This document shows positions 1 to 64,000 of a stretch of DNA of 64,000 nucleotides, piece by piece. The position numbers and the translations under genes were made by a program. The first letter of the stretch is position 1, and every line of letters starts with the position of its first letter. The stretch spans positions 2,112,001 through 2,176,000 of the forward strand of contig CAWIIB010000009.1 of the NCBI GenBank assembly GCA_963836075.1. The letters run 5' to 3'. The notes under the pieces are model-generated. The model worked only from the letters and a program-made list of their open reading frames with translations, was not told where the DNA came from and searched no databases. This DNA comes from an uncultured Acidobacteriota bacterium (GTDB taxonomy: Bacteria > Acidobacteriota > JAQAZP01).

Positions 1-1381
1 TCTCCAGAAGCGAGCGCCAGGTGTATGCGCCGGTCAGTCGTTGCTGTCCCAGACGAGTGCCGGCCCAGGGCATGTCCGACGTGCAGTGCGTGGGCTGCAT
101 CGACGGGATCACCTGAAGGGCGGCGAACCTGGGCAGGTCTTGGGGGTGCAGGATCTGGGCATGCTCGATGCGTGGACGCAGCCGTTCCCTCTCTCCGGGG
201 CTGAGGACCTGCTCCACGGTGTCCAGAACGATCCGGTTCGCCCGGTCCCCGATGGCGTGGGTCGCCACCTGGAATCCGTGCCGCGTCGCTGCCCCGTAGA
301 GCCGCTGCAGCTCCTCCGGGGGCGTGAGCAGCAGGCCCCGGTTGTCTCCGTCGTCGCTGTATGGATCCAGCAGCGCCGCCCCCCGCGAACCGAGAGCGCC
401 GTCAGCGTATAGTTTGACACAGCGGACCACCAGGTGGTCGGCCATCTCCGTGTCCGGACCCCGTTCGAACCAGTGTTCCAGCAGGTCGGGCTCCGCGCCC
501 TCCAGCATGGCGTAGACCCGGATCGGCAGGGCCCCCTGCCCGGCGAGCCGCTGGTAGACCTCCAGTTGATCGGAGGTGACGCCGGCGTCGTGGACCGCGG
601 TCAGCCCCAGCCCGGCAAGATGCGCCGAGGCGGTGAGGATATGGCGTTCGATGGACTGGGGGGTCGACGCGGGGATCGCCTCGTTCACCAGGTCAATGGC
701 CCGGTCCAGCAGCAGTCCGGTGGGAACTCCGGTGTCGGGGTTGCGGAAGATTCTCCCTCCCTCCGGATCGGGCGTCTCCGGCCCGATGCCTGCGGCGGCC
801 AGGGCGGCGTCATTGACCAGGGCCGCATGGCCGTCGATGCGTCTGAGGCAGACCGGGGTCTCCGGCGCCAGGCGGTTCAGCGCGCGGTTGTCGGGAAACC
901 GTTTCTCCTGCCAGTCGTTCTGGTCCCATCCCCGCCCGAGGACCCAGCCGTTGGCGGAGCGGTCTTCCAGCCAGTGGGCGGTTTTCTCCACGACCTCTTC
1001 GAAACTGGTGGTCCCGGTGAGATCGAGGCTGGAGAGATTCGCGCCAACGGAAACCAGGTGCAGGTGGGCGTCGGTCAGCCCCGGGGTAACCGTGGCCCCC
1101 TGCAGATCTTCCACCCGGGTCTGCGGTCCCGCGAGGGGCATGACGTCCTGGCCGCGGCCAACGGCAATGATTCCGCCGTCACGTATGGCCAGGGCCTCGG
1201 CCACCGGCCGCCCTTCGGACATGGTCAGAATCTGTCCGTTGGTCAGGATCAGGTCGGCGTAGGCCATCTCCGGTTTTTTAGCGCAATGGCACAGGGTGAA
1301 GAGGCCGGTCAGCAGGCAGGCCAGGAGCAGCGCCGGGGTTGTGAATCTGACAACATTCCTGAGAAAACCGATGAGGTTCAT
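1..1381 (-). CDS. Amidohydrolase family 3 (YtcJ-like) protein, exported or lipoprotein; 3' end runs off the window start
   Basis: Not in the ORF track. Manual translation from ATG at 1381 gives MNLIGFLRNV...LCHCAKKPEMAYADLILTNGQILTM...AEALAIRDG...DLQGATVTPGLTDAHLHL, and later RIDGHAALVN. The DxHxH metal motif and these blocks are typical of YtcJ-like amidohydrolases. Confidence 0.85.
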   Translation of the reverse strand, partial: MNLIGFLRNVVRFTTPALLLACLLTGLFTLCHCAKKPEMAYADLILTNGQILTMSEGRPVAEALAIRDGGIIAVGRGQDVMPLAGPQTRVEDLQGATVTPGLTDAHLHLVSVGANLSSLDLTGTTSFEEVVEKTAHWLEDRSANGWVLGRGWDQNDWQEKRFPDNRALNRLAPETPVCLRRIDGHAALVNDAALAAAGIGPETPDPEGGRIFRNPDTGVPTGLLLDRAIDLVNEAIPASTPQSIERHILTASAHLAGLGLTAVHDAGVTSDQLEVYQRLAGQGALPIRVYAMLEGAEPDLLEHWFERGPDTEMADHLVVRCVKLYADGALGSRGAALLDPYSDDGDNRGLLLTPPEELQRLYGAATRHGFQVATHAIGDRANRIVLDTVEQVLSPGERERLRPRIEHAQILHPQDLPRFAALQVIPSMQPTHCTSDMPWAGTRLGQQRLTGAYTWRSLLE

Positions 1382-1580
1382 GGTCGTGGCACCGTTGGGT
1401 ATCTGTAGTGACCGGTTGTTCGAAAAACGAGAGTACTATCCAATTTTACTCCGAAGCGCCTCTGCCGGGCAACGACGGCGCCGGGGCTCCGGCTCGATGC
1501 GGTCTTGAACCGGCGCGTCCAAACACGATATGGTGACCGGTGACCGGCGGTCATCCGCCACACCCGATACGGTACACCCC

Positions 1581-3233
1581 ATGCATTCCGCTTCGACCGA
1601 TGCGAACAGTAGATCCCGCGGCGCGCTGCTGCCGGTCTCCAGCCTCGCCCTGCTGGTGGCGGCGGTCTATCTGGCCTTTCCGGCCCGGCTCTATTTTGGT
1701 GAGGGGTTCAAGTGGGCCCTCAGCGAGCCGTCCTGCACCGGGGGACTGTTCCGCTTCTTCCACCCGCACCACCTGCTTTACAACCCCCTGGGCTATCTGG
1801 TGCACCAGGTGCTGGTCCTGGTGCGTCCCGGGTTGTCGCCGATGATCTCCTTCCGTCTGCTGGATACCGTCGCCGGCCTCGGCGGCGTGGTTGTTTTTCA
1901 CTGCCTGGTCCGCCGTCTCTGGCGGCGTGAGTGGCTGGCCGGCTTCACTGCTGCCGGGTTCGCCTTCTCCTGGGGCTACTGGTCGCACTGCGTCAATGTG
2001 GAAGTCTATCCGGTGAGCGTCTTGTTCCTCGTCCTCGGATTTTCCCTGGCGGCGCGAGCGGTGCGGGAACCCGCAGCCGGGTCCCGGGTGTGGGCCCTGC
2101 TGGGGCTTGTGGCCGGTGGGGCTGTGCTGTTCCACCAGAGCAATGTGCTCTTCCTCGCCGTTCCCCTGGCCGCGGTGTTCTGGTACCCGGCGGGTCGGCG
2201 GGCCGGGTTCCGGCTCTTCTGGCGGTTCTTCCTCCCGGCCTATGCGGCGGTAACCATCCTGCCCTACCTGGCGGTGATGCTGCACCTCGGGTTTCGGGCG
2301 CCGGGTGAAGCCCTGACCTGGCTTTTTCTTTACGGGCACCAGGCGGACACCTATCTGGGCACCGATGCGTCGGTGGTGGTTCACGCGCTGGTTTCCTTCG
2401 GCCGGATGCTCCTGCTCCCCTCCTCCTACACCGCGGCATCCGCCGACCCGCTGGTGCCGCCGCCGCTTCTCCTGACGCTCAAGTGGTGCGCGGCCCTGTT
2501 GCTCGGTCTCCTGATGCTGGCTGCCGCACTGCGCCCGCGGCAGCTCTTCCGCAGCTGCGGCCCCAGTCTGGTGCTGGCCGCGGCGCTTGCTGTTCCCTAC
2601 GCACTCTTTTTTACCTTCTGGGATCCCGGCGGCTATTTCTTCTGGCTTCCCCTTGGTATTCCGTTCTGGCTGGTGGCCGGAGGCGCCGCGGCCTCGCTGT
2701 CCCCGGGAACGCCGGCTCGTGCCGCTGTTCCGGTTCTGGGTCTGGCCGTGCTGGCCCTGTTCACCCTCAACCTGGCCGGCGGCGTGCTGCCGCAGAGCCG
2801 GCTCTCCCGGGTGGCCGACCACCGGCTGATGCAGCTGGTCACCCGGCACCTGGGCCAAGGGGACCTGCTGCTGCTCAACACGCCGCGGATGGATGTGATA
2901 TCAAACTTCGGCGGGCCGATGTTTTACGGGTACGCCCGTGCCTTTTCCCGGTTCCAGGTGCAGTGCCTCCTTCCCGGTCTGGACGCCCCGGGGCCGGAAG
3001 CGGCGCTGCGGGAGATGGTGGCCGCCGGCAGCCAAACCAGCACGGGCCTCTGGTATCTTGACGAGGTCCTTAAAGGACAGAGCACTCATGGCGGCCGGGG
3101 AGGAAGGATCCGGGAAGCATTTCGGCGCTGGGGCGTGCGGGCCGTGCTGGCCGAAGCTCATGGCGCGGGAGACGCCTACAACGGTTCCCTCCTCTATCGC
3201 CTGGTCCCTGACCCGCCGGCCGAGTCCCCCTGA
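1581..3233 (+). CDS. Polytopic membrane protein, GT-C fold / DUF2723-like putative glycosyltransferase
   Basis: About 10-12 hydrophobic segments; HPHHLLY and YWSHCVNVEVYP motifs (the EVY resembles DUF2723/TMEM260-type proteins). ATG at 1581 chosen over 1530. Confidence 0.55.
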   Translation: MHSASTDANSRSRGALLPVSSLALLVAAVYLAFPARLYFGEGFKWALSEPSCTGGLFRFFHPHHLLYNPLGYLVHQVLVLVRPGLSPMISFRLLDTVAGLGGVVVFHCLVRRLWRREWLAGFTAAGFAFSWGYWSHCVNVEVYPVSVLFLVLGFSLAARAVREPAAGSRVWALLGLVAGGAVLFHQSNVLFLAVPLAAVFWYPAGRRAGFRLFWRFFLPAYAAVTILPYLAVMLHLGFRAPGEALTWLFLYGHQADTYLGTDASVVVHALVSFGRMLLLPSSYTAASADPLVPPPLLLTLKWCAALLLGLLMLAAALRPRQLFRSCGPSLVLAAALAVPYALFFTFWDPGGYFFWLPLGIPFWLVAGGAAASLSPGTPARAAVPVLGLAVLALFTLNLAGGVLPQSRLSRVADHRLMQLVTRHLGQGDLLLLNTPRMDVISNFGGPMFYGYARAFSRFQVQCLLPGLDAPGPEAALREMVAAGSQTSTGLWYLDEVLKGQSTHGGRGGRIREAFRRWGVRAVLAEAHGAGDAYNGSLLYRLVPDPPAESP

Positions 3234-3258
3234 CCGTCCTGCCCTCCCTGTTGCGTAC

Positions 3259-3267
3259 TGCTATAAT
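3259..3267 (+). promoter_or_regulatory. Extended -10 sigma70 promoter for the TlpA gene
   Basis: TGcTATAAT, about 80 nt upstream of ATG 3345. Confidence 0.55.
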
Positions 3268-3344
3268 AGGAGTTCAGTGTAGTTGACCGGGGCCGCGGCC
3301 GGCCCGGTGGGACAATTGGTATTCACGGGAAAAAAGGAAGATTC

Positions 3345-3941
3345 ATGCGATTCATCAGCAAGAACACGATGTCCCCGGCACCTTTCCGGATACTTCTGAT
3401 CGCGCTCCTCGGGGCGATGGTGCTCGCCTGTGGCGCGACCCCTTCCGGCGCCGACGACGCGGCCCTGAAGGCCGAGACTCCCGCGGTGGGGACGGCCGTG
3501 GGCAACCTGGCTCCCGATTTCACGGCCAGCAATTTCCATGGCGGTACGGTCAACCTTGCCGACTACCGGGGCAAGGTCGTGCTGCTCGATTTCTGGGCCT
3601 CGTGGTGCGGACCCTGCATGCGGGAGATGCCGACCCTCGTCGAGATCAAGAACCGCTACCCCGCGGACAAGTTCGTGATCATTGGGGTGAGCCTCGACAT
3701 GGACAAATCCAAGGCTCGGATGAAGCAGGTGATCGCCGACAACAAACTCGATTACCCGATTCCTTACGACGGCAAGGGCTGGCGCAATGCGGTCTCGTCG
3801 CTCTACGGCGTGAGATCGATCCCGGCCACCTTCATCCTCGACGCGGACGGGGTCATCGTGGACCGCAACAAGCGGGGCCGGGAACTGATCCAGCTGCTGG
3901 ACAAACTGGTGCCCGTAAAAAAGGTGCCCGCAAAACAATAA
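3345..3941 (+). CDS. TlpA/ResA-family thiol-disulfide oxidoreductase, probable lipoprotein
   Basis: APDF...GKVVLLDFWASWCGPCMREMP (CxxC), GVSLD and YGVRSIPATFILD motifs; N-terminal hydrophobic stretch ending VLAC. Confidence 0.9.
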   Translation: MRFISKNTMSPAPFRILLIALLGAMVLACGATPSGADDAALKAETPAVGTAVGNLAPDFTASNFHGGTVNLADYRGKVVLLDFWASWCGPCMREMPTLVEIKNRYPADKFVIIGVSLDMDKSKARMKQVIADNKLDYPIPYDGKGWRNAVSSLYGVRSIPATFILDADGVIVDRNKRGRELIQLLDKLVPVKKVPAKQ

Positions 3942-4085
3942 CGGCCCACGGGTCGGCCCCCGGGCATACCAGGGGGCCGTACACAACTCCGGGGACTGTG
4001 CTTGCGGGTTTGTTGCGCAGGCCGTGGAGGGCTGGTCTATTTCGCGGTCGCAATCGGCCCCCGCTGAGGGGGCCTGGGGGCGGGG

Positions 4086-4352
4086 CTAGAGGTTCTTGAT
4101 CTCCTTGCCCGGTTTGAAGCGGACCTTTTTTCCGGGAGCGATGGGGACGATCTCGCCGGTGCGGGGATTTCTGCCGATCCCTGTTTTCCTCGACTTGACT
4201 TCGAACACACCAAAGCCGCGCAGTTCGATCCTTTCACCGTCTTTCAACGCGTTTTTCATCGTGCTGAAAATTGTCTCCACGGCGATTTCCGCCCGGCCCT
4301 TGGAAATGTCGGCGACCTTGGCTACTTCATTGATGATATCGATTTTGATCAT
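4086..4352 (-). CDS. hup: HU/IHF family DNA-binding protein
   Basis: 88 aa, MIKIDIINEVAK...IELRGFGVFEVKSRKTGIGRNPRTGEIVPIAPGKKVRFKPGK. Start at ATG 4352 after an AG-rich RBS. Confidence 0.9.
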   Translation of the reverse strand: MIKIDIINEVAKVADISKGRAEIAVETIFSTMKNALKDGERIELRGFGVFEVKSRKTGIGRNPRTGEIVPIAPGKKVRFKPGKEIKNL

Positions 4353-4475
4353 TCGGCCTTTCTCCTTTTTCTCCTCCACCGTACCGAAGCGTGCCCGAAC
4401 CGCCCGTTCCTTGTCGTGGGGTTGTGGGTAGCGGGTCAACTTTTGCCCGGGATCGTTCTGGTCCGATTAACCTGC

Positions 4476-4504
4476 ATTATATCTATCTGTTAGTTGGAAG
4501 GCAA
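4476..4504 (-). promoter_or_regulatory. Sigma70 promoter for the HU gene
   Basis: Minus strand TTGCCT-N17-TATAAT. Confidence 0.65.
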
Positions 4505-4713
4505 GGCGGGAAGAAAAAAGTTTGTGCCGCTTCGCGGGCGCCATTCCCCGAGTTCCCCGGGCTGTGATATCATTGTCCCCCCTACCCGGGCGTCCCGCGG
4601 GCGGTTCCGGGTGATTGTAAACACACAGCCCCCGGGGCCCGGATCGCCGGTCCGCCCATTGGTCGCGGCCGTTCCCGCCGAGTTCCAGGCAAACCATAGA
4701 AGAGCATCAGCGC

Positions 4714-6234
4714 GTGATTAACAAGAACGTCGATTTCATTTACCTCCACCCCTACCATGGCGACAACATCGAGGCCCACAAGATGTATTCCCTGATCCCG
4801 GTGGGTGCGGTGGCCATTGTCAACCACCTGCTGGACAGCGGATTGACCGGCCGGGGGCTCAACGTGCCCCTGGAGCTGCGCAAGGACGACGAGTTCGATC
4901 CCCGGCCCTGGATCGAGGCGCACCAGTTCTCAATCGCGCTGATCGACATCAACTGGTATCTGCACCTGGCCGGCGGCCTGGACCTTGCCGCCCTGGTCAA
5001 GGAGGTCCGGCCCGGGGCCACCGTACTGGTGGGCGGGCTCACCGCCACCCGGTTTGCCGATGAGATCCTCACCCGTTTCCCGGCGGTGGATGCCGTCTGC
5101 CGCGGGGACGGGGAAGTGCCGGCGCAGATGCTGGCCGAGAAATGTGCCGGCCGGGCGGAGCATCCCATGGAGGAGATCCCCAACATCGTCTGGCGCGGCG
5201 AGGATGGGATCCGGCACAATCCGCAGTCCTATGTGGACCGGGAGATGGATCGCTGGAATTACCGTGACCTGGGGTTCCTGGAGAGCGAAAAGGACTATTA
5301 CTACAACTCGATTCTCAAGTGGGCCGACCTGGCCACCCACTGGCTGGCCCTGGGCCGGGGGTGTCGCTTTGCCTGCTACCACTGCGACGGATCGAGCCAG
5401 GCCCAGAAAAAACTGTTCGGCCGGGCCGGGCTGATGGTCCGCGACCCGGAACTGGTGGCCCGGGACATCGAGATTCTGGCCGGGCGGGGCATCGAGAACG
5501 TCAGCTTCACCCACGACCTGGTGCACATCGGGGAGGACTACTGGCGCGCCCTCTTTGCCGCTGTGCGGTCCTCCGGCGTGCGGATCGGCGCCATGCAGCC
5601 GTTCTGGCAATCCCTGCCCAGCGAGGATTTTGCCCGGGAGTTTTCCGAGACCTTCGTGATGAAGAACTCCTATGTCAACGTCTCCATCGAGACCGCGGTG
5701 GAGGAGATGCGCCGGCACATCCACAACTGCACCTTTTACAGCAACGAGGAATTTTTCGAGGGGCTGCGGTTGCTCAAGCAGCACGGTGTTCCGATCATGG
5801 TCTACTTCCGGCTCAACGCGCCGTGGGAGTCGGCTCGCACCATGGAGGTGAATATCAAGTGTGCGGCGGAGGTCTTCCGCCTGTTCCCCGAAGACGTGCC
5901 GCCGATCTTTGTCAGCGACGTGCCGCTGGACCCCAGTTCGCCATACTCCCACGCCGCGGAGACTGCGGAGTCGCGTTTTTCCTTCAGTTTCCCCAAGCTG
6001 GGCTTCGATGACTACTACCAGTTCTCCCGGGGAATGATCCCGGCGGAGAAGGTGTTCGCCAGCCCCGGCGGGCCGGGAATCGAGATGAGGGACTACCACG
6101 AGTTCGATCACCTGGGCAAGCTCGACGTGCTCTTCGTCAAGAAGCTGGTCCCACGGATGTGGGGGCGCTGGGAAGAATTGATGCTCAGTGACGGCAAGAG
6201 CTGGGACGCCATCCGCAGCGGGGTGGTGGTATGA
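4714..6234 (+). CDS. B12-binding-domain radical SAM protein (class B-like)
   Basis: N-terminal cobalamin-binding Rossmann features (VLVGGLTAT, DAVCRGDGE); GRGCRFACYHC gives CxxxCxxC; stop overlaps the next ATG (ATGA). Confidence 0.85.
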   Translation: MINKNVDFIYLHPYHGDNIEAHKMYSLIPVGAVAIVNHLLDSGLTGRGLNVPLELRKDDEFDPRPWIEAHQFSIALIDINWYLHLAGGLDLAALVKEVRPGATVLVGGLTATRFADEILTRFPAVDAVCRGDGEVPAQMLAEKCAGRAEHPMEEIPNIVWRGEDGIRHNPQSYVDREMDRWNYRDLGFLESEKDYYYNSILKWADLATHWLALGRGCRFACYHCDGSSQAQKKLFGRAGLMVRDPELVARDIEILAGRGIENVSFTHDLVHIGEDYWRALFAAVRSSGVRIGAMQPFWQSLPSEDFAREFSETFVMKNSYVNVSIETAVEEMRRHIHNCTFYSNEEFFEGLRLLKQHGVPIMVYFRLNAPWESARTMEVNIKCAAEVFRLFPEDVPPIFVSDVPLDPSSPYSHAAETAESRFSFSFPKLGFDDYYQFSRGMIPAEKVFASPGGPGIEMRDYHEFDHLGKLDVLFVKKLVPRMWGRWEELMLSDGKSWDAIRSGVVV

Positions 6235-8390
6235 AAACCTATCTCGTGTTTCCGCCCCACTGGACGGCCACCGAACCGTACCTCAGCTGCCCCGCCCTCA
6301 CCGCGTTCCTGCGGGCGCACGGCCAGGAGGTCCGCCAGCAGGACGCCAACGTGGAGTTCTTCCGCTATCTGCTCTCCGAACCCTATCTGCGCCGGGCTCG
6401 CGACGAAGTGCAACATCGGTTCAGGCTTCTGGAGGCCAGGGACGAGCTGACTATCGAAGAGCAGGACCGCTACCAGGTCTACACCCAGGCGCTCCTCCCG
6501 GCGGACACCGCAGTGGAGAACATCGAGGGGAGTCTGGAGGACTATCGTGACCCGGAGAAATTTTTCAACCTCAACGATTACTACCGCGCAGGGCGGATCC
6601 ATTTCGCCGCTCTGAAGCTGGCTTCCGCGCTGTACCATCCCAGTTCGGTCACCTTCTCCGAATACAACAGCCGCTACCGCTACGCCAGCACCCGCGAGAT
6701 CCTCCAGGCGGTGGAGGACCGCGGAGAGAACATGTTCATCGAGTTCTTCGAGGAGCAGGTGGTGCCGAAGATCGAGGCCTACGGCCCGGGAATTCTCGGT
6801 CTGTCCATCAGTTCCCCGCACCAGATCATTCCGGCATTCACCCTGGCCTCCCTGGCCCGCAAGCGCATGCCTGGCCTGCACATCGTGGTGGGGGGCGGCT
6901 ACTACACCAGGATGCTCATCGATCCCCAGCGAATGGCGCCGTTGTTCGACCTGCTGGACAGCGTCGTGGTCTACGAGGGTGAAACCGCGTTGCTCCGACT
7001 GGCCGAGGAACTGGACGGCGGGGGCCGGCTGGACAGGGTGCCCAACCTGGTCTGGCGCGATGGTGGAGACGTGCGGGTCAACCAGCCGTTCCATCACGAA
7101 CGGGTCGACGAGCTGCCCACCCCCACCTTCGACGGGTTTCCGCTGGAGAAGTATCTGAACCACCAGGTGGTCATCCCCTATCTCACCTCCCGGGGCTGTT
7201 ACTGGGGCAAGTGCGCGTTCTGCACCAGCTTCGAGACATATAAGGGCGGTTACCGCCAGCGAAACATCGACCTGGTGCTGGAGGACCTGAAGACGCTCTC
7301 CACGGAGTGCGGATCGAACAGCTTTTTCTTTGTGGACCAGGCCACCTCCCCCGCATCCCTCCGGCGAATCTCCCAGGGGCTGATCGATTCCGGCGCCGAG
7401 TACCACTGGCAGACCGAGGCCCGCTTCGAACGCAAACTGGACCTTCCGCTACTCCGGCTGATGCACCGCTCCGGCTGCCGCAAGCTGCTCTTCGGCCTCG
7501 AGTCGGGGCACCAGCGGGTGCTTGACCTGATGGAGAAGGGGACCCGTCTGGAGGACACACGGCGTATTCTCGAGGACTGCCAGAAAGCCCATATCGGTAT
7601 CCACGTCTTTCTCATCTGCGGTTTCCCCACCGAGACCGTGGAGGAGGCGGACGCCAGCGTCGAGTTCATCCTCGGGGTGGAGGGTCTGACCTCATCTCCC
7701 GGTTTCACCTACCACGTGCACAACTTCGGTCTGGAGACCGATTCAAAGGTGGGAATGAACCCGGAGCGCTACGGGGTGACGCTGCAGCCGATGGAGGAGG
7801 ACCTGGACCAGTTCCTGCACTACATCGGCTACCAGGTGGAGCAAGGCATGCCCCCGGAAGCCCTGGAACACAAGGTGGCCGAGATGCGCGGCAGGATTCT
7901 CCAACGGGTGGCCTTCAAGGACTATCCGGTCCACGGGCCGCACAACCTGCTCTACCTGGCGCATTACGGGTGGGCGTTCCCCGAGCCATTGGAGAACGTG
8001 GCCCAGTTCAAGGACCTCCCGTTCCAGAAGCTCCTCGGTTTTGTTCCGGTGCTGGCCGACGAGGTGACGGTGAAGGAGTTCAAGTTCTACGTGCCCGAAG
8101 AGGAGGGGGTGCCGTCACCCCTCCCCGGCGGTGGTGAGGGGAGTGCCCCGGCGGAGCGGAAGCTGATCCATGTGGGCGGCCACTTCTACTGCTATATCGG
8201 CCGCACCGAGCGGAGCTGGCTGATCAGCCCCCGGGGCAAGACCCTTCTCGACCTCACCGACGGCACACGGACGGTGGAGCAGGTCTGTACCCTGTTCGAG
8301 CAGCAGCAGCCGTCCAAAACCGCATTCATCCAGGCCGCCGGGGACATGCGTGTCTTCTTCCAGCGCGGCGCCCTGACCGTCGCCGGTTAA
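6231..8390 (+). CDS. B12-binding radical SAM protein with C-terminal RRE/PqqD-like domain (putative RiPP C-methyltransferase)
   Basis: IVVGGG...VVYEGE B12 domain; TSRGCYWGKCAFC (Cx4Cx2C); FGLESG and ICGFPTET barrel motifs; the C-terminal ...GKTLLDLTDGTRTVEQVC... resembles PqqD. Confidence 0.85.
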   Translation: MKTYLVFPPHWTATEPYLSCPALTAFLRAHGQEVRQQDANVEFFRYLLSEPYLRRARDEVQHRFRLLEARDELTIEEQDRYQVYTQALLPADTAVENIEGSLEDYRDPEKFFNLNDYYRAGRIHFAALKLASALYHPSSVTFSEYNSRYRYASTREILQAVEDRGENMFIEFFEEQVVPKIEAYGPGILGLSISSPHQIIPAFTLASLARKRMPGLHIVVGGGYYTRMLIDPQRMAPLFDLLDSVVVYEGETALLRLAEELDGGGRLDRVPNLVWRDGGDVRVNQPFHHERVDELPTPTFDGFPLEKYLNHQVVIPYLTSRGCYWGKCAFCTSFETYKGGYRQRNIDLVLEDLKTLSTECGSNSFFFVDQATSPASLRRISQGLIDSGAEYHWQTEARFERKLDLPLLRLMHRSGCRKLLFGLESGHQRVLDLMEKGTRLEDTRRILEDCQKAHIGIHVFLICGFPTETVEEADASVEFILGVEGLTSSPGFTYHVHNFGLETDSKVGMNPERYGVTLQPMEEDLDQFLHYIGYQVEQGMPPEALEHKVAEMRGRILQRVAFKDYPVHGPHNLLYLAHYGWAFPEPLENVAQFKDLPFQKLLGFVPVLADEVTVKEFKFYVPEEEGVPSPLPGGGEGSAPAERKLIHVGGHFYCYIGRTERSWLISPRGKTLLDLTDGTRTVEQVCTLFEQQQPSKTAFIQAAGDMRVFFQRGALTVAG

Positions 8391-8438
8391 ACCAGAAGAG
8401 GACCCTCCTCTGCTCCAGTCCCGCCCGTGTGTATGTAC

Positions 8439-8473
8439 AAAAAAAGACCTCTTCACTGGGGGAGGAAGAGGTC
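8439..8473 (-). terminator. Intrinsic terminator ending the precursor transcript(s)
   Basis: 9-bp stem GACCTCTTC/GAAGAGGTC with a T7 tract following on the minus strand (A7 at 8439-8445); lies between convergent genes. Confidence 0.75.
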
Positions 8474-8665
8474 ATCTCTTAGCTAGCCAGATTTTTTAGC
8501 GATTGAAAAGAGGCGTTATCGTTTTAACGTGAATTTGAACAGCTTTCAACAGGAACAGGAACTCGCAGCTTTTCGCCTCTTGAGGGTATGGAAATTCAAA
8601 CCGCTCTTCGGGGATTGCGAAGTCTTGGCGAAATTTCAAATACCCGAATTTTACTCAAGCCATCC

Positions 8666-8932
8666 TTAGGAGGCGAGAGTTACCCAGTTGCCGCACAGGC
8701 CGGCGTACCAGTAAGACTGGGACGTTCCGCCAGGGCCGAAGCCGACGCCAGCCTGACCGGGGCTCACACTGGAGCTGGCACCAAAACCAGCACCAAGGTG
8801 ACCGGTGAAGGTGTCATAGGCGCTCGCCATGTGGTGAGAGCCAGCCGGAGGACTGGCAGTCTTACCACATGCCAGGGCCGAAGTCTCAAAGCTCTTCTCA
8901 GTGAAAATAGTGGGCTTGGAATACTTCTTCAA
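8666..8932 (-). CDS. RiPP precursor peptide A3 (88 aa)
   Basis: MKKYSKPTIFTEKSFETSALACGKT...YDTFTGH...AGVGFGPGGTSQSYWYAGLCGNWVTLAS; TTG start after strong RBS GGAGGAGGTG; paralog of the two upstream peptides. Confidence 0.9.
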   Translation of the reverse strand: MKKYSKPTIFTEKSFETSALACGKTASPPAGSHHMASAYDTFTGHLGAGFGASSSVSPGQAGVGFGPGGTSQSYWYAGLCGNWVTLAS

Positions 8933-9132
8933 TCTGTTTCACCTCCTCCCGTTTTGGAATCTCCCTCTCGGGTTAAACCCAAGGGTCTTTAATGCCGAAA
9001 CGAACAAAACCCCGCAGTGATCGATTCATGTGTCTATCAGTTAACCACTGCGTTCCGGCAAACTTTAAACTGCGTTACTTCCCTTGTTCGCCGTGGGGCC
9101 GGCCGCAACCGGATCACCGCACTGGCTGACCG

Positions 9133-9167
9133 AAAAACAACCCGAACATCGTCACATGCGGGGCTGC
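9133..9167 (-). terminator. Possible weak terminator or stabilising hairpin after precursor A2
   Basis: Imperfect stem (GCAGCCCCGCAT...ATGTTCGGGTTGT) followed by TTTT on the minus strand. Confidence 0.35.
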
Positions 9168-9182
9168 CCGATCATCGGTTGA

Positions 9183-9443
9183 TCAGGACGACATCTGAAC
9201 CCAGTTGCTGCACAGCCCGGCATAGTTGTAACTGCCGCTGGTGCCGCCGGGGCCGAAGCCCACGCCCGCGGAACCGCTGGCTGACTCTGTCCGGCCTGGT
9301 CCGAAGTGACCGGTAAAGGTGTCATACGCACTTGCGAAATGGCGCGAACCTGGATCGGCGGCGCTGGTCTTGCCGCAGGCCAGCGCTGATGTCTCAAAGG
9401 TCTGTTCCGTCTGGATAACCGGCTTGCCGTAAGGAAGTCTCAT
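9183..9443 (-). CDS. RiPP precursor peptide A2 (86 aa)
   Basis: MRLPYGKPVIQTEQTFETSALACGKT...YDTFTGH...AGVGFGPGGTSGSYNYAGLCSNWVQMSS; ATG 9443 after GGAGGT. The track ORF 9183..9713 is over-extended. Confidence 0.9.
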   Translation of the reverse strand: MRLPYGKPVIQTEQTFETSALACGKTSAADPGSRHFASAYDTFTGHFGPGRTESASGSAGVGFGPGGTSGSYNYAGLCSNWVQMSS

Positions 9444-9513
9444 AATTACCTCCAGAGAACCGACCAGCCGGTTCAGGGTGTGCCCCCGATGTGGCCGGTT
9501 CACTTCGGAACAA

Positions 9514-9780
9514 TCAGGAACTGTAGGTGATCCAGTTGCCGCACATACCGCTGTAAACGTAACTGCCGCTGGTGCCGCCGGGGCCAAAGCCGATGCCGGC
9601 GCTGCCGCTGGCCGACTCGCTACCGCCGAAACCACCACCGAGGTGACCGGTGAAGGTGTCATAGGGAGCACCCATGTGCCAGGATCCCGGAGGGGGATCA
9701 GTGGTCTTGCCACAGGCCAGTGCGGAAGTTTCGAAACTCTTCTCGGTCGCGATCCTCGGCTTCTTGTAATCTCTCTTCAT
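9514..9780 (-). CDS. RiPP precursor peptide A1 (88 aa)
   Basis: MKRDYKKPRIATEKSFETSALACGKT...YDTFTGH...AGIGFGPGGTSGSYVYSGMCGNWITYSS; ATG 9780 after AGGAGGT. Confidence 0.9.
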   Translation of the reverse strand: MKRDYKKPRIATEKSFETSALACGKTTDPPPGSWHMGAPYDTFTGHLGGGFGGSESASGSAGIGFGPGGTSGSYVYSGMCGNWITYSS

Positions 9781-9850
9781 TACACAACCTCCTTTGATAT
9801 AAAGAGTTTTGGTATTGTTTGCCATTACACCTGGAAGGCAATTGGCGCTC

Positions 9851-9879
9851 TTTATATCATAGGGTCCCTGATGTGTCAA
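9851..9879 (-). promoter_or_regulatory. Near-consensus sigma70 promoter for the precursor genes
   Basis: Minus strand TTGACA-N17-TATAAA with an extended -10 TG, about 70 nt upstream of ATG 9780. Confidence 0.75.
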
Positions 9880-10029
9880 GTTCCTTCGCAGGACTTAGAT
9901 ACGGCTAACCAGCTTGCTCTCGGCGGCCTGAAAATCGGTGGACCGCCGGGATGGTCCGCGTCAATACTGGGAACCTGATTTCAACCCGTTGAGAAACCCC
10001 TGTTGCCGCAGCAACAACGTCAGTTAATC

Positions 10030-10046
10030 TGCACGATTTGTGCCAA
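10030..10046 (-). promoter_or_regulatory. Putative sigma54 (-24/-12) promoter upstream of the precursor genes
   Basis: Minus strand TTGGCAC-AAATC-GTGCA, exact GG-N10-GC spacing, in an AT-rich intergenic region. Confidence 0.55.
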
Positions 10047-10346
10047 TTGCCGGGGTATTGTCCGGTGTCTTATCGTCGTGCTCGTAATTCATTATGGTGG
10101 AAGGAAATAGTTCCCTGATCCAGGGCTGGTGGGCCGCCGGCATTGTGTCGGATCGCCCGTACGCTGCTCTGATCAAGGAATCGAATTGCCTACAGTCGGA
10201 AAACTATTACTCTTGGCAATCCCTTGCCTTTTTGGTTGGTTTGTTTATTTTTTGGCCGTCTATCAGCGATGCCGCGCCGGCTCCGGTGCGGTGAGGGGGA
10301 CTGAAGTCAAAAATGCGTGCCTCGAAGAAAGGTGCGGGGTGGCGAT

Positions 10347-10895
10347 TCAGTTCCGGAGCAGCGCGCCGAGAACGTAGACCGGACCGCAGAACAGGTAACG
10401 GATCACCGGCCGGGCCATGCGGTTCGGTCCCGCGGGGAGGCGGGCCGCCAGAGCCAGCAGGGGGCAGGCCAGGCGGCAGCTGAGGGCGGAGGCGCTGGCC
10501 ATGATCCGGCTGCGGACGCCGCGTCCGAGGGCTACGTCCCGCCCCTGGCGGCTGGTGGAGGCGACTCTGCCGAGAAGCGTATCCGCAGAGTGTGGCGGGT
10601 CGTAGTGGGGCAGGGTATCGCCGCTGGTCAGCATCAGCCGTTGGCCGTCCGCTGCGTTCTGCCAGCCGAGAAACCGGTGGCCGATGAAGCGACCGTCCCG
10701 GGTGGCGAAGAAGAGGATGTCTCCCGCCCGGGCCTGTTCTGCCTCCAGCGGTTCGATCCGGATCATCTCCCCGTGGCGCACAACCGGCATCATGCTTCCG
10801 CCAAAGGCGCGGAAGGTGAACGATCCATGACCGTCCAGCGTCTCCCGGATCATTCCGGCAGTGACGGTCCTGTGCTGCGGGCCGGGTCTGCTCAT
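10347..10895 (-). CDS. S24/S26 family (signal peptidase I-like) peptidase, putative leader peptidase
   Basis: GGSMMP (catalytic Ser), GDILFF, IGHR (His) and SGD motifs; last gene of the maturase operon, directly upstream of the precursors. Confidence 0.75.
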   Translation of the reverse strand: MSRPGPQHRTVTAGMIRETLDGHGSFTFRAFGGSMMPVVRHGEMIRIEPLEAEQARAGDILFFATRDGRFIGHRFLGWQNAADGQRLMLTSGDTLPHYDPPHSADTLLGRVASTSRQGRDVALGRGVRSRIMASASALSCRLACPLLALAARLPAGPNRMARPVIRYLFCGPVYVLGALLRN

Positions 10896-10911
10896 TGGGG
10901 GCCGCCGGCGT

Positions 10912-12027
10912 TCAGGTTTCGATGTCGTCGATATCAGAGGCCGGACGCTTCTCCTGGACCAACCGGCGCATCTTGGAGGTCCGGCAGGCGAAGGAGGACG
11001 GCCCGAAAGCGTCGCCGTCTTCCAGCAGGGCCACTCCCGGGCAACGGAAGCAGATCGGCAGCAGGGAACACTCGCTGCACTTCTCCACGTCGGCCATGGT
11101 GGTCTGCCGTATTTTTTTCAGCACCGGCGAGTTCTCCCAGATCTCACTGAACGGAGTTTCACGCAGGTTTCCGGCGCTCATCTGAAACTGGATGCAGGGG
11201 AACACGTTTCCGTAGGGGTCGATGCTCAGGAAGTTGGTGCCCGCCTTGCACATGTAGGTCTCCCTGGTCATCTGGGCGCCTTCGCTGTATTCCCGGGTCC
11301 CGAAGGTGAGCAGTCCCTGGTTGAACTTCTCGTCGCTGAGGATGCGGTGCAGGTCCTCGTCGCTGATCCGGTTGCCGCAGGGGCGTGATGAGCCGTCGAT
11401 TCCCGGGGCGATCAAGGGATCGATGGTGTATTTCACGTCCAGGCGGTCTCCGAGGGTCTTGATCAGGTCGAACTCCCCCACGTTGTCTTTCATCAGCGTG
11501 CACTTGAGGTTGACCTTCAGCCCCCGCGCCTTGAGCATCATGATCGCGGCGATGGTCTTCTTGAACGACCCGGGGAGCTGGGTGATCCGGTCATGGGTTT
11601 CCGCCGTGGCGCCATAGACCGAAATACCCATCTCCCACGGGGCCACCGACTTGATCCGGTCGGCCAGTTGCTCGTCGATCATCGTGGCGTTGGTCAGCAG
11701 GTTGATGGCGAAATGCAGGCTCCTGGCATGCTCGAGGATCTCCCAGATATCGCGGCGGAGAAAGATCTCACCGCCGGTGATCGAGAGGTGCAGCGTGCCC
11801 GCCTGGGCCAGCTGGTCGAGAATGGTGCGGATTTCGTCGGTGGTCAGTTCCTGCTTCACCTTCTCCTTCGAGGGGTGGTCGAGGTAGCAGTGCAGGCACT
11901 TTTCGTTACAGCGGTGGGTCAACTCCAGGATGACGCTGTACGGGATCAGCTTCTGGTGTGAGACGCTGCTGATCTTGCTCAGCACCGAGGGCTGGAACAG
12001 CTGCTCGGGGGGCGTGTTGTCGGACAT
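10912..12027 (-). CDS. Radical SAM/SPASM domain peptide maturase
   Basis: LELTHRCNEKCLHCY (CxxxCxxC), ITGGE, TNAT; SPASM region CKAG...IDPYGNVFPC...CSECSLLPICFRC...C. ATG 12027 with RBS GGAGG. Confidence 0.92.
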   Translation of the reverse strand: MSDNTPPEQLFQPSVLSKISSVSHQKLIPYSVILELTHRCNEKCLHCYLDHPSKEKVKQELTTDEIRTILDQLAQAGTLHLSITGGEIFLRRDIWEILEHARSLHFAINLLTNATMIDEQLADRIKSVAPWEMGISVYGATAETHDRITQLPGSFKKTIAAIMMLKARGLKVNLKCTLMKDNVGEFDLIKTLGDRLDVKYTIDPLIAPGIDGSSRPCGNRISDEDLHRILSDEKFNQGLLTFGTREYSEGAQMTRETYMCKAGTNFLSIDPYGNVFPCIQFQMSAGNLRETPFSEIWENSPVLKKIRQTTMADVEKCSECSLLPICFRCPGVALLEDGDAFGPSSFACRTSKMRRLVQEKRPASDIDDIET

Positions 12028-12177
12028 CTGGCGGGCCTCCCTGGGGATACGTGCGGCACGCGGATGCGTGCGGAAGGCCCTGCCGGCATCACGGCCGTAG
12101 ACGCCGCCACGGCCGGATTCTTGCCGGCCCGGGCGGGGCCTGTCCACGATTCCGGCGGGGCGTTCCGGCTCGGGGGA

Positions 12178-12453
12178 TCAGGAAAGGGTGACCAGGCTCT
12201 TTTCCTTCTGCATCAGTTCTTCGATGAATTCCACCACGTCTTTTTCCGCGGTTTCCCGGTCCACTTCGAACTCCGAGACCACCTGGTCGACAATCTCGCT
12301 CACTGTCTTCTCGCCGTCGCACAGCTCCCAGATCCTGGTGCCCACCGCGTCCAGCGAATGGACCGAACTGTCTTCAGCGGAGAGGAGGACCGCCTCGTCT
12401 CCAATAATACGCCAGGCGACGTTTTCGTCTCGGGTCACTTTCTTATCCAGCAT
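12178..12453 (-). CDS. Stand-alone PqqD-family RiPP recognition element (RRE)
   Basis: 91 aa, ...LDAVGTRIWELCDGEKTVSEIVDQVVSEFEVDRETAEKDVVEFIEEL, a classic PqqD signature. Confidence 0.92.
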   Translation of the reverse strand: MLDKKVTRDENVAWRIIGDEAVLLSAEDSSVHSLDAVGTRIWELCDGEKTVSEIVDQVVSEFEVDRETAEKDVVEFIEELMQKEKSLVTLS

Positions 12454-13255
12454 TTTCGATGCACCTCCATACAGACTCGTCGGGCTTGAAATGCAATTCC
12501 GCCGACGGGATCTGCGTCATGAAATCGGTGAAAACGGAAAGGAGTTCGTTGGTCAACTCGAGACCGCGGCCGAAAAACAGCACGTTTTGCAGAATCTGCG
12601 TCATTTTAACGCCCATGGGGATCTGGTCGATCCGGTTTTCCCTCGCCTTGCGCAGGAAGAAGAGGTGAGAAACCGGTGCCGATTCCCGGGCCGTCCCTTT
12701 CTGGAAGTCGCCCCAGAACGGGTTGCCGTGGACGACATATTCTCCGTTTTCCTTGAGCACGGCGGTCAGTTCGTCGCTCAGCAGTCTGTTTTCGGGCGAC
12801 AGGCCGCTGATCGTGCTTTTCCCCGACCCCGAGGAGCCGGTGAAGATGTAGCCCCTCCCCTTGTGAACAACCGAACTGGCGTGGAGCATGAATCCGCCCC
12901 GCTTGAGCATCAGCCAGGTGTAGAAAACCCGATAGAACGCGTCAAAGGAATAGATCGACTCGTGCACCTCCAGGGCCCCCTGGTTTCCGGCAATGCTGAA
13001 CACTCCCGTGAAATCGCTCCGGTTCATGTTCAGCCGCTCGTCCTCCAGGGTGAGAACGGGCTGCTCGCCGAGGCGGCTCTCCCTCGCCGACTCACCCGTC
13101 TCGGCGTCGAACGTGGTGACCCGGTAGGTGTACAGCGGCTGGTCGTCGGTGATGAAACTCTCGTAGCGGTCCCGCAACACCTCGGACAGCGTTGGGGAAT
13201 CCACCTCGAACCGGGTGGCGATGTCGGCGATGGTGATGGTGATCGACGTGTCCAT
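12443..13255 (-). CDS. HPr-kinase-like P-loop protein (ScmC / lasso-kinase-like), putative peptide kinase
   Basis: MLHASSV...YIFTGSSGSGKST (Walker A)...LLSDE...HGNPFWG. Real start is ATG 13255 within the over-extended 944-aa track ORF; the stop overlaps the PqqD start. Confidence 0.8.
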   Translation of the reverse strand: MDTSITITIADIATRFEVDSPTLSEVLRDRYESFITDDQPLYTYRVTTFDAETGESARESRLGEQPVLTLEDERLNMNRSDFTGVFSIAGNQGALEVHESIYSFDAFYRVFYTWLMLKRGGFMLHASSVVHKGRGYIFTGSSGSGKSTISGLSPENRLLSDELTAVLKENGEYVVHGNPFWGDFQKGTARESAPVSHLFFLRKARENRIDQIPMGVKMTQILQNVLFFGRGLELTNELLSVFTDFMTQIPSAELHFKPDESVWRCIENAG

Positions 13256-13357
13256 GATCTGGTTCCTGCACCCGGGAAATACGGCCCGCGGCGCCGCTGT
13301 GCGGGTCGGGCCGCCGCCTTTTCCGATTGTGTCGCCAACCCCTGCGAAAGGGCAATA

Positions 13358-13386
13358 GATATAGCAAAGGGCCCTTGTCTTGTCAA
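13358..13386 (-). promoter_or_regulatory. Sigma70 promoter for the kinase-PqqD-rSAM-peptidase operon
   Basis: Minus strand TTGACA-N17-TATATC with an extended -10 TG. Confidence 0.6.
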
Positions 13387-13419
13387 TAAAGCGATGACAG
13401 TTCCACCGGAGCCGGCCCG

Positions 13420-13449
13420 TTGACCCCTGGCGGCAAAAGTTGCTACCAT
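13420..13449 (+). promoter_or_regulatory. Divergent sigma70-like promoter for the methyltransferase gene
   Basis: TTGACC-N18-TACCAT with TG immediately upstream of the -10. Confidence 0.4.
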
Positions 13450-13528
13450 GCTCCGCTTTCCGGCGCGAAGCCCTCCCCGGTGGACGTTGGGCGCCGGTCG
13501 GCTGAACCTGATCGCTCTGGTGTTCACA

Positions 13529-14659
13529 GTGGACCTGTCTCTCCTCAAACTGATTCGTTGTCCGGCGGACACCGGCGGCCGTGCCTGCCATTCCCCGCTG
13601 GGCATCGACCGTCCGGCCGCCGAACCGGTCTTCTTCCCCGGAGGGGATCAGGACCTGGCGCAAGGGGTGTTGCGCTGCGACGGCTGCGGTGCCCGCTACC
13701 CGGTGATCTGCGGGGTGCCGGTGCTGCTGCGGGGTGTGGAGGCCTGGATCAGCGGGAACTACTGGTTCCTCCTCGGTTTTGCCGGGGAGATGGGCGCTCC
13801 GGTGACAAGCACCGCGGACTTTCTCCGGGAGACAGCTTCCCGGGACGGCGGGATGCCGCCCCGCCAGCTCTATGACCGTCGATGGTCCACCCGGGTGGCC
13901 AAGTTCGTCAGTAGCTACCTGATCAGCCACCACCTGGGTCTGGAGCGTCTGGAGTTGCTGGGACCGGCCCAGCGCCGGCTGGCCATGGAGATGGCCGTTG
14001 AGGGTGGTCCCCACGAGGTGCTCCAGGGCATGCTGGACGACCTGGAGACGCCCGGCGACACCACCGGGCCGGCCCTGGATGTGGGGTGCAGCGTGGGCGG
14101 CATGACGGCCCGATTGGCCGTTGGGGACCGGCTGGCGGTGGGGGCCGATATCAGTTTCGAGAGCCTGGTCTGGGCCCGGGCGCTGCTCAGGGGGCGGCCC
14201 GGCCCGCGTAACCTGGCGCCGGTGTTCACCGAGGGGGACAACCGGGTGGAGGTGCCGCTGGCTCCCCCGCAAGACAGCCGCTGCGAGTTCGTGCTGGCCG
14301 GCGGCGAGGCGCTCCCCTTCACCGACGGCTCTTTCGGGGTGGTCGCCAGCTGCAACCTGGTCGATGTGATCGACAAGCCGTCGGAACTGCTGGACGAGAA
14401 GAGCCGGTTGCTGGGGCCCGGCGGCGTGCTGCTCGTCTCCTCGCCCTTCCTGCATACCGCTGCGGGAGTTGGCCGCTGTCTCGCCCCCGAGGGCCGGCAG
14501 CCGACGGCTGTGTTGCGGACCATGCTCGAGGAACGGGGTTTCGAAGTGGCGGCCGAGCAGGAGGATGTGCCGTGGGTGCTCTATCACTACCGCCGCCGGC
14601 TCGATTTCTATCAGACGTTTTGTCTGGCCGCCCGCCGATGCGCGGCGGCTGAAGAGTGA
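13529..14659 (+). CDS. Class I SAM-dependent methyltransferase with N-terminal Trm112-like Zn module
   Basis: LIRCPAD...LRCDGCGARYPVICGVPVLL (Trm112-like); ALDVGCSVG, GADIS, LPFTDGSFGVV and LLGPGGVLLV motifs. GTG start inferred. Confidence 0.75.
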   Translation: MDLSLLKLIRCPADTGGRACHSPLGIDRPAAEPVFFPGGDQDLAQGVLRCDGCGARYPVICGVPVLLRGVEAWISGNYWFLLGFAGEMGAPVTSTADFLRETASRDGGMPPRQLYDRRWSTRVAKFVSSYLISHHLGLERLELLGPAQRRLAMEMAVEGGPHEVLQGMLDDLETPGDTTGPALDVGCSVGGMTARLAVGDRLAVGADISFESLVWARALLRGRPGPRNLAPVFTEGDNRVEVPLAPPQDSRCEFVLAGGEALPFTDGSFGVVASCNLVDVIDKPSELLDEKSRLLGPGGVLLVSSPFLHTAAGVGRCLAPEGRQPTAVLRTMLEERGFEVAAEQEDVPWVLYHYRRRLDFYQTFCLAARRCAAAEE

Positions 14660-14668
14660 GGCAGGTCT

Positions 14669-15808
14669 ATGGTCCATGTCTATCGGGCGGCAGTCTACCT
14701 GGTCATGATCGTCGCGGCGCTGCTGTTCTATCTGCTGCTGCGCCGGCTGTTCGGCAAGCGCACCCGGGTCTTCCCGCTGGTGGCGGCGCTGCTGGCGGTC
14801 ACAGGTTTGCTCTGGTGTACGCACTTTGCGCTCTCCAAACCGGCGTTGCTGCAGAAATACGCGCCGGTCCTGAAAATCAGGAAGCAGGGGGCGAAGATGA
14901 ACATGGTCTATATGGAGTCGGAGGTCCGGATCTGCAACCCCGACGGATCGGGGGACATCCTGTTCCTGCCCCAGGATTTCATCACCACCCGGGACATCAC
15001 CTGGTCGCCCGACGGCACCAGGATCATCTGCAGCCGTGTGGGGGACAGCCACGAGGGGATGAACCTCTGGCTCTACGATGCCAATGGTGAAAACCCGGTC
15101 CCGCTCACCTCGGGTCCGGGGATTGCCCGCCGGCCCAGCTGGTCGCCCGACAGCACCAGGATCGTCTTCGACTTCCGCCCCGGCTTGCGCCAGCTGGCCA
15201 CCGATATCTGCGTGATCAATGCCGACGGCAGCGGCCGGCAACTGCTGCTGGCCGGCAGCCGGACCCACGCCTATCATCCGGTCTGGTCACCGGACGGCAC
15301 GTCCATCTACTGCTGTGTGAAGGACGGGCGCCGCGATGACATCTGGGTCATGGATGCCGACGGCGGAAACCTGCGCCAGCTCACCTTCACCGCCGACCAG
15401 TCGGAGACCGAACTGGCGGTATCCCCCGACGGCAGCACCATCGTGTTTTCATTAAACCGCCGGGAGATGTACCTGATGGACGCCGACGGAAGCCATGTCC
15501 GCCCCTTGACCGCCGGGGACGGCAAGACCTGCCGGGGCCGGGACCCCAGCTGGAGCCCGGACGGCCAGCGGATCCTCTACGCCGGATTCGGGGCCAAGAA
15601 TTCCAGACGGTTCATCAAGGAGATCGGCAGGGACGGCAGCGGGCTGCGGCAGATCCCGGTGCAGGACGGCAAACTGCTCACCCCGGTGATGACGCCTGAC
15701 GGGTCGCGCCTGACCTACCTGCGGTTCGTCAAGACGGTGGTGCGCAAGGTCACACCCAGAAGGAACCCGGTGGCCGGGCCGGGGCTGCCGGCGGGAGAAG
15801 GGCGCTGA
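14669..15808 (+). CDS. Membrane-anchored TolB-like (PD40) beta-propeller protein
   Basis: Two N-terminal TM segments; repeated WSPDG motifs with interspersed MDADG blocks. Confidence 0.85.
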   Translation: MVHVYRAAVYLVMIVAALLFYLLLRRLFGKRTRVFPLVAALLAVTGLLWCTHFALSKPALLQKYAPVLKIRKQGAKMNMVYMESEVRICNPDGSGDILFLPQDFITTRDITWSPDGTRIICSRVGDSHEGMNLWLYDANGENPVPLTSGPGIARRPSWSPDSTRIVFDFRPGLRQLATDICVINADGSGRQLLLAGSRTHAYHPVWSPDGTSIYCCVKDGRRDDIWVMDADGGNLRQLTFTADQSETELAVSPDGSTIVFSLNRREMYLMDADGSHVRPLTAGDGKTCRGRDPSWSPDGQRILYAGFGAKNSRRFIKEIGRDGSGLRQIPVQDGKLLTPVMTPDGSRLTYLRFVKTVVRKVTPRRNPVAGPGLPAGEGR

Positions 15809-15814
15809 CCGGGG

Positions 15815-17203
15815 TCAGGACGACCTGGCCTTGAGCTTGAGACGCTTGATCATTTCGCTGAGGGTGGTGGGTTTGACCTGCAGCAGCTGGGCCGCCGACT
15901 TCTGCACACCGTTGGACAGGGAGAGGGCGCGGAGGATCAGAGCCTTCTCGAATTCCTCCACGGTCTTCTTCAGCGAGAGCCCGCCGTCGGGGATGATAAT
16001 CTCCTCCGCCGAGGGAATGGCCGGATTGCGGATGTGACCGGGGATCAGGTCGAGGTCGATTTCATCCGTCTTGCACAGAACCACTGCCCGCTCCACCGTG
16101 TTCTCCAGCTCGCGCACGTTTCCCGGCCAGTGGTAGCCTTCCAGCACACCCAGCGCCTCCCGGGTGAAGCCGGCCACACTCTTGCTGTTCTCCTCATTGT
16201 AAGTGCGGAGAAAGTGCATTGCCAGCAGCGGGATGTCCGAGGCGCGCTGGCGCAGCGGGGGCAGGGAAATGGTGATCACGTTGAGCCGGTAGTAAAGGTC
16301 TTCGCGGAATTCCTTTTTCTGCACCGCCTCTTCGAGATTGGAGTTGGTGGCGGCGATGATCCTGGTGTCGACGCGGATCGAGTCCACTCCGCCCAGGGCC
16401 ATGAACTCCCGTTCCTGGATCACCCGCAGGATCTTGGCCTGGGTTTCCGAACTCAGGTTTCCCACCTCGTCGAAGAAGATGGTCCCACGGTCCGCCAGCT
16501 CGAAGAGGCCCTTTTTGGTGTTGATCGCGCCGGTGAACGCCCCCTTCACGTGTCCGAAGAGATTGCTCTCCAGCAGGTCCGCCGGCATGCTGCCGCTGTT
16601 CACCACGATGAACGGCTGTCCGGAGCGGGGGCTGTTCATATGGATCGCCTTGGCGATCAACTCCTTGCCCGTTCCGCTCTCCCCCTGGATCAGCATCGTC
16701 GAGCGGCTCGGTGCCGCCTGGGAGATCAGGTCGAAGATCTCCTTCATCTCCGTGCTCTGGCCGATGATGTTGGAAAAACCGTATCTGTCGGAGAGGGCCC
16801 GCTTGAGGTTGCGGTTCTCCTGGGTCAGCCGCCGGTGCTCCACCCCCTTGCCGATGGTCAGCAGCACCTCCTCGTTCTTGAACGGTTTGGCGATGTAATC
16901 GAAGGCACCGTTTTTCATTGCTTCGATGGCGCTCTCCACCGAGGCGTAGGCGGTGATCATGATCACCACCTGGTGCGGGTCGTCCTGTCTGATGGACTGC
17001 AGCGCTTCCAGCCCGCTCATCCCAGGGAGCATGATGTCGCAGAGGATGACGTCGAAGTCGGTTTCGCCCAGCTGGCGCAGCCCGTCTTCAGCCGTGCCGG
17101 CGCATTCCACCTCGTAGCCGCGGCGCCGGAGCAGGCGGACCAGCACATCCTGCATCACCTCTTCGTCGTCGATGACGAGGACCCTGGCCCGCTCCTTATC
17201 CAT
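15815..17203 (-). CDS. Sigma54-dependent response regulator (NtrC family; REC-AAA+-HTH)
   Basis: VIDDE...DIMLP receiver; GESGTGKE, LESNLFGHVKGAFTGA, FREDLYYRLNV and WPGNVRELEN motifs; Fis-like HTH. Confidence 0.95.
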   Translation of the reverse strand: MDKERARVLVIDDEEVMQDVLVRLLRRRGYEVECAGTAEDGLRQLGETDFDVILCDIMLPGMSGLEALQSIRQDDPHQVVIMITAYASVESAIEAMKNGAFDYIAKPFKNEEVLLTIGKGVEHRRLTQENRNLKRALSDRYGFSNIIGQSTEMKEIFDLISQAAPSRSTMLIQGESGTGKELIAKAIHMNSPRSGQPFIVVNSGSMPADLLESNLFGHVKGAFTGAINTKKGLFELADRGTIFFDEVGNLSSETQAKILRVIQEREFMALGGVDSIRVDTRIIAATNSNLEEAVQKKEFREDLYYRLNVITISLPPLRQRASDIPLLAMHFLRTYNEENSKSVAGFTREALGVLEGYHWPGNVRELENTVERAVVLCKTDEIDLDLIPGHIRNPAIPSAEEIIIPDGGLSLKKTVEEFEKALILRALSLSNGVQKSAAQLLQVKPTTLSEMIKRLKLKARSS

Positions 17204-17251
17204 CCTGTCGCTCTCGATTGTGGCGCCGGAGCCTCAGGAGCCGGTGCCGTT

Positions 17252-19675
17252 TTACGTTGGTGGTGAAGAGCTGCCGCTCCCTCGGGGCAGGGTCACGGTG
17301 AACACCGTTCCGGCGCCAGGCCGACTGTCGACGGAAATGTCACCCTGATGCTCACGAATTATACCATAGCAGATCGAGAGCCCCAGGCCGGTGCCGGCCC
17401 CGGGGGGCCTGGTGGTGAAGAAGGGTTCGAAGATGCGCCGGCGGACATCCTCGGGGATTCCATGGCCGCTGTCCGAAACCGTCACGCAGGCTTTTGACCC
17501 GGCGGTCCGGGTGGCAACGCTCAGCAGCCCGCCCTCCGGCATGGCCTCCAGAGCGTTGCTCATCAGGTTGATCAGCACCTGCTGCAGTTGTCCGGCGTCG
17601 CCGGTCACCTCCAGCGGCTCGGCTGAAAGTTCCAGACGGAAATCGACGGTGGTCCCTTTCAGCAGGTGCTCGAAGAGGGACACCGCCTGACTGGTCACCT
17701 GGTTCAGGTCGGCGGCTACCATGGTGCCGCCCTGCTTGCGCGCGAACTGCAGCAGGGAGGAGACAATATTTTCCGCCCGTTCCGCCTGCAGGCCGATTTT
17801 TTTCAGCATCTCCACCTGCTCCGTTTCGCTGGCATCGGCGGCCACGTTTTCCAGCAGCATTTCGGTGTAACTGGAGATGCCGGTGAGCGGCGTATTGATC
17901 TCGTGCGCCACTCCGGCAGCCAGCTGACCGATGGAGGCCAGCCGCTGCTGCTCCATCAGCCGGTTGGTCAGGGTGCTGTTCTCCAGGGCCATGGCCAGCA
18001 GTTCGGCGGCGGGCCGCAGCGCCTCCAGGTCCTCGCTGGAGAGCAGGGCCCCGCCCCTGCGCGGCCCCATACCGATTGCGCCCAGGCATTGGCCGCCGCC
18101 GGCCCCGGTCATGATCAGCAGCTGGTAACAGCCTTTCCAGGGGGAGGACAGTTGCACCACGCGGCAGCGCCCGTTTCCTGCCCCCTTGCCGATCCCGGTC
18201 TGTTGCCGGGGATCGGGCTGCCGCGCCTGGTCGGGGATTTCGGCGGCGGGGACGAAACGCATGGAGTCAATCTCCATGGCCCGGGCGACGTCGTCCATGA
18301 ACATCTCCACCAGTCGCTCCGGCGGGAGGGCGGGGTCGAGGCGGAAGGGATCGAAATCAGCCAGTCGTTCCCGGTGGTCCATGCGGTCCCCGAAGTGCAG
18401 ACGGTCCGCTGACCGGGCCAGCGAGTCCCTGATTCGAGGGAAGAAGATGGCGGAGATGGTCACCGCGGTCACCGCCCAGAAAATCATGCCGACCGGCCGG
18501 CGGGGATCGGAGAGGGCGGGCACCCAGCGGGAGGCGGCGGACAGGGCCAGAATCACGGTGAAAAGGGTTGCCGCCGAGGAGAGCGAGTAGACCATCGACT
18601 TTTTGAAAACCAGCGGGGCGTCGGCCAGCCGGTAGCGCATCACTGCGACGCTGAAGGCGGCGGGGATCAGTACCAGGGTGAGCAGTGACATGGCCTGCCA
18701 GTCCGCGGGGTAGGAGCCGGCCAGGTAGGGCAGGAAAAAGAGGACCAGCGGCGGCGTTCCTCCCAGCACGGTGCCCAGAGAAATCCAGAGCAGTTGCTGC
18801 CGCTGCACGGGATTGCGGGCCCGGGTGGTGCGCACAGCGGCCACCAGGCCGCCCAGCAGCAGGGCGGCGCCCAGCCAGCCAAGGCTCAGCCTGCGCAGCA
18901 CGGCATACATGGTGGTGGTGGTGTAGGGGTTGCCGGGGCGGGCCAGCAGCCCGAGGTTCCAGGCGACGTAGAGCAGGGCCAGACCGCAGGAAACGGCGAT
19001 GCCCGCGGTGATCACCAGGCGCCGGTGCCACGCTCCCGGGGCGGGAAACCAGATGCAGAACCCCAGAAAGAGCGCCGGTAGGAGCAGGGTGCCGGCATCG
19101 TCGAGGGCGTTGACCAGCAGATCGAAGTTGTCCCAGATGCCGATGGGGGAGAGGAGGGTCAACCCGGCGAAAGAGAAGCAGATGCCGGCCAACAGGAGGC
19201 TCTCCCGGGGCCGGCGGCCGAAGATCCCCACCATGGCGCCGAGGAACAGCGCCGCTGTCCCGGCCAGGACGAGGACAGCGTACAGAAACGTGCCGTCCGG
19301 CTGGCGCACCACCCGCACCACGCGGTTGATCTGACGGCCTTGCCGCAGCATCGTGTAGATGCTCTCCGCGGCCGGCCCTGATGATGCCAGCGCCTGGCCG
19401 TATTCCACCGTCGTACCCACCGGGAGTCCGTTGATTGCGGTGACGATGTCGCCGGTCCTGATGCCGGCCTGCTGTGCCGGGCTGGAGGTGCGAATGCCGA
19501 TGACCTGCAGACCGGCAACAGTGTCGCGGACGGCCAGGCCATCCTGGGGGACATCAACCGCCCACTTGCGCCAGACATTGAATCCGCCGAGGACCAGCAG
19601 TACCAGGAGCAGTAACAGGGTCCAGGTGATCCCGGTCTGCCGGTTCCGCTCTTTCCTGGTTCCACTGCCGATCAC
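17252..19675 (-). CDS. Membrane sensor histidine kinase with extracytoplasmic PDZ domain
   Basis: [20 protein letters not shown] (PDZ); about 9 TM segments; AHEINTPL H-box; [19 protein letters not shown] and GTGLGL boxes. Confidence 0.9.
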
Positions 19676-19750
19676 GGTATTCCCCCTGCCTTCAAAATAT
19701 TGGCGGCACCCTCACTCCGTTAAAAAAACAGTCCACCGCTGGATTATCTG

Positions 19751-19766
19751 TGCAATTCTCGTACCA
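19751..19766 (-). promoter_or_regulatory. Sigma54 (-24/-12) promoter of the kinase/NtrC operon
   Basis: Minus strand TGGTAC-GAGAA-TTGCA, one mismatch from TGGCAC-N5-TTGCA, about 75 nt upstream of the kinase start. Palindrome TTACA-G-TGTAA at 19803-19813 lies further upstream. Confidence 0.65.
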
Positions 19767-19998
19767 TCGGAAAATTCGGGTTCGTCGTTTTAAGTTTATT
19801 GTTTACAGTGTAATACGAGATCATTTTTTTCAACCTGCGCCGTGCGATCCATTTCTTTGGATGCCTTCCCGGTAAATACAAATATTTGAATTAGATGTGC
19901 CCCACCCCCCGACACTCTGCGACCGGCTGCCCCCTCTTCATTTTGCGGTTCCCGGCCGATACAATGGTCATACCGGCAATGGGGAGGCACACGAGGGG

Positions 19999-22170
19999 AT
20001 GGTGAAAAGACTGGCCAGCCTGTCAGGGACGGGAATGATGGTCGGGCTCGTGTGTGGCATTCCCTCGGCGATGGAAACCACCCTGACGCTGGCCCGCCAG
20101 GAGGAACCGGTGAGGTGGGTCACCCTCCCCTGGGGCCTGCCGTCCTCGTCGCTGGTGGCGGTGGCGGTTCACGCCGCCGCCCCGCTGGCCGCTGGTATTG
20201 CCCTGGGGCTGCTGGCCGGTGCGGCCGCCGCCCTGGTGGGCCTGGTGCTGGTGCGCGACCCGCAGCACCACCGGCTCCACCGGTCTTACTGGGACGCGGC
20301 GCTCCTCGTCTTTTTCCTCTGTTCCGCTCCACTCTGGCCCCGGCTCCGGGACGCGGTGCACTGGCTTGCCGGTGGGGCCGCCGGCTCACCCATCGCCGTT
20401 CATGGCTCTTGGTGGCCCCGTACGCTGCCGCTTGCCGCGGCTGCGGGCCTGGCGCTTGTGACAACGCTGATCCACTTCATCTCCCGGCGCCGGGATACGG
20501 ACGACCATCCGTCGAGGGAAGGGCAATGGGCTGTGGGTGTCCTGCTCCTGGCGACGGCGCTTCTGTTGGCCGGTCCGATTCGCGGCATCCTGGCCCGCGC
20601 CGGGTTGTCGCTGCTCCCGCTGCTGACCAGCCTCGGCCTGCTGCTGGCGGTACCGCTGCTCCTGATCTTCCTGCTCACCGTCTATCGACCCGGGACCACC
20701 GGCCGCCACTTTGCCGCCGTGGGCGCCCGGGTGCACCGGGCCCGGCTTCCCGGTCGGTTCCAGTATGCCGGCCTGCAGATGCTCTGGGCTGCGCCGGCGG
20801 CACTGCTGCTCTTCACGGCCGCGGCGGCCTTTGCCGGATCACCCCCGGAGGGGGCGATCCTCCGGGCGGGGGAGGCTTCCGGCCGGCGGCCCAACCTGGT
20901 GTTGATTTACATCGACACGCTGCGGCGCGACCACCTTTCCTGCTATGGCCGCAAGCGGTTCACCACGCCCTCCATCGACCGTCTGGCCGCCGGGGCGGTT
21001 CAGTTCCGCAGCGCCACCTCGCCGGCCAGCCACACCGTGCCGGCGGTCTCCAGTGTGATGACCTGCCGCTACCCGCACAACAAGGGCCTGTCCCGGGGCG
21101 AGCCGTTCCAGCTTCCCCGGGACAGCCTGACCCTGGCCGGTCTGCTCCGCGGGGCTGGATATCGCACGGCCGCCTTCATCGGCAACTATGTCCTGGGCCG
21201 CGACTACGACACCCGGATCTGGCAGGGCTTCGAGGTGTTCGACGACCGGTTCCCCCAGCGGGAAGCGGAGCGCCGGGTGCCGGAGCGTGAAGCCGGAGCC
21301 CTGGGGCGGGCCGCGGTGAGCTGGATGCGGGCCCACCAGGAGCAGCGGTTCTTTCTCTGGCTCCACTTCCAGGACCCTCACGGCCCGTACACCCCGCCCG
21401 GCGGTCCGGCGGACAGGGCCACGCTGGCCGAGTATGGCCCGCCGCGGGTCGCTCCGCTGGCACGGGACAATTTCAGCCCCGGCGGTATTCCGGTCTACCA
21501 GCGCCTGGGCGGCGCAAACGATCCCCGTCTCTACCTGGCCGGCTACGACGGGGAGATCGCCCATACCGACCGTCATGTGGGCCTGGTGCTGGCCTGGCTC
21601 CGGCGTCTCGGCCTGGACGAGGAGACCGTGGTGGTGCTGCTCTCCGATCACGGTGAGGCCATGGAGGACGACCACGGGTACTACTTCTGCCACGGCCACG
21701 ACCTCACCGAGGACCAGGTTCGCGTGCCCCTGCTGCTCCGTCTGCCCGGGGGGGGCGGGGGCCGGGTGGTCAACCGGGAGGTCTCCACCCTCGACCTCTT
21801 TCCCACCCTGCTGGGCCTGGCCGGTGTGGACGTTCCGCAGGGACTGCCCGGCCGGGACCTGCTGCGGGCGGCGGAGGAACCCGGCACGGAGCAGGTGGTG
21901 CTGACCTTCACCGGCGGCGGAGTCCTTGCCGTCCGGTCGGGCCCCTGGAAGCTGATCCGGCGCGGCGAAAAGACGTTTCTCTACAACACGGATCTGGACC
22001 CGGATGAAACCGTCGATCTGAGCGGGGTCGAGAGGGAGCGCGCCCTCCTGCTGTCCAGGGAGATGAAGGATGCCCTGGCGGCTGCCGGAAGGCCCGGGGC
22101 CGGCGGTTCCGCTGTCGGGTGGAGTGAGGACGTTCGCCGGCGGCTCCGCGTGCTGGGCTATCTCGACTGA
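19999..22170 (+). CDS. Membrane-anchored sulfatase-like hydrolase/transferase (AlkP superfamily)
   Basis: Multi-TM N-terminus; PNLVLIYIDTLRRDHL, HTVPAVSS, HFQDPHGPY and SDHGE motifs; C-terminal LRVLGYLD. Confidence 0.85.
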   Translation: MVKRLASLSGTGMMVGLVCGIPSAMETTLTLARQEEPVRWVTLPWGLPSSSLVAVAVHAAAPLAAGIALGLLAGAAAALVGLVLVRDPQHHRLHRSYWDAALLVFFLCSAPLWPRLRDAVHWLAGGAAGSPIAVHGSWWPRTLPLAAAAGLALVTTLIHFISRRRDTDDHPSREGQWAVGVLLLATALLLAGPIRGILARAGLSLLPLLTSLGLLLAVPLLLIFLLTVYRPGTTGRHFAAVGARVHRARLPGRFQYAGLQMLWAAPAALLLFTAAAAFAGSPPEGAILRAGEASGRRPNLVLIYIDTLRRDHLSCYGRKRFTTPSIDRLAAGAVQFRSATSPASHTVPAVSSVMTCRYPHNKGLSRGEPFQLPRDSLTLAGLLRGAGYRTAAFIGNYVLGRDYDTRIWQGFEVFDDRFPQREAERRVPEREAGALGRAAVSWMRAHQEQRFFLWLHFQDPHGPYTPPGGPADRATLAEYGPPRVAPLARDNFSPGGIPVYQRLGGANDPRLYLAGYDGEIAHTDRHVGLVLAWLRRLGLDEETVVVLLSDHGEAMEDDHGYYFCHGHDLTEDQVRVPLLLRLPGGGGGRVVNREVSTLDLFPTLLGLAGVDVPQGLPGRDLLRAAEEPGTEQVVLTFTGGGVLAVRSGPWKLIRRGEKTFLYNTDLDPDETVDLSGVERERALLLSREMKDALAAAGRPGAGGSAVGWSEDVRRRLRVLGYLD

Positions 22171-23609
22171 GACGCGGCATCACCGGACAGCCGCAACAGA
22201 TCGGCCACCCGCCGTTCCATGGAAAAATTCAATACCCGCTGGCGGCACGCCTCCCCCATCCGCCGGCGGACGTCGGGGTGCTCCAGCAGGTAGATCAGCT
22301 TTTCAGCCAGCATGTCGGGATCGTCGTGACGGACCACGAAGCCGGTGACACCGTCCTCGATGCCGGGGAAGTTGGCCTGGATCTCCGGCGAGACGATAAC
22401 CGGCAGCCGGCAGGCCATGGCTTCGGCCAGGCTGTAGGGCAGGGTATCCTCCTCGGCCACCCTGACGTAGCAGAGCGACTGGTGGTAGAGCCTGATCACC
22501 TCCTCCTTGTCGATCCCCTGCCGGAATTCGATACGCGGATCGGGTTCGAGGAAATGTTCCCGGAGGTCGACCCGGCTGACCAGCACCAGCCGGACGTCTT
22601 CGGGCAGCCGGGGGATGACCTGGCACAGCGGCACCAGCCCCTTGCGGTGGAAATTCGGCATGGTGGAAACGAAGAGCACCTGGCGCCGCCGTTCCCCGCC
22701 GCCCGCCCGGTCGAGACGGTCCAGGTCCACCGATGGCCCGGCAAAGCGGATGGTGGAAAGCCCGCTGGCCTGCTCCAGCTGTTCCACCTCGGTGGCCGAC
22801 CAGCACCAGTTCTCCCGGGCGCCGCACATGGCCAGCCAGTCGGCCTGCAGCCGGTTCAGGTCGTTGGCCGGCGTGCTGCCCTGGAACTGCAGGTGAATGT
22901 TGAAATAGAGGTGCTCCAGCAGCCGTGTGGTTTGAGCGTCGTCGGGCCTGGTCTTCCCGAACAGATGCCGGGCCAGGGTGAACTTCTGTTCATGGTAAAA
23001 GTCGGAGTAGATCACCGCCGGCCGCCGGCCGATGATGTCGAAGAAAAAGGTGGCCTCCCGGCGGAAGGTGAACAGCAGCAGACCGGCCCGGATACGCGAG
23101 AGCACCGTGCGCAGAAAGTGGTAGTAGCCGAGGTGGGACCGGGGCAGGCCCCGCCCGGTCAGATCTTCGAGGGTCAGCAGCCGCTGCCGCAGGTCCGGGG
23201 CGTCCCGCAGCGTTGCGTCGGGAAAGGGGGGCGGCTGGAGGCTGATCAGCAGGGCCCGGCACCGCTTGTTAAGGTTCCTCCAGAGTTCCAGAGTCTGGAC
23301 AAAGACGCCGGTGGCGCCCTGGTCCACGATCACCAGGTCCCACTCCTGGTCCAGCTCGGGAAAGGGGACAAAGGCCACCGTCCCGGTAAATTCCAGGGCT
23401 GAGCGCAGCGATCCGGGCTCTGTCCCGGCCGACCGGGCGAGGTCACCCAGCGTGGTCCCGCCGGCAAAGAGTGCGGGGTAGACCGGTTCGAGGTTTGCCG
23501 GGAGGTGTGCCACCCCGCCCGACGCCTTGTAGAGGCTCCGGCCGCGGTGAAATACGGCACCGTTGAGGACGGGAATCAGGGGTGCTTCGGTTCGTGATTC
23601 AGGGGACAA
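22158..23609 (-). CDS. Glycosyltransferase family 4 protein with atypical N-terminal domain
   Basis: C-terminal GT-B half: RKGL...EDTLPYSLAEAMACRLPVIVS...IEDGVTGFVV...RRRMGE. Confidence 0.75.
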   Translation of the reverse strand: MSPESRTEAPLIPVLNGAVFHRGRSLYKASGGVAHLPANLEPVYPALFAGGTTLGDLARSAGTEPGSLRSALEFTGTVAFVPFPELDQEWDLVIVDQGATGVFVQTLELWRNLNKRCRALLISLQPPPFPDATLRDAPDLRQRLLTLEDLTGRGLPRSHLGYYHFLRTVLSRIRAGLLLFTFRREATFFFDIIGRRPAVIYSDFYHEQKFTLARHLFGKTRPDDAQTTRLLEHLYFNIHLQFQGSTPANDLNRLQADWLAMCGARENWCWSATEVEQLEQASGLSTIRFAGPSVDLDRLDRAGGGERRRQVLFVSTMPNFHRKGLVPLCQVIPRLPEDVRLVLVSRVDLREHFLEPDPRIEFRQGIDKEEVIRLYHQSLCYVRVAEEDTLPYSLAEAMACRLPVIVSPEIQANFPGIEDGVTGFVVRHDDPDMLAEKLIYLLEHPDVRRRMGEACRQRVLNFSMERRVADLLRLSGDAASQSR

Positions 23610-25740
23610 TTAGAAGTGCACCCTCAGGCCCCCGACGATTCGCCGGTATGGAGAATCCTCGCCGATCAGGGAGTCGACAAGGCCGTGGAAGGACGTCTCA
23701 TCGAGAGCCATGCCGCTGATCGCCATCAGCAGTTGCAGGTCGAGGCCCGCGGTATGCAGGAGCCGCTGGCGCAGACCCACGTCCAGGCCGCTGATCGCCC
23801 CGGCGGGTGAGCGGTGGTGGTCCAGCAGTCGGGTCTCGAGGTTGGTCAGATGATGGTAGGTGACCAGGATGCCGGTGCCCGCTATGGGCAGGAACGTGTC
23901 GAAGTGCCCGGAGACCCCGCGCACACGGCCATTCCCGCCGGGCGCCTCGGTCCACTGGTTGCCGGTGCCCGGTACGGCGGGGAGGGCCAGGATGTCCCCC
24001 TCGCCGTCGAGGATCGAGGTGCCCAGGGTGCCGGAGAGCAACTGTCCGAACTGTTTGGAGAGCGAGAGCCTCATCTCCCGCTTGCGGGCGGCACCGCCGT
24101 CGGAGAGGTAGATCATCCCCCCCCCTGTCGGGCCAAAGGGCGCTGACGGGTCGAAGTCGGTGACCGAAGCGGGCTGAACGTCTTCGACGCTGAGGTCCAG
24201 TGCGAGGTTGTAGCCCCGGCCGAAACCCTGCTCGAGGAGCAGTCCATATTCCAGCCCGCTGTGCAGTTGGCGGGTAGGGTCGTCGTCGCCGGTTTTCAGG
24301 CCCGGCTCGCCATCACTGTCCGATTCGCCCGGCATGGTTGAGCGCAGGGCCAGCCCCACGTTGCTGGTGACGCTCATTCTTTCGAACGGCGCGTAGACCA
24401 GCCCCATGGAAGGCCGGGCCAGCTGGGTGGTGGCCTCACCGCCGGCGATGCGGTATTCCATGTTGCACAGCAGGTGCAGCGGATCGAGGGCTTGCCAGCG
24501 GTCACCCCCGTTGATCACCGTCTCCCACCCTTCGTTGAGCGGGGTGATAAAACCGCCCGGAGCAGCCGCAAGGCCGCCGGTGGAGGTGAAGGGCAGGCCG
24601 CTGGGGTCACCGCTCAGCGAGCCGTGGCGCCAGTGGAAGAACAGTTCGTGGGACGAGGCCCACGTACCCGCGGACCCGGCCCCCCAGCAACAGCAGGGCC
24701 GCCTGGTCTCCGGTGCCGCTCCGCAACCCCGGCTGTGCGATTGTCATGTCGCTGCCGGAGTTGGCCCCCGCGGCATAGAACAGGTCCAGCCCCAGTTCGC
24801 GGCCACTGGTCCCGGTCCGGTTCCAGTGCGCGGCCATCGATCGGACCCCCGGCCCGGTCCCCCGGTCTCCGGTGGTGAACCGCTCCGCCAGCTCCAGCCT
24901 GAAGGTCTGCTCGGGCATTCGGGTGCCGTTGTCGCTGACCGGCATGGAGGAGAGCTCGAATGCCGCCGATTCGGTTCTCACCACCCGCCAGAGCAGCGGC
25001 CCGCCCAGACCGGAACTGAACAGTGACGGGCTGTTTTCTCGGGACAGCTCCACCGCCCAGCGGGTGGGGCCCAGCGCCCGGCCGGCAAGACTGGCCATCA
25101 GGATCGATTGGTCGCCGCCCGCTTCGGTTCCGGCGGAGGCGATCAGCAGATCGCCGGCGATGCCGCCCGTGCCCGCCGGTGCGTGTTCGGCGGGGGGCAG
25201 GCCGTCGGGACGGTCGAGGGCCTTCAGCGCATCGCGGTTGGTGCCGGCCAGGGTTTCGGCCAGGGTGCCCGTTGGTTCAGGGGAGGTCCCGGGCGCCGGT
25301 TGCCGGGCCGGTTGAAGCGCCGGCCGCTGTGCGGCAGCGCCCGATGCCGGAACCACGGTGGCGCCTCCGGTTGGGGCGTCTGGCGGTTCCGGCCCCTCCC
25401 GCAGCACGAACGGAGCCGTGGCCATCTTGCCCGACTCGGCGGCCAACGGCCCCAGTTGAGCCGGCTGGTATCCCGATCGTTCCGCTCGGAGCAGGTAGCT
25501 CCCGGGGAAGAGGCCGATGAACATGAAGCGGCCGTCACTGTCGGTGCGGGTGGATTCGAGGAGGGTGGTGCCCGATTCGTCCATCAGGAAGATGTTGGCC
25601 CGGATCAACCCGTGGCCCGGTTCGTCCACCACGATGCCGCAGATGGTGCCGGTCCGTTCCTTGGCGGCCAGCGATGCCGCGGGAAGGAGCAGCAGCAGGA
25701 CCATCAGCCAGATGCCGGTGCGCTGGAGGGGTTGCCGCAC
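23610..25740 (-). pseudogene. Exported carboxypeptidase-regulatory-like domain / beta-barrel-like protein interrupted by a +1 frameshift (pseudogene or sequencing error)
   Basis: GTG 25740 with RBS AGGAGAG; signal peptide; GTICGIVVDE...TRTDSDGRFMF...GSYLLRAERSGY domain. The frame stops at 24607, but the +1 frame reads GTWASSHELFFHWRHG... straight into ORF 23610..24518, which ends ...GGLRVHF. Total length is 3n+1. Confidence 0.65.
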
Positions 25741-25889
25741 GGTATCCTCTCCTGGTGACGGGCCGAGGGGCGGGCACAAAACAGCAGCCTGCCGGCACAT
25801 CGGGGCCCGTGTAAAATCGTCCTCCCTATTAATATACCAGTTTACTGTCAACAAATCATCCCGAAAAGACAGCTTCGGAACGATTCCGG

Positions 25890-27512
<1,623 letters not shown>

Positions 27513-27546
27513 ATCCTGGTGCTCCTCCTCAGGTTTCCTGGTCAAC

Positions 27547-28353
27547 TCAATGTGTCCCGTCGGGTTTGCCGGCCCGCTGGCCTCCGGCCTCTTCCCAGAT
27601 CCACTGCCAGAGCGCTGACACCCTGCAGGTCGCCCTGGAGACGGAGACCGATGAGATGGCGAACGGGGTGGACCTGGCGTCGAAGGCGGCCCACGGCCCG
27701 GTTTCCCGGGTCCCGGCAGGCACGTGCGTGTGGAGATCCTTCCGGTAGCCGGCCGACAGTTTCAGACCCTGCCGGAGGTAGTCGGCCGGGTCGATCCGTC
27801 CCTCCAGCAGGTCACGCCGGGCCGGGCCGTCACGGCCGTCGATCACAAAGGGGATCAGGTGCAGCATCCGTTCGGTAAACAGCTGGAATCCCCGGTGGGA
27901 TGGTGCCGGCTTCCCGCCGCCGGCGAGAAACGGGTCTGCGGTTGCGGCGGCCAGCACGCCCACCCGGCCCAGCTGGCGGGCGGTCAGGGCGAAGGGCTGC
28001 TGTTCACGAATCATCCGCACCGCGGCCTCGCATTCGGCGACGATCAGTTCGGGCCTCAACGGTGGCCTTGAGGAGGGCAGGGTCGCCGTCGGCTGGTACA
28101 ACTCATCACGGTGGCCGGTGAGCACGATACGCAGCGACCGGGGCATGGTCCCCAGGGCCCGGGCCAGGATGGCCCGCTCGGTGGTGCCGGTCCAGGCGCC
28201 CGCCGGCGCCGCGGCGAAGGCAAGGAGCACCGGAACAAGCAGTGCCAGGAACCATGCCCGCACCGCGCGGTGCTTCAGATCAACTCTTTTCAGCGGCAGC
28301 ATCATCAGTAATACCCGGTGGGAATTAGTGAAGTATGGAAGATATTGCATCAC
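27547..28353 (-). CDS. Exported hypothetical protein, distant S1-P1 / Zn-phospholipase C-like fold possible
   Basis: Signal peptide ending APAGA then W (WTGTTERAIL); helical. The true start is probably downstream of 28353. Confidence 0.45.
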   Translation of the reverse strand: MMQYLPYFTNSHRVLLMMLPLKRVDLKHRAVRAWFLALLVPVLLAFAAAPAGAWTGTTERAILARALGTMPRSLRIVLTGHRDELYQPTATLPSSRPPLRPELIVAECEAAVRMIREQQPFALTARQLGRVGVLAAATADPFLAGGGKPAPSHRGFQLFTERMLHLIPFVIDGRDGPARRDLLEGRIDPADYLRQGLKLSAGYRKDLHTHVPAGTRETGPWAAFDARSTPFAISSVSVSRATCRVSALWQWIWEEAGGQRAGKPDGTH

Positions 28354-28498
28354 CCTGGGGATGTCAATGGACTGTCAGCCGAGCCATGAATCTGGCTAAA
28401 ACTGTCATACTCCACAGAATTTGTGGGAAGAGTGTGTTTTTTTCGTTCTTTTACCCGTGTACATCCGCAAAAGCTCTGAAATTAGGCAATTGATCAGG

Positions 28499-28528
28499 TT
28501 GACATACGCTCTTTTCATATGATATAGA
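28499..28528 (+). promoter_or_regulatory. Sigma70 promoter upstream of the cold-shock gene, giving a long 5' UTR
   Basis: TTGACA-N18-TATAGA with TG upstream of the -10, in an AT-rich region. Confidence 0.45.
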
Positions 28529-28829
28529 GATAACAATTCTGAAACTGGAATCCAAAAACACGGATGATAAAGGCGGATGTTTTAGAGTTCAGGCCGAAGT
28601 CATGACACCGCTTTTACAATTTGATCAGTTTTTGGTTCCATGGTAGTAGCAGTCTCGTGTACCCCCACGAGGAAATAAACAATAACAATAATTACTGTTT
28701 ATTCGAAGGGATTGTGCTGCCCCGGGATTGGCCGAGGAGTTCTGAAACGTCGGAAGCCCCGAATGCTGGCTCAGGATGCGGTATTCTACCTGTGGTCGGG
28801 GCTCCGAATACGGAGGCAGGGTTTTAGCC

Positions 28830-29039
28830 ATGAGAATGGTCGGCAAGGTGAAGTGGTTCAACAACAGCAAGGGGTGGGGGTTCATCGAGCGCAGCGGGGA
28901 AACCGATGTTTTCGTCCACTACTCCTCCATTGAGGAGGAAGGGTTCCGAACCCTCAAGGAGGGGGAGGACGTGGAGTTCGAGATCATCGATGGCCCGAAA
29001 GGCCCTCAGGCGGAAAGCGTACGCAAGCTCATGGATTGA
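28830..29039 (+). CDS. csp: Cold-shock domain protein
   Basis: [15 protein letters not shown]...DVFVHYSSI...GFRTLKEG...GPKGPQA (RNP1/RNP2 motifs). Confidence 0.96.
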
Positions 29040-29074
29040 ACCAGTTTGACGGAATAGCCTGATCGATTAGAATG

Positions 29075-29123
29075 ATCCCTGGCCTTGAGACCTCCATTGG
29101 TCTGGCCGGGGATTTTTCGTTTT
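29075..29123 (+). terminator. Intrinsic terminator after csp
   Basis: ATCCCTGGCC...GGCCGGGGAT stem followed by TTTTCGTTTT. Confidence 0.7.
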
Positions 29124-29156
29124 GGAGGGCACGTTGTTTTTTGAAGGCAGGCGCCC

Positions 29157-30593
29157 ATGTCTGCCGGAAAGGATCGGCCACCGGTGGGGGGAAGCGAACT
29201 TCAACAGGTGCTCAAGGGCATACCGGCCGTGGACGTACTGCTGGGCCGGGAGGAGATCGGTCTGCTGGAGGTCGAATACGGCCGTCAACTGCTGCTGGAG
29301 GAACTGCGCGGATTTCTGTCCCGGCTGCGGGCTGAGGCCTCGGCCGGCAGCCTTGACGCCGCGGAGATCCACCGCCTGGTGGCCGGGACCGCCGTGGAGC
29401 TGCGCGGGCGCCTGGAGCGGCGGATGGCGTACTCCCTGCGGCGGGTGATCAACGCCACGGGGGTGATCGTCCACACCAACCTGGGGCGGGCCCCGCTCTC
29501 CCCGGCCACTGCCGCGCGGGTGGCCGAACTGGCCTCGGCGTACAACACCCTGGAATATGATCTGGCAAAAGGGAGCCGCGGAAGCCGCAACGACCACTTC
29601 TGCCGGATGCTGGCCGAGCTCACCGGGGCCGAGGCCGGAACCGTGGTCAACAACAACGCCGCTGCCGTCCTGCTGGCCCTGAACAGCCTGTCCGAGGGGC
29701 GGGAAACAGTGGTGTCGCGGGGCGAGTTGGTGGAGATCGGCGGCTCCTTCCGCATCCCTGATGTGTGCAGCAAGAGCGGGGCCGTGCTCCGCGAAGTCGG
29801 CACCACCAACCGGACTCACCTCCATGACTACCAGCGGGCCATCGGTCCCGACACCGGGCTGCTGCTCAAGGTCCACGGCAGCAACTACCGCATCGTCGGT
29901 TTCACCCGCGAGGTGCCGCTCGGCGAGCTGGTCCAGCTGGGCCGGGACCAGGGGCTGCCGGTGATGTACGACCTGGGCAGCGGTTCGCTGCTCGACCTGG
30001 CGGCCTGCGGAATTCCGGATGAGCCCACGGTGGCCTCAGCGCTGGCAGCCGGTGTTGACGTGGTGACTTTCAGCGGGGACAAACTGCTGGGCGGTCCCCA
30101 GGCCGGGCTCATCGTGGGGAAGAGGGAAGCCATCGAACAGCTGGATGCCAATCCCCTCAAGCGCGCCCTGCGGGTGGACAAGATGACCATCGCCGCCCTC
30201 GAGGTGACCTTCCACGACTATCTCACCGGCCGGGCGGAAGAGGCGGTGCCGGCGGTGCGGATGATCCGTATGGAGCCCGGCGCGATACGCCGCCGGGCCC
30301 GGCTGTTTGTCCGCCGGCTGCGGTCGGCGCCGGGTGATCCGGCGGCCGAGCTGGATGTGGTCCAGGGGTCGTCCCGCGTGGGGGGCGGCGCGGCACCGGA
30401 GAAGGACATCCCCACCTGGCTGGCTTCGGTCCGGCCGGTTTCCCAGTCCGCCGCAGCCCTGGAGCGCCGGCTGCGCCGGCAGAATCCACCGGTGGTGGCC
30501 CGGGTGCACGAGGACCGACTGTTCTTCGATTTCCGGACGGTTCTCCCCGGAGAAGACAAATTGCTGGCCACCATCGTGGCCGGGTTGATATAA
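29157..30593 (+). CDS. selA: L-seryl-tRNA(Sec) selenium transferase
   Basis: VINATGVIVHTNLGRAPL, VNNNAAA, SRGELVEIGGSFRIPD, EVGTTNRT, FSGDKLLGGPQAG and RALRVDK motifs. Confidence 0.96.
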   Translation: MSAGKDRPPVGGSELQQVLKGIPAVDVLLGREEIGLLEVEYGRQLLLEELRGFLSRLRAEASAGSLDAAEIHRLVAGTAVELRGRLERRMAYSLRRVINATGVIVHTNLGRAPLSPATAARVAELASAYNTLEYDLAKGSRGSRNDHFCRMLAELTGAEAGTVVNNNAAAVLLALNSLSEGRETVVSRGELVEIGGSFRIPDVCSKSGAVLREVGTTNRTHLHDYQRAIGPDTGLLLKVHGSNYRIVGFTREVPLGELVQLGRDQGLPVMYDLGSGSLLDLAACGIPDEPTVASALAAGVDVVTFSGDKLLGGPQAGLIVGKREAIEQLDANPLKRALRVDKMTIAALEVTFHDYLTGRAEEAVPAVRMIRMEPGAIRRRARLFVRRLRSAPGDPAAELDVVQGSSRVGGGAAPEKDIPTWLASVRPVSQSAAALERRLRRQNPPVVARVHEDRLFFDFRTVLPGEDKLLATIVAGLI

Positions 30594-30603
30594 ACTGTGC
30601 CCC

Positions 30604-33600
30604 ATGGAAACGGTCCTCACACTGCTGAGCATACCGCTGCTCCTTTTCCTTCCCGGCTGGGCTCTGCTGCCCGGCAGGGCTGTGCCCGCGCTTCGCGCCA
30701 CGCTGGCCGAAACCGTGCTGTTCAGGGTGCTGGCCAGCTTTCTGGCGACCTCGTTCTGCGGGGTGTTGCTGGCCCAGCTCGGCTTCTTCTCCCTGCTCGA
30801 CCTGTCTCTCGCCGTGTCCCTCTGCACTCTGGTGATCCACTTTTTCGTTCGCCGTCCACCGCGGAGCGCTGCGCCGGAAGAGGCCGGCGCGGAGGATGGA
30901 GGCCGCGGTCCCGCGCGGCGGTTCCGTCCGTCCGACCTCTGGCTGCTGGTGCTGCTGGGGGTCTGTCTCTTTGCCTCATCCCGGTCCTTCGAACTGATTA
31001 CCGGCGGCGGGGACGCCGGCGTCTACGTCAACAGCGGCGTGCTGCTCGCCGACACCGGGGGCTTTGAACTGGCCGACGAGCTTTTCGACGGTCTGGGTGA
31101 TGTGGATCGCGGCCTGTTCACCCTGGTCTTCGAGGGCCGCCGTCAGCCGCTCCGGGGGCTGCAGGGGACGGAGCGCCGGCTGCTCAGCCTGATATACCGG
31201 GACCGTGCCGAGCGTTTCCGCGGCATGTTCCTCGAGCAGGGGGCCGAAGGCGGGGCCAGCCGGCCCCAGTTCCTGCCGCTGCTTCCGGTCTGGATGGCTG
31301 TTCTCCACTGCTGGGGCGGTCTTCGGGGGCTATTGCTGGTCAACGTCTTCTTCGGGCTGCTCTCCCTCTGCTCGATCCATTACTTCGGTGCCCGGATCTT
31401 TGGCGGCCGGCCCGCTGCGGGGATGGCGCTCTCCGGCCTGCTGGCCGTGAACGTGGTCCAGTTCTGGTTCATGCGCTACCCCTCCGCCGAAGTCCTGGTG
31501 CAGATGCTCTTCTTCTGCGGAGCCCACCTGGTTCTGGCCGGCGGGTCGGGATCCCGTCCGCTCCGCCGCCTCGTGCTGTGCGGGGGCGTGATGCTCGGGG
31601 CGGCCACCATGGCCAAGTTCTTCGGCATCTTCCTCCTGCTGCCCCTCGGCCTGGCCTGGTTCTTTTCCAGGGTGCGCGGAGGGTCCGGGGAGCGGCGGCG
31701 CTGGAACCTGATTCTGGCCGGCCTGGTTCCCGCCGCATTGTACGGTCTGGCCAGCGCGGCGCTCTTTTCCGCCGCCTACCTGCGAATCCACCTCTTCAAC
31801 CAGCAGTACTTCAAGTTCTACCTGCCGGCGGCGGGCCTGGTGGTTCTGGCCCTGCTGGCCCGCAAGCGGATCGGGGCGGGAATCGCCGCGCTCGATGCCG
31901 GCTCACGCGGGCGGCTGATCCGGCTTGCCGTTGTGGCCCTGCTGTTCGCCGCGGCGCTGTATGCCTATTTCATCCGGCCGCGGACCATCGAGGTCGCCGG
32001 GAGCAACAACTTTTTTGAGCTCGGCTGGTATGTGAGCCCCCTCGGACTGCTGTTGGGCCTGATCGGGTTTTCGGCCCTCCTGCTGGGCCGCAGCCGGCTC
32101 ACCGGCGTGGCCCGGGTGCCGTTTTTCCCCTGGGCCGCTTTCCTGGTCAGCCTGGTGGTGATGAGCGGCACCGCCGACATGCCGCTGCACATCTTCTCCA
32201 TCCGCCGGATGGTTCCGGTGACCATCCCGGTCTTTCTCCTCTTCAGCCTGGTTCCTCTCCGCTGGCTCTGGGACCGGGCCCGCCCCCTGGGCCCGCTGGC
32301 CGCGCTGGCCCTGGCCGCAGCCCTGGCACTGCTTCCCCTGACCAGCGGTGCCTGGAAGACGTACACCCACCGGGAACTGGACGGGGCGGTGGCCCAGCTG
32401 GAGGACATGGTCTCTCAGTTCGACCCGCAGGACGTGCTGGTCTTTGACGGCGCCGACGAGCTGGCCCTGCCGCTGCGGGTGATCTTCGGGCACCGGCAGA
32501 CCCTGGTCTACTTCGGCAGCGGCATCCACGCCCACCGGCAGTTGACCCGGTTCCTGCAGCGGCCAATCCCCGGAGCCCGGGGCCGCAAGCTGTTTATCAC
32601 CACCCAGCCGACGCTGTTCGGCCGCTCCCCCGAGCGGTCCGTGGTCCTCTCCTGGCCCAAGCTGGAAATGACGGCGTCGAAGATCCCGACGGAGACGGTT
32701 CGTGAACGGCACCTGGTCAATCTCTTCGCCTTCCCCGATCCCAAAGTCTGGAAATACACCACGACGCGGATCGACATCGGCGGCGCCGACTTCCCCTTCG
32801 TGGACGGATTCCACGCCGCGGCCACCCACCACCGCCGGGTCCGCAACCGCTTCCGCCGGGTCAGCGGGCGATCGGTGATCGTCCTGCCCGAGGGCACGGT
32901 GAAGGTCGGGCTGTTGATGGCCCGGGTGGAGGACGGGGCGGCATCGGTGGCCGTGCTCTACGAGGGTGCGGAGATCGACAGCTTTGTCCCCACCCGCGAG
33001 TTCGCCACCCGTTCGGTCAAGGTTTCGCGCGACGACGGGCTGCGCGGTCCGGGTGAACTGGTGATCTCTGCCGTGCCGCCGTCCCCCGGTGGCGGGGACC
33101 GGTTCTCCACGGCGGGGGTGGCGGAGGTGACTCTGATGGGCCGCTTCGGAACGCGGCGGCTCAAGGTGCATGATGACACGCCGGACTGGGAGGCGATGGG
33201 GTGGGGCCCCCTGGAAACCAGGGAAAAGGTGGAGCCGTTCACCGTCCGCTGGACCGGGCCCACCGCCCGGATCCGGGCTCCCGGATCGGCCACCATGCTG
33301 CGGCTGAACCTCTCCAACGGTTCGCGCCCGCGCAGCCTGCCCCCGGCCAGGGTGAGGTTGCTGCTCAACGGCCGCCGGGTGAGCGGCGTTATCGAACCGG
33401 GCAGCCGGTTCCGGACGGTGGACATTCCGGTTCCACCGTCCGAATATGGTCTGGACCGCCAGCTGCTGACCATCGAGTCAAACACCTGGAACCCGTATTT
33501 CGCCGGTCGTGGCGGCAGCCTCAACCGCTCCCTCGGCGTGGTGGTGGAAGGCCTGGAGATCATCCGGCCCAGCAACAGCCTGGAACGGGGACTGGCCAAG

Positions 33601-34239
33601 GTGACGGGGAGCCGGCACCAGGAGGGGTTGTTGCTGATCGAGGATTTCGCCCGGCAGTTCGGCCGGAATTCCGACTGGCGCATCCCCCTCGGCCTGGCCA
33701 TGGGCCACGAGAAAACGGGGCGGGTGTCCCTGGCCCGGGACGAATACAAGGAGAGCCTCGCCCTGTCCCCTGAGCTCAACGAATCCCACCGCCTGCTGCA
33801 GCGCCTGGCGTTGCGGCACGACGCCGTGCTGCGGGACCGCGAGCACCCGGGATGGAAGGAGGCCTCCGGGGGCGGGGGCCGTACAGCCGCGCCCCGGATC
33901 TCCAGCCCCTGGGTGCTCTCGCTGATCGGCAGTGAGCAGGAAACACCGCTGTCCCTGGAACCGGGCGGCAGTCTCGAATTCACCTATGCCGGTCTGGACC
34001 ACGGGGACCTGGTGGTGCTCAACCTGGTGGTGGGGCAGCCGGAACCGGGGGAGGAGCCGACAGCGGTGCGGCTGGAAGTCCTGCTGGACGGCAAGAGCTT
34101 CGGCGTCCTCGAACTGCCGGAAGAACGGTGGCAATCGCTGGTGCTCACCGGCCCCGCGCAAGCCGGGACGGAACACCGCTTGCAGGTCCTGCATCGCGGT
34201 GCCGCCCCGCTGCAGCTGAAGCGGATTCTCGTCTACTGA
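30604..34239 (+). CDS. Large GT-C-like polytopic membrane protein with extracytoplasmic beta-sandwich and TPR-like domains
   Basis: More than 12 TM segments; GGDAGVY, PQFLPLLPVW and RYPSAE loops; long soluble C-terminus with a TPR-like helix pair (..YKESLALSPELNESHRLL). Confidence 0.6.
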   Translation: METVLTLLSIPLLLFLPGWALLPGRAVPALRATLAETVLFRVLASFLATSFCGVLLAQLGFFSLLDLSLAVSLCTLVIHFFVRRPPRSAAPEEAGAEDGGRGPARRFRPSDLWLLVLLGVCLFASSRSFELITGGGDAGVYVNSGVLLADTGGFELADELFDGLGDVDRGLFTLVFEGRRQPLRGLQGTERRLLSLIYRDRAERFRGMFLEQGAEGGASRPQFLPLLPVWMAVLHCWGGLRGLLLVNVFFGLLSLCSIHYFGARIFGGRPAAGMALSGLLAVNVVQFWFMRYPSAEVLVQMLFFCGAHLVLAGGSGSRPLRRLVLCGGVMLGAATMAKFFGIFLLLPLGLAWFFSRVRGGSGERRRWNLILAGLVPAALYGLASAALFSAAYLRIHLFNQQYFKFYLPAAGLVVLALLARKRIGAGIAALDAGSRGRLIRLAVVALLFAAALYAYFIRPRTIEVAGSNNFFELGWYVSPLGLLLGLIGFSALLLGRSRLTGVARVPFFPWAAFLVSLVVMSGTADMPLHIFSIRRMVPVTIPVFLLFSLVPLRWLWDRARPLGPLAALALAAALALLPLTSGAWKTYTHRELDGAVAQLEDMVSQFDPQDVLVFDGADELALPLRVIFGHRQTLVYFGSGIHAHRQLTRFLQRPIPGARGRKLFITTQPTLFGRSPERSVVLSWPKLEMTASKIPTETVRERHLVNLFAFPDPKVWKYTTTRIDIGGADFPFVDGFHAAATHHRRVRNRFRRVSGRSVIVLPEGTVKVGLLMARVEDGAASVAVLYEGAEIDSFVPTREFATRSVKVSRDDGLRGPGELVISAVPPSPGGGDRFSTAGVAEVTLMGRFGTRRLKVHDDTPDWEAMGWGPLETREKVEPFTVRWTGPTARIRAPGSATMLRLNLSNGSRPRSLPPARVRLLLNGRRVSGVIEPGSRFRTVDIPVPPSEYGLDRQLLTIESNTWNPYFAGRGGSLNRSLGVVVEGLEIIRPSNSLERGLAKVTGSRHQEGLLLIEDFARQFGRNSDWRIPLGLAMGHEKTGRVSLARDEYKESLALSPELNESHRLLQRLALRHDAVLRDREHPGWKEASGGGGRTAAPRISSPWVLSLIGSEQETPLSLEPGGSLEFTYAGLDHGDLVVLNLVVGQPEPGEEPTAVRLEVLLDGKSFGVLELPEERWQSLVLTGPAQAGTEHRLQVLHRGAAPLQLKRILVY

Positions 34240-34324
34240 TCCCATCTAGGAAATCGTGGAAAAACGGTATATATTACCTGCGCTTCAAACCGTATCCCAG
34301 GCTGTGGATCCAAGTTAACGAAAG

Positions 34325-35422
34325 GTGAGCAAAGTGAAGACCGCCCTGATTACCGGCATAACGGGTCAAGATGGCGCCTACCTGGCCGAACTGCTCCTGG
34401 AGCAGGGGTATTCGGTCCACGGAATCAAAAGGCGATCCTCCAGTTTCAACACCCAGCGTATCGACCACCTGTACCAGGATGTGCACGACGCTGACCGGCG
34501 TTTCTCCCTGCACTACGGCGACTTGACCGATTCCACCAACCTGATCAGGATCATCCAGGAGGTCCGGCCCGACGAGGTTTACAATCTTGCGGCCCAGAGC
34601 CACGTCCAGGTCTCCTTCGAGACCCCGGAATACACGGCCAACGCCGACGCGGTGGGCACCCTCCGTCTGCTGGAGGCGATCAGGCTGCTGAACCTCGAGA
34701 AAACCACCCGGTTCTACCAGGCCTCCACCAGCGAGATGTTTGGCCGGGTGCGCGAGGTGCCGCAGACCGAAAAAACGCCTTTCTACCCCCGCAGTCCGTA
34801 CGGGGTGGCCAAGGTCTACAGTTACTGGATCACGGTGAATTACCGCGAGGCCTACGGCATCTTCGCGTCCAACGGCATCCTCTTCAACCACGAGAGCCCG
34901 ATACGGGGCGAGACGTTCGTCACCCGCAAGATCACCAGGGGCGCGGCCCGCATCGCTCTGGGTACCCAGCAGCGCCTGCACCTGGGCAACCTGGACAGCC
35001 GCCGCGACTGGGGCCATGCCCGTGACTACGTCCGGGCCCAGTGGCTTATCCTGCAGCACGACCGGCCGGACGACTTCGTGGTGGCCTCCGGAGAGCAGCA
35101 CTCGGTGCGGGAGTTCTGCGAGCGGGCTTTCACCGCGGCGGGCATCGAGGTGGAATGGCGGGGCGAGGGCCTGGAAGAGCAGGGCGTGGTCCGCTCGGCC
35201 ACCGGCGACGCCAGCCACCTCCAGCCGGGTACGGTGATCCTGGAGATCAGCCCCCGCTACTTCCGGCCCACCGAGGTGGAAACTCTGTTGGGCGACCCCT
35301 CCAAGGCGCGTGACGAACTGGGGTGGGAAAGCAGCACCAGTTTCGAGCAGCTGGTGGCGGAGATGGTGGAGTGCGACATCGAGGATGCGCGGCGGGAAAA
35401 GAAAACCGGCGAAGGCGCCTGA
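34325..35422 (+). CDS. gmd: GDP-mannose 4,6-dehydratase
   Basis: [45 protein letters not shown] and FVTRKIT motifs. Confidence 0.96.
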
Positions 35423-35455
35423 ATACTACTAACCCCATTACTCGAGGGACGGTCG

Positions 35456-36424
35456 ATGACGAAGGCACTGGTTTGCGGGGCCGGCGGATTTATCGGTGGG
35501 CACCTGGTCAAGGAACTGAAGGCGCGGGGTTGCTGGGTCCGCGGTGTTGACATCAAGGAACACGAGTTCGCCGCCACGGCGGCGGACGAGTTTCTCCTGC
35601 TGGATCTGCGGAAAGCGGACGATTGCGCCCGGGCGCTGGAGCTGGCCGGGGGCCGGTTCGACGAGGTCTACCAGCTGGCCGCCGACATGGGCGGCATGGG
35701 CTTCATCCATTCCGCCGAATGCGAGATCATGCGCAACAGTGCGCTGATCAACATCAACATGACCCACGCCGCCGCCGCGGCCAAGGTCTCCCGCTATTTC
35801 TTCTCCTCCTCCGTCTGCATCTACCGCGACATGAAGATCGGCGAACCGGAGATGGGCGAGGACGGCGCCTATCCCGCCCTGCCGGACAACGAGTACGGCT
35901 GGGAGAAACTCTACGCCGAACGGATGGCCATGGCCTACGGCCGCAACATGGGGATGGTGATCCGTATCGCCCGTTTTCAGAACTGCTTCGGTGCCGAGGG
36001 CACCTGGGACGGGGGACGGGAAAAGGCGCCGGCGGCCATCTGCCGCAAGGTGGCCCAGGCCGACGACGGCGGTCTGATCGACGTCTGGGGCGACGGCTCC
36101 GCGGTGCGTTCGTACACCCATGTCGACGACATGGTGGAGGGCATCCTGCTGCTGATGCACTCAGACCTCGACCGGCCGGCGAATATCGGCTGCCCGGAGT
36201 ATGTCTCGGTGAAGGAACTGGTGGAGACGGTGGCCGAGGTGGCCGGCAAGAAGATCACCATCAACTATGTCGACGGACCGGTGGGCGTGGAGTCACGCAA
36301 CTTCAGCAACGAGCTGATCTACTCCATCGGCTGGCGCTCCAAAGTCTCGTTCCGCGAGGGCATCGCCCGCACCTATCCCTGGATTGCCGAGCAGGTGGAG
36401 GCGCAGCGTAGGAGTCACAGGTGA
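35456..36424 (+). CDS. NAD-dependent epimerase, GDP-mannose 3,5-epimerase (GME)-like
   Basis: GAGGFIG, LAADMGGMGFI, SSVCIY, YGWEK and GGREKAPAAICRK, characteristic of GME-like SDRs. Confidence 0.85.
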   Translation: MTKALVCGAGGFIGGHLVKELKARGCWVRGVDIKEHEFAATAADEFLLLDLRKADDCARALELAGGRFDEVYQLAADMGGMGFIHSAECEIMRNSALININMTHAAAAAKVSRYFFSSSVCIYRDMKIGEPEMGEDGAYPALPDNEYGWEKLYAERMAMAYGRNMGMVIRIARFQNCFGAEGTWDGGREKAPAAICRKVAQADDGGLIDVWGDGSAVRSYTHVDDMVEGILLLMHSDLDRPANIGCPEYVSVKELVETVAEVAGKKITINYVDGPVGVESRNFSNELIYSIGWRSKVSFREGIARTYPWIAEQVEAQRRSHR

Positions 36425-36900
36425 AGAAGATCAGGCTCGACGTGAACGGCACCGTGCATACGGTGTCGGTTGACGGCGAGGAGCCGCTGCTCTGGGTCCT
36501 CCGGGAGGAGTTGGGCCTGACCGGAACCAAGTTCGGCTGTGGCGAAGGGTCGTGCGGCGCCTGCTCGGTGCTGGTGGACGGCGAACTGCACCGCTCCTGT
36601 GTCCTGTCCGTCAGCGATGTCGCTGCCGGCGAGAAGATCGTGACCATCGAAGGGCTCGCCTCAAACGGCGAGATGACACCCCTGCAGTCGGCCTTTATCG
36701 AGCACACCGCCTTCGGCTGCGGTTTCTGCACCCCGGGGATGATCATCACCGCCACGGCGCTGCTCACCGAGAATCCCAACCCCTCACCACAGCAGATCGT
36801 TGACTATATGAACGACAACCTCTGCCGCTGTGCGTCGTATCCCGGCATCGTCAAAGCGATTGAGAGCGTCACTGGAAACCGCAGGAAGGGGGGGGCGTGA
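36421..36900 (+). CDS. (2Fe-2S)-binding small subunit, CoxS/IorA family
   Basis: GTKFGCGEGSCGACSV, CGFCTPG and NLCRC motifs. Confidence 0.93.
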   Translation: MKKIRLDVNGTVHTVSVDGEEPLLWVLREELGLTGTKFGCGEGSCGACSVLVDGELHRSCVLSVSDVAAGEKIVTIEGLASNGEMTPLQSAFIEHTAFGCGFCTPGMIITATALLTENPNPSPQQIVDYMNDNLCRCASYPGIVKAIESVTGNRRKGGA

Positions 36901-39047
36901 CTCTGGACCGGCGCCAGTTCCTCAAGCTCGCCAGCGGCTCCCTGGCCTACGGCTTCGCGCTGGCCTGCGGTGACGAATCGCAGGTCGATGTGGGAGAAGC
37001 GGCGAAGGAAACCACGGTCCGGAAAAAGAGACTCGTTTCCCACGCCGAGATCTACTTCGTCGACTACACCGAGTGGTTCTTCATCCACGCCGACGGATCG
37101 GTGACCGTTCACACCGGCCGTATCGAGCTCGGTCAGGGGCTCAAGACCGTCATCAGCAACGTGGTATCCCAGGGCCTGGGCATCCCTCCCGAGGTGATCG
37201 AGATCGTCATGGGCGATACCGCCAGCTGCCCCGACGATGGGCCCACCGAGGGCAGCAGCGCCACCCGGATTGTGGGCTGGGGCCACTGGAGCGCCTGCGC
37301 CAGGATTCGCCAGGACCTGCTGCGACGTGCCGCCGGGGCGCTTGGCTGCCCGGCTGACCAGCTGACCTTGTCCCACAGCGCCATCTCCCGCCGCGGGAAG
37401 CCTGAACAGCAGGTGACGGTCTCCCAGCTGGTGAACGATGACGGCACGGTCCGGCTGGCAACCGTCGACTACCATGAAGCGAAAAAGCACAACCCGCCAT
37501 ACATCGACAGAAAGACAACCGCGGTGAACGCCGAGGCCATCGTCACCGGCAGCCTGAAGTACACCGGCGACCTTTTTCCCGACCAGTGTCACTATGGCGC
37601 CTGGCTCGTCCCCCCGTATCACATCCACCTCAGCACTCTGGAATCGGTGGATCTGGAGGCGGCACGCAGGGTGCCCGGAGTCGTGGCCGCCCAGCGATCC
37701 TGGCGCTCGGCATTCGTCGTCGCCGACCGCTACAGCACGGTACAGATGGGGCTGGAGGCGATGAAGGCCTCCTGGAGTCCTCCGCTGCGAAGCAAGGCGC
37801 TTCATCGGGAAGATGAAATCCGCGCCGGGGCGAGCCTGGTGAAAACCGTCGAGGATGGGGGAGATCCCGCGGCCGGCCTGGCCCGAAGTGCGGTCACCCT
37901 CGGTGAGACCTACATCACCCAGTATGCCAGCCAGGCACCCATCGAGACCGAGACGGCCATCGCCCGGGACGAGGATGGCCAGATGGTTGTCTGGGCTTCA
38001 ACCCAGGCGCCGTTCAAGGCGCGGCCACGGATCGCGGAGAGGATCGGCGTGCCCGAGGAGCAGGTGCGGGTGATCAGCATGCCGGTGGGCGGCGGGTTCG
38101 GTGTCAAGGTCGGCACCACGGCTCCCGCCGAAGCGGCCGAGTTCGCCCGGGCGGCCGGGGGCACCGTCAAGCACGTCTACGGCCGCGAATACCAGTTCGT
38201 CGGTCTGGCCCGCTACAAGGAGGCGGTGGTGGCGGACATCACCAGCGGGGTGAGCTCGGACGGCACGCTCATCGCCCGCACTCTCGATCTGTACCAGGAC
38301 GAAGGGCACGGCAGCGCCAGGACATACAAGATCCCCAACGTGTCGACACGGCTGTTCCACACCGTCATGCCGGCCCGCCACGCCACCATGCGCGGCACCA
38401 GTTTCGTGCAGACCGGCTTCGCCGTGGAGAGCCACACCGACATGCTGGCCCAGGCGGTGGGGCTGGACCCGGTGGAGTTCCGCAAACTCAATCTCCACAC
38501 CCAGTCGTTTCGCCCATTGCTCGACGCCTGCTGTGAGATGCTCGAATACGGGCACCTAGCGCTGCCGCCGGACCACGGGATCGGTTTCGCCATCTGCCAC
38601 CACGGCGGGCGGCAACTGGGGGCCGTGGGCGCCGAGGTGTCGGTCAACCGCTCCACCGGCGCCATTCGTGTCGAGCGGATGGCCGGCGCGTTCGATATCG
38701 GTGTGGTGGTGAACATCAACACCCTCACCGCCAACACCAACGGCGCCATGATCTGGGGTCTGGGTTTCGCCCTCTTCGAAGAGGTGGAACTGGATGGCCA
38801 CACCGCCTTCGCCCGGGGCTTCGACAGCTACCGCATCCCGCGCTTCTCCGACGTTCCGCCGATCGAGCTCGCCTTCTTCAACAACGAAACCATCGATCAG
38901 ATGCCGCGGGGCTGCGGCGAGCTCCCGGTTATTCCAACGGTGGGGGCCATCGCCAACGCGGTCTACCGGGCCATCGGGGTGCGCTTTTACGAATTGCCGC
39001 TGACGCCGCAACGGGTGCTCGGGGCGCTCGCAGAGCGGAAGTCCTGA
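36897..39047 (+). CDS. Xanthine-dehydrogenase-family molybdopterin subunit (IorB-like), Tat-exported
   Basis: RRQFLK twin-arginine signal ending ALAC; ELGQG, VGGGFGVK, MRG and GCGELP...AIANA motifs. Confidence 0.88.
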   Translation: MTLDRRQFLKLASGSLAYGFALACGDESQVDVGEAAKETTVRKKRLVSHAEIYFVDYTEWFFIHADGSVTVHTGRIELGQGLKTVISNVVSQGLGIPPEVIEIVMGDTASCPDDGPTEGSSATRIVGWGHWSACARIRQDLLRRAAGALGCPADQLTLSHSAISRRGKPEQQVTVSQLVNDDGTVRLATVDYHEAKKHNPPYIDRKTTAVNAEAIVTGSLKYTGDLFPDQCHYGAWLVPPYHIHLSTLESVDLEAARRVPGVVAAQRSWRSAFVVADRYSTVQMGLEAMKASWSPPLRSKALHREDEIRAGASLVKTVEDGGDPAAGLARSAVTLGETYITQYASQAPIETETAIARDEDGQMVVWASTQAPFKARPRIAERIGVPEEQVRVISMPVGGGFGVKVGTTAPAEAAEFARAAGGTVKHVYGREYQFVGLARYKEAVVADITSGVSSDGTLIARTLDLYQDEGHGSARTYKIPNVSTRLFHTVMPARHATMRGTSFVQTGFAVESHTDMLAQAVGLDPVEFRKLNLHTQSFRPLLDACCEMLEYGHLALPPDHGIGFAICHHGGRQLGAVGAEVSVNRSTGAIRVERMAGAFDIGVVVNINTLTANTNGAMIWGLGFALFEEVELDGHTAFARGFDSYRIPRFSDVPPIELAFFNNETIDQMPRGCGELPVIPTVGAIANAVYRAIGVRFYELPLTPQRVLGALAERKS

Positions 39048-39048
39048 G

Positions 39049-40443
39049 CTAGAAGGCTCCCCGCCGCTTGAACACCGCGGGCAGGGTCTTGAGCAGGATG
39101 GCCAGGTCCATGAAGAAGGACCGGTTGCGGATGTAGTAGAAGTCGTATTCCAGGTTCTCGTGCAGCGGCAGTTCCTTGCGGCCGATCACCTGCCACAGCC
39201 CGGTGATCCCCGGTTTGACGTTGAAGCGCTTCTTCTGCCACTCCTCGTACTGGCCGACGATGAAGGGCATTTCCGGCCGCGGCCCCACCAGGCTCATCTC
39301 CCCCCGCACCACGTTGAAGAACTGCGGCAGTTCGTCGAGGCTGGTCCGGCGCAGGAAGCGGCCCACCCGGGTGGTGCGCGGGTCGTCGGGGCTGCTGGGC
39401 GCCTTCTCGTAGTTGTCGGTGTCGATCTGCATGGTGCGGAACTTGTACATCTCGAACTCTTTCCCGCGGTAGCCTATCCGTTTCTGCTTGAAGATCGCCG
39501 GTCCGCGGGAGTCGATCCGCACCAGCAGCGCCGTGGCGGCCAGCAGCGGCATGGTCAGCGCCAGCAGGGGCAGCGAGATCAGCAGGTCGAAGACCCGTTT
39601 GGCCGCCGGGTAGACCGAGTGCCGGCCGCCATTGGCCCGCAGGTCGAACACCGGGCAGTTCTCGATAACGTCGATGTCCGCCCCCCGGGAGAGCACCTCA
39701 AAGAGGTTGGACACCACGCGGAAGTTCACCGGCATGCCGTCCAGCCCGGCCACCAGGTTGAGGATCTCCCGCGGTTTCTTCGACGGCATGGCGACAAAGA
39801 TCTCCCGGATATTCTGTTCCCGGGTGATCCGCGCCAGGTCTTCGAGGGTCCCCAGGACCCTGATGCCGCCGAACTCATTGCCAGCTTTCTCCGGGTCGTC
39901 GTCGAGGAAACCCACCACCCGGTAACCCACCTCCGGGTGGTCTTCCAGCCGCTGCAGCGCCCGGATGCCGGTGCTGCCGGCGCCGAGGATCAGGACGTTC
40001 ACCGTCCAGGCGCCCTTGGCCCGCTGGCGCCGTTCCAGGCGGGAGAAAATGTAGCGCGACAGGCCCAGCAGGGGCAGGTTGAACAGGGCGGAGAGGAAGA
40101 TCACCGAGCGGCCCAGGCCGAACTCGCGGAACACGTAGGCCACGGCCAGCACCACCAGCAGGTTGAGCAGCACCGCCTTGATCAGCGAGTGGAACTCCTC
40201 GAATCGGGTGATCTGCCGTTTGCGCCGGTGGAGCTGGAAGGTGGCGCAGACGATGATCCAGAGCACGGCGATGGCCGGCAGGACCAGGAAGTAGGGCAGC
40301 GGCGGGTTGATCTGCCGCAGGAAATAGCTGTCCAGGGCGGCGCGGAGGTAGTAGGCGGAGATCCAGGAAATCGAGATGGCCGCCACGTCGATGGTGACCA
40401 GCAGGTAGTGGAAATGGCCACGATATGTCCGTTCCAGAGTCAC
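39049..40443 (-). CDS. Polyprenyl-phosphate hexose-1-phosphate transferase (WcaJ/WbaP-like)
   Basis: 4 N-terminal TMs, CoA-binding-like domain; [43 protein letters not shown] and [10 protein letters not shown] motifs. GTG 40443 after GGAGG. Confidence 0.92.
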
Positions 40444-40576
40444 TGTCACCTCCAGTGAATCCATGCTACACAATCGGGTGACCCGGGCGCAACGCGGTTT
40501 GTTTTCAGTGCGCGGGGTCGGATACAATCACCGTTTCCGATACCGCCAACACCATGTGGAGGCCCCTGATCGAACC

Positions 40577-42505
40577 ATGAAGAACGTCATTGTGGGGACC
40601 GCCGGGCACATCGACCACGGCAAAAGCCGGCTGGTCACGGCGCTCACCGGAACCGATCCCGACCGGCTCAAGGAAGAGAAGGAGCGGGGGATCACCATCG
40701 ACATCGGTTTCGCCTTCATGCCCTTTGGTGAGGAGCTGCGGCTGGGGTTTGTCGACGTGCCGGGGCACGAGAAGTTTGTCAAGAACATGCTGGCCGGCAT
40801 CGGAGGTATCGACCTGGTCCTGCTGGTGGTGGCCGCCGACGAGTCGGTGATGCCCCAGACCAGGGAGCACTTCAACATCTGCCGCCTGCTGGGCGTGCAG
40901 CGGGGCCTGGTGGTGCTCACCAAGACCGACATGGCCGATCCGGAGATGACCGAACTGGTGGAACTGGAAGTCCGCGAGTTCCTCACCGGCTCCTTCCTGG
41001 AGGACGCGCCGCTGCTCAAGGTCAGTTCGGTCACCGGTGAGGGGGTGGAGGAGCTGCGCCGGGCCCTGGAGGCCGAGGCGCAGCTGGCGCGCAGCAAGGA
41101 AACCACGCGGCCCTTCCGGCTCCCCGTGGACCGGGCCTTCACCATCCGCGGGTTCGGTACCGTGGTCACCGGCACCCTGCTGGCCGGTGACATCACGGTG
41201 GGCGAGGACGTGGAGGTCCAGCCCATCGGCAAAACGGCGCGGGTCCGGGGGATCGAGGTCCACGGCGCGAAGGTGGAGCGGGCCGAAGCCGGCCAGCGGA
41301 CGGCGATCAACCTTCACGGGGTCAACCTCGACGAGGTGGACCGCGGCCACCTGCTGGGCCGCCCGGGCACCTTCAGCCCCAGTTCGCTCTTCGACGCCAG
41401 TCTCGAACTGGTGGACACCGCCGACCGGCCGCTAAAGGACGGCGCCCGGGTCCGCTTCCACCTCGGCACCGACGAGATCATGGCCCGGGTGACCCTGCTC
41501 GACCCGCAGGGCGGCCGTCAGCTGGACCCCGGCAACCGGACCTGGGTCCAGCTGCGTCTGGAGCGGCCCACCGCTGCCTTCCCCGGTGACCGTTACATCA
41601 TCCGCCAGTATTCACCGGTAATCACCATCGGCGGCGGCACGGTGATCGATAACCTCCCCACCCGGCACCGCCGGCGCCAGGCGCCGGAAGTGGCCGGGCG
41701 GCTGGAGGCCCTGGAGGCCGGCGGCCCGGAGGAGCGGCTGACCCTCTTCGCCCAGGAAGCGGGTCTCAAGGGCCTGACGGTCTCCGCGGCGACGGTTCGC
41801 GCCGGGCTGCACCCCAAGGAGGCCGGGGCCCTGCTGCGGCAGCTGGTGAAAGAGGGCACCCTGGTCAGCCTCGGTGACAATCCGCTCACCGTCTGCCCCG
41901 CGGCGGTGTATGGCCAGCTGCGCGACGCTCTATTGGCCACCCTGGAGGCCTACCATGCCGAGCAGACCTTGCGCGGCGGGATGCCGCGGGAGGAACTGCG
42001 GGTGCGCATCGGGGCCGGGGACGGACTGTTCCGTCGCCTGCTCTCCGAGCTGTCCGGGGACGGGCGGGTGAAGGCCGAGGCCGACGAGGTGGCGCTCACC
42101 GGCCACCGGGTGACCCTCTCCGGCGGTGAGGAGGAGATCCGCCGGTCACTGGTGGAGATCTATGACCAGGCCGGTTTCACACCACCCTCCATGGGCGATG
42201 CCCTGGCCCGGGCCGGCGGGGACCGCGCCACCGCGGAACAGATCTTCCACCTGCTGCTGCGGGAGGGAGAACTGGTGCGGGTCACCACCGACCTCACCCT
42301 CTCCCGGGCCTCGATGGACGAGGTGAAGTCGCGCCTGCTGGGCCTGCGCAGCTCGGGCCAGGAGGAGGTGACGGTGGGTGACGTGAAACAGCTGTTCGGC
42401 CTGACCCGCAAATTCGCCATCCCGCTGCTGGAACACCTGGACCGCAGCCGGTTCACCCGGCGGGTGGGTGACAAGCGGGTCTTCCGGGACGAACCGGATG
42501 GTTGA
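40577..42505 (+). CDS. selB: Selenocysteine-specific elongation factor
   Basis: [41 protein letters not shown]; C-terminal winged helix [13 protein letters not shown]. Confidence 0.96.
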
Positions 42506-42612
42506 CCTTGGTTTTCCCGACCGCCCGGTCTACAATACCGGTCAGATGTGCCGGGCCAGGGGCCGGGGTTTTCCCGGGCTGCGGGCCGGCACGGTGCAGG
42601 AGCCCCAAATTG

Positions 42613-42828
42613 ATGAATTCTTCATTTGTGCTGCTCTTCGGAATCGGTTCCCTCGGGATGGGCGAGATGCTGCTCATCCTGCTGGTGGTACTTTTGATCT
42701 TCGGCGCCAAGAAGCTCCCTGAAATCGGGTCCGGCCTGGGCAAGGGGATCCGCGGGTTCAAGGATTCGCTGAAAAGCGATGATGCCGAGTCGAAGAAGGA
42801 ACTGGACGAGGGCGACGAGCAGAAGTAG
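42613..42828 (+). CDS. tatA: Twin-arginine translocase TatA/E
   Basis: [36 protein letters not shown]. Confidence 0.93.
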
Positions 42829-42941
42829 CGGTTTTCATTTCACTGACCCCGGCCGCCAGCCGGTCTCCCCGGCCCGAGCGCGTGTGAAGGATCCAACCCG
42901 CCGGGGGATCGACGACCAGTGGGTGCGGAGGTGAGCAAGCA

Positions 42942-43874
42942 ATGAAGGTGATGGTTACGGGCGGTGCGGGTTTTATCGGATCGAACCTGGTGGACCGCCT
43001 GATCGGGGAAGGCCACCAGGTGGTGGTGGTGGACGACCTCTCCACCGGACGGCGGGAAAACCTCCACCCCGACGTCACGTTCTACCAGCGGGATATCAGG
43101 GACGAGGCCCTGGAAGAGATCTTTGCCGGCGAGGGAATCGAGGCGATCTTCCACCTGGCGGCGCAGATGGATGTCCGCAAGTCGGTCTCCGACCCGGTGT
43201 ATGACGCCCGGGTCAACATCCTCGGCACCATCAACCTCATCGAATCGGGGCTGAAGCACGGGCTGAAGAAGTTCGTCTACGCCTCCACCGGCGGCGCGGT
43301 GTACGGCGAACCGCAGTTCATGCCGGTGACCGAGGACCACCCGATCAACCCCGACTGCCAGTACGGTATCTCCAAGCACACCGTGGAGCACTACCTCTAC
43401 GTCTACCACCGCCTCCAGGGCCTGAACTGGACCGCTCTGCGCTACCCCAACGTGTTCGGGCCGCGGCAGAACCCCCACGGCGAGGCCGGGGTGGTGGCCA
43501 TCTTCATCCAGCTCCTCTCCGCAGGCAGGCAGTGCACCATTTTTGGCGACGGGTCGAAGACCCGCGACTATGTCTTCATCGACGACGTGGTGCAGGCCAA
43601 CATCGTCGCCCTCGAGCGCGGTGACAACGCCTGCTACAACCTCGGCTGGGGAACCCAGGTCAGCGACTTCACCATTTTCGACACGGTGCGCCGGGCGCTT
43701 GATCTTACGGTCGAGCCCCGTTACGAGGACGTGCGTGCCGGTGAGATCTTCCACATCTGCCTCGAGGCGGGCAAGATCCGGGAGCAGCTGGGGTGGGAGC
43801 CCGCGGTGACGCTGGAAGAGGGGGTTGCCCGGACCATCGAGTGGTATCGCCGGACCGGCGGCGTGGGCCGGTGA
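42942..43874 (+). CDS. NAD-dependent epimerase/dehydratase (UDP-glucose 4-epimerase-like)
   Basis: VTGGAGFIGS, HLAAQ, ASTGGAVYG, YGISK and GPRQNPHGEAGVV motifs. Confidence 0.9.
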   Translation: MKVMVTGGAGFIGSNLVDRLIGEGHQVVVVDDLSTGRRENLHPDVTFYQRDIRDEALEEIFAGEGIEAIFHLAAQMDVRKSVSDPVYDARVNILGTINLIESGLKHGLKKFVYASTGGAVYGEPQFMPVTEDHPINPDCQYGISKHTVEHYLYVYHRLQGLNWTALRYPNVFGPRQNPHGEAGVVAIFIQLLSAGRQCTIFGDGSKTRDYVFIDDVVQANIVALERGDNACYNLGWGTQVSDFTIFDTVRRALDLTVEPRYEDVRAGEIFHICLEAGKIREQLGWEPAVTLEEGVARTIEWYRRTGGVGR

Positions 43875-43915
43875 CCCGGCCCGCCGCGGCTGGTCTGTAA
43901 CCATTGGGTTGACCC

Positions 43916-45778
43916 GTGAATCGAGTCCGGGCCATCGTCCGCTTTTTCTTCCGCTGCGCCGGCGCCGGGCTGGTGCTGGCCGTTCCGGCGCTGGTCCTGT
44001 CCCTGCTGCTCAACCCCGGGTTTCCCCACCCGGGACGCCACGCACTGACCCTCTGGCTGCTCTTCGCCCTCTTCTACTCCCTGCTCTGGACCGCGGGCGC
44101 CGCGCTGGCACTCCTGCCGCTGAGGCTGTTGCGGCGGAGGCGGGCCGCACCACGATCCGCCGGGGAACCAGGAGCGCGCCGCCGGCCGGCCCTGGCCCTG
44201 GCCTTTCTCTACACCGCCGGCGCTTTTGTCTTTAACGCCGTGCACAACCGGACCACCGTGGCCCCGCCGGGAACAGTGCTGATCATTGCCGGGGCACTGC
44301 TCTGCCTCCTTGCCGCCGCTGCCATGATCCTGCCCCTCCGGCCACGGGCCGGGCGGGCCCGGCGCCGCGGTATTGCCATGCTGCCGCTCCTTTTGCTGCT
44401 GGTGCTGCCGCTCTTCCGGCCGGCCGCGGCCGGGCCGCCGGAACCCGGGGAGGTCGAGAAACCGGTGATCCAGTTGGACAGCGGGCGGAGGGTGTTCATC
44501 ATCGGTATCGACAGCGCTTCCTGGGCCGAGGTGGATCCCCTGCTGGAACGGGGTCTGCTGCCCAATCTGGGGCGTCTGGTGGAGCAGGGCATCCGCGGCG
44601 ACCTGGAGACGCTGGTGCCCACCGAGTCCCCCCTGCTCTGGGCCTCCATGGCCACCGGCAAACTCCCCGCCGGCCACGGTGTGCGCTTCTTCCTCCGCGC
44701 CGATTTCCCCGGGGTGGGGCATCCGCTCTTTCTCTTTCCCCAGAAGCTGTTTCTCGGCCGGATGGAGATGCTGAAGCTGATGCGTTTTTGCACCATCGAC
44801 GGGTCGCAGATGACCGCGGCGGCGTTCTGGGACGTGGCCGGCCGGCAGTTGCCGGTGGGGGTGGTGAACTGGTGGCAAACCTATCCGGCGGCCCGGGTCA
44901 ACGGATACATGGTCACCGACCACGTATCTTTCGTGGGCCTGCGCCACGATCCCCCCTGGGGCCCGGGGTTGACCAACCCGCCGGGGCTGGCCCGGCGGAT
45001 CAGCGAATGGGAGGCGGCCGACCCGCTGCCCGGGGCCGAGGAGACCCGGGCCCGATTTTTCCGCAGCGGCGGCGCCAGGATCAGCGAGCTGGAGGAATAC
45101 ATCCACTGGCGCTGTTTCGAGCCGGACCAGAAAACCGCCCGCATCGTCCAGCGGCTGCTGGAGGAGGAGCCGTTGCCCCGGCTGCTGGCGGTCTACTGGA
45201 ACGGCCTCGACCCGGTGGGTCACTTTTTCATGCGCTTTGCCCACCCCGAGCAGTTCGGCGGAGTGGACACGGATCTGGTGACACGCTATGGTCTCGTCCT
45301 CGAACGCTATTACCGTTACACCGACCAGTTGATCGGCCTCGTCCTGGAGAGGATGGACGACCGAACCGCGGTGATCCTGGTTTCCGATCACGGCATGGAA
45401 CCGTACCGGGGCGTGAAACGGCTCTACAACACATACCTGATGGGCGGCCCGCTGATGACCGCCGCCCACCGGGACGCGCCGCCGGGGATTGTGGTGCTTG
45501 CCGGGGCGGGGATCAACCGGGGGGGTCGGCTGGACCGGGCCTCGGTGGTTGACATCGGGCCCACGGCCCTGGCGCTCCTCGGCTACCCTCCGGCCCTGGA
45601 TTTCGACGGCCGGGTGCTGGAGGAGGCGCTGCAGCCGGCGGTGGCGCGGGATCTGGCGGCGCTGCCGCGGCCGGCGAGCTACGACGGCCTGATCCTGCCG
45701 CGGTCCACCGGGACCGGGGACCCGGCCGACGACGACGCCTTCCGGCAGCACCTCGAGGACCTGGGATACATTGAGTGA
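43916..45778 (+). CDS. Membrane-anchored alkaline phosphatase / phosphodiesterase family protein
   Basis: TM N-terminus; IIGIDSA, LPNL, PTESPLLWASMATG, DPVGH and SDHG motifs; C-terminal LEDLGYIE. Confidence 0.8.
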   Translation: MNRVRAIVRFFFRCAGAGLVLAVPALVLSLLLNPGFPHPGRHALTLWLLFALFYSLLWTAGAALALLPLRLLRRRRAAPRSAGEPGARRRPALALAFLYTAGAFVFNAVHNRTTVAPPGTVLIIAGALLCLLAAAAMILPLRPRAGRARRRGIAMLPLLLLLVLPLFRPAAAGPPEPGEVEKPVIQLDSGRRVFIIGIDSASWAEVDPLLERGLLPNLGRLVEQGIRGDLETLVPTESPLLWASMATGKLPAGHGVRFFLRADFPGVGHPLFLFPQKLFLGRMEMLKLMRFCTIDGSQMTAAAFWDVAGRQLPVGVVNWWQTYPAARVNGYMVTDHVSFVGLRHDPPWGPGLTNPPGLARRISEWEAADPLPGAEETRARFFRSGGARISELEEYIHWRCFEPDQKTARIVQRLLEEEPLPRLLAVYWNGLDPVGHFFMRFAHPEQFGGVDTDLVTRYGLVLERYYRYTDQLIGLVLERMDDRTAVILVSDHGMEPYRGVKRLYNTYLMGGPLMTAAHRDAPPGIVVLAGAGINRGGRLDRASVVDIGPTALALLGYPPALDFDGRVLEEALQPAVARDLAALPRPASYDGLILPRSTGTGDPADDDAFRQHLEDLGYIE

Positions 45779-47240
45779 CCATGGCCAGATCAGTGTGGCG
45801 ACGAGAGGACCGGCGGCACTGCTGCTGCAGCGGCCGCTGCTGCTGATCTTCCTCCTCGGCCTGGTGCTGCGCCTGGGATTTCTCGGGGCGGTGGAACTCA
45901 CCGGGGCCCTGGAAATTGCCGAGGGGGCCATCTTCCGCGACCTGGCAAACAACATTCTCGACGGCCGGGGCATGTCGATTTCTCCCCGGCTGCTGGAGGT
46001 GCGTCCGGGGTCCCCGGAGCATGTGCTGGAACTGCAGCGCCGCTGGATCGAGTCCGGCGGGCTGTTCGGCATGATTCCTCCAGGAAAGCCCACGGCCTTC
46101 TTCATGCCGCTCTACCCGCTGTTCCTCGCCGGTATCTTTGCCGTTCTGGGCAACGGGTTCTTTCCGGCCCGGCTGGTGCAGATGATGCTTTCGGCCCTGC
46201 TGCCGCTCATCGGCTTTCACCTGGGCCAGCGGGCCGTGGGGCGTGAGACCGGCCTGGCCGCGGCGCTGCTGGTCGCCGTCCACCCCTACTTTATCTACTA
46301 TGCCGGTCTGCTGGTGACCCAGACCCTCTTCGTGGTTTTGCTGGGGCTGGCTTCCAGTGCGTACTACGCGCTGCGCCGCCGCCCTTCAGCCGGCCGGGCG
46401 ACGCTGCTGGGCCTGCTGCTGGGGCTCTCCTTCCTCACCCGCACCTTTACCGCCACCTTCCTGCCGCTGCTGTTGCTGGCCATGATCGCCGAGCTGGGTT
46501 TTGCCCGGTGGTTCCCCGGCACCGGGGCCGCCGGCGACGGCCGCCGGCCGCTGGTCCGGGCCGCCGGCCTGGCCCTGGTCACCGTGGCCGTGTTTACCGC
46601 CGTGGCCACGCCGTGGGTGATCCGCAACTACGGGCTGTTCCACGAGCTGGTGATCCTGCCCACCAAGGGGGGGCGCAACCTCTGGGAATACAACAACCAG
46701 AAGTTTTCCACCGAATTCGAGATGGCGGAGAACGCCTGGACCCGGGAGCGCTACCAGGAGATCCGCCAGTCGGAATTGCCGACGCTCCGGCGAAAGGAGA
46801 CGGTGGAGTTCCCTGTTTTTTCCCCGGACCTGCCGGAAACCGAGCGCAACCGGATCCTCAACAACAACGTCAAAACCTTCATCATGGCCAACCCGCGGGT
46901 CTATTTCCGCCTGTGCCTGGTCCGGGCCAGCGAGATGGTCCGGGTGACACCGGTGCGCAAGTCGAACCCGCTGTTCAAGGTGGTGGCCTGGCTGACCATC
47001 GGCTGGCAACTGCCCCTGGCGCTGGTGGGGATGGTGATGCTGGCCCGGCGCTGGCGGAGCGGGCCGCTCTACCTCTACCTGCTGACCCTCTTCTACCTGT
47101 CGCTGCACGCCCTGGTGGCCGCCGGAACACCCCACCGGGTTCAGGTGGACCTGTACCTGCTGGTCTTCTGCGCCCACCCCCTGGCCTGGCTGGTCCGGCG
47201 CCTCTCCGGCCGGCCCGCATCCGGGGGAGGGCCGCAATGA
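45771..47240 (+). CDS. ArnT/GT39-like GT-C glycosyltransferase
   Basis: PTAFFMPLYPLFLA, PYFIYY and PWVIRNY...GGRNLW motifs; polytopic. Confidence 0.75.
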   Translation: MSDHGQISVATRGPAALLLQRPLLLIFLLGLVLRLGFLGAVELTGALEIAEGAIFRDLANNILDGRGMSISPRLLEVRPGSPEHVLELQRRWIESGGLFGMIPPGKPTAFFMPLYPLFLAGIFAVLGNGFFPARLVQMMLSALLPLIGFHLGQRAVGRETGLAAALLVAVHPYFIYYAGLLVTQTLFVVLLGLASSAYYALRRRPSAGRATLLGLLLGLSFLTRTFTATFLPLLLLAMIAELGFARWFPGTGAAGDGRRPLVRAAGLALVTVAVFTAVATPWVIRNYGLFHELVILPTKGGRNLWEYNNQKFSTEFEMAENAWTRERYQEIRQSELPTLRRKETVEFPVFSPDLPETERNRILNNNVKTFIMANPRVYFRLCLVRASEMVRVTPVRKSNPLFKVVAWLTIGWQLPLALVGMVMLARRWRSGPLYLYLLTLFYLSLHALVAAGTPHRVQVDLYLLVFCAHPLAWLVRRLSGRPASGGGPQ

Positions 47241-49090
47241 GGATCAGGCCCTTCCTGCTGCTGCGCTACCTCTTCACCACCTCCCTCTTCCTGTTGATCT
47301 TTTACTGCTTCCGGGAGGACTGGCGGCAGGGGATCGGTTCCTTTGCCGACCTCGACCTGCGGCTCTTCGCCCTGGCCCTCCCCATGGTGGTGGTGCACTA
47401 CCTGCTCAAGGCCTGGAAGTGGCAGGCGCTGCTGCACCGCCGCGGCGTCGTGGTAGGGTTCGGGCTGGCCATGCGCTCGCTGCTGGCCGGTGTGGCCCTC
47501 AGCCTCTTCACCCCGCTCAACCTGGGGGAGCTGGGGCGGGTACTCTACCTGCCCGGGAGGAGCCGGAGCACGCTGGCCGGCCTGGTGCTGGTGGACAAGG
47601 CGCTGGACCTCACCGCGGTCTTTCTCTTCGCCGTCCCCGGTACGCTGCTGCTCTTCGGTGTCTGGTGGGCCCTGCTGCCGGCCGGTGCGGCCCTTGCCGC
47701 CATGTCGGTGCTGGTGCTCGGTCCGGCCGTCGCCGGCCTGCTGCGGCGTTGCTACTGGCTGGGGCCGGTGCGGGCCAGGGCGGTGCGGGCCGCTCTGGCC
47801 GCGGCCCGCGTGGGGCCCGGCACCGCCATCCTGCTGCTGCTTGTGGCTCTGGCCGCGTTTTTCGTAGTATACCTACTCTACTTCGTGTTGTTGCGGGGCC
47901 TGGCGCCGGCAGTTGATCTGCGGCTGGGCCAGGTGATGACCGTGGTGCCGCTGGTGATGGCCGGCCGCCTGGTGCCGCTCACCGTCAGCGGTCTGGGGGC
48001 CCGCGAGTGGATCGCCGCCCTCCTTTTTCCGGGGATCGGCGTTACCGAGGCGGTGGCCGTGGAGGTGACCCTGTTGGTCTTTCTGTTGACATCAGCCTGT
48101 CCGGCGCTCGTCGGCGCCCTCACCCGTCCGCGGCGGAAAGGGGATACCTCTCCCCGGGGGTGCGGGTCAGCCGGGGCGGTGCTGGTTCTCCTGCTGCTGG
48201 TTTTTTCCGCCACTGCGCCGGCCCAGACCATGGCGCCGATCACCTTCGGTTCCGGCGGCCGGGAGGGCAGCATTCCCGCTGAATATTTCCCCCGTTTCCG
48301 GAACAACGAGCAGGTGGAACAGGTGGTGGACGGGTACCGCTACTGGCTGGAGGGGAAGCGTGACGAGGCCCTGGTGCTCTTCGAGACGGCCGCCGCGGCC
48401 GAGCCGGACAACTACCAGCCGCTGAAGCTGCTGGCCCACGTCTACATGGAGACCGGTCGGCTGGCCGACGCCCGGACGGCCCTGGAGCGCGCCGTGGAAC
48501 TGTTCCCCTACGACGGCTGGAACCACCGCCTGTTCTCCAGGCTGCGCCAGATGGAAGGTGACCTGCCGGGGGCGATCCGCTCCGGCGAGGAAGCCTGCCG
48601 CCGCAGCAAGGAGGATGTCTCGCACTATATCTGGCTGGCCGGCCTTTTTCGCGAGGCCGGTGACAGCAGGCGCGAGTTGAAACTCTATCGCAAGGCGGTG
48701 GAGATGGATCCCCACGACGCCGACCTGCACCAAAGGCTGGCCCAGCTGTACGAGGGGCAGGGCAAACGGAAAAAGGCCTTTTTCGAATACGCCGAGGCGG
48801 TGCGGCGTGATGCCCGACGCTGCGACCTGCTGGTGCTGCTGGTGGAGATGTCCGCGGAGCTGGACCGGCCCGAGGACCTGGAGACCTACCTGCGCGACGC
48901 GCTGCGCTGTGACCGGGCCGGGCTGTTCACCAGCCGCCTGGAGCCCTGGCTGCACCTTGCCCCGCCGGCACTGTTGCCGGGCGCCGGCGACGAACCGGCT
49001 GAGGAAACGGCGGAGGAGGATCCGGCAGGCGAGGCACCGGCCGTGGAACCCGCGGAACTCACCGGTGCGCAGAACGGGGAAGGTGCCTGA
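47237..49090 (+). CDS. Lysylphosphatidylglycerol-synthase-TM (flippase-like) domain fused to TPR domain
   Basis: ATG 47237 overlaps the upstream stop; KAWKWQALL, TPLNLGELGR and PLTVSGLGARE motifs; then a signal-like segment and several TPR repeats. Confidence 0.75.
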   Translation: MRIRPFLLLRYLFTTSLFLLIFYCFREDWRQGIGSFADLDLRLFALALPMVVVHYLLKAWKWQALLHRRGVVVGFGLAMRSLLAGVALSLFTPLNLGELGRVLYLPGRSRSTLAGLVLVDKALDLTAVFLFAVPGTLLLFGVWWALLPAGAALAAMSVLVLGPAVAGLLRRCYWLGPVRARAVRAALAAARVGPGTAILLLLVALAAFFVVYLLYFVLLRGLAPAVDLRLGQVMTVVPLVMAGRLVPLTVSGLGAREWIAALLFPGIGVTEAVAVEVTLLVFLLTSACPALVGALTRPRRKGDTSPRGCGSAGAVLVLLLLVFSATAPAQTMAPITFGSGGREGSIPAEYFPRFRNNEQVEQVVDGYRYWLEGKRDEALVLFETAAAAEPDNYQPLKLLAHVYMETGRLADARTALERAVELFPYDGWNHRLFSRLRQMEGDLPGAIRSGEEACRRSKEDVSHYIWLAGLFREAGDSRRELKLYRKAVEMDPHDADLHQRLAQLYEGQGKRKKAFFEYAEAVRRDARRCDLLVLLVEMSAELDRPEDLETYLRDALRCDRAGLFTSRLEPWLHLAPPALLPGAGDEPAEETAEEDPAGEAPAVEPAELTGAQNGEGA

Positions 49091-50608
49091 GTGGGTCTCA
49101 CCTATGACAGGCCGGGCAGCGAGGGCGATCTGGCGGAGCAGCGCGACCACCGAGGCGATGACCGTCGTGGCCGGGGCGGCCCGCCCCGTCCCGACATCCT
49201 GCTGACCCACGGCTACTATCTCTCATCGGACAAGGTCGAGCAGCGGGTGATGAAGCCCTATCCGCCCCTGGGGATTCTCTATCTCTCCGCCTGGCTCAAG
49301 CAGGCCGGCTTCCTGGTGGAGGTGCTGGACACCACGTTCCTCGACCCGGTGAGATACCATACCCGGCTGGCCGAGGTCCGGCCGAAAAGCGTCGGCATCT
49401 ATGCCACGGTGATCACCCGGCACAATGTGCTGCGCATGGTGGGTGACGCCGCGGGCTTCGGCGTCCCGGTGATCGTGGGCGGGCCGGACCCGGCCCAGTA
49501 TATCGACCAGTACCTGCGGGCCGGCGCCGCCGCCGTGGCCCTGGGCGAGGGGGAGGAGACCCTGGAGCAGTGGCTGCGCCTGGCACTGGACAAGGGACCG
49601 GACGCGGCGGAGCTTGAGGAGGTGGCCGGCCTCGTCCTCCCCCGCAACGGCAGCCACCACCGCACGGCGCCGCGCCCGCCCATCCGGGATCTCCACCGGC
49701 TGCCCTGGCCGGACCGGGAGGCCATCGATTTCCAGCACTACATCCGCAGCTGGCGCGCCCGTCACGGCGAGGCGTCGCTCTCCATCCTCACCGCCCGGGG
49801 CTGTCCCTTTGACTGCAGCTGGTGCTCGCGGGAGGTGTATGGCCAGACGCACCGCCAGCGGGATCCGGCTGACGTGGCCCGGGAACTGCGGCACCTCAAG
49901 GAACAGTACCAGCCCGACGCGGTCTGGATCGTCGATGATGTCCTGACCCTGAACCGCAAGTGGGTTCCCCGTTTTGCGGAAGCCGTGGAAGCGGAGGACG
50001 CGGCGCTGCCCTTCGAGTGTCTCTCCCGGGTGGACTGCGTGGACCGGGACACCCTTCGCGCCCTCCGGCGGATCGGCTGTTTCCGCATCTGGTACGGGGC
50101 GGAATCGGGTGAGCAGCGAATTATCGACCGGATGAACAAGAAGTTCACCGTGGACCAGGTACGGGAGTCGACGGCACTGACCAGGGAGGCCGGGATCGAG
50201 GTGGGCCATTTCATCATGCTCGGGTATCCCGGGGAGACGCGCCGCGACATCCTTTCCACCATCCGCTTCCTCAAGGAGACCCGGCCGGACCACTTCGGCC
50301 CTTCGGTGGCCTTCCCGATCAAGGGCACGGCATTTTACGAGGAGGTGAAGGACCGGGTGGTGGAGGACCAGGTCTGGTCCCAGCGCAACCAGAACCGGCT
50401 GATGTTCCGCGGTCGCTACCCGGCGCTCTTTTACTGGTTTGCCATCCGCCTGGTGAACAACGAGGTTCCCCTGTTCAACCGCTACCTGCCCGGCTGGCGC
50501 GACCCGCGGAACCTTTTCCGCGCCTTTTCCGCCGCGGTCAAGTCCGTGATCTGCCGGGCCGGCACCCTGGCCATCCACCTCTTCTACCGCCGGCGCCTGG
50601 AACCCTGA
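49091..50608 (+). CDS. B12-binding radical SAM protein (BchE/HpnJ-like class B)
   Basis: YPPLGILYL, IVGGPDP, GEGEETL, TARGCPFDCSWC, YGAESG and MLGYPGET motifs. Confidence 0.88.
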   Translation: MGLTYDRPGSEGDLAEQRDHRGDDRRGRGGPPRPDILLTHGYYLSSDKVEQRVMKPYPPLGILYLSAWLKQAGFLVEVLDTTFLDPVRYHTRLAEVRPKSVGIYATVITRHNVLRMVGDAAGFGVPVIVGGPDPAQYIDQYLRAGAAAVALGEGEETLEQWLRLALDKGPDAAELEEVAGLVLPRNGSHHRTAPRPPIRDLHRLPWPDREAIDFQHYIRSWRARHGEASLSILTARGCPFDCSWCSREVYGQTHRQRDPADVARELRHLKEQYQPDAVWIVDDVLTLNRKWVPRFAEAVEAEDAALPFECLSRVDCVDRDTLRALRRIGCFRIWYGAESGEQRIIDRMNKKFTVDQVRESTALTREAGIEVGHFIMLGYPGETRRDILSTIRFLKETRPDHFGPSVAFPIKGTAFYEEVKDRVVEDQVWSQRNQNRLMFRGRYPALFYWFAIRLVNNEVPLFNRYLPGWRDPRNLFRAFSAAVKSVICRAGTLAIHLFYRRRLEP

Positions 50609-50911
50609 TCGTATTGGTGTTTTCGGCCCCTGCAGCCCTTCCGGCCCCTTGTCTATTCAGCAGAGGAATGGTATGTTCAGATCAAAAGGCAAGCTCTATC
50701 AATGCAGTATGGAATGGGGTGAAACTCTGCCCCGGCGGTGAGCGGCTTCTGTCTGAAAGTCGATTAAATGGTTATGTTTGCTTAAATATGTATCGATGAA
50801 TAGGCCAGGGGTTGCCCGAGGGAACCTTTTACTGTGAACAGTCGGGGCGGCCGGCAGCATCCGTTCGTCCCTGTCCGGATGCACAACGTCGACCGGTGAT
50901 CGTGTGAAGCC

Positions 50912-52522
50912 ATGAAGACATACCTGGCACTCTTCTTCTCGTCGGTCTGTATCTCGCTCTTCCTGACTCCGCTGATCCTCCGGCTCTCGGAGCGTTACGG
51001 CATCGGCCAGGACATCACCGGCGAACGGAAAATCCACGCCCGGTCCATCCCCCGTCTGGGCGGTATCGCCATCTACCTCTCGGTCATCGCCACCCTCTCC
51101 CTGCTCCTGCTCTACGACAACAAGGTGACCCAGATCTTCAACATCCACCTCAGCGACCTGCGGGTGCTCTTTATCCCGGCCACGCTGCTCTTTCTCGTCG
51201 GTCTGGTGGACGACCTGCGTGGCCTGAACCCCTGGTTCAAGCTGGGGGTCCAGACCTCCGCGGCCCTGATCAGTTTCTGGCTCGGCCTGCGCATCGAGCT
51301 GATCACCAACCCGCTGAGCGGCGACCACGTCACCCTGGGCTGGCTGGCCCTGCCGGTGACCGTGATCTGGCTGGTGGGGGTGACCAACGCCTTCAACATG
51401 GTGGACGGCCTGGACGGCCTGGCCGGCGGCCTGGCCTGTCTGATCTCCATTTCGGTGGGGTTGATGGCCCTGGTCAACGGCCGGGTGCTGATCGCCATCT
51501 TCACCGTGACCATCGTCGGCGCCACCCTCGGCTTTCTGCGCTTCAACTTCCATCCGGCGCGGATATTCATGGGTGACGGCGGCAGCTACTTCCTCGGCTT
51601 CCTGCTGGCCTCCCTGGCCGTGCGCACCGGTGGGAAAAGTTCCATCATCGTCTCCATCGCCATTCCGCTGCTGATCCTCGGGGTGCCGATCCTCGAGACG
51701 GGGGTGACGATCCTGCGGCGGCTGTTCGCCGGGAAACCGCTGTTCCGGGCGGACGGCGGACACATGCACCACCAACTGTTGCGGGGTGGGGTCTCCCAGC
51801 GGGTGATCGTCCTGGTGATGTATGTGGTCACCGCCGCCTTCGGTGTTTCCGCCTTCGTCCTGATGGTCAACCGCACCATGGGTATCGCGGTGATGACCCT
51901 GCTGGTCAGCGTGGTGCTGGCCCTGATCTTCACCCGTCTGGGGTATCACGAGTTCAAGGAATTCCGCGACCTGGTGGAGCGGGCCTTCTTCTTCCAGCGC
52001 CGGATCCTCTCCAACCAGATTTTCATCCGTGCCGCGGCGAGCAAGCTGACCGGGTCGCGGAGCCCCGCCGAACTGTTCGGCCAGCTGGCCGTGCTGTTCC
52101 AGCACCTCGGATTCTGCCGGGCCCGCATCGACGTGGCGGTGGCCAGCGACGGGCCGGACTGGCGGATGTTCCACTGGGACTGGTCGCCTTCGGGAGACGT
52201 TCCGGCGGACCAGCCCGGCGAGGGGTGTCCCGACGAGGAAAAGGTCTGGTCGCTGGAAATTCCGCTGGCCAGCGATCCCGGTCTGAAGGCCCGGCTCCAG
52301 CTGAGCCGGCCGCTTGGTTCGGCCCGCCTCTATTTCCAGATCTACTCCCTGGTGGACCTCCTCGGCGGACAGCTTCGCCTGGCGCTGGCGCTCTTCACCC
52401 CCACGGTCTACGACGAATATTTCAGGGAGCGGCTGGAGACGGCCCGGGCGGTAGCCGCGGCCGCCGATGCGGGGGCGGCCCCTGCCCCCGCCGTCGGGCC
52501 CGGCAGGATCCGTTCGGCCTAA
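50912..52522 (+). CDS. MraY/WecA-family polyprenyl-phosphate HexNAc-1-phosphate transferase with C-terminal extension
   Basis: RKIH..IPRLGG, GLVDD, NAFNMVDGLDGL, FNFHPARIFMGDGG and ADGGHMHH motifs. Confidence 0.9.
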   Translation: MKTYLALFFSSVCISLFLTPLILRLSERYGIGQDITGERKIHARSIPRLGGIAIYLSVIATLSLLLLYDNKVTQIFNIHLSDLRVLFIPATLLFLVGLVDDLRGLNPWFKLGVQTSAALISFWLGLRIELITNPLSGDHVTLGWLALPVTVIWLVGVTNAFNMVDGLDGLAGGLACLISISVGLMALVNGRVLIAIFTVTIVGATLGFLRFNFHPARIFMGDGGSYFLGFLLASLAVRTGGKSSIIVSIAIPLLILGVPILETGVTILRRLFAGKPLFRADGGHMHHQLLRGGVSQRVIVLVMYVVTAAFGVSAFVLMVNRTMGIAVMTLLVSVVLALIFTRLGYHEFKEFRDLVERAFFFQRRILSNQIFIRAAASKLTGSRSPAELFGQLAVLFQHLGFCRARIDVAVASDGPDWRMFHWDWSPSGDVPADQPGEGCPDEEKVWSLEIPLASDPGLKARLQLSRPLGSARLYFQIYSLVDLLGGQLRLALALFTPTVYDEYFRERLETARAVAAAADAGAAPAPAVGPGRIRSA

Positions 52523-52584
52523 CCTGGTCGCCGCTGCTTCAACACCCCCCGTAAAAATGGCATAATCCCCGCCGAGGTGTTTCC

Positions 52585-54459
52585 ATGTCATCCCCCTGGT
52601 CCATCAGAAACCTGCTCCGTTCCCTTGTCCTGCTGGCACTGCTCCCGGCGGCGGGCTGTCTCGGGGAGCGGGACCGGGCGCTCAGTGAAGTGCTGGACTT
52701 CGTCTATCTTTTCCCCGGGGCCGCCGTATCAGAGACGGTCACGGCGGCGCCGGAGGCCAGGGCGGCGGTGTGGATCAACGACAGCCGCGTGGAGGACCGT
52801 TCCCACGTGAGCGGGCTTTTTGTGCGGCGCAGCGCCACGGTGGCCTACCGGCTGGACCTGGCCCGGCAACCGGTGTTCACCGTGGACCTCGGGCTGAAGG
52901 GGCGGCGCCGGGAGGGGGTTACCGACCCCCCCGGGGTGGATTTCAGCGTTCGGATCAGGGACGGCGAGACCACGGAGACCCTTTTTTCCGACACCTTCGA
53001 GACCTGGCAGGAGATGAACGCGGTCCGGCGGGTGCGGCTGGACCTGGCGGCCCATGCGGACCGGCCGGTGACCCTGATTCTTGAAACGTCGTTTCACCCC
53101 GGTGCCGACGGGCGGGTGCACGCGGTCTGGTCCAGGCCGCGCATCACCCAGCTGGTCCGGCACCCACCCGGGGACGCCGGGACCGGTGAGCCGCCCAATC
53201 TGATCCTGATCACCGTGGACACCCTCCGCGCCGACCACCTGGGGTGTTATGGCAGCGCCGAGGTGCGGACGCCCAACATGGACCGGCTGGCCCGGGAAGG
53301 AGTGGTCTTCTCGCAGGTGGTGAGCCAGTTCAACAACACCGTCCCCTCCCACGCCAGCCTGTTCACCTCCCAATACGGCGTGGATCACGGTTCGCTGCAC
53401 AACGCCGACCCGCTGGGAGAAGAGGCAATCACCCTGGCCGAGGTGCTGAGGGAGCAGGGCTACCGTACCGCCGCCATGGTGGGCGCATGGCACCTCGGCC
53501 CCGAGCACTCGGGACTGGGCCAGGGCTTCGAGGAGGTCAGGTCTCCGCACATGGAAAGGATGGCTCTCGATTCCACGCTGATGGCCCTCTCCTGGATCGG
53601 AGAGCATCGCGGCGAGCCGTTCTTTCTCTGGATCCATTACTACGACCCGCACCTGCCCTACGCGCCGGTCCCGCCCTTCGACCGGATGTACGGCAGCGAC
53701 CGGCAGTGGAGGGGCACGGGCCGCCCCACCATCGACGCCCAGATTCTCAACCGCCACGGTGTGCTCATCGCCAACCAGCCGCGGCACTGGTTCGAGGGTG
53801 TCACCGACCTCGGCTACCCGTCCGCCATGTACCGCGGGGAGGTGTCGGCCACCGACTACGCTTTTGGCGTGCTCTGGAAACAGCTCCGCAGGCTGGCTCT
53901 GGCCGAGCGCACCATTGTGGCGCTCACCGCCGATCACGGTGAGGGGCTGGGTGAGCACAACATCTTTTTCGGCCACCACGGGCTGTACGCCGAGCAGATC
54001 CGCATCCCGCTGATCATTCGCACGCCGGGCACGCGCCGTGCCCCCGCCACGGTGCCCCGACTGGTGGAGAGCATCGACGTGGCGCCCACCCTGCTGAGGA
54101 TTCTCGGTATTGCGGTCCCGCCGGCGATGAAGGGCACCGACCTGTTCGAGGCGGGGGAGCAGCCGATGGCCTTCTGCCAGCACGGGCACGATCAAGGGTT
54201 CACCATCCAGCAGGGGAAGTGGAAATTCACCCGCATCCACAAGCAGATGCCCGGCCTGGAGATGGGGACACGGCTGGTGGACCTGGCCGCGGATCCCGGA
54301 GAGACCAGGAACCTCGTGGAACAGTATCCGGAGGTGGCGGCGGCGCTGGAGGAGCTCGCCGGAACCCTGGCCGCGGGGGGCACCGCGGCACAGGAGCCGG
54401 AGCCGGTCCTCGATCCCGAAGTGGCCGAAAAACTCAAGGCCATGGGCTATCTCTACTGA
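52585..54459 (+). CDS. Exported (lipoprotein) sulfatase-like hydrolase/transferase
   Basis: AAGC lipobox-like; PNLILITVDTLRADHL, NTVPSHASLFT, HYYDPHLPY and ADHGE motifs; C-terminal LKAMGYLY. Confidence 0.85.
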   Translation: MSSPWSIRNLLRSLVLLALLPAAGCLGERDRALSEVLDFVYLFPGAAVSETVTAAPEARAAVWINDSRVEDRSHVSGLFVRRSATVAYRLDLARQPVFTVDLGLKGRRREGVTDPPGVDFSVRIRDGETTETLFSDTFETWQEMNAVRRVRLDLAAHADRPVTLILETSFHPGADGRVHAVWSRPRITQLVRHPPGDAGTGEPPNLILITVDTLRADHLGCYGSAEVRTPNMDRLAREGVVFSQVVSQFNNTVPSHASLFTSQYGVDHGSLHNADPLGEEAITLAEVLREQGYRTAAMVGAWHLGPEHSGLGQGFEEVRSPHMERMALDSTLMALSWIGEHRGEPFFLWIHYYDPHLPYAPVPPFDRMYGSDRQWRGTGRPTIDAQILNRHGVLIANQPRHWFEGVTDLGYPSAMYRGEVSATDYAFGVLWKQLRRLALAERTIVALTADHGEGLGEHNIFFGHHGLYAEQIRIPLIIRTPGTRRAPATVPRLVESIDVAPTLLRILGIAVPPAMKGTDLFEAGEQPMAFCQHGHDQGFTIQQGKWKFTRIHKQMPGLEMGTRLVDLAADPGETRNLVEQYPEVAAALEELAGTLAAGGTAAQEPEPVLDPEVAEKLKAMGYLY

Positions 54460-54639
54460 GCGCGTCCTGGCCGTTCCGCCGGAAAAGGGGTTGGACAGTG
54501 GGAGAGCGCATCTGCTACCATTGGTCGCGCGTGCAACCAATTATGATTACAGTCAGTTATACGGTCATTTCCACGATGGGGGGCGGCAGGGTTCGGGCCG
54601 CCCGGCCCCTGGCGGGAAAGAATGGTGATGGGAAGCAAC

Positions 54640-55848
54640 ATGAGCGGACAATCAGGTGACAGCCGGCAGGCGGCAGGGGTGCCGCTGCTCGATCTGAAGG
54701 CCCAGTATGCCGCCATCCGGTCCGAACTGGACGACGCGGTGCGCGGGGTCTGCGAGAGCCAGTATTTCATCCTCGGGCCTGAGGTCAAGGGCCTGGAGGA
54801 GGAGACCGCGGCCTACTGCGGCTGCCGCCACGCCGTCGGCGTTTCCAGCGGCACCGATGCCCTGCTGGCGGCACTGATGGCCTGCGGGGTGGGCCCCGGA
54901 GACGAGGTGGTCACCACCCCCTACACCTTCTTTGCCACCGCGGGCAGCATCTCCCGTCTGGGCGCAATCCCGGTCTTCGCCGACATCGATCCGGTGAGCT
55001 TCAACATCGACCCGAACCTGATCGAGGATGCGGTCACGCCCCGCACCAGGGCCATCCTGCCCGTGCACCTCTACGGCCAGGCAGCGGACATGGACCCCAT
55101 CCTCGCTCTTGCCCACAGCCGCGGCATCCCGGTGATCGAGGACGCCGCCCAGGCCATCGGCACCGAGTACAAGGGCCGCCGGGCCGGCAGTATGGGACGT
55201 CTGGGCTGTTTCAGTTTCTTCCCCAGCAAGAACCTCGGGGGGTTCGGGGACGGCGGCCTGGTGACCACCGGCGACGACGACCTGGCGGTGCGGCTCCAGG
55301 AACTGCGGATGCACGGCAGCGAGAAGAAGTACTACCACCACACGGTGGGCGGCAACTTCCGGCTGGATGCCCTGCAGGCCGCTGTGCTGCGGGTCAAGCT
55401 GCGCTACCTCGACGGCTGGACCGCCGGCCGCCAGCAGAATGCCGCCGTCTACAACCAGCTCTTTCTCGACGCCGGGCTGCTGGACCCCGAAACGGGAATC
55501 ATCTCCCTGCCGCTGGAATCGCCGGTCTTCGGCGGCGGCACACCGCGCGGCGATCAGCCGGTGGCCGCGGGCCACCGCCATATCTACAACCAGTATGTCA
55601 TCCGCTGTCACCGCCGCGACGACCTGCGCGATCACCTGCAGCAGCGGAAGATCGGCTGCGATATCTACTACCCGGTGCCCCTGCACCTCCAGGAATGTTT
55701 CTCCGGTCTCGGCGGCCGGCCCGGCCAGTTCCCGGCGAGCGAACTGGCCGCCGGCCAGACCCTCGCTCTGCCCATCTTTCCCGAGCTGGGGCAGCAGCGG
55801 ATGGAAACCGTGGTCAACGCCATCGCCGATTTCTACAGGAATGCCTGA
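54640..55848 (+). CDS. DegT/DnrJ/EryC1/StrS PLP-dependent sugar aminotransferase
   Basis: [29 protein letters not shown] and [10 protein letters not shown] motifs. Confidence 0.93.
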
Positions 55849-55851
55849 GCC

Positions 55852-56841
55852 GTGATCATCACCCAGACCCCCCTGCGCGTCAGCCTGGCCGGCGGCGGCA
55901 CCGATTTCCCCGACTACTTTCGCCGGGAGGGGACCACCTTTATCAGCACCGCCATCGACAAGTATGTCTTCGTGATCATCAAGGAGCGCTTCGACGACCT
56001 GATCGTGCTCAACTACTCGGACCGCGAGATCGTGGAGAGCGTGGACCAGATCGGCCACGACCTGATCCGTGAAGCGCTGCGCATCACCGGCATCCACCGG
56101 GGGGTGGAGATCACCACCCTGGCCGACATTCCCTCGGAAGGGTGCGGGCTGGGTTCTTCCAGCAGCATCACCGTCGGACTGCTCAACGCCTTCTACGCCT
56201 TTGGCGGCGAGCAGGTGACCGCCGAGCGTCTGGCCCGGGAGGCGGTGCGCATCGAGGTGGAGACCCTCGGCCGGCCCATCGGCATCCAGGACCAGTATAT
56301 TGCGGCCTACGGCAACCTGCGGCACTTCCAGGTGGACGTTGACGGCCGGGTGGTCTGCCGGCCCGTCGGGGTCAGCGAGGGTGACAAGCGGCGTCTCGGC
56401 GAGCAACTGATGCTCTGGTATCTCAACTCCACCCGCAGTGCGGCCAGTGTCCTGGAGACCCAGAAGGAGAACATCTCCAACCGCATCGGCCAGCTGGACA
56501 GCCTGCGCCGGCTGGTCCCGGGGGTGGAGGAAAGCCTGCTGGCCGGACGGATCGACGATGTGGGCCGCGCGCTGCACGACGGCTGGTCCATCAAGCGCGA
56601 ACTGGCCGACACCATCTCCAACCAGGGCATCGACCGCCTCTACGACCTGGCCCGCAACGCCGGGGCCCTGGGCGGCAAGGTGGTGGGGGCGGGCGGGGGA
56701 GGTTTCCTGCTGCTCTACTGCCCCCGGGAGCGCCAGGACGCTTTGCGTGAGGCTTTTTCCGGGTATCGCGAGCTGCCCTTCGGCCTGGAGCGGGACGGGA
56801 GCAAGGTGATCTTCAACGCGCTGCGCTACAGCACCAAGTAG
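55852..56841 (+). CDS. GHMP kinase, HddA-like (D-glycero-alpha-D-manno-heptose-7-phosphate kinase)
   Basis: TPLRVSLAGGGTD, GCGLGSSSS, GIQDQY and GGKVVGAGGGGF motifs. Confidence 0.85.
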   Translation: MIITQTPLRVSLAGGGTDFPDYFRREGTTFISTAIDKYVFVIIKERFDDLIVLNYSDREIVESVDQIGHDLIREALRITGIHRGVEITTLADIPSEGCGLGSSSSITVGLLNAFYAFGGEQVTAERLAREAVRIEVETLGRPIGIQDQYIAAYGNLRHFQVDVDGRVVCRPVGVSEGDKRRLGEQLMLWYLNSTRSAASVLETQKENISNRIGQLDSLRRLVPGVEESLLAGRIDDVGRALHDGWSIKRELADTISNQGIDRLYDLARNAGALGGKVVGAGGGGFLLLYCPRERQDALREAFSGYRELPFGLERDGSKVIFNALRYSTK

Positions 56842-56870
56842 ATGCTCACTTCCACTGTTGGCCCGGGGAA

Positions 56871-57620
56871 CTATTCATCGCTTTTTCGGAAAAGCGCCGG
56901 CCGGCAGATCCCCATCCGTTGCCCCAGTCCCAGCAGGGACGTCCACAGCACACCGAGACCGTAGACCACGCTGCGGCGGAAGTTGATCGACGACGATTCG
57001 TCGATGTAGCGGCAGGGACAGGAGACCTCGGCGATGCGGTAGCCCCGCATGATCACCTGGGCCAGCATCTGGTTGTCAAAGAGGAAGTCGTCCGAGTTGT
57101 TTTCCAGCGGCAGGGAGAGGAGCACTTCCCGGCTGAACGCCCGGTACCCGGTGTGATACTCGGAGAGTTTGTGGCCCAGCATCAGGTTCTGGAAGAAGGT
57201 CAGCGCCCGGTTGGAGAGATATTTGTAGAGCGGCATGCCGCCCTGCAGGGCGCCGGCACCCAGGATCCGCGACCCGAGGGCCACGTCGAACTCGCCGCAG
57301 GCGATGGCCGAGCAGAGGGTGGGCGCCAGCTTCGGGGTGTACTGGTAGTCGGGGTGGATCATCACCACGATATCCGCGCCTCTCTCCAGCGCCGCACGGT
57401 AGCAAGTCTTCTGGTTGCCGCCGTAGCCGAGGTTCCGCGGGTGGCGGATGACCTCCACACCCAGCTCGGCGGCCAGGGCGACGGTGCGGTCCGCGCTGGC
57501 GTCGTCCACCAGGATCACCGTGTCCGCCGCCTCCGCCGGAATCTCGGACACCGTGCGAGCCAGCGTCTTCTCGGCATTGTAGGCCGGCAGCACCACCACG
57601 ATTTTCTTGCCCTGGATCAT
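56871..57620 (-). CDS. Glycosyltransferase family 2 (polyprenol-phosphate glycosyltransferase-like)
   Basis: VVLPAYNAE, LVDDASAD, GYGGNQK, HPDYQY and SEYHTGYRAF motifs. Confidence 0.9.
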   Translation of the reverse strand: MIQGKKIVVVLPAYNAEKTLARTVSEIPAEAADTVILVDDASADRTVALAAELGVEVIRHPRNLGYGGNQKTCYRAALERGADIVVMIHPDYQYTPKLAPTLCSAIACGEFDVALGSRILGAGALQGGMPLYKYLSNRALTFFQNLMLGHKLSEYHTGYRAFSREVLLSLPLENNSDDFLFDNQMLAQVIMRGYRIAEVSCPCRYIDESSSINFRRSVVYGLGVLWTSLLGLGQRMGICRPALFRKSDE

Positions 57621-57727
57621 CGGAAAGCACGCTCCCCGTCGGTGAGACAACGCTGAATCATAATGCCCGGCGGCTGAGCTTGGCAAGGATCGGCCCTGCC
57701 GGGGACGATCGGGTATACTGCCCTGCT

Positions 57728-58633
57728 ATGAACAGCAAAGCACAGCCAGTGGGCATCCGGGTGCACCTGGGCCTGCTCTTCATCCAGCTCACCTTCGGCG
57801 GGTTCCACGTCATGGGCAAGTACGTTCTGGGGACCCTCCACCCCTTTGCCGTTGCCGGGGCCCGGGTGGCCGTGGCCGCTCCGGTGCTGCTGGCCCTGGC
57901 CTGGCTGGTGGACCGCACGCTGCCCGCACGAGGCGACTTGCCGCGGCTGGCCCTGCTGGGCCTGCTGGGGGTCTTTGCCAACCAGCTGCTCTTCATCATC
58001 GGTCTGCAATACACCACCGCCACCAACGCCGGGATCCTGATGCCCTCCATACCCGTGTTTGCCGTGGGGCTGGCGGCGCTGTTCGGGCAGGACCGTCTGG
58101 AAGGTCGGCGGCTGGCCGGCATCGGCCTGGCCGTGGCCGGGGCGCTGGTGATGCTCGACGTTACCCGCTTTGACCTGGGCGGGGGCGGAGAGTTGCTGGG
58201 CAACGGGTTGATCCTGAGCAACTGCCTCTGCTACGCCGCCTTCCTCGTGCTGCAGAAACCCCTGCTCCGGCGACTGCCCCCGCTCACCGTCATCGCCTGG
58301 TCCTTTCTCTTTGGCGGCATCCCCGTGCTGGCCGTCACCGCGGGCCGGCTGCCGGAGCTCAATCCGGCGACACTGCCCCCGCCGGTGCTGGCCGGGATGA
58401 TCTACGTGGTGCTGGTGCCCACGGTGATCAACTACGCGCTGGCCACCTGGGCGGTGAAACGGTCTTCGCCGGCCCTGGTGGCGGCGTACATCACCCTCCA
58501 GCCGGTGGCCGCCGGCGGCCTGGCCATGCTCTTTCTGGGGGAGCGTGCCGGCCTGCGGGAACTGGCCGGCTTCGTGCTTATCGTTCTGGGGTTGTATACG
58601 GTGAGCCGCCGGGGGGCGGTGGAGCGGGGGTGA
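57728..58633 (+). CDS. DMT/EamA family transporter
   Basis: 10 TM segments in two EamA repeats; GLQYTTATNAG and LQPV..LFLGE motifs. Confidence 0.88.
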   Translation: MNSKAQPVGIRVHLGLLFIQLTFGGFHVMGKYVLGTLHPFAVAGARVAVAAPVLLALAWLVDRTLPARGDLPRLALLGLLGVFANQLLFIIGLQYTTATNAGILMPSIPVFAVGLAALFGQDRLEGRRLAGIGLAVAGALVMLDVTRFDLGGGGELLGNGLILSNCLCYAAFLVLQKPLLRRLPPLTVIAWSFLFGGIPVLAVTAGRLPELNPATLPPPVLAGMIYVVLVPTVINYALATWAVKRSSPALVAAYITLQPVAAGGLAMLFLGERAGLRELAGFVLIVLGLYTVSRRGAVERG

Positions 58634-58642
58634 TGTGGCGGG

Positions 58643-60055
58643 TTACTCCAGGTAGCCCAGCGCCTGCAGCCGTCTCACCTGCTCGGCGTCGAGGTCCACG
58701 GCATCCGCCGCCCGGTGCTCCCGGCCCGTGTCCAGTTGTTCCCTGACCCACTGCAGGTCGGCCAGCATCCGGTCCCGGCGTTCGACGGAACGGCCGGCGA
58801 GGTCTGTCTGTTCGTCGGGGTCCTGCCGCCGGTCATAGAGCTCGGCCCGTGCCGCCGCTTCCTTCCCTTCCCCGGGCCGCAGAATCAGTTTGAAGCCCTC
58901 CGACTGCCAGGAGTAGAGGTCGGCTCCCCAGAAGTTCCCCTCGGCAAAGACCGGGCGGTCGCCCTGTTCGCGGCCCTCGATCAGCGGGACCAGCGATTTC
59001 CCGGCAAAGGATTCCACCGGGGAGAGGCCGGTCAGTTCGAGAACCGTGGGAGCCAGGTCGATCTGGCGCACCGAGCTGTCCAGCACCAGGCCCTCCGGCA
59101 ACCGGCCGGGAAGCCGGACCACCAGCGGCACGTGCAGCAGCTCCTCGTACAGCGTGTGCCCGTGCTCGAATCCCTGGTGGTCGCCGAACTCCTCCCCATG
59201 ATCGGCAGTGATCACCACCAGGGTGGACGAGTCCAGCTCCAGTGTGGCCAGGCCGTCCAGCAGCCGGCCGATCTCCCGGTCGGTGTAGGCCACTTCGGCG
59301 TCATAGAGCCCTTCGAGGCGGGAGAGCAGCGCCGGGGCCAGCCTGATCCGTCCCTGGCGCAGGGCGGTCATCTCCGCTTTGGAGCCAAAGAGGTGACCAC
59401 GGCCGGCCCGGTCCGGCTGGCGGGCGTGCCGCCGGCGGAATTCGGCCGGCGGGTCGTATTCCAGGTGGGGGTCGAAATAGTGGACCAGGAGAAAAAAGGG
59501 GGCCCCTTTCAACTCATCCAGTCGCTGGAGGGCGGCGTCGGTGGTGGGGGCCGCGATGCGGGTTCCGCTGTTCGATTCGCTGGCTGCGAAATCAACGGCC
59601 TCGAACCCCCGGGTCATCCCGAAGGCCGAAGAGAGGAAATCGACGTTGATCACCGCCGCCGTCCGGTAACCGGCATCGCCGAACCGCTGCGGCAGGGTGG
59701 GGATCTGTTCGGGCAGCGTACTGAAGCGGAACGGCCCCAGCTTCTCCCCGGCCCGGTGTTGCGACGGGTGGCGGGAGGTGAGCAGCGACGCTACGGAGGG
59801 CAGGGTCCAGGGGGAGTGGGCACTGGCCCTGGAGAAGCGGACGCCGCCCGCCGCCGCCCTGTCGATGGACGGGGTGAGCCCGGAACTGTTTCCCTGGCAT
59901 CCCAGGCGGTCGGCCCGCAACGTATCCACCACCACCAGCAGCACGTTCACCGGTTTTTCCGTCTCGGCGGAAGGCCGGGGCGCGCAGCTCTCCGTCTGCC
60001 AGAACAGCAGGGCGGTGATGATGGCGGCAAGTAACGGGAGAGTTTTTCTCTTCAT
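58643..60055 (-). CDS. Exported sulfatase-like hydrolase/transferase
   Basis: NVLLVVVDTLRADRL, WTLPSVASLLT, HYFDPHLEY and ADHGE motifs; C-terminal LQALGYLE. ATG 60055. Confidence 0.85.
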   Translation of the reverse strand: MKRKTLPLLAAIITALLFWQTESCAPRPSAETEKPVNVLLVVVDTLRADRLGCQGNSSGLTPSIDRAAAGGVRFSRASAHSPWTLPSVASLLTSRHPSQHRAGEKLGPFRFSTLPEQIPTLPQRFGDAGYRTAAVINVDFLSSAFGMTRGFEAVDFAASESNSGTRIAAPTTDAALQRLDELKGAPFFLLVHYFDPHLEYDPPAEFRRRHARQPDRAGRGHLFGSKAEMTALRQGRIRLAPALLSRLEGLYDAEVAYTDREIGRLLDGLATLELDSSTLVVITADHGEEFGDHQGFEHGHTLYEELLHVPLVVRLPGRLPEGLVLDSSVRQIDLAPTVLELTGLSPVESFAGKSLVPLIEGREQGDRPVFAEGNFWGADLYSWQSEGFKLILRPGEGKEAAARAELYDRRQDPDEQTDLAGRSVERRDRMLADLQWVREQLDTGREHRAADAVDLDAEQVRRLQALGYLE

Positions 60056-60270
60056 CAATGTTTTTCCACAGTGCTCCCGGGCGTTTGAAATCCAGGCCGA
60101 GGGGAAGGATATCAGCATCGGCCCGGCCGGAAAAGGGTGGGGGAAGGTTGTGTGGACCAGCTGGACGAAAGACGGACAAATTGCGGCAATCGACTCAGGA
60201 TATACGGCTGATGTGCCGAATAGAAATGAGGTGTCTGGCGCTGTGACTTGTGCATGAGGCAGCTGAAACA

Positions 60271-62439
60271 ATGGTAAACGAACTCTACCGCCACCAGAAT
60301 CCACCGCTGATTCCATCCGACGCCGCTTCCACGGCCGGCGGCCGTCCGGGCCCGGTTCCCGATGATGCCCGGGGTGAGCCCGAGGAGTTAAAACTGCTGG
60401 AGGGTGAGGACGTATCGCTCCAGATGGAGCTGGAGCGGCGGATCAGTGAACTGGAAGAGGAGAACCGGGCCCTGCGGGCCGAACGGGATGCGGCCCGGGA
60501 TTCGGAACAGGCCAAGAGCGCTTTCCTGGCCAACATGTCGCATGAGATCCGGACCCCGATGAACGGGATCATCGGAATGACCGACCTGGTGCTGCGCACC
60601 GACCTGACCCGTGAACAGCAGGAATACATCGAGCTCTCGCGGAGTTCGGCCGAATCGATGCTCGACCTGCTCAATGACGTTCTCGACTTCTCCAAAATGG
60701 AAGCAGGCCAGATGGAGCTGGAATCCATCGGGTTCAACCTGCGTCAGATGCTGGAATCCACTGCCGATGCACTGGCGGTGCGGGCACACAATAAATCGCT
60801 GGAACTGACCTGCCGGATTCGCAACGACGTGCCGCTGGACCTGCTGGGCGACCCGACACGGTTGCGGCAGATCCTGATGAATCTCGGCGTCAACGCCATC
60901 AAGTTCACCACTGCCGGGAACATCGCCATCAGCTGTGAAGTGGAGGCAAGAACCGGGAACCGGGTGACCCTGCACTTTGCCGTGACCGACAGCGGCATCG
61001 GCATCTCCGGGGACCAGGTGGAGGCAATCTTTCAGAGCTACCGGCAGGCGGACGGTACGGTGAGCCGGATCCACGGCGGCACCGGCCTCGGCCTGGCCAT
61101 CTGCCGCCAGCTCACCGAAATGATGGGTGGGCGCGTGTGGGCCAGCAGCGAAGAGTCCCGGGGAAGCACGTTCCACTGCACCGCCGAGTTCCTGATGACC
61201 GGGCCGGTGTCCGGCGAGGCCTTCACCCCGTCGGAGGTGCTGGCCGGGGTCCGGACCCTGGTGGTGGACGACAACCCGGCCAGCCGGGACATTCTCAACG
61301 ACATGATGGACCTCTGCGGCATGCAGTCCGCTGAGGCGGAGAGCGGGGAAGCGGCGCTGGAAGAGTTGACCCGGGCTGCCGCGGCGGGCCAGCCGTACCG
61401 GGTGGCGGTGATCGATGTGGACATGCCGGGAATGGACGGGTTCGAGGTGAGCCGGCGGATCGGGGAGAACGACCAGCTGGATGCCGACGTGGTCCTGCTC
61501 TCCTCCCTCGGCCGTGACGGCGACATCAAACTGTGCCAGGACCGGGGAATCGAGGCCTATCTGATGAAGCCGGTGAAACTGGCCCAGCTGGCTGCGGCGA
61601 TGACCCGGCTGCTGGAGGCGGCACAGGAGGAGCCGGCGCCGGTGGTCGACGAGGTTGCGGATCCGGCCAACCTGCTGAACATCCTGATCGTGGAGGACAA
61701 CCTGGTCAATCAGAAACTGGCGGTCCGGTTGCTCAAGCGCAGGGGTGACACGGTGACCGTGGCGGATAATGGCGCCATGGCTTTGCAGTACGTGAAGCAG
61801 AACACGTACGACTGCATTTTGATGGACATTCAGATGCCGGTGATGGACGGGATCACCGCGGCGGGGAGGATCCGGGAACTGGAGGCCCAGGGGGAACAGC
61901 ACATTCCGATCATCGCCATGACCGCTCACGCGATGAAGGGCGACCGGGAGCGCTGCCTGGGGGCCGGAATGGATGAATACGTGACCAAGCCGATCAACGT
62001 CCAGCAACTGTATGGCCTGCTGGACAAGGTTGGGGCCGGCGAGGTGATCATTGCGCCGGAGAGGCAATCCCGCATGGCCGAGCAGCCCGCCAGAGGTGAC
62101 CTGCTCGACTTCGACTCGATCCTCGACGATTTCGACCGGGACCAGCGGTTGCTGGCGGATGTTATCCGGATGTTCATGGAGGAGTCGGTCCAGCTGTTCG
62201 AACGCCTCAGCCATGCCATTGTTTCCGGGGATGCCGACGAGCTGAAGAGAGCGGCGCACTCGCTGAAGGGGTCAGTGGGCTATTTCAAGGTGGATCGGCT
62301 TTCCGAAATGACCTCCAGACTGGAGAGCCTGGGGGCCAGCGGCACCACTGAGGGCGGCGGGGAGATAATGACCTCTCTGGGATCCCTCCTCGACAAGACG
62401 ATCCTCGACATGCAGGGCTACCTCGACGAACAGGGCTGA
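60271..62439 (+). CDS. Cytoplasmic hybrid histidine kinase (HisKA-HATPase-REC-REC-HPt)
   Basis: [32 protein letters not shown]; two receivers (DVDMP, DIQMP); AAHSLKGS HPt; no TM segment. Confidence 0.93.
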
Positions 62440-62566
62440 GGCGATGAACATGCGCCACCCCCTTCCTTTTCCGTGGGCACCGATCGCGTCCAGCGGGCCG
62501 GCCTGACCCTCACCGTTATCTCCCGCATCGACACGGATGACTGGCCGGTCCGCGAATTCCGCCGGG

Positions 62567-63505
62567 TCAGGCGGTTTTCTTGATCACCACCAGGCTGATG
62601 TCGTCGGAGGGCAGCGCCCAGGCCAGCAGGTCGTTCTTTATGCTGGCCACGATGTCTCGGGACGAATGGTCCTTGACCTTTTTCAGTACGGTCTCCAGGC
62701 GGTGCGGGTACCAGGGGTGCTCCTGGCCGCCGTGCTCGGACAGCCCGTCGGTGAACAGCAGCAGGATGTCGCCCACCCCCATCAGGCTGATCTCGTTGGC
62801 GGTGTAACGGTCCTTGTAGCCCAGCGAGGGCTCCAGGTCTATCCCGTCGATGTCCCCCTTGGCCGGCATGGTGCCGATGGGGGGGAAGATGGTCAGGTGG
62901 TCCGGGCAGATTTCCACGAAACAGTCCCACTCGTGGGAAAAGACCCGGGGCAGCGGGTGGGCCGCGCTGAGGAAACGGAAGGTGCCGTCATCGGCGATCT
63001 CGCCATAGATCATGGTCAGATACTTGGTGATCCGCGACGACTTGTGAAACCGCACGTTGATGTTTTCGAAAAGCCGGGCGGTGACCTCGCCGGAAAAGTC
63101 CATCTCGTAGCGGATGCCCAGCAGAAACGCCTGGTGCAGCATGGCGGCCAGCAGGTGGTCGGTGATGCGGTGCCCGGACACATCGGTGAGCAGCACGCCG
63201 GCCCGGTGCCTTGCCTGCTCCAGCTTGACCGCCACCGCGGGCCGGTCGGTGCGGCGCGCTTCCAGAATGCGGGCGTCGAGGTCGAAGCGGTTGGAGAAGT
63301 CGACGTAAATCAGGTGGTCGCCGCCGATGACACCGTTGAGCGGAATGGTCTCGCCATAGATGTCGATCCCCTCCAGCTGCGGGATGTCTCCCGAGGAGGG
63401 TTTGAGGTTCTCGGCGATGGACTGGAAGTTGGCCAGCTCGTCGGCGAGGGTCTCGAGGTATTGCTGGCGCTTCCAGTTGTGTGAGGTGCTCATGCCGTCC
63501 GTCAC
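62567..63505 (-). CDS. SpoIIE/PP2C-family Ser/Thr phosphatase
   Basis: IGGD, TDVSGH, SAAHP, FTDGL and DDISLVVIK motifs. Confidence 0.88.
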   Translation of the reverse strand: MTDGMSTSHNWKRQQYLETLADELANFQSIAENLKPSSGDIPQLEGIDIYGETIPLNGVIGGDHLIYVDFSNRFDLDARILEARRTDRPAVAVKLEQARHRAGVLLTDVSGHRITDHLLAAMLHQAFLLGIRYEMDFSGEVTARLFENINVRFHKSSRITKYLTMIYGEIADDGTFRFLSAAHPLPRVFSHEWDCFVEICPDHLTIFPPIGTMPAKGDIDGIDLEPSLGYKDRYTANEISLMGVGDILLLFTDGLSEHGGQEHPWYPHRLETVLKKVKDHSSRDIVASIKNDLLAWALPSDDISLVVIKKTA

Positions 63506-63646
63506 TCCATAATCTCCCGCTCTGCCGGTCCCCGCCGCGGTTCCTCAGCAAGGACGGAAGAGTGTAACATAAGAGCGGCGGGCAATCCGACATCCATTTG
63601 GCAGGCCGGGGCGCAGGCGATCCTGGGCTCCGGAGGAGCACTGGCA

Positions 63647-64000
63647 ATGAAAGTGGCGCTGATCTATCCTCCATACTCGGCGGCCATCGCGCCACACCTC
63701 GCACTGCCCGCGCTCACCGCCTACCTTCGACGGGAAGGCCGGGAGGTGGTGCAGGCCGACGTCAACCTCTGGCTGCACCGCTGGCTGCTGACCCCCCGGG
63801 CACTGGAGCATCGTCAGGGGGAACTGGAGGAGGAGCGCCGCGGACTGGCCGCCGGGCCGGAGGACCGCCCCCGTGCGTTGAACCTCGAGGCCTGGATCCG
63901 GATCATCCCCCAGCTGGCTTCCCGGATCGAGGAGAGCGGGGAGGCCTTGCGCCGCCGGGAAACCTGGCGGATGGACCCGCAGAGCGGCCGGGGCGGCCAC
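63647..64000 (+). CDS. N-terminus of another B12-binding radical SAM protein, paralogous to 6231..8390 (runs off the window end)
   Basis: Not in the ORF track. ATG 63647 after GGAGGAG: MKVALIYPPYSAAIAPHLALPALTAYLRREGREVVQADVNLWLHRWLL, which aligns with MKTYLVFPPHWTATEPYLSCPALTAFLRAHGQEVRQQDANVEFFRYLL. Confidence 0.75.
   Translation, partial: MKVALIYPPYSAAIAPHLALPALTAYLRREGREVVQADVNLWLHRWLLTPRALEHRQGELEEERRGLAAGPEDRPRALNLEAWIRIIPQLASRIEESGEALRRRETWRMDPQSGRGGH

Follow-up and report, generated by a model that had tools for sequence, protein, structure and literature searches.

A probable RiPP gene cluster combining an LPP-type processing core with radical-SAM enzymes in an uncultured Acidobacteriota bacterium

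Genes and peptides of the locus

The locus lies at positions 4714..13255 of a 64,000-nt stretch of DNA (the window) from an uncultured Acidobacteriota bacterium (CAWIIB010000009.1), and all nine genes that an initial annotation had placed there were confirmed at their positions. On the minus strand, a gene for a P-loop kinase-like protein of HprK/PEPCK fold (270 aa, 12443..13255) overlaps by 11 nt the gene for a discrete PqqD-type RRE (91 aa, 12178..12453). These are followed by genes for a predicted radical SAM (rSAM)/SPASM maturase (371 aa, 10912..12027), a putative leader peptidase of the SipW/Sec11 type (S26B-like, 182 aa, 10347..10895), and the putative precursor peptides C (88 aa, 9514..9780), B (86 aa, 9183..9443), and A (88 aa, TTG start, 8666..8932). 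On the plus strand, the genes for two B12-binding rSAM enzymes, B12a (506 aa, 4714..6234) and B12b (719 aa, 6231..8390), converge on the peptide genes; they share an ATGA overlap, in agreement with the translational coupling originally proposed. The terminator proposed between the two units was also found, as a minus-strand hairpin followed by U7 at about 8438..8481, 3' of the last precursor gene (-19 kcal/mol, z -2.67; equally stable folds in 2 of 200 shuffles). With its loop of more than 8 nt, this hairpin escaped a simple terminator scan. One RNA-library contig ends nearby, at 8494.

A pattern match at 10031..10045 on the minus strand (TGGCAC-N5-GTGC), 251 nt upstream of the gene for precursor C, is a candidate sigma-54-type -24/-12 promoter, which we treat as a lead only. 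A stricter form of the pattern has 137 matches genome-wide (0.0055 per 500 nt), and a check of the upstream regions of all 14 paralogs of the peptide genes showed the element at one and not at the other 13. Glycan-biosynthesis genes are abundant in the window, which also contains a further B12-rSAM gene at 49091-50608.

The description of the three peptide genes as paralogs of 86-88 aa held, with an identity of 68-71% and a GGAGG-type ribosome binding site before each. The peptides match 204 protein clusters at E <= 0.01, and RNA-library contigs from four runs in three studies span 8494-9919, several with 0-1 differences; thus, the peptide genes are not chance ORFs. Such contigs lie over gene A with 0-1 differences, over gene B at 8921-9427 and 9120-9544, and over gene C at 9586-9820 with 0 differences. 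The enzyme and B12 genes have next to no contig cover in the same four runs, which, in the case of contigs, is no proof of anything about the expression of these genes.

The first 18 or so residues form the putative leader, Y-x-K-P-x-I ... F-E-T. The presence of a YxxP-type leader, the kind bound by lasso-type PqqD RREs, upheld the earlier reading of the locus as RiPP-type. Among 120 proteins of the family of these peptides, hereafter the long family, FET is found in 91, and the C-terminal residue is Ser in 110, Thr in 6, and Cys in 4. The first Cys lies 5 residues past F-E-T, and the last lies 7-8 residues from the end, which is the C-terminal Ser. Cys23, His35, His46, and Cys80 form an invariant set. 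The long cores are conserved from end to end, with a mean column identity of 66%. Many RiPPs instead have hypervariable cores, and this conservation was counted against a RiPP reading. The predicted structure of the peptide is disordered (mean pLDDT 43.4, pTM 0.13), a result more in keeping with a substrate for modification than with a small folded protein. No PDB entry matched the long-peptide profile at E <= 10.

The genome carries 14 full-length precursor copies at 9 loci and a single maturase cassette. Among these 9 loci, one is adjoined by a clostripain (C11) domain gene (787 aa) and another by a subtilase (S8) domain gene (2078 aa), and a third lies about 4 kb from a further S8 gene (788 aa).

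Predicted enzymes

The rSAM/SPASM protein matches the Pfam Radical_SAM and SPASM models, and its CX3CX2C motif at Cys40/44/47 and seven SPASM cysteines are invariant. Its best solved relative is PqqE (E 3.5e-15), and it reaches none of the curated NCBIfam cut-offs. Orthologs with 72-94% identity were found in only 6 clusters, below which the identity drops to at most 49%. A paralog in the same genome (C1:90284, 41% identity) was considered as the center of a second cassette and rejected, since HprK, PqqD, and S26 genes are absent nearby.

The kinase-like protein has a Walker A motif (GSSGSGKS) at residue 140, which it shares with 44 of 51 full-length cassette homologs. Its best NCBIfam match is ScmC (E 2.6e-12), and it has matches below the cut-off to HprK_rel_A and HprK_rel_B and a match to the PEPCK ATP site. 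The peptidase scores best, though below the cut-off, against TIGR02228, a model for archaeal/SipW-type signal peptidase I (E 2.5e-9). It is without an N-terminal membrane anchor, and in 26 cassette homologs the motifs G-x-S-M-x-P, H-R, and G-D-x5-D show a conservation of at least 90%.

The RRE matches PF05402 (E 1.1e-21) and just passes the PqqD equivalog cut-off (48.1 bits against 46). For a profile built from the RREs of the cassette, the lasso RRE TbiB1 (E 9.6e-16) is a better match than PqqD (9.5e-9), and two PDB entries named as lasso/PqqD-family chaperones also match (2.7e-11 and 7.2e-11). Prediction of a complex between the RRE and precursor residues 1-40 gave a score of 0.53, and the best of three controls gave 0.00; the passing mark is reached by 58 of 80 solved complexes and by 2 of 110 mismatched pairs, and scores of 0.60 or below belong to 7 of those 80 complexes and to both passing mismatches. 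The three runs, with custom alignments as input, share at least 83% of contacts, with a partner pLDDT of at least 54. The prediction lends weak support to binding of the leader by the RRE, and since similar complexes have been solved, the pass may reflect memory.

B12a has Pfam matches to Radical_SAM and, weakly, to the B12-binding domain. Its best NCBIfam model is TIGR04190 (E 1.5e-53, 182 bits, cut-off 500), and an ortholog with 92% identity occupies the same position in the locus of a congener (L046). B12b best matches TIGR03975, 'RiPP maturation radical SAM C-methyltransferase' (E 7.4e-37, 127 bits, cut-off 282). An AF2 model of its residues 530-719 (mean pLDDT 54.8), for which 8 close sequences were the input, shows three strands and then three helices, a part with pLDDT 64-90. 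The best structural matches are RRE domains, namely those of the CteB N-terminus (Z 7.7), TbiB1 (Z 7.3), PqqD (Z 6.1), a LynD-type heterocyclase (Z 5.3), and McbB (Z 5.1); the Foldseek E-values are 0.2-1, and VIA Z values below 8 can mean a common arrangement only. An hhalign comparison of the PqqD profile with this region gave a probability of 7.8% (E 0.0045, 28 columns), MftB and PqqD clusters came up in the ESM Atlas at 0.84, under the 0.9 level and thus leads only, and Pfam gave no match to the region even at E <= 10. The region is common to just 8 protein clusters (70-100% identity). From the model, residues ~640-719 (nt ~8148-8387, plus strand) appear to be an RRE-like, lineage-limited domain.

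Relation to a short-precursor cassette and to LPP

A metagenome search with an alignment of the rSAM/SPASM protein and its relatives gave at least 80 loci at 31-47% identity, in which tblastn returned 65 rows for HprK-like proteins, 70 for PqqD, and 36 for S26. The usual order is precursor, S26, HprK, PqqD, and SPASM. The matches listed include no locus from the 72-94% ortholog tier. A leader HMM, built solely from the leader part of the long peptides of this genome, matched one small ORF in 48 of the 80 listed loci at E <= 1 (46 at E < 1e-4), and also matched 10 of 27 loci around HprK-like matches in species-representative acidobacterial genomes. The profiles of the long and short families align over long-family residues 1-27 with a probability of 98.1% (E 1.2e-13). 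Among the best 150 short-family representatives, 149 end in Ser; of 149 motif carriers, the number of Cys is exactly two in 147, and the last one is followed by 7 residues in 141. An rSAM cassette with a precursor of about 55 aa that has two Cys and ends in Ser occurs widely in Acidobacteriota, below every curated NCBIfam cut-off.

The conserved features of this cassette are present at our locus: co-located S26, HprK-like, PqqD, and rSAM/SPASM genes, a KPxF..E..FET.AL.C leader, two Cys, and a C-terminal Ser. The enzymes are homologous (identity: SPASM ~36-43%, HprK ~27-35%, PqqD ~25-52%, S26 ~27-40%), as is the leader, and both families have the same Cys ... Cys-x7/8-Ser end. The precursors of the short cassette have 50-68 aa with 7-12 residues between the Cys, whereas those studied here have 86-88 aa with 57 residues. 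The gene order is also permuted, with the peptidase and precursors after the SPASM gene, and the 14 full-length copies per genome and the two B12-rSAMs further distinguish the present system from the short cassette. The locus belongs, as a derived member, to a large family of acidobacterial cassettes and is not an isolated invention. A methyltransferase gene (13448-14659) and a gene for a PD40 beta-propeller protein (14669-15808) were considered as further parts and rejected, as the short cassette has no equivalent of either among its conserved neighbours.

Among 401 genomes sampled from the phylum, 3 contained the long family. Synteny of the long-peptide version was likewise observed only in three genomes, all from a single genus that makes up the entire order in this sample, and contributes little independent weight. 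In the 80 listed short-cassette loci, B12a and B12b have no relatives at E <= 1e-4, and we therefore place the B12 enzymes outside the ancestral cassette.

Among described systems, the closest by predicted gene content is that of the linear polyphosphorylated peptides (LPP; lppA-K-B-S-D-N) of Paenibacillus alginolyticus (Popov et al., Nat Commun 2026, PMC13381572). According to the available text of that paper, LPP precursors have 35-200 aa and the leader YxxPxVLxHQxIxFETxxS, LppS cleaves after T-1 of FET, requires the RRE, and prefers the modified precursor, LppK polyphosphorylates one Ser at core +3, and LPP is said to be restricted to Bacillota. Both systems have a SipW/archaeal-type signal-peptidase-like leader peptidase, a discrete lasso-type RRE, and an HprK-like kinase, and in both, one to three genes per cluster encode long precursors with a YxxP...FET leader, set among glycan-biosynthesis genes. 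For our locus, the peptidase assignment comes from TIGR02228 and the motifs rather than from a direct alignment with LppS, the lasso B1-type assignment of the RRE from PF05402 and TbiB1, and that of the kinase from sequence prediction. The catalytic residues of LppS (S29/H68/D93) are of the same types, Ser, His, and Asp, as those of the peptidase motifs (PMC13381572). In the leader, YxKPxI and FET are present with a spacing 2 residues shorter.

The two systems differ in other respects. In the main text of PMC13381572, radical SAM enzymes are not mentioned, whereas an rSAM/SPASM protein and two B12-rSAMs are encoded here, and the two invariant Cys and the C-terminal Ser are extra features relative to LPP. 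The residue at core +3, the phosphorylated Ser in LPP, is Leu in our peptides; unless the kinase acts on another site, the analogy does not hold. Neither a PF14907-type NTP transferase (NTP_transf_5), which the short cassette often has, nor an ABC ATPase match indicative of an MsbA-like exporter was found in the window, including in Pfam scans of the window genes, and this absence, which leaves the pathway without an evident export route, was counted against the reading; the only genomic match to the NTP transferase is at C1:1292797.

In phosphorylated or phosphoglycosylated lasso peptides (paeninodin and pseudomycoidin), an HPr-kinase homolog, a PqqD-type RRE, and a YxxP leader also occur together. 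The available text of PMC8498205 describes phosphorylation of the C-terminal Ser of the precursor by the lasso-cluster kinase homologs, and that residue is conserved here. The peptidase at our locus is of the serine type and not a B2 cysteine protease, and neither an asparagine-synthetase-like macrolactam cyclase (C) nor a transglutaminase-like B2 protease is among the family matches at the locus or in the window. PQQ biosynthesis does not account for the genes, as the rSAM reaches 110 bits against 381 for PqqE, and PqqB and PqqC are absent. Proteusins such as polytheonamides have long cores modified by B12-rSAM C-methyltransferases, and in prochlorosins one maturase set serves many scattered precursors with a shared leader. 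The leaders and enzymes of both are unrelated to those described here, and the cores of the present peptides are conserved, not diversified.

The initial annotation had named no described RiPP class known to have this enzyme set and core. As a whole, the set indeed matches no curated family or description that we found, and a literature search for the rSAM-bearing cassette gave no description of the combination (one query was swamped by an unrelated acronym); LPP, which shares the core logic, had not been named.

Proposed pathway and alternative explanations

The locus is probably a RiPP cluster in which an LPP-type recognition and processing core is joined with radical-SAM chemistry. From the homologies described above, we infer the following pathway, including its chemical steps, the cleavage site, the action in trans, and the function of the product. 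The 86-88 aa peptides would be the precursors, with the first ~18 residues as leader. The discrete lasso-type RRE would bind the YxxP part and present the peptide to the enzymes. The rSAM/SPASM enzyme would then modify the core, most likely by a crosslink at one or both invariant Cys, and the HprK-like kinase would phosphorylate a Ser hydroxyl, preferably that of the nearly invariant C-terminal Ser. The SipW-type peptidase would remove the leader, probably right after F-E-T, to give a Gly/Ser-rich core of about 70 residues. An AxA-type cleavage after A-L-A before the first Cys, according to the signal-peptidase -3/-1 rule, was rejected because the short family has Val or Ile at -1; for this reason, and because LppS cuts after T-1 (PMC13381572), cleavage after F-E-T is preferred. 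The two convergent B12-rSAMs, one with its own RRE-like domain, may modify the peptide further, most likely by C-methylation. The crosslink or epimerisation, C-methylation, and phosphorylation suggested at the outset thus remain plausible. Since one cassette accompanies 14 leader-sharing, full-length precursors at 9 loci, it probably serves the remote copies as well.

Three alternatives have to be weighed against this pathway. In one, which we judge rather unlikely, the RiPP system comprises only the minus-strand cassette with its three peptides, and the B12-rSAMs are unrelated and act on another substrate (a lipid, cofactor, glycan, or different peptide). The B12 genes share no operon with the peptide genes, on which they converge across a terminator, they lack relatives in the short-cassette loci, the best family of B12a is without an assigned function, and the window has its glycan-biosynthesis genes and extra B12-rSAM. 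The genome also has about 34 B12-rSAM matches; therefore, adjacency of such a gene to a peptide gene can arise by chance. Against such independence, B12b has an RRE-like C-terminus and a RiPP C-methyltransferase model as its best family, and its orthologs are as narrowly distributed as the long peptides and the rSAM/SPASM orthologs. The longest-contig values 449674, 86439, and 10922 are common to the B12b and long-peptide matches, and the SPASM match P0125 shares 449674. At a second peptide locus, two copies lie 28 nt upstream of another B12-rSAM gene. In all, 2 of the 9 peptide loci are within 300 nt of a B12-rSAM match, a result with a frequency of 0.005 in 20000 random placements, at a threshold picked after the data were seen. 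A third B12-rSAM (L035:7855-10134) has no RRE-like similarity to B12b or PqqD by BLAST. We regard the inclusion of the B12-rSAMs in the peptide system as supported but not proven.

SipW processes TasA in Bacillus, and the 88-aa peptides might similarly be small secreted or structural proteins whose N-terminus is cut by the SipW-type peptidase, with the rSAM and kinase no longer acting on the long family. The core conservation, the 14 copies per genome, the C11 or S8 protease-domain genes near three of the 9 loci, and the RNA-library contigs would agree with this explanation. It is nevertheless improbable, as the two Cys and C-terminal Ser/Thr of the short family are kept, all cassette genes are intact with conserved catalytic motifs, the peptide is predicted to be disordered, and the LPP peptidase requires the RRE and favours a modified precursor (PMC13381572). 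The resemblance to SynChlorMet (ScmC/D/E/F) pointed out initially is real at the level of weak similarity: an HprK/ScmC-like protein, a PqqD homolog, and an rSAM/SPASM protein are common to both, ScmC is the best NCBIfam match of the kinase-like protein, and ScmD and ScmE are among the matches of the RRE and rSAM. However, the scores are far under the cut-offs of TIGR04248-04251, none of which is reached (ScmC 46.7/125, ScmD 42.7/100, ScmE 116/400, and 87.2/400 bits). The SynChlorMet cassette has two rSAM/SPASM genes, whereas the present locus has one, together with a peptidase and identified precursors; we know of no S26-type peptidase in the definition of that cassette. Membership in SynChlorMet is thus extremely improbable, and by gene content it is not the best comparison.

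If the RiPP reading with an LPP-type core is correct, LPP, described only in 2026 and only from Bacillota, would have its leader, RRE, SipW-type peptidase, and kinase logic represented in Acidobacteriota, joined here with radical-SAM chemistry, very long multi-copy cores, and presumably B12-dependent tailoring. The nine genes would also serve as a test bed for the role of the rSAM/SPASM enzyme in a very common acidobacterial cassette, for the target site of an HprK-like kinase without the LPP acceptor Ser, and for how an RRE fused to a B12-rSAM shares the leader with a discrete RRE. More tentatively, this deep-branching acidobacterial sediment lineage might have turned a pathway for small phosphopeptides into a factory for hypermodified peptides of about 70 residues, in which the cassette would act in trans on the 14 precursors and RRE-bearing B12-rSAMs recruited only by this lineage would decorate the expanded Gly-rich core. 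The invariant Cys23/His35/His46/Cys80 set and the core conservation would then suggest an abundant functional product, such as a metal-binding or structural/envelope-associated peptide, possibly acting with the large proteases beside several copies, and not a diversifying antibiotic; this extended picture is conceivable but less likely than not.

DNA runs labelled as salt marsh, marine sediment, or freshwater sediment contained 0.2-0.41 of the sampled words, a result from which we derive nothing about habitat. The product may be findable in nature, because RNA-library contigs from sediment and salt marsh span the precursor genes.

Gene content and arrangement of the locus

On the minus strand, the gene for an HprK/PEPCK-fold P-loop protein (12443-13255) is followed by those for a PqqD-type RRE (12178-12453, overlapping the kinase gene by 11 nt), a radical SAM (rSAM)/SPASM enzyme (10912-12027), and an S24/S26-type peptidase (10347-10895); we refer to these four genes as the cassette. 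A 566-nt spacer separates the enzyme genes from three paralogous peptide genes on the same strand, C (9514-9780), B (9183-9443), and A (8666-8932), each with a GGAGG-type ribosome-binding site. Their products are 86-88 aa long with 68-71% mutual identity. On the plus strand, two B12-binding radical SAM genes, B12a (4714-6234) and B12b (6231-8390), are joined by an ATGA overlap and converge on the peptide genes, and a minus-strand hairpin with a U7 tail (-19 kcal/mol, z -2.67) lies 3' of peptide gene A, the last of the three. The gene content and arrangement given in the initial annotation were thus all confirmed in this region.

The locus proteins were assigned to families by NCBIfam and Pfam. 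The RRE was the only one above a curated named-family cut-off, barely exceeding that of the PqqD model (48.1 vs 46 bits), and no PQQ gene other than that of this PqqD-like RRE is present at the locus. Contigs from four RNA libraries of three studies span 8494-9919, a stretch that holds all three peptide genes together with their spacers, with several pieces over the peptide genes showing 0-1 differences; such contigs are no proof of transcription.

A putative sigma-54-type -24/-12 element (TGGCAC-N5-GTGC) was observed at 10031-10045 on the minus strand, 251 nt upstream of precursor C; none was found within 500 nt of the other 13 peptide copies in the genome. The minus-strand ORFs at 15815-17203 and 17252-19675, 2.5 kb past the cassette, appear by eye to encode a sigma-54-dependent response regulator and a sensor histidine kinase.

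The long precursor family

The long peptides of the window's type constitute a real, large, and lineage-restricted family. With E <= 0.01 as the limit, precursor C matches 204 protein clusters, of which the listed 120 have lengths of 84-118 aa and identities of 59-86%, and none carries a functional name. The window's genome (G000) has 15 matches, comprising 14 full-length copies at nine loci and one stop-bearing fragment; one of the remote full-length copies lies at G000:C1:1063206-1063472. Only three of the 401 genomes sampled from the phylum carry the family, all from one genus, which makes up its whole order as sampled (3/3 genomes). Y5, P8, E17, A20, C23, G32, H35, T42, G45, H46, six glycines, and C80 are invariant in a 50-member alignment. 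AlphaFold2 predicted no fold for the peptide (mean pLDDT 43.4).

At L034 (G000:C8:129000-145000), one paralog (local 8057-8302) ends in GGGT, not Ser, and is divergent from an adjoining second HprK-like gene. Genes beyond the latter encode a PBP1-type protein, a pair of sulfotransferases, a GT4 glycosyltransferase, and a SPASM-domain protein of 237 aa, and the whole could represent a second tailoring locus. A third HprK-like gene, at L041 (G000:C1:1284000-1299000), is followed by a PF14907 nucleotidyltransferase gene. Divergent from it run a NifU-like gene and one for an rSAM/SPASM protein of 471 aa, and no long-family peptide was found near it. At L032, L033, and L038 (G000:C1:1577000-1593000, C9:1840000-1857000, and C1:1900000-1916000), protease genes accompany the copies: one neighbor encodes a 787-aa clostripain (C11)-domain protein, a 2078-aa subtilase/H-lectin gene is convergent, and a subtilase gene (788 aa) is some 4 kb away from one copy. 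FG-GAP repeat proteins border other copies. A peptide copy at L036 (G000:C9:580000-595000) sits, along with a broken fragment close by that contains an internal TAA (C9:601817-601936), in a low-GC3 stretch with many small ORFs, perhaps an island of mobile or foreign DNA. A 2907-nt contig (L043, JAZDIV010000066.1) from a MAG bearing the label 'PVC group bacterium' also contains a copy of precursor A (88% identity); a mis-binned contig seems more likely than presence of the family in a second phylum.

Association with the cassette and relationship to LPP

The locus is very probably a RiPP cluster with the peptides as putative substrates of the cassette. Two congeners show full synteny (HprK, PqqD, SPASM, S26, three peptides, then B12b and B12a), but these genomes are too close for this to be independent evidence, which was drawn instead from more remote rSAM/SPASM relatives. 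The rSAM/SPASM enzyme has orthologs in just six clusters (72-94% identity), the next matches being at 49% or less. When metagenomes were searched with this enzyme and its relatives, aligned, as the query, at least 80 loci at 31-47% identity were obtained. On the 80 listed, many of which are short contigs ending within the cassette, tblastn of the window proteins gave 65 rows for the HprK-like protein, 70 for PqqD, and 36 for S26. The commonest gene order in these relatives is precursor, S26, HprK, PqqD, SPASM; alternatively, the SPASM gene comes first, followed by the precursor and S26.

An HMM made solely from the leader part of the long peptides of the window's genome matched a single small ORF per locus in 48 of the 80 listed loci at E <= 1 (46 at E < 1e-4; the weakest match seems spurious) and matched 10 of the 27 loci surrounding HprK-like genes in species-representative acidobacterial genomes. 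These short precursors are 50-68 aa long, with Ser as the final residue of all 45 distinct sequences. When the long and short families were compared profile to profile, the probability was 98.1% (E 1.2e-13) over long-family residues 1-27. Of 1.84 billion searched, the short-family profile matched 990 representatives at E <= 0.001. Among the best 150 of these, 149 have a C-terminal Ser and 149 the motif; exactly two Cys were found in 147 of the latter 149, and the last Cys is followed by 7 residues in 141. In the long family, the first Cys is five residues past F-E-T, the last is 8 residues from the end, and Ser is C-terminal in 110 of the 120 listed proteins, whereas the inter-Cys stretch is 57 residues as against 7-12 in the short family. 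The shared frame with a longer inter-Cys stretch indicates that the window peptides are an expanded-core offshoot of a very common cassette-linked precursor family. Two GTDB acidobacterial loci (L146 and L158) have the same precursor leader with different, longer cores containing a Cys-Cys pair; thus, core length is variable elsewhere in the family too.

In Bacillota, Popov et al. (Nat Commun 2026, PMC13381572) define linear polyphosphorylated peptides (LPP) by a set of conserved genes, those for LppS (a SipW-like signal peptidase I), LppB (a discrete RRE), LppK (an HprK-like kinase), an NTP transferase, and an exporter. The precursors, of 35-200 aa, share the leader YxxPxVLxHQxIxFETxxS. Cleavage by LppS falls after T-1 of FET; it requires LppB and the LppS residues Ser29, His68, and Asp93. 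LppK places several phosphates onto core Ser3. The main text nowhere mentions radical SAM, SPASM, or Acidobacteria. The window's leader (YxKPxI...FET) resembles that of LPP, with a spacing 2 residues shorter. In common with LPP, the window has the peptidase type (the motifs SM-x-P, HR, and GD-x5-D show at least 90% conservation across 26 cassette homologs), a lasso-type RRE (profile E 9.6e-16 against TbiB1, and a weaker 9.5e-9 against PqqD), and a kinase-like protein with Walker A, which is also present in 44 of 51 full-length cassette homologs. However, it lacks the NTP transferase and exporter, has Leu where LPP carries the acceptor Ser, and adds the rSAM/SPASM enzyme. The system is a variant of the LPP type of RiPP, by way of an acidobacterial rSAM-bearing cassette, with an expanded conserved core, multi-copy precursors, and a B12-rSAM partner with an RRE-like domain as lineage-specific features. 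The initial proposal of a novel RiPP system stands as to a RiPP-type locus with an enzyme set for which our literature search found no description, but not as to its core elements, which are common to LPP.

Glycan-biosynthesis genes are also abundant in the window (sulfatase-domain proteins, glycosyltransferases, GDP-mannose dehydratase, epimerases, PMT_2, and TMEM260-like proteins), which parallels the polysaccharide-locus setting described for LPP in PMC13381572. The glycan/cell-envelope genes at 19897-63505 include three sulfatase-domain proteins, GT1/GT2/GT4, GDP-mannose dehydratase, epimerases, a DegT aminotransferase, and PMT_2; this stretch also encodes the selenocysteine genes SelA and SelB.

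Predicted maturation and the B12-rSAM pair

The YxxP leader is the probable ligand of the RRE. In complex prediction on alignments that we built, the RRE with precursor residues 1-40 scored 0.53, as against 0.00 for the best of three controls. Of 80 solved complexes, 58 reached that mark, as did 2 of 110 mismatched pairs; only 7 of those solved complexes, but both passing mismatches, reached it at 0.60 or under. Three runs shared at least 83% of contacts, with partner pLDDT of at least 54. As similar complexes have been solved, the pass may reflect memory, and the prediction lends the modeled complex weak support.

Leader removal behind Thr18, the last residue of F-E-T, by the SipW-type peptidase, assisted by the RRE, is predicted with fair confidence, and the peptide is a reasonably good candidate for the phosphorylation target of the kinase-like protein. 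The C-terminal Ser is a tentative site, proposed by analogy with lasso kinases (PMC8498205) and from its conservation. For the rSAM/SPASM enzyme, a Cys-based crosslink is suggested still more tentatively, with epimerization or C-terminal chemistry as the alternatives. The same single cassette would, somewhat more probably than otherwise, also serve the 11 remote copies.

We lean toward the peptides also being substrates of B12a and B12b; C-methylation would then be the reaction with about even chances. The best family of B12b is the RiPP C-methyltransferase model TIGR03975, under its cut-off, and its last ~80 residues, ~640-719, have a PqqD-domain sequence pattern. AlphaFold2, from 8 sequences, gave three strands followed by three helices there (pLDDT 64-90; 54.8 overall). 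Foldseek placed TbiB1 and PqqD at the top (E 0.2-1, TM 0.63-0.67 on target), and VIA-align gave Z values, middling by the tool's own note, of 7.7 for the CteB N-terminal RRE, 7.3 for TbiB1, 6.1 for PqqD, 5.3 for a cyanobactin heterocyclase RRE, and 5.1 for McbB. Since these values are middling and sequence-level support is weak, we regard the C-terminus as a probable, not certain, RRE-like domain. This region is common to only eight protein clusters (70-100% identity), whose longest contigs (449674, 86439, 10922) coincide in size with those of long-peptide matches; a SPASM ortholog also coincides at 449674. At a second peptide locus, two copies lie 28 nt upstream of another B12-rSAM gene, and two of the nine peptide loci are within 300 nt (a threshold set post hoc) of one of the ~34 B12-rSAM matches, with a random-placement frequency of 0.005. 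Against the link, no relatives of B12a or B12b were found at E <= 1e-4 in the 80 listed short-cassette loci, and the two genes are convergent on the peptide genes. A further B12-rSAM gene was observed at 49091-50608, and a relative of B12b (33% identity) begins at the end of the window, at ~63647.

Follow-up and report, generated by a model that had tools for sequence, protein, structure and literature searches.

A triplicated peptide family lies behind a radical-SAM/SPASM cassette

The 64,000-nucleotide stretch of DNA analysed here (the window) comes from an uncultured Acidobacteriota bacterium and carries, on the minus strand between positions 8666 and 9780, three paralogous ORFs, pepA, pepB and pepC (Table 1). 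On this strand, the genes are arranged in the order HprK-like, PqqD, radical-SAM/SPASM (rSAM/SPASM), S26-like peptidase, pepA, pepB and pepC, followed by a terminator. Protein alignment of the three copies (66–70% identical to pepA; 51 invariant columns out of 89) bears out the triplicated family of the original prediction, including its motifs, its two Cys and its cores of 64–67 aa. Specifically, a leader of 21–22 aa precedes a core of 66, 64 and 67 aa in pepA, pepB and pepC, respectively, and the motifs Y-x-K-P-x-I-x-T-E-x-x-F-E-T-S-A-L-A-C-G-K-T, G-S-x-H, Y-D-T-F-T-G-H, G-F-G-P-G-G-T-S and C-x-N-W are invariant. Each peptide contains exactly two Cys, the first directly after A-L-A and the second as the ninth residue from the end. 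The TTG start of pepC lies 7 nt downstream of GGAGGAGGTG. As had been anticipated, two of the three genes are mis-started in the longest-ORF list, which extends them via upstream in-frame starts to 9183–9713 (176 aa) and 9514–9879 (121 aa).

Table 1. Genes and signals of the peptide locus and its flanks
Feature	Position	Strand	Description and basis
pepA	9514-9780	-	88 aa; ATG start preceded by Shine-Dalgarno AAAGGAGG; leader 1-22, core 23-88; Cys23 and Cys80; C-terminal Ser
pepB	9183-9443	-	86-aa putative precursor paralogue; ATG start preceded by GGAGG
pepC	8666-8932	-	88-aa putative precursor paralogue; TTG start; Shine-Dalgarno GGAGGAGG
S26-like peptidase	10347-10895	-	Soluble Ser/His peptidase with an S24/S26 fold, SipW/SEC11-like; may remove the leader; NCBIfam, Pfam, motif alignment
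rSAM/SPASM	10912-12147	-	Radical-SAM/SPASM peptide maturase; Pfam Radical_SAM 6.4e-22, SPASM 3.9e-12
PqqD	12178-12453	-	PqqD-family RiPP recognition element, 91 aa; PF05402 E 1.1e-21, 77.3 bits vs cut-off 23.4
HprK-like	12443-13255	-	HprK/PEPCK-fold P-loop protein, 270 aa, candidate C-terminal-Ser kinase; profiles, alignment, predicted fold
B12-binding radical-SAM protein	6231-8390	+	719 aa; converges on the peptide genes; may be a tailoring enzyme, of uncertain membership
Second B12-binding radical-SAM protein	4714-6234	+	506 aa; in operon with the 719-aa gene; TIGR04190-like, 1.5e-53, sub-cut-off; membership uncertain
Terminator	8439-8473	-	Intrinsic-terminator-like hairpin and U7; closes the peptide transcription unit

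The three peptide genes are conserved and evolve under constraint

In a DNA alignment, the likeness of the three copies ends at the ORF borders and many differences are synonymous, which places this likeness far above chance. The NG86 dN/dS values of the three pairs are 0.30 (pepB versus pepA), 0.20 and 0.19, with dS of 1.06, 1.55 and 1.96, and the core alone gives 0.20–0.35. In line with these values, mean column entropy across 122 sequences is 1.03 bits in the core against 1.33–1.52 bits in the leader, so that the purifying selection predicted for the core is upheld. The variation is, however, not confined to the two spots originally named, as positions 75, 57, 72, 49, 77 and 87 are the most variable core positions among 122 family members.

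The pepA peptide is the top match of the family profile in its genome (E 1.1e-48). The databases hold 204 related clusters, of 84–118 aa and mostly 86–92 aa among the 120 listed; they are labelled "hypothetical protein", so that, contrary to what had been expected, such genes do not escape automated annotation elsewhere. Eight clusters lie closest to pepB (76–89% identity) and 11 to pepC (78–99% identity). Neither the three peptides nor three short-core relatives have a Pfam or NCBIfam match, and the ESM Atlas returned only unnamed clusters.

RNA-library contigs from three studies map to 8571–9938, several of them with 0–1 mismatches. They cover pepA partially, and individual contigs span 8921–9427 in the pepB region (1 mismatch) and 8599–8930 in the pepC region (0 mismatches); strand, ends and level are not readable from such contigs, and DNA can occur in such libraries. 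The 3.5 kb of maturase genes are left uncovered by the contigs of X15, X17 and X19 and are touched by few pieces in X20, a pattern not readable as lower enzyme expression. Taken together, the 66–70% identity, the similarity ending at the ORF borders, the low dN/dS, the 204 related clusters and the RNA-library contigs establish pepA, pepB and pepC as real, conserved genes.

The hairpin behind pepC folds, within 8425–8500 of the minus strand, to −21.2 kcal/mol (z −2.9), and 2 of 200 shuffles are equally stable. An A-run on its other side means that it could also serve the convergent plus-strand operon. A simple terminator scan of 8300–10500 gave three terminator-like sites, with no excess over shuffles, and missed this hairpin because its loop exceeds 8 nt; a sigma-70 scan of the same interval gave no promoter-like site.

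The upstream cassette encodes candidate maturation enzymes

The translation of the rSAM/SPASM gene, which may actually begin at the ATG at 12027, contains the motifs C-x12-G-x4-C and C-x2-C-x5-C-x2-C. The enzyme matches the PqqE and MftC models along its own length (1.3e-31 and 1.1e-38), with scores far below their cut-offs (109.8 vs 381 bits for PqqE and 133.3 vs 265 for MftC), and its matches to all NCBIfam models stay under the respective cut-offs. Among solved sequences, PqqE (6c8v, 4.7e-15) and SkfB (6efn, 7.2e-13) come closest.

The candidate leader peptidase matches NCBIfam TIGR02228 (signal peptidase I) with E 2.5e-9 and 37.2 bits (cut-off 51.85), and Pfam Peptidase_S24 with E 0.001. 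Its GSM, HR and GD motifs align, weakly (E 0.16), with human SEC11C (7p2q). A hydropathy scan of this protein found no clear membrane helix and one marginal window (1.63); the maxima of two homologues, 0.72 and 0.87, lie far under 1.6, and that of a third is 1.51.

The HprK-like protein has NCBIfam matches only below cut-off (ScmC 4.1e-12, HprK_rel_B 1.2e-8 and HprK_rel_A 5.5e-6) and no match to Pfam Hpr_kinase. Its His125 and its P-loop, G-x-S-x-x-G-K-x-T, are invariant in eight homologues. Additionally, its AlphaFold2 model (pLDDT 89.3) matches PEPCK (1oen, 4e-8) and the HPr kinases 1knx, 3tqf and 1kkl (about 2e-4) in Foldseek; the predicted homology to HprK has the P-loop region and the predicted fold as its sole basis. 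A 944-aa ORF at 12443–15277 was rejected as a high-G+C artefact: only its last 270 codons form the HprK-like gene, and real plus-strand genes lie opposite the rest.

Convergent on the peptides, the 719-aa protein matches Pfam Radical_SAM (9.5e-13) and B12-binding (2.4e-5), as well as NCBIfam TIGR03975 (RiPP C-methyltransferase) with 7.4e-37 and 127 bits against a cut-off of 282. A C-terminal RRE-like stretch has a weak hhalign match, with E 0.0022 but a probability of 13%, and no Pfam match. The 719-aa gene occurs in the same arrangement at a related locus (L009), where the 506-aa gene is kept beside it. A TlpA/ResA-like thiol-disulfide oxidoreductase gene lies farther along, at 3345–3941.

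The cassette order is the same at locus L001, and the locus is also found in another genome (G007), split across two contigs. A Pfam scan of the 19 ORFs of positions 1–22,170 found neither an Asn-synthetase-like cyclase nor a transglutaminase-like B2 protease.

The leader is shared with short-core peptides across the phylum

A leader-profile search of 401 genomes sampled from the phylum recovered the leader on peptides of 38–60 aa in 76 of them, in 51 of 227 genera (75 of 400 genomes without the unpublished genome G151). The short-core relatives that had been foreseen thus exist: leader, Cys pair and cassette are all retained, and the cores span about 16–35 aa. Y5, P8, E17, A20 and C23 are invariant and K25 nearly so across long- and short-core peptides, while position −1, just ahead of the Cys, is in the wider family also taken by residues that are not small (Q, H, T, R and V). 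Two leader-only matches (L040 and L050) were dropped as spurious: one lies inside a 485-aa frame, the other has six stops, and neither has a leader motif.

An rSAM/SPASM homologue lies within about 7 kb at 41 of 53 leader-family loci. In the first set of 13 loci, the homologue is always present (13/13, 32–42% identity), together with PqqD at 11, an HprK-like gene at 9 and an S26-like gene at 8. In the second set, rSAM falls within the examined stretch at 28 of 40 loci; the other 12 have a different conserved set as immediate neighbours, comprising genes for an FG-GAP protein and a zf-HC2 anti-sigma factor together with two ORFs without Pfam match. Re-examination of five of these 12 found an rSAM orthologue (45–53% identity) in every genome, in four of the five on the same contig, 12.5–16 kb off, and in the remaining one elsewhere in the genome. 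The linkage to PqqD and rSAM genes expected by the original prediction therefore holds for the leader family as a whole, but most long-core copies in the window's genome, taken one by one, are not next to such genes: only one of their ten places has the cassette.

An HprK-like gene was detected at 25 of the 53 loci and an S26-like gene at 15. A 639-aa ORF occupying the place of the HprK-like gene at L061 bears no likeness to the HprK-like protein. The short peptides end in Ser in 13 of 13 cases and, in a further set, in 29 of 30, the remaining one ending in Thr, and this terminal Ser is kept even at loci where no HprK-like gene was detected. Two other kinds of gene recur: NTP_transf_5 (PF14907) in three related cassettes (L065, L069 and L117), and a giant Peptidase_C25 gene, which adjoins the peptide at four of eight Pfam-scanned loci (L061, L063, L071 and L072) and has tblastn matches at 25 of 40 further loci.

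The long-core family is confined to one genus and expanded within genomes

Among 1.84 billion representatives, the long-core family amounts to 22 clusters at 50% identity, and in genomes it is found in one genus only, of sediment Acidobacteriota. The conserved core of 64–70 aa is a genus-restricted, copy-number-expanded offshoot of the short-core class. The window's genome has 11 full-length, diverged copies and four decayed ones, mostly distant from any maturase. Apart from the place with the cassette, one other of the ten has a diverged HprK-like gene and the rest are orphans, two of which are flanked by Peptidase_C11 and S8 genes. The paralogue lineages persist separately in other assemblies. 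A second cassette of the window's genome contains a PF14907 nucleotidyltransferase. The B12-binding radical-SAM protein beside two copies elsewhere (G000:C9:3.128 Mb) is 25% identical to that of the window and is not the same enzyme.

Across the family, C23 is invariant and C80 nearly so (131 sequences), and H35 and H46 are invariant (122–131 sequences). Exactly two Cys occur in 105 of 114 cores. At the predicted cleavage site, Ala occupies position −3 in 112 of 114 members, and position −1 holds Ala, Ser or Gly in 108 of them; the C-terminal residue of 120 long-core homologues is Ser in 110, Thr in six and Cys in four.

Predicted fold and PqqD–peptide model

The AlphaFold2 model of the peptide (mean pLDDT 74, pTM 0.52) has a beta-rich core, with pLDDT of 77–83 over residues 31–60. 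The defined fold that had been proposed is thus only moderately supported, and no PDB analogue turned up: Foldseek gave no match at E ≤ 0.001 and VIA none among 48,161 chains at Z ≥ 2.

A model of PqqD with pepA scores 0.37, against 0.01 for the best of three controls, and weakly suggests that the two bind. Of 157 solved complexes, 116 attain this mark, as do 2 of 215 mismatched pairs; at scores of 0.60 or lower, it is attained by just 18 of these solved complexes but by both mismatched pairs. The counts hold only roughly here, as the alignments were our own. At least 86% of contacts are shared between the runs, and the pLDDT of the partner is 44–45. The fold of the peptide is uncertain in the complex. 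RRE–leader complexes have already been solved, and the model may draw on memory of them.

A proposed maturation pathway and its alternatives

Given the genes for PqqD, rSAM/SPASM and other cassette members immediately upstream, and the homologous cassettes beside leader-sharing peptides elsewhere, pepA, pepB and pepC are quite probably, as originally read, precursor peptides of an rSAM/SPASM and PqqD RiPP pathway encoded at the same place. We infer every chemical step of this pathway from the genes. PqqD would probably bind the leader and present the core to the rSAM/SPASM enzyme. The latter is tentatively assigned the cross-linking of the core, for which thioethers from C23 and C80 would be the likeliest chemistry; a cross-link at the near-invariant K25 or W83, or at aromatic residues, would be an alternative. 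Whether the soluble S26-like peptidase cuts the leader after A20-L21-A22, an A-x-A site, and thereby exposes an N-terminal Cys seems evenly balanced. Just short of this, the HprK-fold P-loop protein might phosphorylate the conserved C-terminal Ser, by analogy with the HPr-kinase homologues that act on lasso precursors. It is rather doubtful that the convergent B12-radical-SAM pair adds modifications such as C-methylation. The single cassette presumably also matures the dispersed paralogues.

The same conserved residues could be read differently. In an independently folding small protein, the invariant C23, H35 and H46 and the nearly invariant C80 would hold a metal or provide a disulfide, with the leader acting only as an export or processing tag and most copies needing no rSAM cassette, in agreement with the nine of ten places that lack one, with the beta-rich core modelled at moderate confidence and with the TlpA/ResA-like gene nearby. 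However, both His are missing from the short-core relatives, which have leader, Cys pair and cassette in common with the long-core peptides; the leader lacks a hydrophobic stretch (hydropathy over 15 residues peaks at 0.3–0.6) and is thus not a Sec signal; rSAM and PqqD are linked to the leader family at 41 of 53 loci; and neither Foldseek nor VIA matched the fold. We consider such a protein improbable. Far less probable still is the "cofactor-like" scaffold of the original prediction, in which the core would give rise to a peptide-derived redox cofactor, as PqqA does for PQQ and MftA for mycofactocin. A core more conserved than its leader, the presence of PqqD and an rSAM/SPASM enzyme that matches the PqqE and MftC models lengthwise, and the PqqE structure 6c8v, would suit it, but the scores against both models are far under their cut-offs, and 11 full-length diverged paralogues and four decayed copies in one genome, with lineages that stay separate across assemblies, speak against it. 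Moreover, no dehydrogenase or cofactor-dependent partner was found among the ORFs scanned beside the copies, and the kinase-like protein and the leader peptidase argue for a product released as a peptide.

Within the RiPP-precursor reading, the role of the HprK-like protein has an alternative of its own. Since the terminal Ser is kept at loci where no HprK-like gene was detected, it may serve another purpose: the HprK-like protein would then phosphorylate internal Ser/Thr of the Ser/Thr/Gly-rich core or act as an ATP-dependent scaffold, and the terminal Ser would be recognised in export or by the large proteases encoded nearby. The C25 giants beside the peptides at four of eight loci, the tblastn matches at 25 of 40 more and the C11 and S8 genes beside two orphans would be consistent with the latter. 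On the other hand, according to the review PMC8498205, the residue that HPr-kinase homologues phosphorylate in lasso precursors is the C-terminal Ser, and these sole characterised HprK homologues of RiPP clusters need little else of their substrate. According to the same review (PMC8498205), the NTP_transf_5 protein of pseudomycoidin glycosylates the C-terminal phosphate, and this family co-occurs in the three related cassettes. A role away from the terminal Ser is, on balance, unlikely, though it deserves some weight.

Relation to known systems

RiPP cores are usually short and variable. The core of 64–70 aa found here, more conserved than its leader and present in at least 11 copies, holds a middle position, with peptide natural products on one side and small proteins cross-linked after translation on the other. 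Sactipeptides and ranthipeptides (PapA/PapB, SCIFF) likewise combine short, co-oriented precursors behind PqqD and a SPASM rSAM with a conserved leader and conserved core Cys. Unlike these, the present core outconserves the leader, contains only two Cys, 56–57 residues apart, and belongs to at least 11 paralogues per genome, mostly away from the enzyme, and the maturase falls under all NCBIfam cut-offs. Two Cys are few for a sactipeptide or ranthipeptide. In prochlorosin and Nif11-type systems, many scattered precursors depend on a single modification locus, the leaders are conserved and the cores are hypervariable; the dispersed copies seen here are similar, whereas here the core is the more conserved part.

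The SynChlorMet cassette (ScmC TIGR04249, ScmE TIGR04250 and ScmF TIGR04251), which is defined by bioinformatics only, shares with the present one an HprK-related protein and rSAM/SPASM, and ScmC is the top NCBIfam match of the HprK-like protein. The scores fall far short of the cut-offs (ScmC 46 vs 125 bits, ScmE 115.5 vs 400 and ScmF 86.7 vs 400), and the present cassette differs in having one rSAM/SPASM enzyme, not two, and an S26-like peptidase. The Ser/His motifs of this peptidase align, weakly (E 0.16), with the SEC11C member of the SipW/SEC11 (S26B) signal peptidases, and its presumed substrates recall theirs: in 95% of the long-core family, position −3 is Ala and position −1 is small. 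It departs from these signal peptidases in lacking a membrane anchor in its homologues, with a marginal case here, in the hydrophilic leader of its substrates and in a score under the family cut-off.

Lasso clusters such as those of paeninodin and pseudomycoidin, as described in PMC8498205, compare with the present locus in an HprK-fold protein beside a PqqD-type protein, in substrates ending in Ser and in PF14907 in related cassettes. Unlike them, the present locus has no cyclase or B2 protease among the scanned ORFs and has a radical-SAM enzyme instead. A precedent for SPASM enzymes on long, protein-like substrates is CrpA of Methanococcus voltae, a protein-sized, cysteine-rich archaeal substrate in which, according to PMC13692751, the SPASM rSAM CrpC makes ranthionine cross-links. 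The present system differs from it in its two Cys, its bacterial host and its separate PqqD, kinase-like protein and peptidase. In PMC10288494, PMC12710340 and PMC7470986, and in the portion of the PMC10288494 supplement covered, a look-up of the terms HPr, kinase, Acidobacteria and signal peptidase drew a blank.

A search of the full-text literature and curated families found no description of this system, and the full-text search found no paper on "SynChlorMet". The leader family occurs in about one fifth of sampled Acidobacteriota genomes and is tied to an uncurated rSAM/SPASM–PqqD cassette with HprK-fold and soluble signal-peptidase-fold enzymes. To our knowledge, an HprK-fold protein has so far been known in RiPPs only from lasso-peptide tailoring, and we know of no signal-peptidase fold in RiPP leader removal, none having been found in the literature searched. 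The system could be a source of new radical-SAM reactions and of a portable tagging module directed at a C-terminal Ser. Speculatively, and at present with little likelihood, the long-core products would be miniature folded proteins, cross-linked by an enzyme and phosphorylated at the C-terminus, whose 11 or more paralogues per genome combine a fixed scaffold with variable surface positions (34, 49, 57, 72, 75, 77 and 87), for example as binders or inhibitors of the nearby C25, C11 and S8 proteases, with one rSAM/PqqD/kinase/peptidase locus acting in trans.

Three paralogous peptide genes and the adjoining putative maturation cassette

The products of pepA, pepB and pepC, three paralogous genes for probable precursors, share 66-70% identity in full-length alignment, with 51 of 89 columns invariant. 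Each begins with a hydrophilic leader of 21-22 residues that ends in A-L-A. After it come C-G-K-T and the core, 64-67 residues long, with a terminal Ser and a second Cys as the ninth residue from the end. ORFs and alignments bear out the leader, core and two Cys described in the original prediction, as well as its remark that two of the three ORFs are over-extended upstream in the longest-ORF list.

The three genes are real and old. Similarity in the DNA alignment stops at the ORF borders and the differences are often synonymous, with pairwise dN/dS values (Nei-Gojobori) of 0.30, 0.20 and 0.19 at dS of 1.06, 1.55 and 1.96. The core alone gives 0.20-0.35, and the leader alone gives 0.14 in two pairs, dS being saturated in the third. 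Additionally, other assemblies hold lineages nearest to pepB (8 clusters, 76-89% identity) or to pepC (11 clusters, 78-99% identity), in each case with a clear margin over the next paralogue; the triplication therefore predates those divergences. Metatranscriptome assemblies from three separate studies contain contigs that map to 8571-9938, and several pieces, among them 8599-8930 and 8921-9427 in the contig set X15, have 0-1 mismatches; such contigs attest presence in an RNA library and carry no strand, ends or level.

Four cassette genes lie directly upstream of the peptide genes on the same strand (see table). The AlphaFold2 model of the P-loop protein (pLDDT 89.3, pTM 0.87) has PEP carboxykinases (4e-8) and HPr kinase/phosphorylases (about 2e-4) as structural matches, and the protein's His125 and Walker A motif are kept in 8 homologues. 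The GSM, HR and GD motifs of the peptidase align weakly (E 0.16) with the part of human SEC11C that holds the catalytic Ser, His and Asp, and no convincing membrane helix was found in this protein or its homologues. A 944-aa minus-strand frame at 12443-15277 is spurious upstream of 13255, a high-G+C artefact that would mislead longest-ORF annotation; opposite to it lie real genes, for a methyltransferase (13448-14659) and for a PD40 beta-propeller protein (14669-15808). Further out, genes for a TlpA/ResA-like thiol-disulfide oxidoreductase (3345-3941, plus strand) and a TMEM260-like putative glycosyltransferase (1530-3233, plus strand) sit just upstream of the B12-binding radical-SAM operon, and a PDZ-containing histidine kinase and a sigma-54-dependent response regulator (15815-19675, minus strand) are encoded 2.5 kb upstream of the cassette.

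Features of the peptide locus (window positions)
Feature	Position	Strand	Evidence or remark
B12-binding radical-SAM gene	4714-6234		convergent on the peptide genes
B12-binding radical-SAM gene	6231-8390		convergent on the peptide genes
Hairpin and U7	8439-8473	minus	-21.2 kcal/mol, z -2.9; closes the peptide unit
pepC	8666-8932	minus	88 aa; TTG start; Shine-Dalgarno sequence ahead
pepB	9183-9443	minus	86 aa; Shine-Dalgarno sequence ahead
pepA	9514-9780	minus	88 aa; Shine-Dalgarno sequence ahead
S24/S26-type peptidase, 182 aa	10347-10895	minus	TIGR02228 2.5e-9, below cut-off
Radical-SAM/SPASM enzyme	10912-12147	minus	profile matches
PqqD	12178-12453	minus	PF05402, 1.1e-21
P-loop protein, HprK-like, 270 aa	12443-13255	minus	NCBIfam ScmC 4.1e-12; HprK-related kinases B 1.2e-8, A 5.5e-6; all below cut-offs

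A phylum-wide leader family with a copy-expanded offshoot

When 1.84 billion representatives (50% identity) were searched exhaustively with a long-core HMMER profile, only 22 clusters matched at E<=0.001, 11 of them at E<=1e-10. Among 401 sampled genomes of the phylum, which are related and in part chosen by us, full-length long-core matches are confined to the window's genus, whose three genomes gave 13, 10 and 11 matches. Named records with the long-core family comprise two MAGs, one labelled Acidobacteriota, and a 2.9-kb contig labelled PVC group. On this contig (L011, 1-2237), whose label may be unreliable, a convergent gene comes after a pepC-like one and encodes a 547-aa radical-SAM protein, which is without a B12 domain and occupies the position of the window's B12-binding enzyme.

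The window's genome holds 16 long-core matches at 10 places, with 11 full-length copies and four decayed ones, of which one is frameshifted, one has a stop codon in its leader, one is truncated at the 5' end and one is a 3' fragment near an integrase gene. This fragment (39 residues), 1.7 kb from the integrase gene, rve (L033, G000:C9:597501-611000; the two features at 1717-2664 and 4329-4436), suggests that one copy decayed after insertion of a mobile element. The original prediction had expected homologues to be linked to PqqD and radical-SAM genes, but this linkage is absent for most long-core copies: the four-gene cassette stands at only one of the 10 places, the window locus, and a diverged HprK-like gene adjoins one further copy, on contig C8. 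The order of the window locus recurs in a further fetched locus, L001, and is split over two contigs in G007, another genome of the genus.

Related enzymes also occur elsewhere in the genus. Two peptide copies, one 5'-truncated, precede a same-strand gene for a 759-aa B12-binding radical-SAM protein in the window's genome (L035, G000:C9:3121000-3140500, at 7259-10134); with only 25% identity to the window's enzyme, this is a second, independent pairing of the peptide family with such an enzyme. A second cassette (G000:C1:1290052-1293636) encodes a radical-SAM/SPASM protein (25% identity), an HprK-like protein (30% identity) and a PF14907 nucleotidyltransferase (2.2e-48), and no long-core peptide was found near it. 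All three genomes of the genus also carry a paralogue of the window's radical-SAM/SPASM enzyme, with 39-43% identity to it (G000:C1:90218-91324, G026:C198:10192-11187 and G007:C1:7810-8817).

The weakest matches of both long-core profile searches, of the representatives and of the 401 genomes, align to the leader alone. Behind them stand peptides of 38-60 aa, so the short-core relatives sought in the original prediction do exist. Their leader reads Y-x-x-P ... E-x-x-A-[LV]-x-C-x-K as in the long-core family, their cores have the second Cys and C-terminal Ser, and sequences of intermediate length connect the short and long forms. Two of 15 leader-only matches (L040 and L050) were dropped as spurious, and about 9 kb on each side was taken around the other 13; genes in these and all other fetched loci were called by a simple ORF and GC3 heuristic plus tblastn. 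A radical-SAM/SPASM homologue (32-42% identity) adjoins the peptide in 13/13 loci, with PqqD in 11/13, an HprK-like gene in 9/13 and an S26-like gene in 8/13. Pfam scans of eight loci confirmed PqqD and radical SAM, and added a PF14907 nucleotidyltransferase in two, a B12-binding radical-SAM protein in two and an ABC transporter in one.

A leader-centred profile, A7, matches 76 of the 401 genomes and 51 of 227 genera (75 of 400 genomes without the unpublished genome G151), with 1-4 matches per genome outside the window's genus. Among 40 further loci, picked non-randomly to spread over genera, 28 have a radical-SAM gene within about 7 kb on either side and 12 do not; in five of those 12 genomes that were re-examined, an orthologue (45-53% identity) is present in 5/5, and lies on the peptide's contig at 12.5-16 kb in 4/5. 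Overall, a tie between leader family and cassette holds across the phylum, and the long-core peptides of the window form an offshoot, expanded in copy number, in one genus only. In five of the loci without a radical-SAM gene within about 7 kb (L082, L084, L092, L095 and L118), short-core peptides ending in G-P-I-T-S have another conserved neighbour set, namely an FG-GAP repeat protein, a zf-HC2 anti-sigma factor, TPR/spermine-synthase-like proteins, and two ORFs of about 275 and 400 aa without a Pfam match.

Proposed maturation of the peptides

Beyond gene content, conservation and linkage, we infer every maturation step proposed here. In RiPP pathways, PqqD proteins serve to bind leaders, and the window's PqqD probably binds the leader of pepA-type precursors. 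A model of the PqqD-pepA complex, built with alignments of our own, gave weak support (score 0.37 against 0.01 for the best control, partner pLDDT 44-45), a mark reached by 116/157 solved complexes and 2/215 mismatches and, at <=0.60, by 18/157 and both mismatches. At least 86% of contacts are shared between its runs, and the model may remember solved complexes of RiPP recognition elements with leaders.

Long and short forms have only four core residues in common: the Cys directly after the leader, a Lys two positions further along, the second Cys, which stands 7-9 residues from the C-terminus, and the final Ser. Because they are among these few, the two Cys are the likeliest targets of the SPASM enzyme, which among solved proteins is closest in sequence to PqqE and to SkfB, an enzyme that forms thioethers. 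Before the first Cys, position -3 is Ala in 112/114 long-core members and position -1 is Ala, Ser or Gly in 108/114, as in the A-x-A cleavage rule of type I signal peptidases; in the wider family, a small residue at -1 is not universal. The S26-like peptidase would cut after A-x-A and remove the leader; as the enzyme is predicted to be soluble and the leader is hydrophilic, it would act as a cytoplasmic leader peptidase.

The terminal Ser is found in 110/120 long-core, 13/13 short and 29/30 further short peptides. In lasso-peptide clusters, HPr-kinase homologues are described in PMC8498205 as phosphorylating the C-terminal Ser of the precursor, and a nucleotidyltransferase as able then to glycosylate that phosphate. 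By analogy, the HprK-like protein may phosphorylate the C-terminal Ser of the peptides, and PF14907 occurs in three related cassettes and in the second HprK-like/radical-SAM cassette of the window's genome. However, the Ser is also kept in loci in which no HprK-like gene was detected.

In kind, this is a radical-SAM/SPASM-PqqD RiPP system, yet it lies outside every curated NCBIfam system, matches to ScmC/E/F, PqqE, MftC, StsB and PapB all falling below cut-offs. It is not a lasso-peptide system, since neither the cyclase nor the B2 protease of such systems was found among the ORFs scanned. We found no description of it in the full-text literature searched, subscription papers and most supplements aside; a genome-mining data set may already mention the system. 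What is new is the length and conservation of the core, its expansion in copy number, and the recruitment of both an HprK-fold protein and an S26-like peptidase predicted to be soluble.

A conserved core and a repertoire of peptides

Among 5.8 billion proteins, a word-indexed search picked out 204 clusters related to the peptides at E<=0.01; the 120 listed of them have 84-118 aa, no Pfam domain and, if named, the name 'hypothetical protein'. Mean column entropy over 122 of these sequences is 1.03 bits in the core and 1.33-1.52 bits in the leader, so the core is at least as conserved as the leader. The AlphaFold2 model of the peptide (131 sequences; mean pLDDT 74, pTM 0.52) folds residues 33-83 into four strands and two helices, all of them short, with a less confident leader, and no similar structure was found in the PDB. 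The model is consistent with a core that may form a small defined structure.

The original prediction had proposed a defined fold or cofactor-like scaffold. A fixed framework that includes C23, H35, H46 and C80, a handful of highly variable positions (75, 57, 72, 49, 77 and 87), and the many paralogues argue against a cofactor precursor; the peptides fit a repertoire of related products instead.

Large protease genes adjoin several peptide copies, and the proteases may be either processors or targets of the peptides. Two orphan long-core copies in the window's own genome lie beside genes for a 787-aa Peptidase_C11 protein (L029, 7000-9363) and a 2,078-aa S8 subtilase with an H-type lectin domain (L034, 10488-16724). 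Directly downstream of the short-core peptide gene, a gingipain-like Peptidase_C25 of 1,440-1,500 aa with fn3 domains is encoded in four of eight Pfam-scanned loci (L061, L063, L071 and L072), and tblastn matches to C25 are also present in 25 of the 40 further loci (L080-L119).
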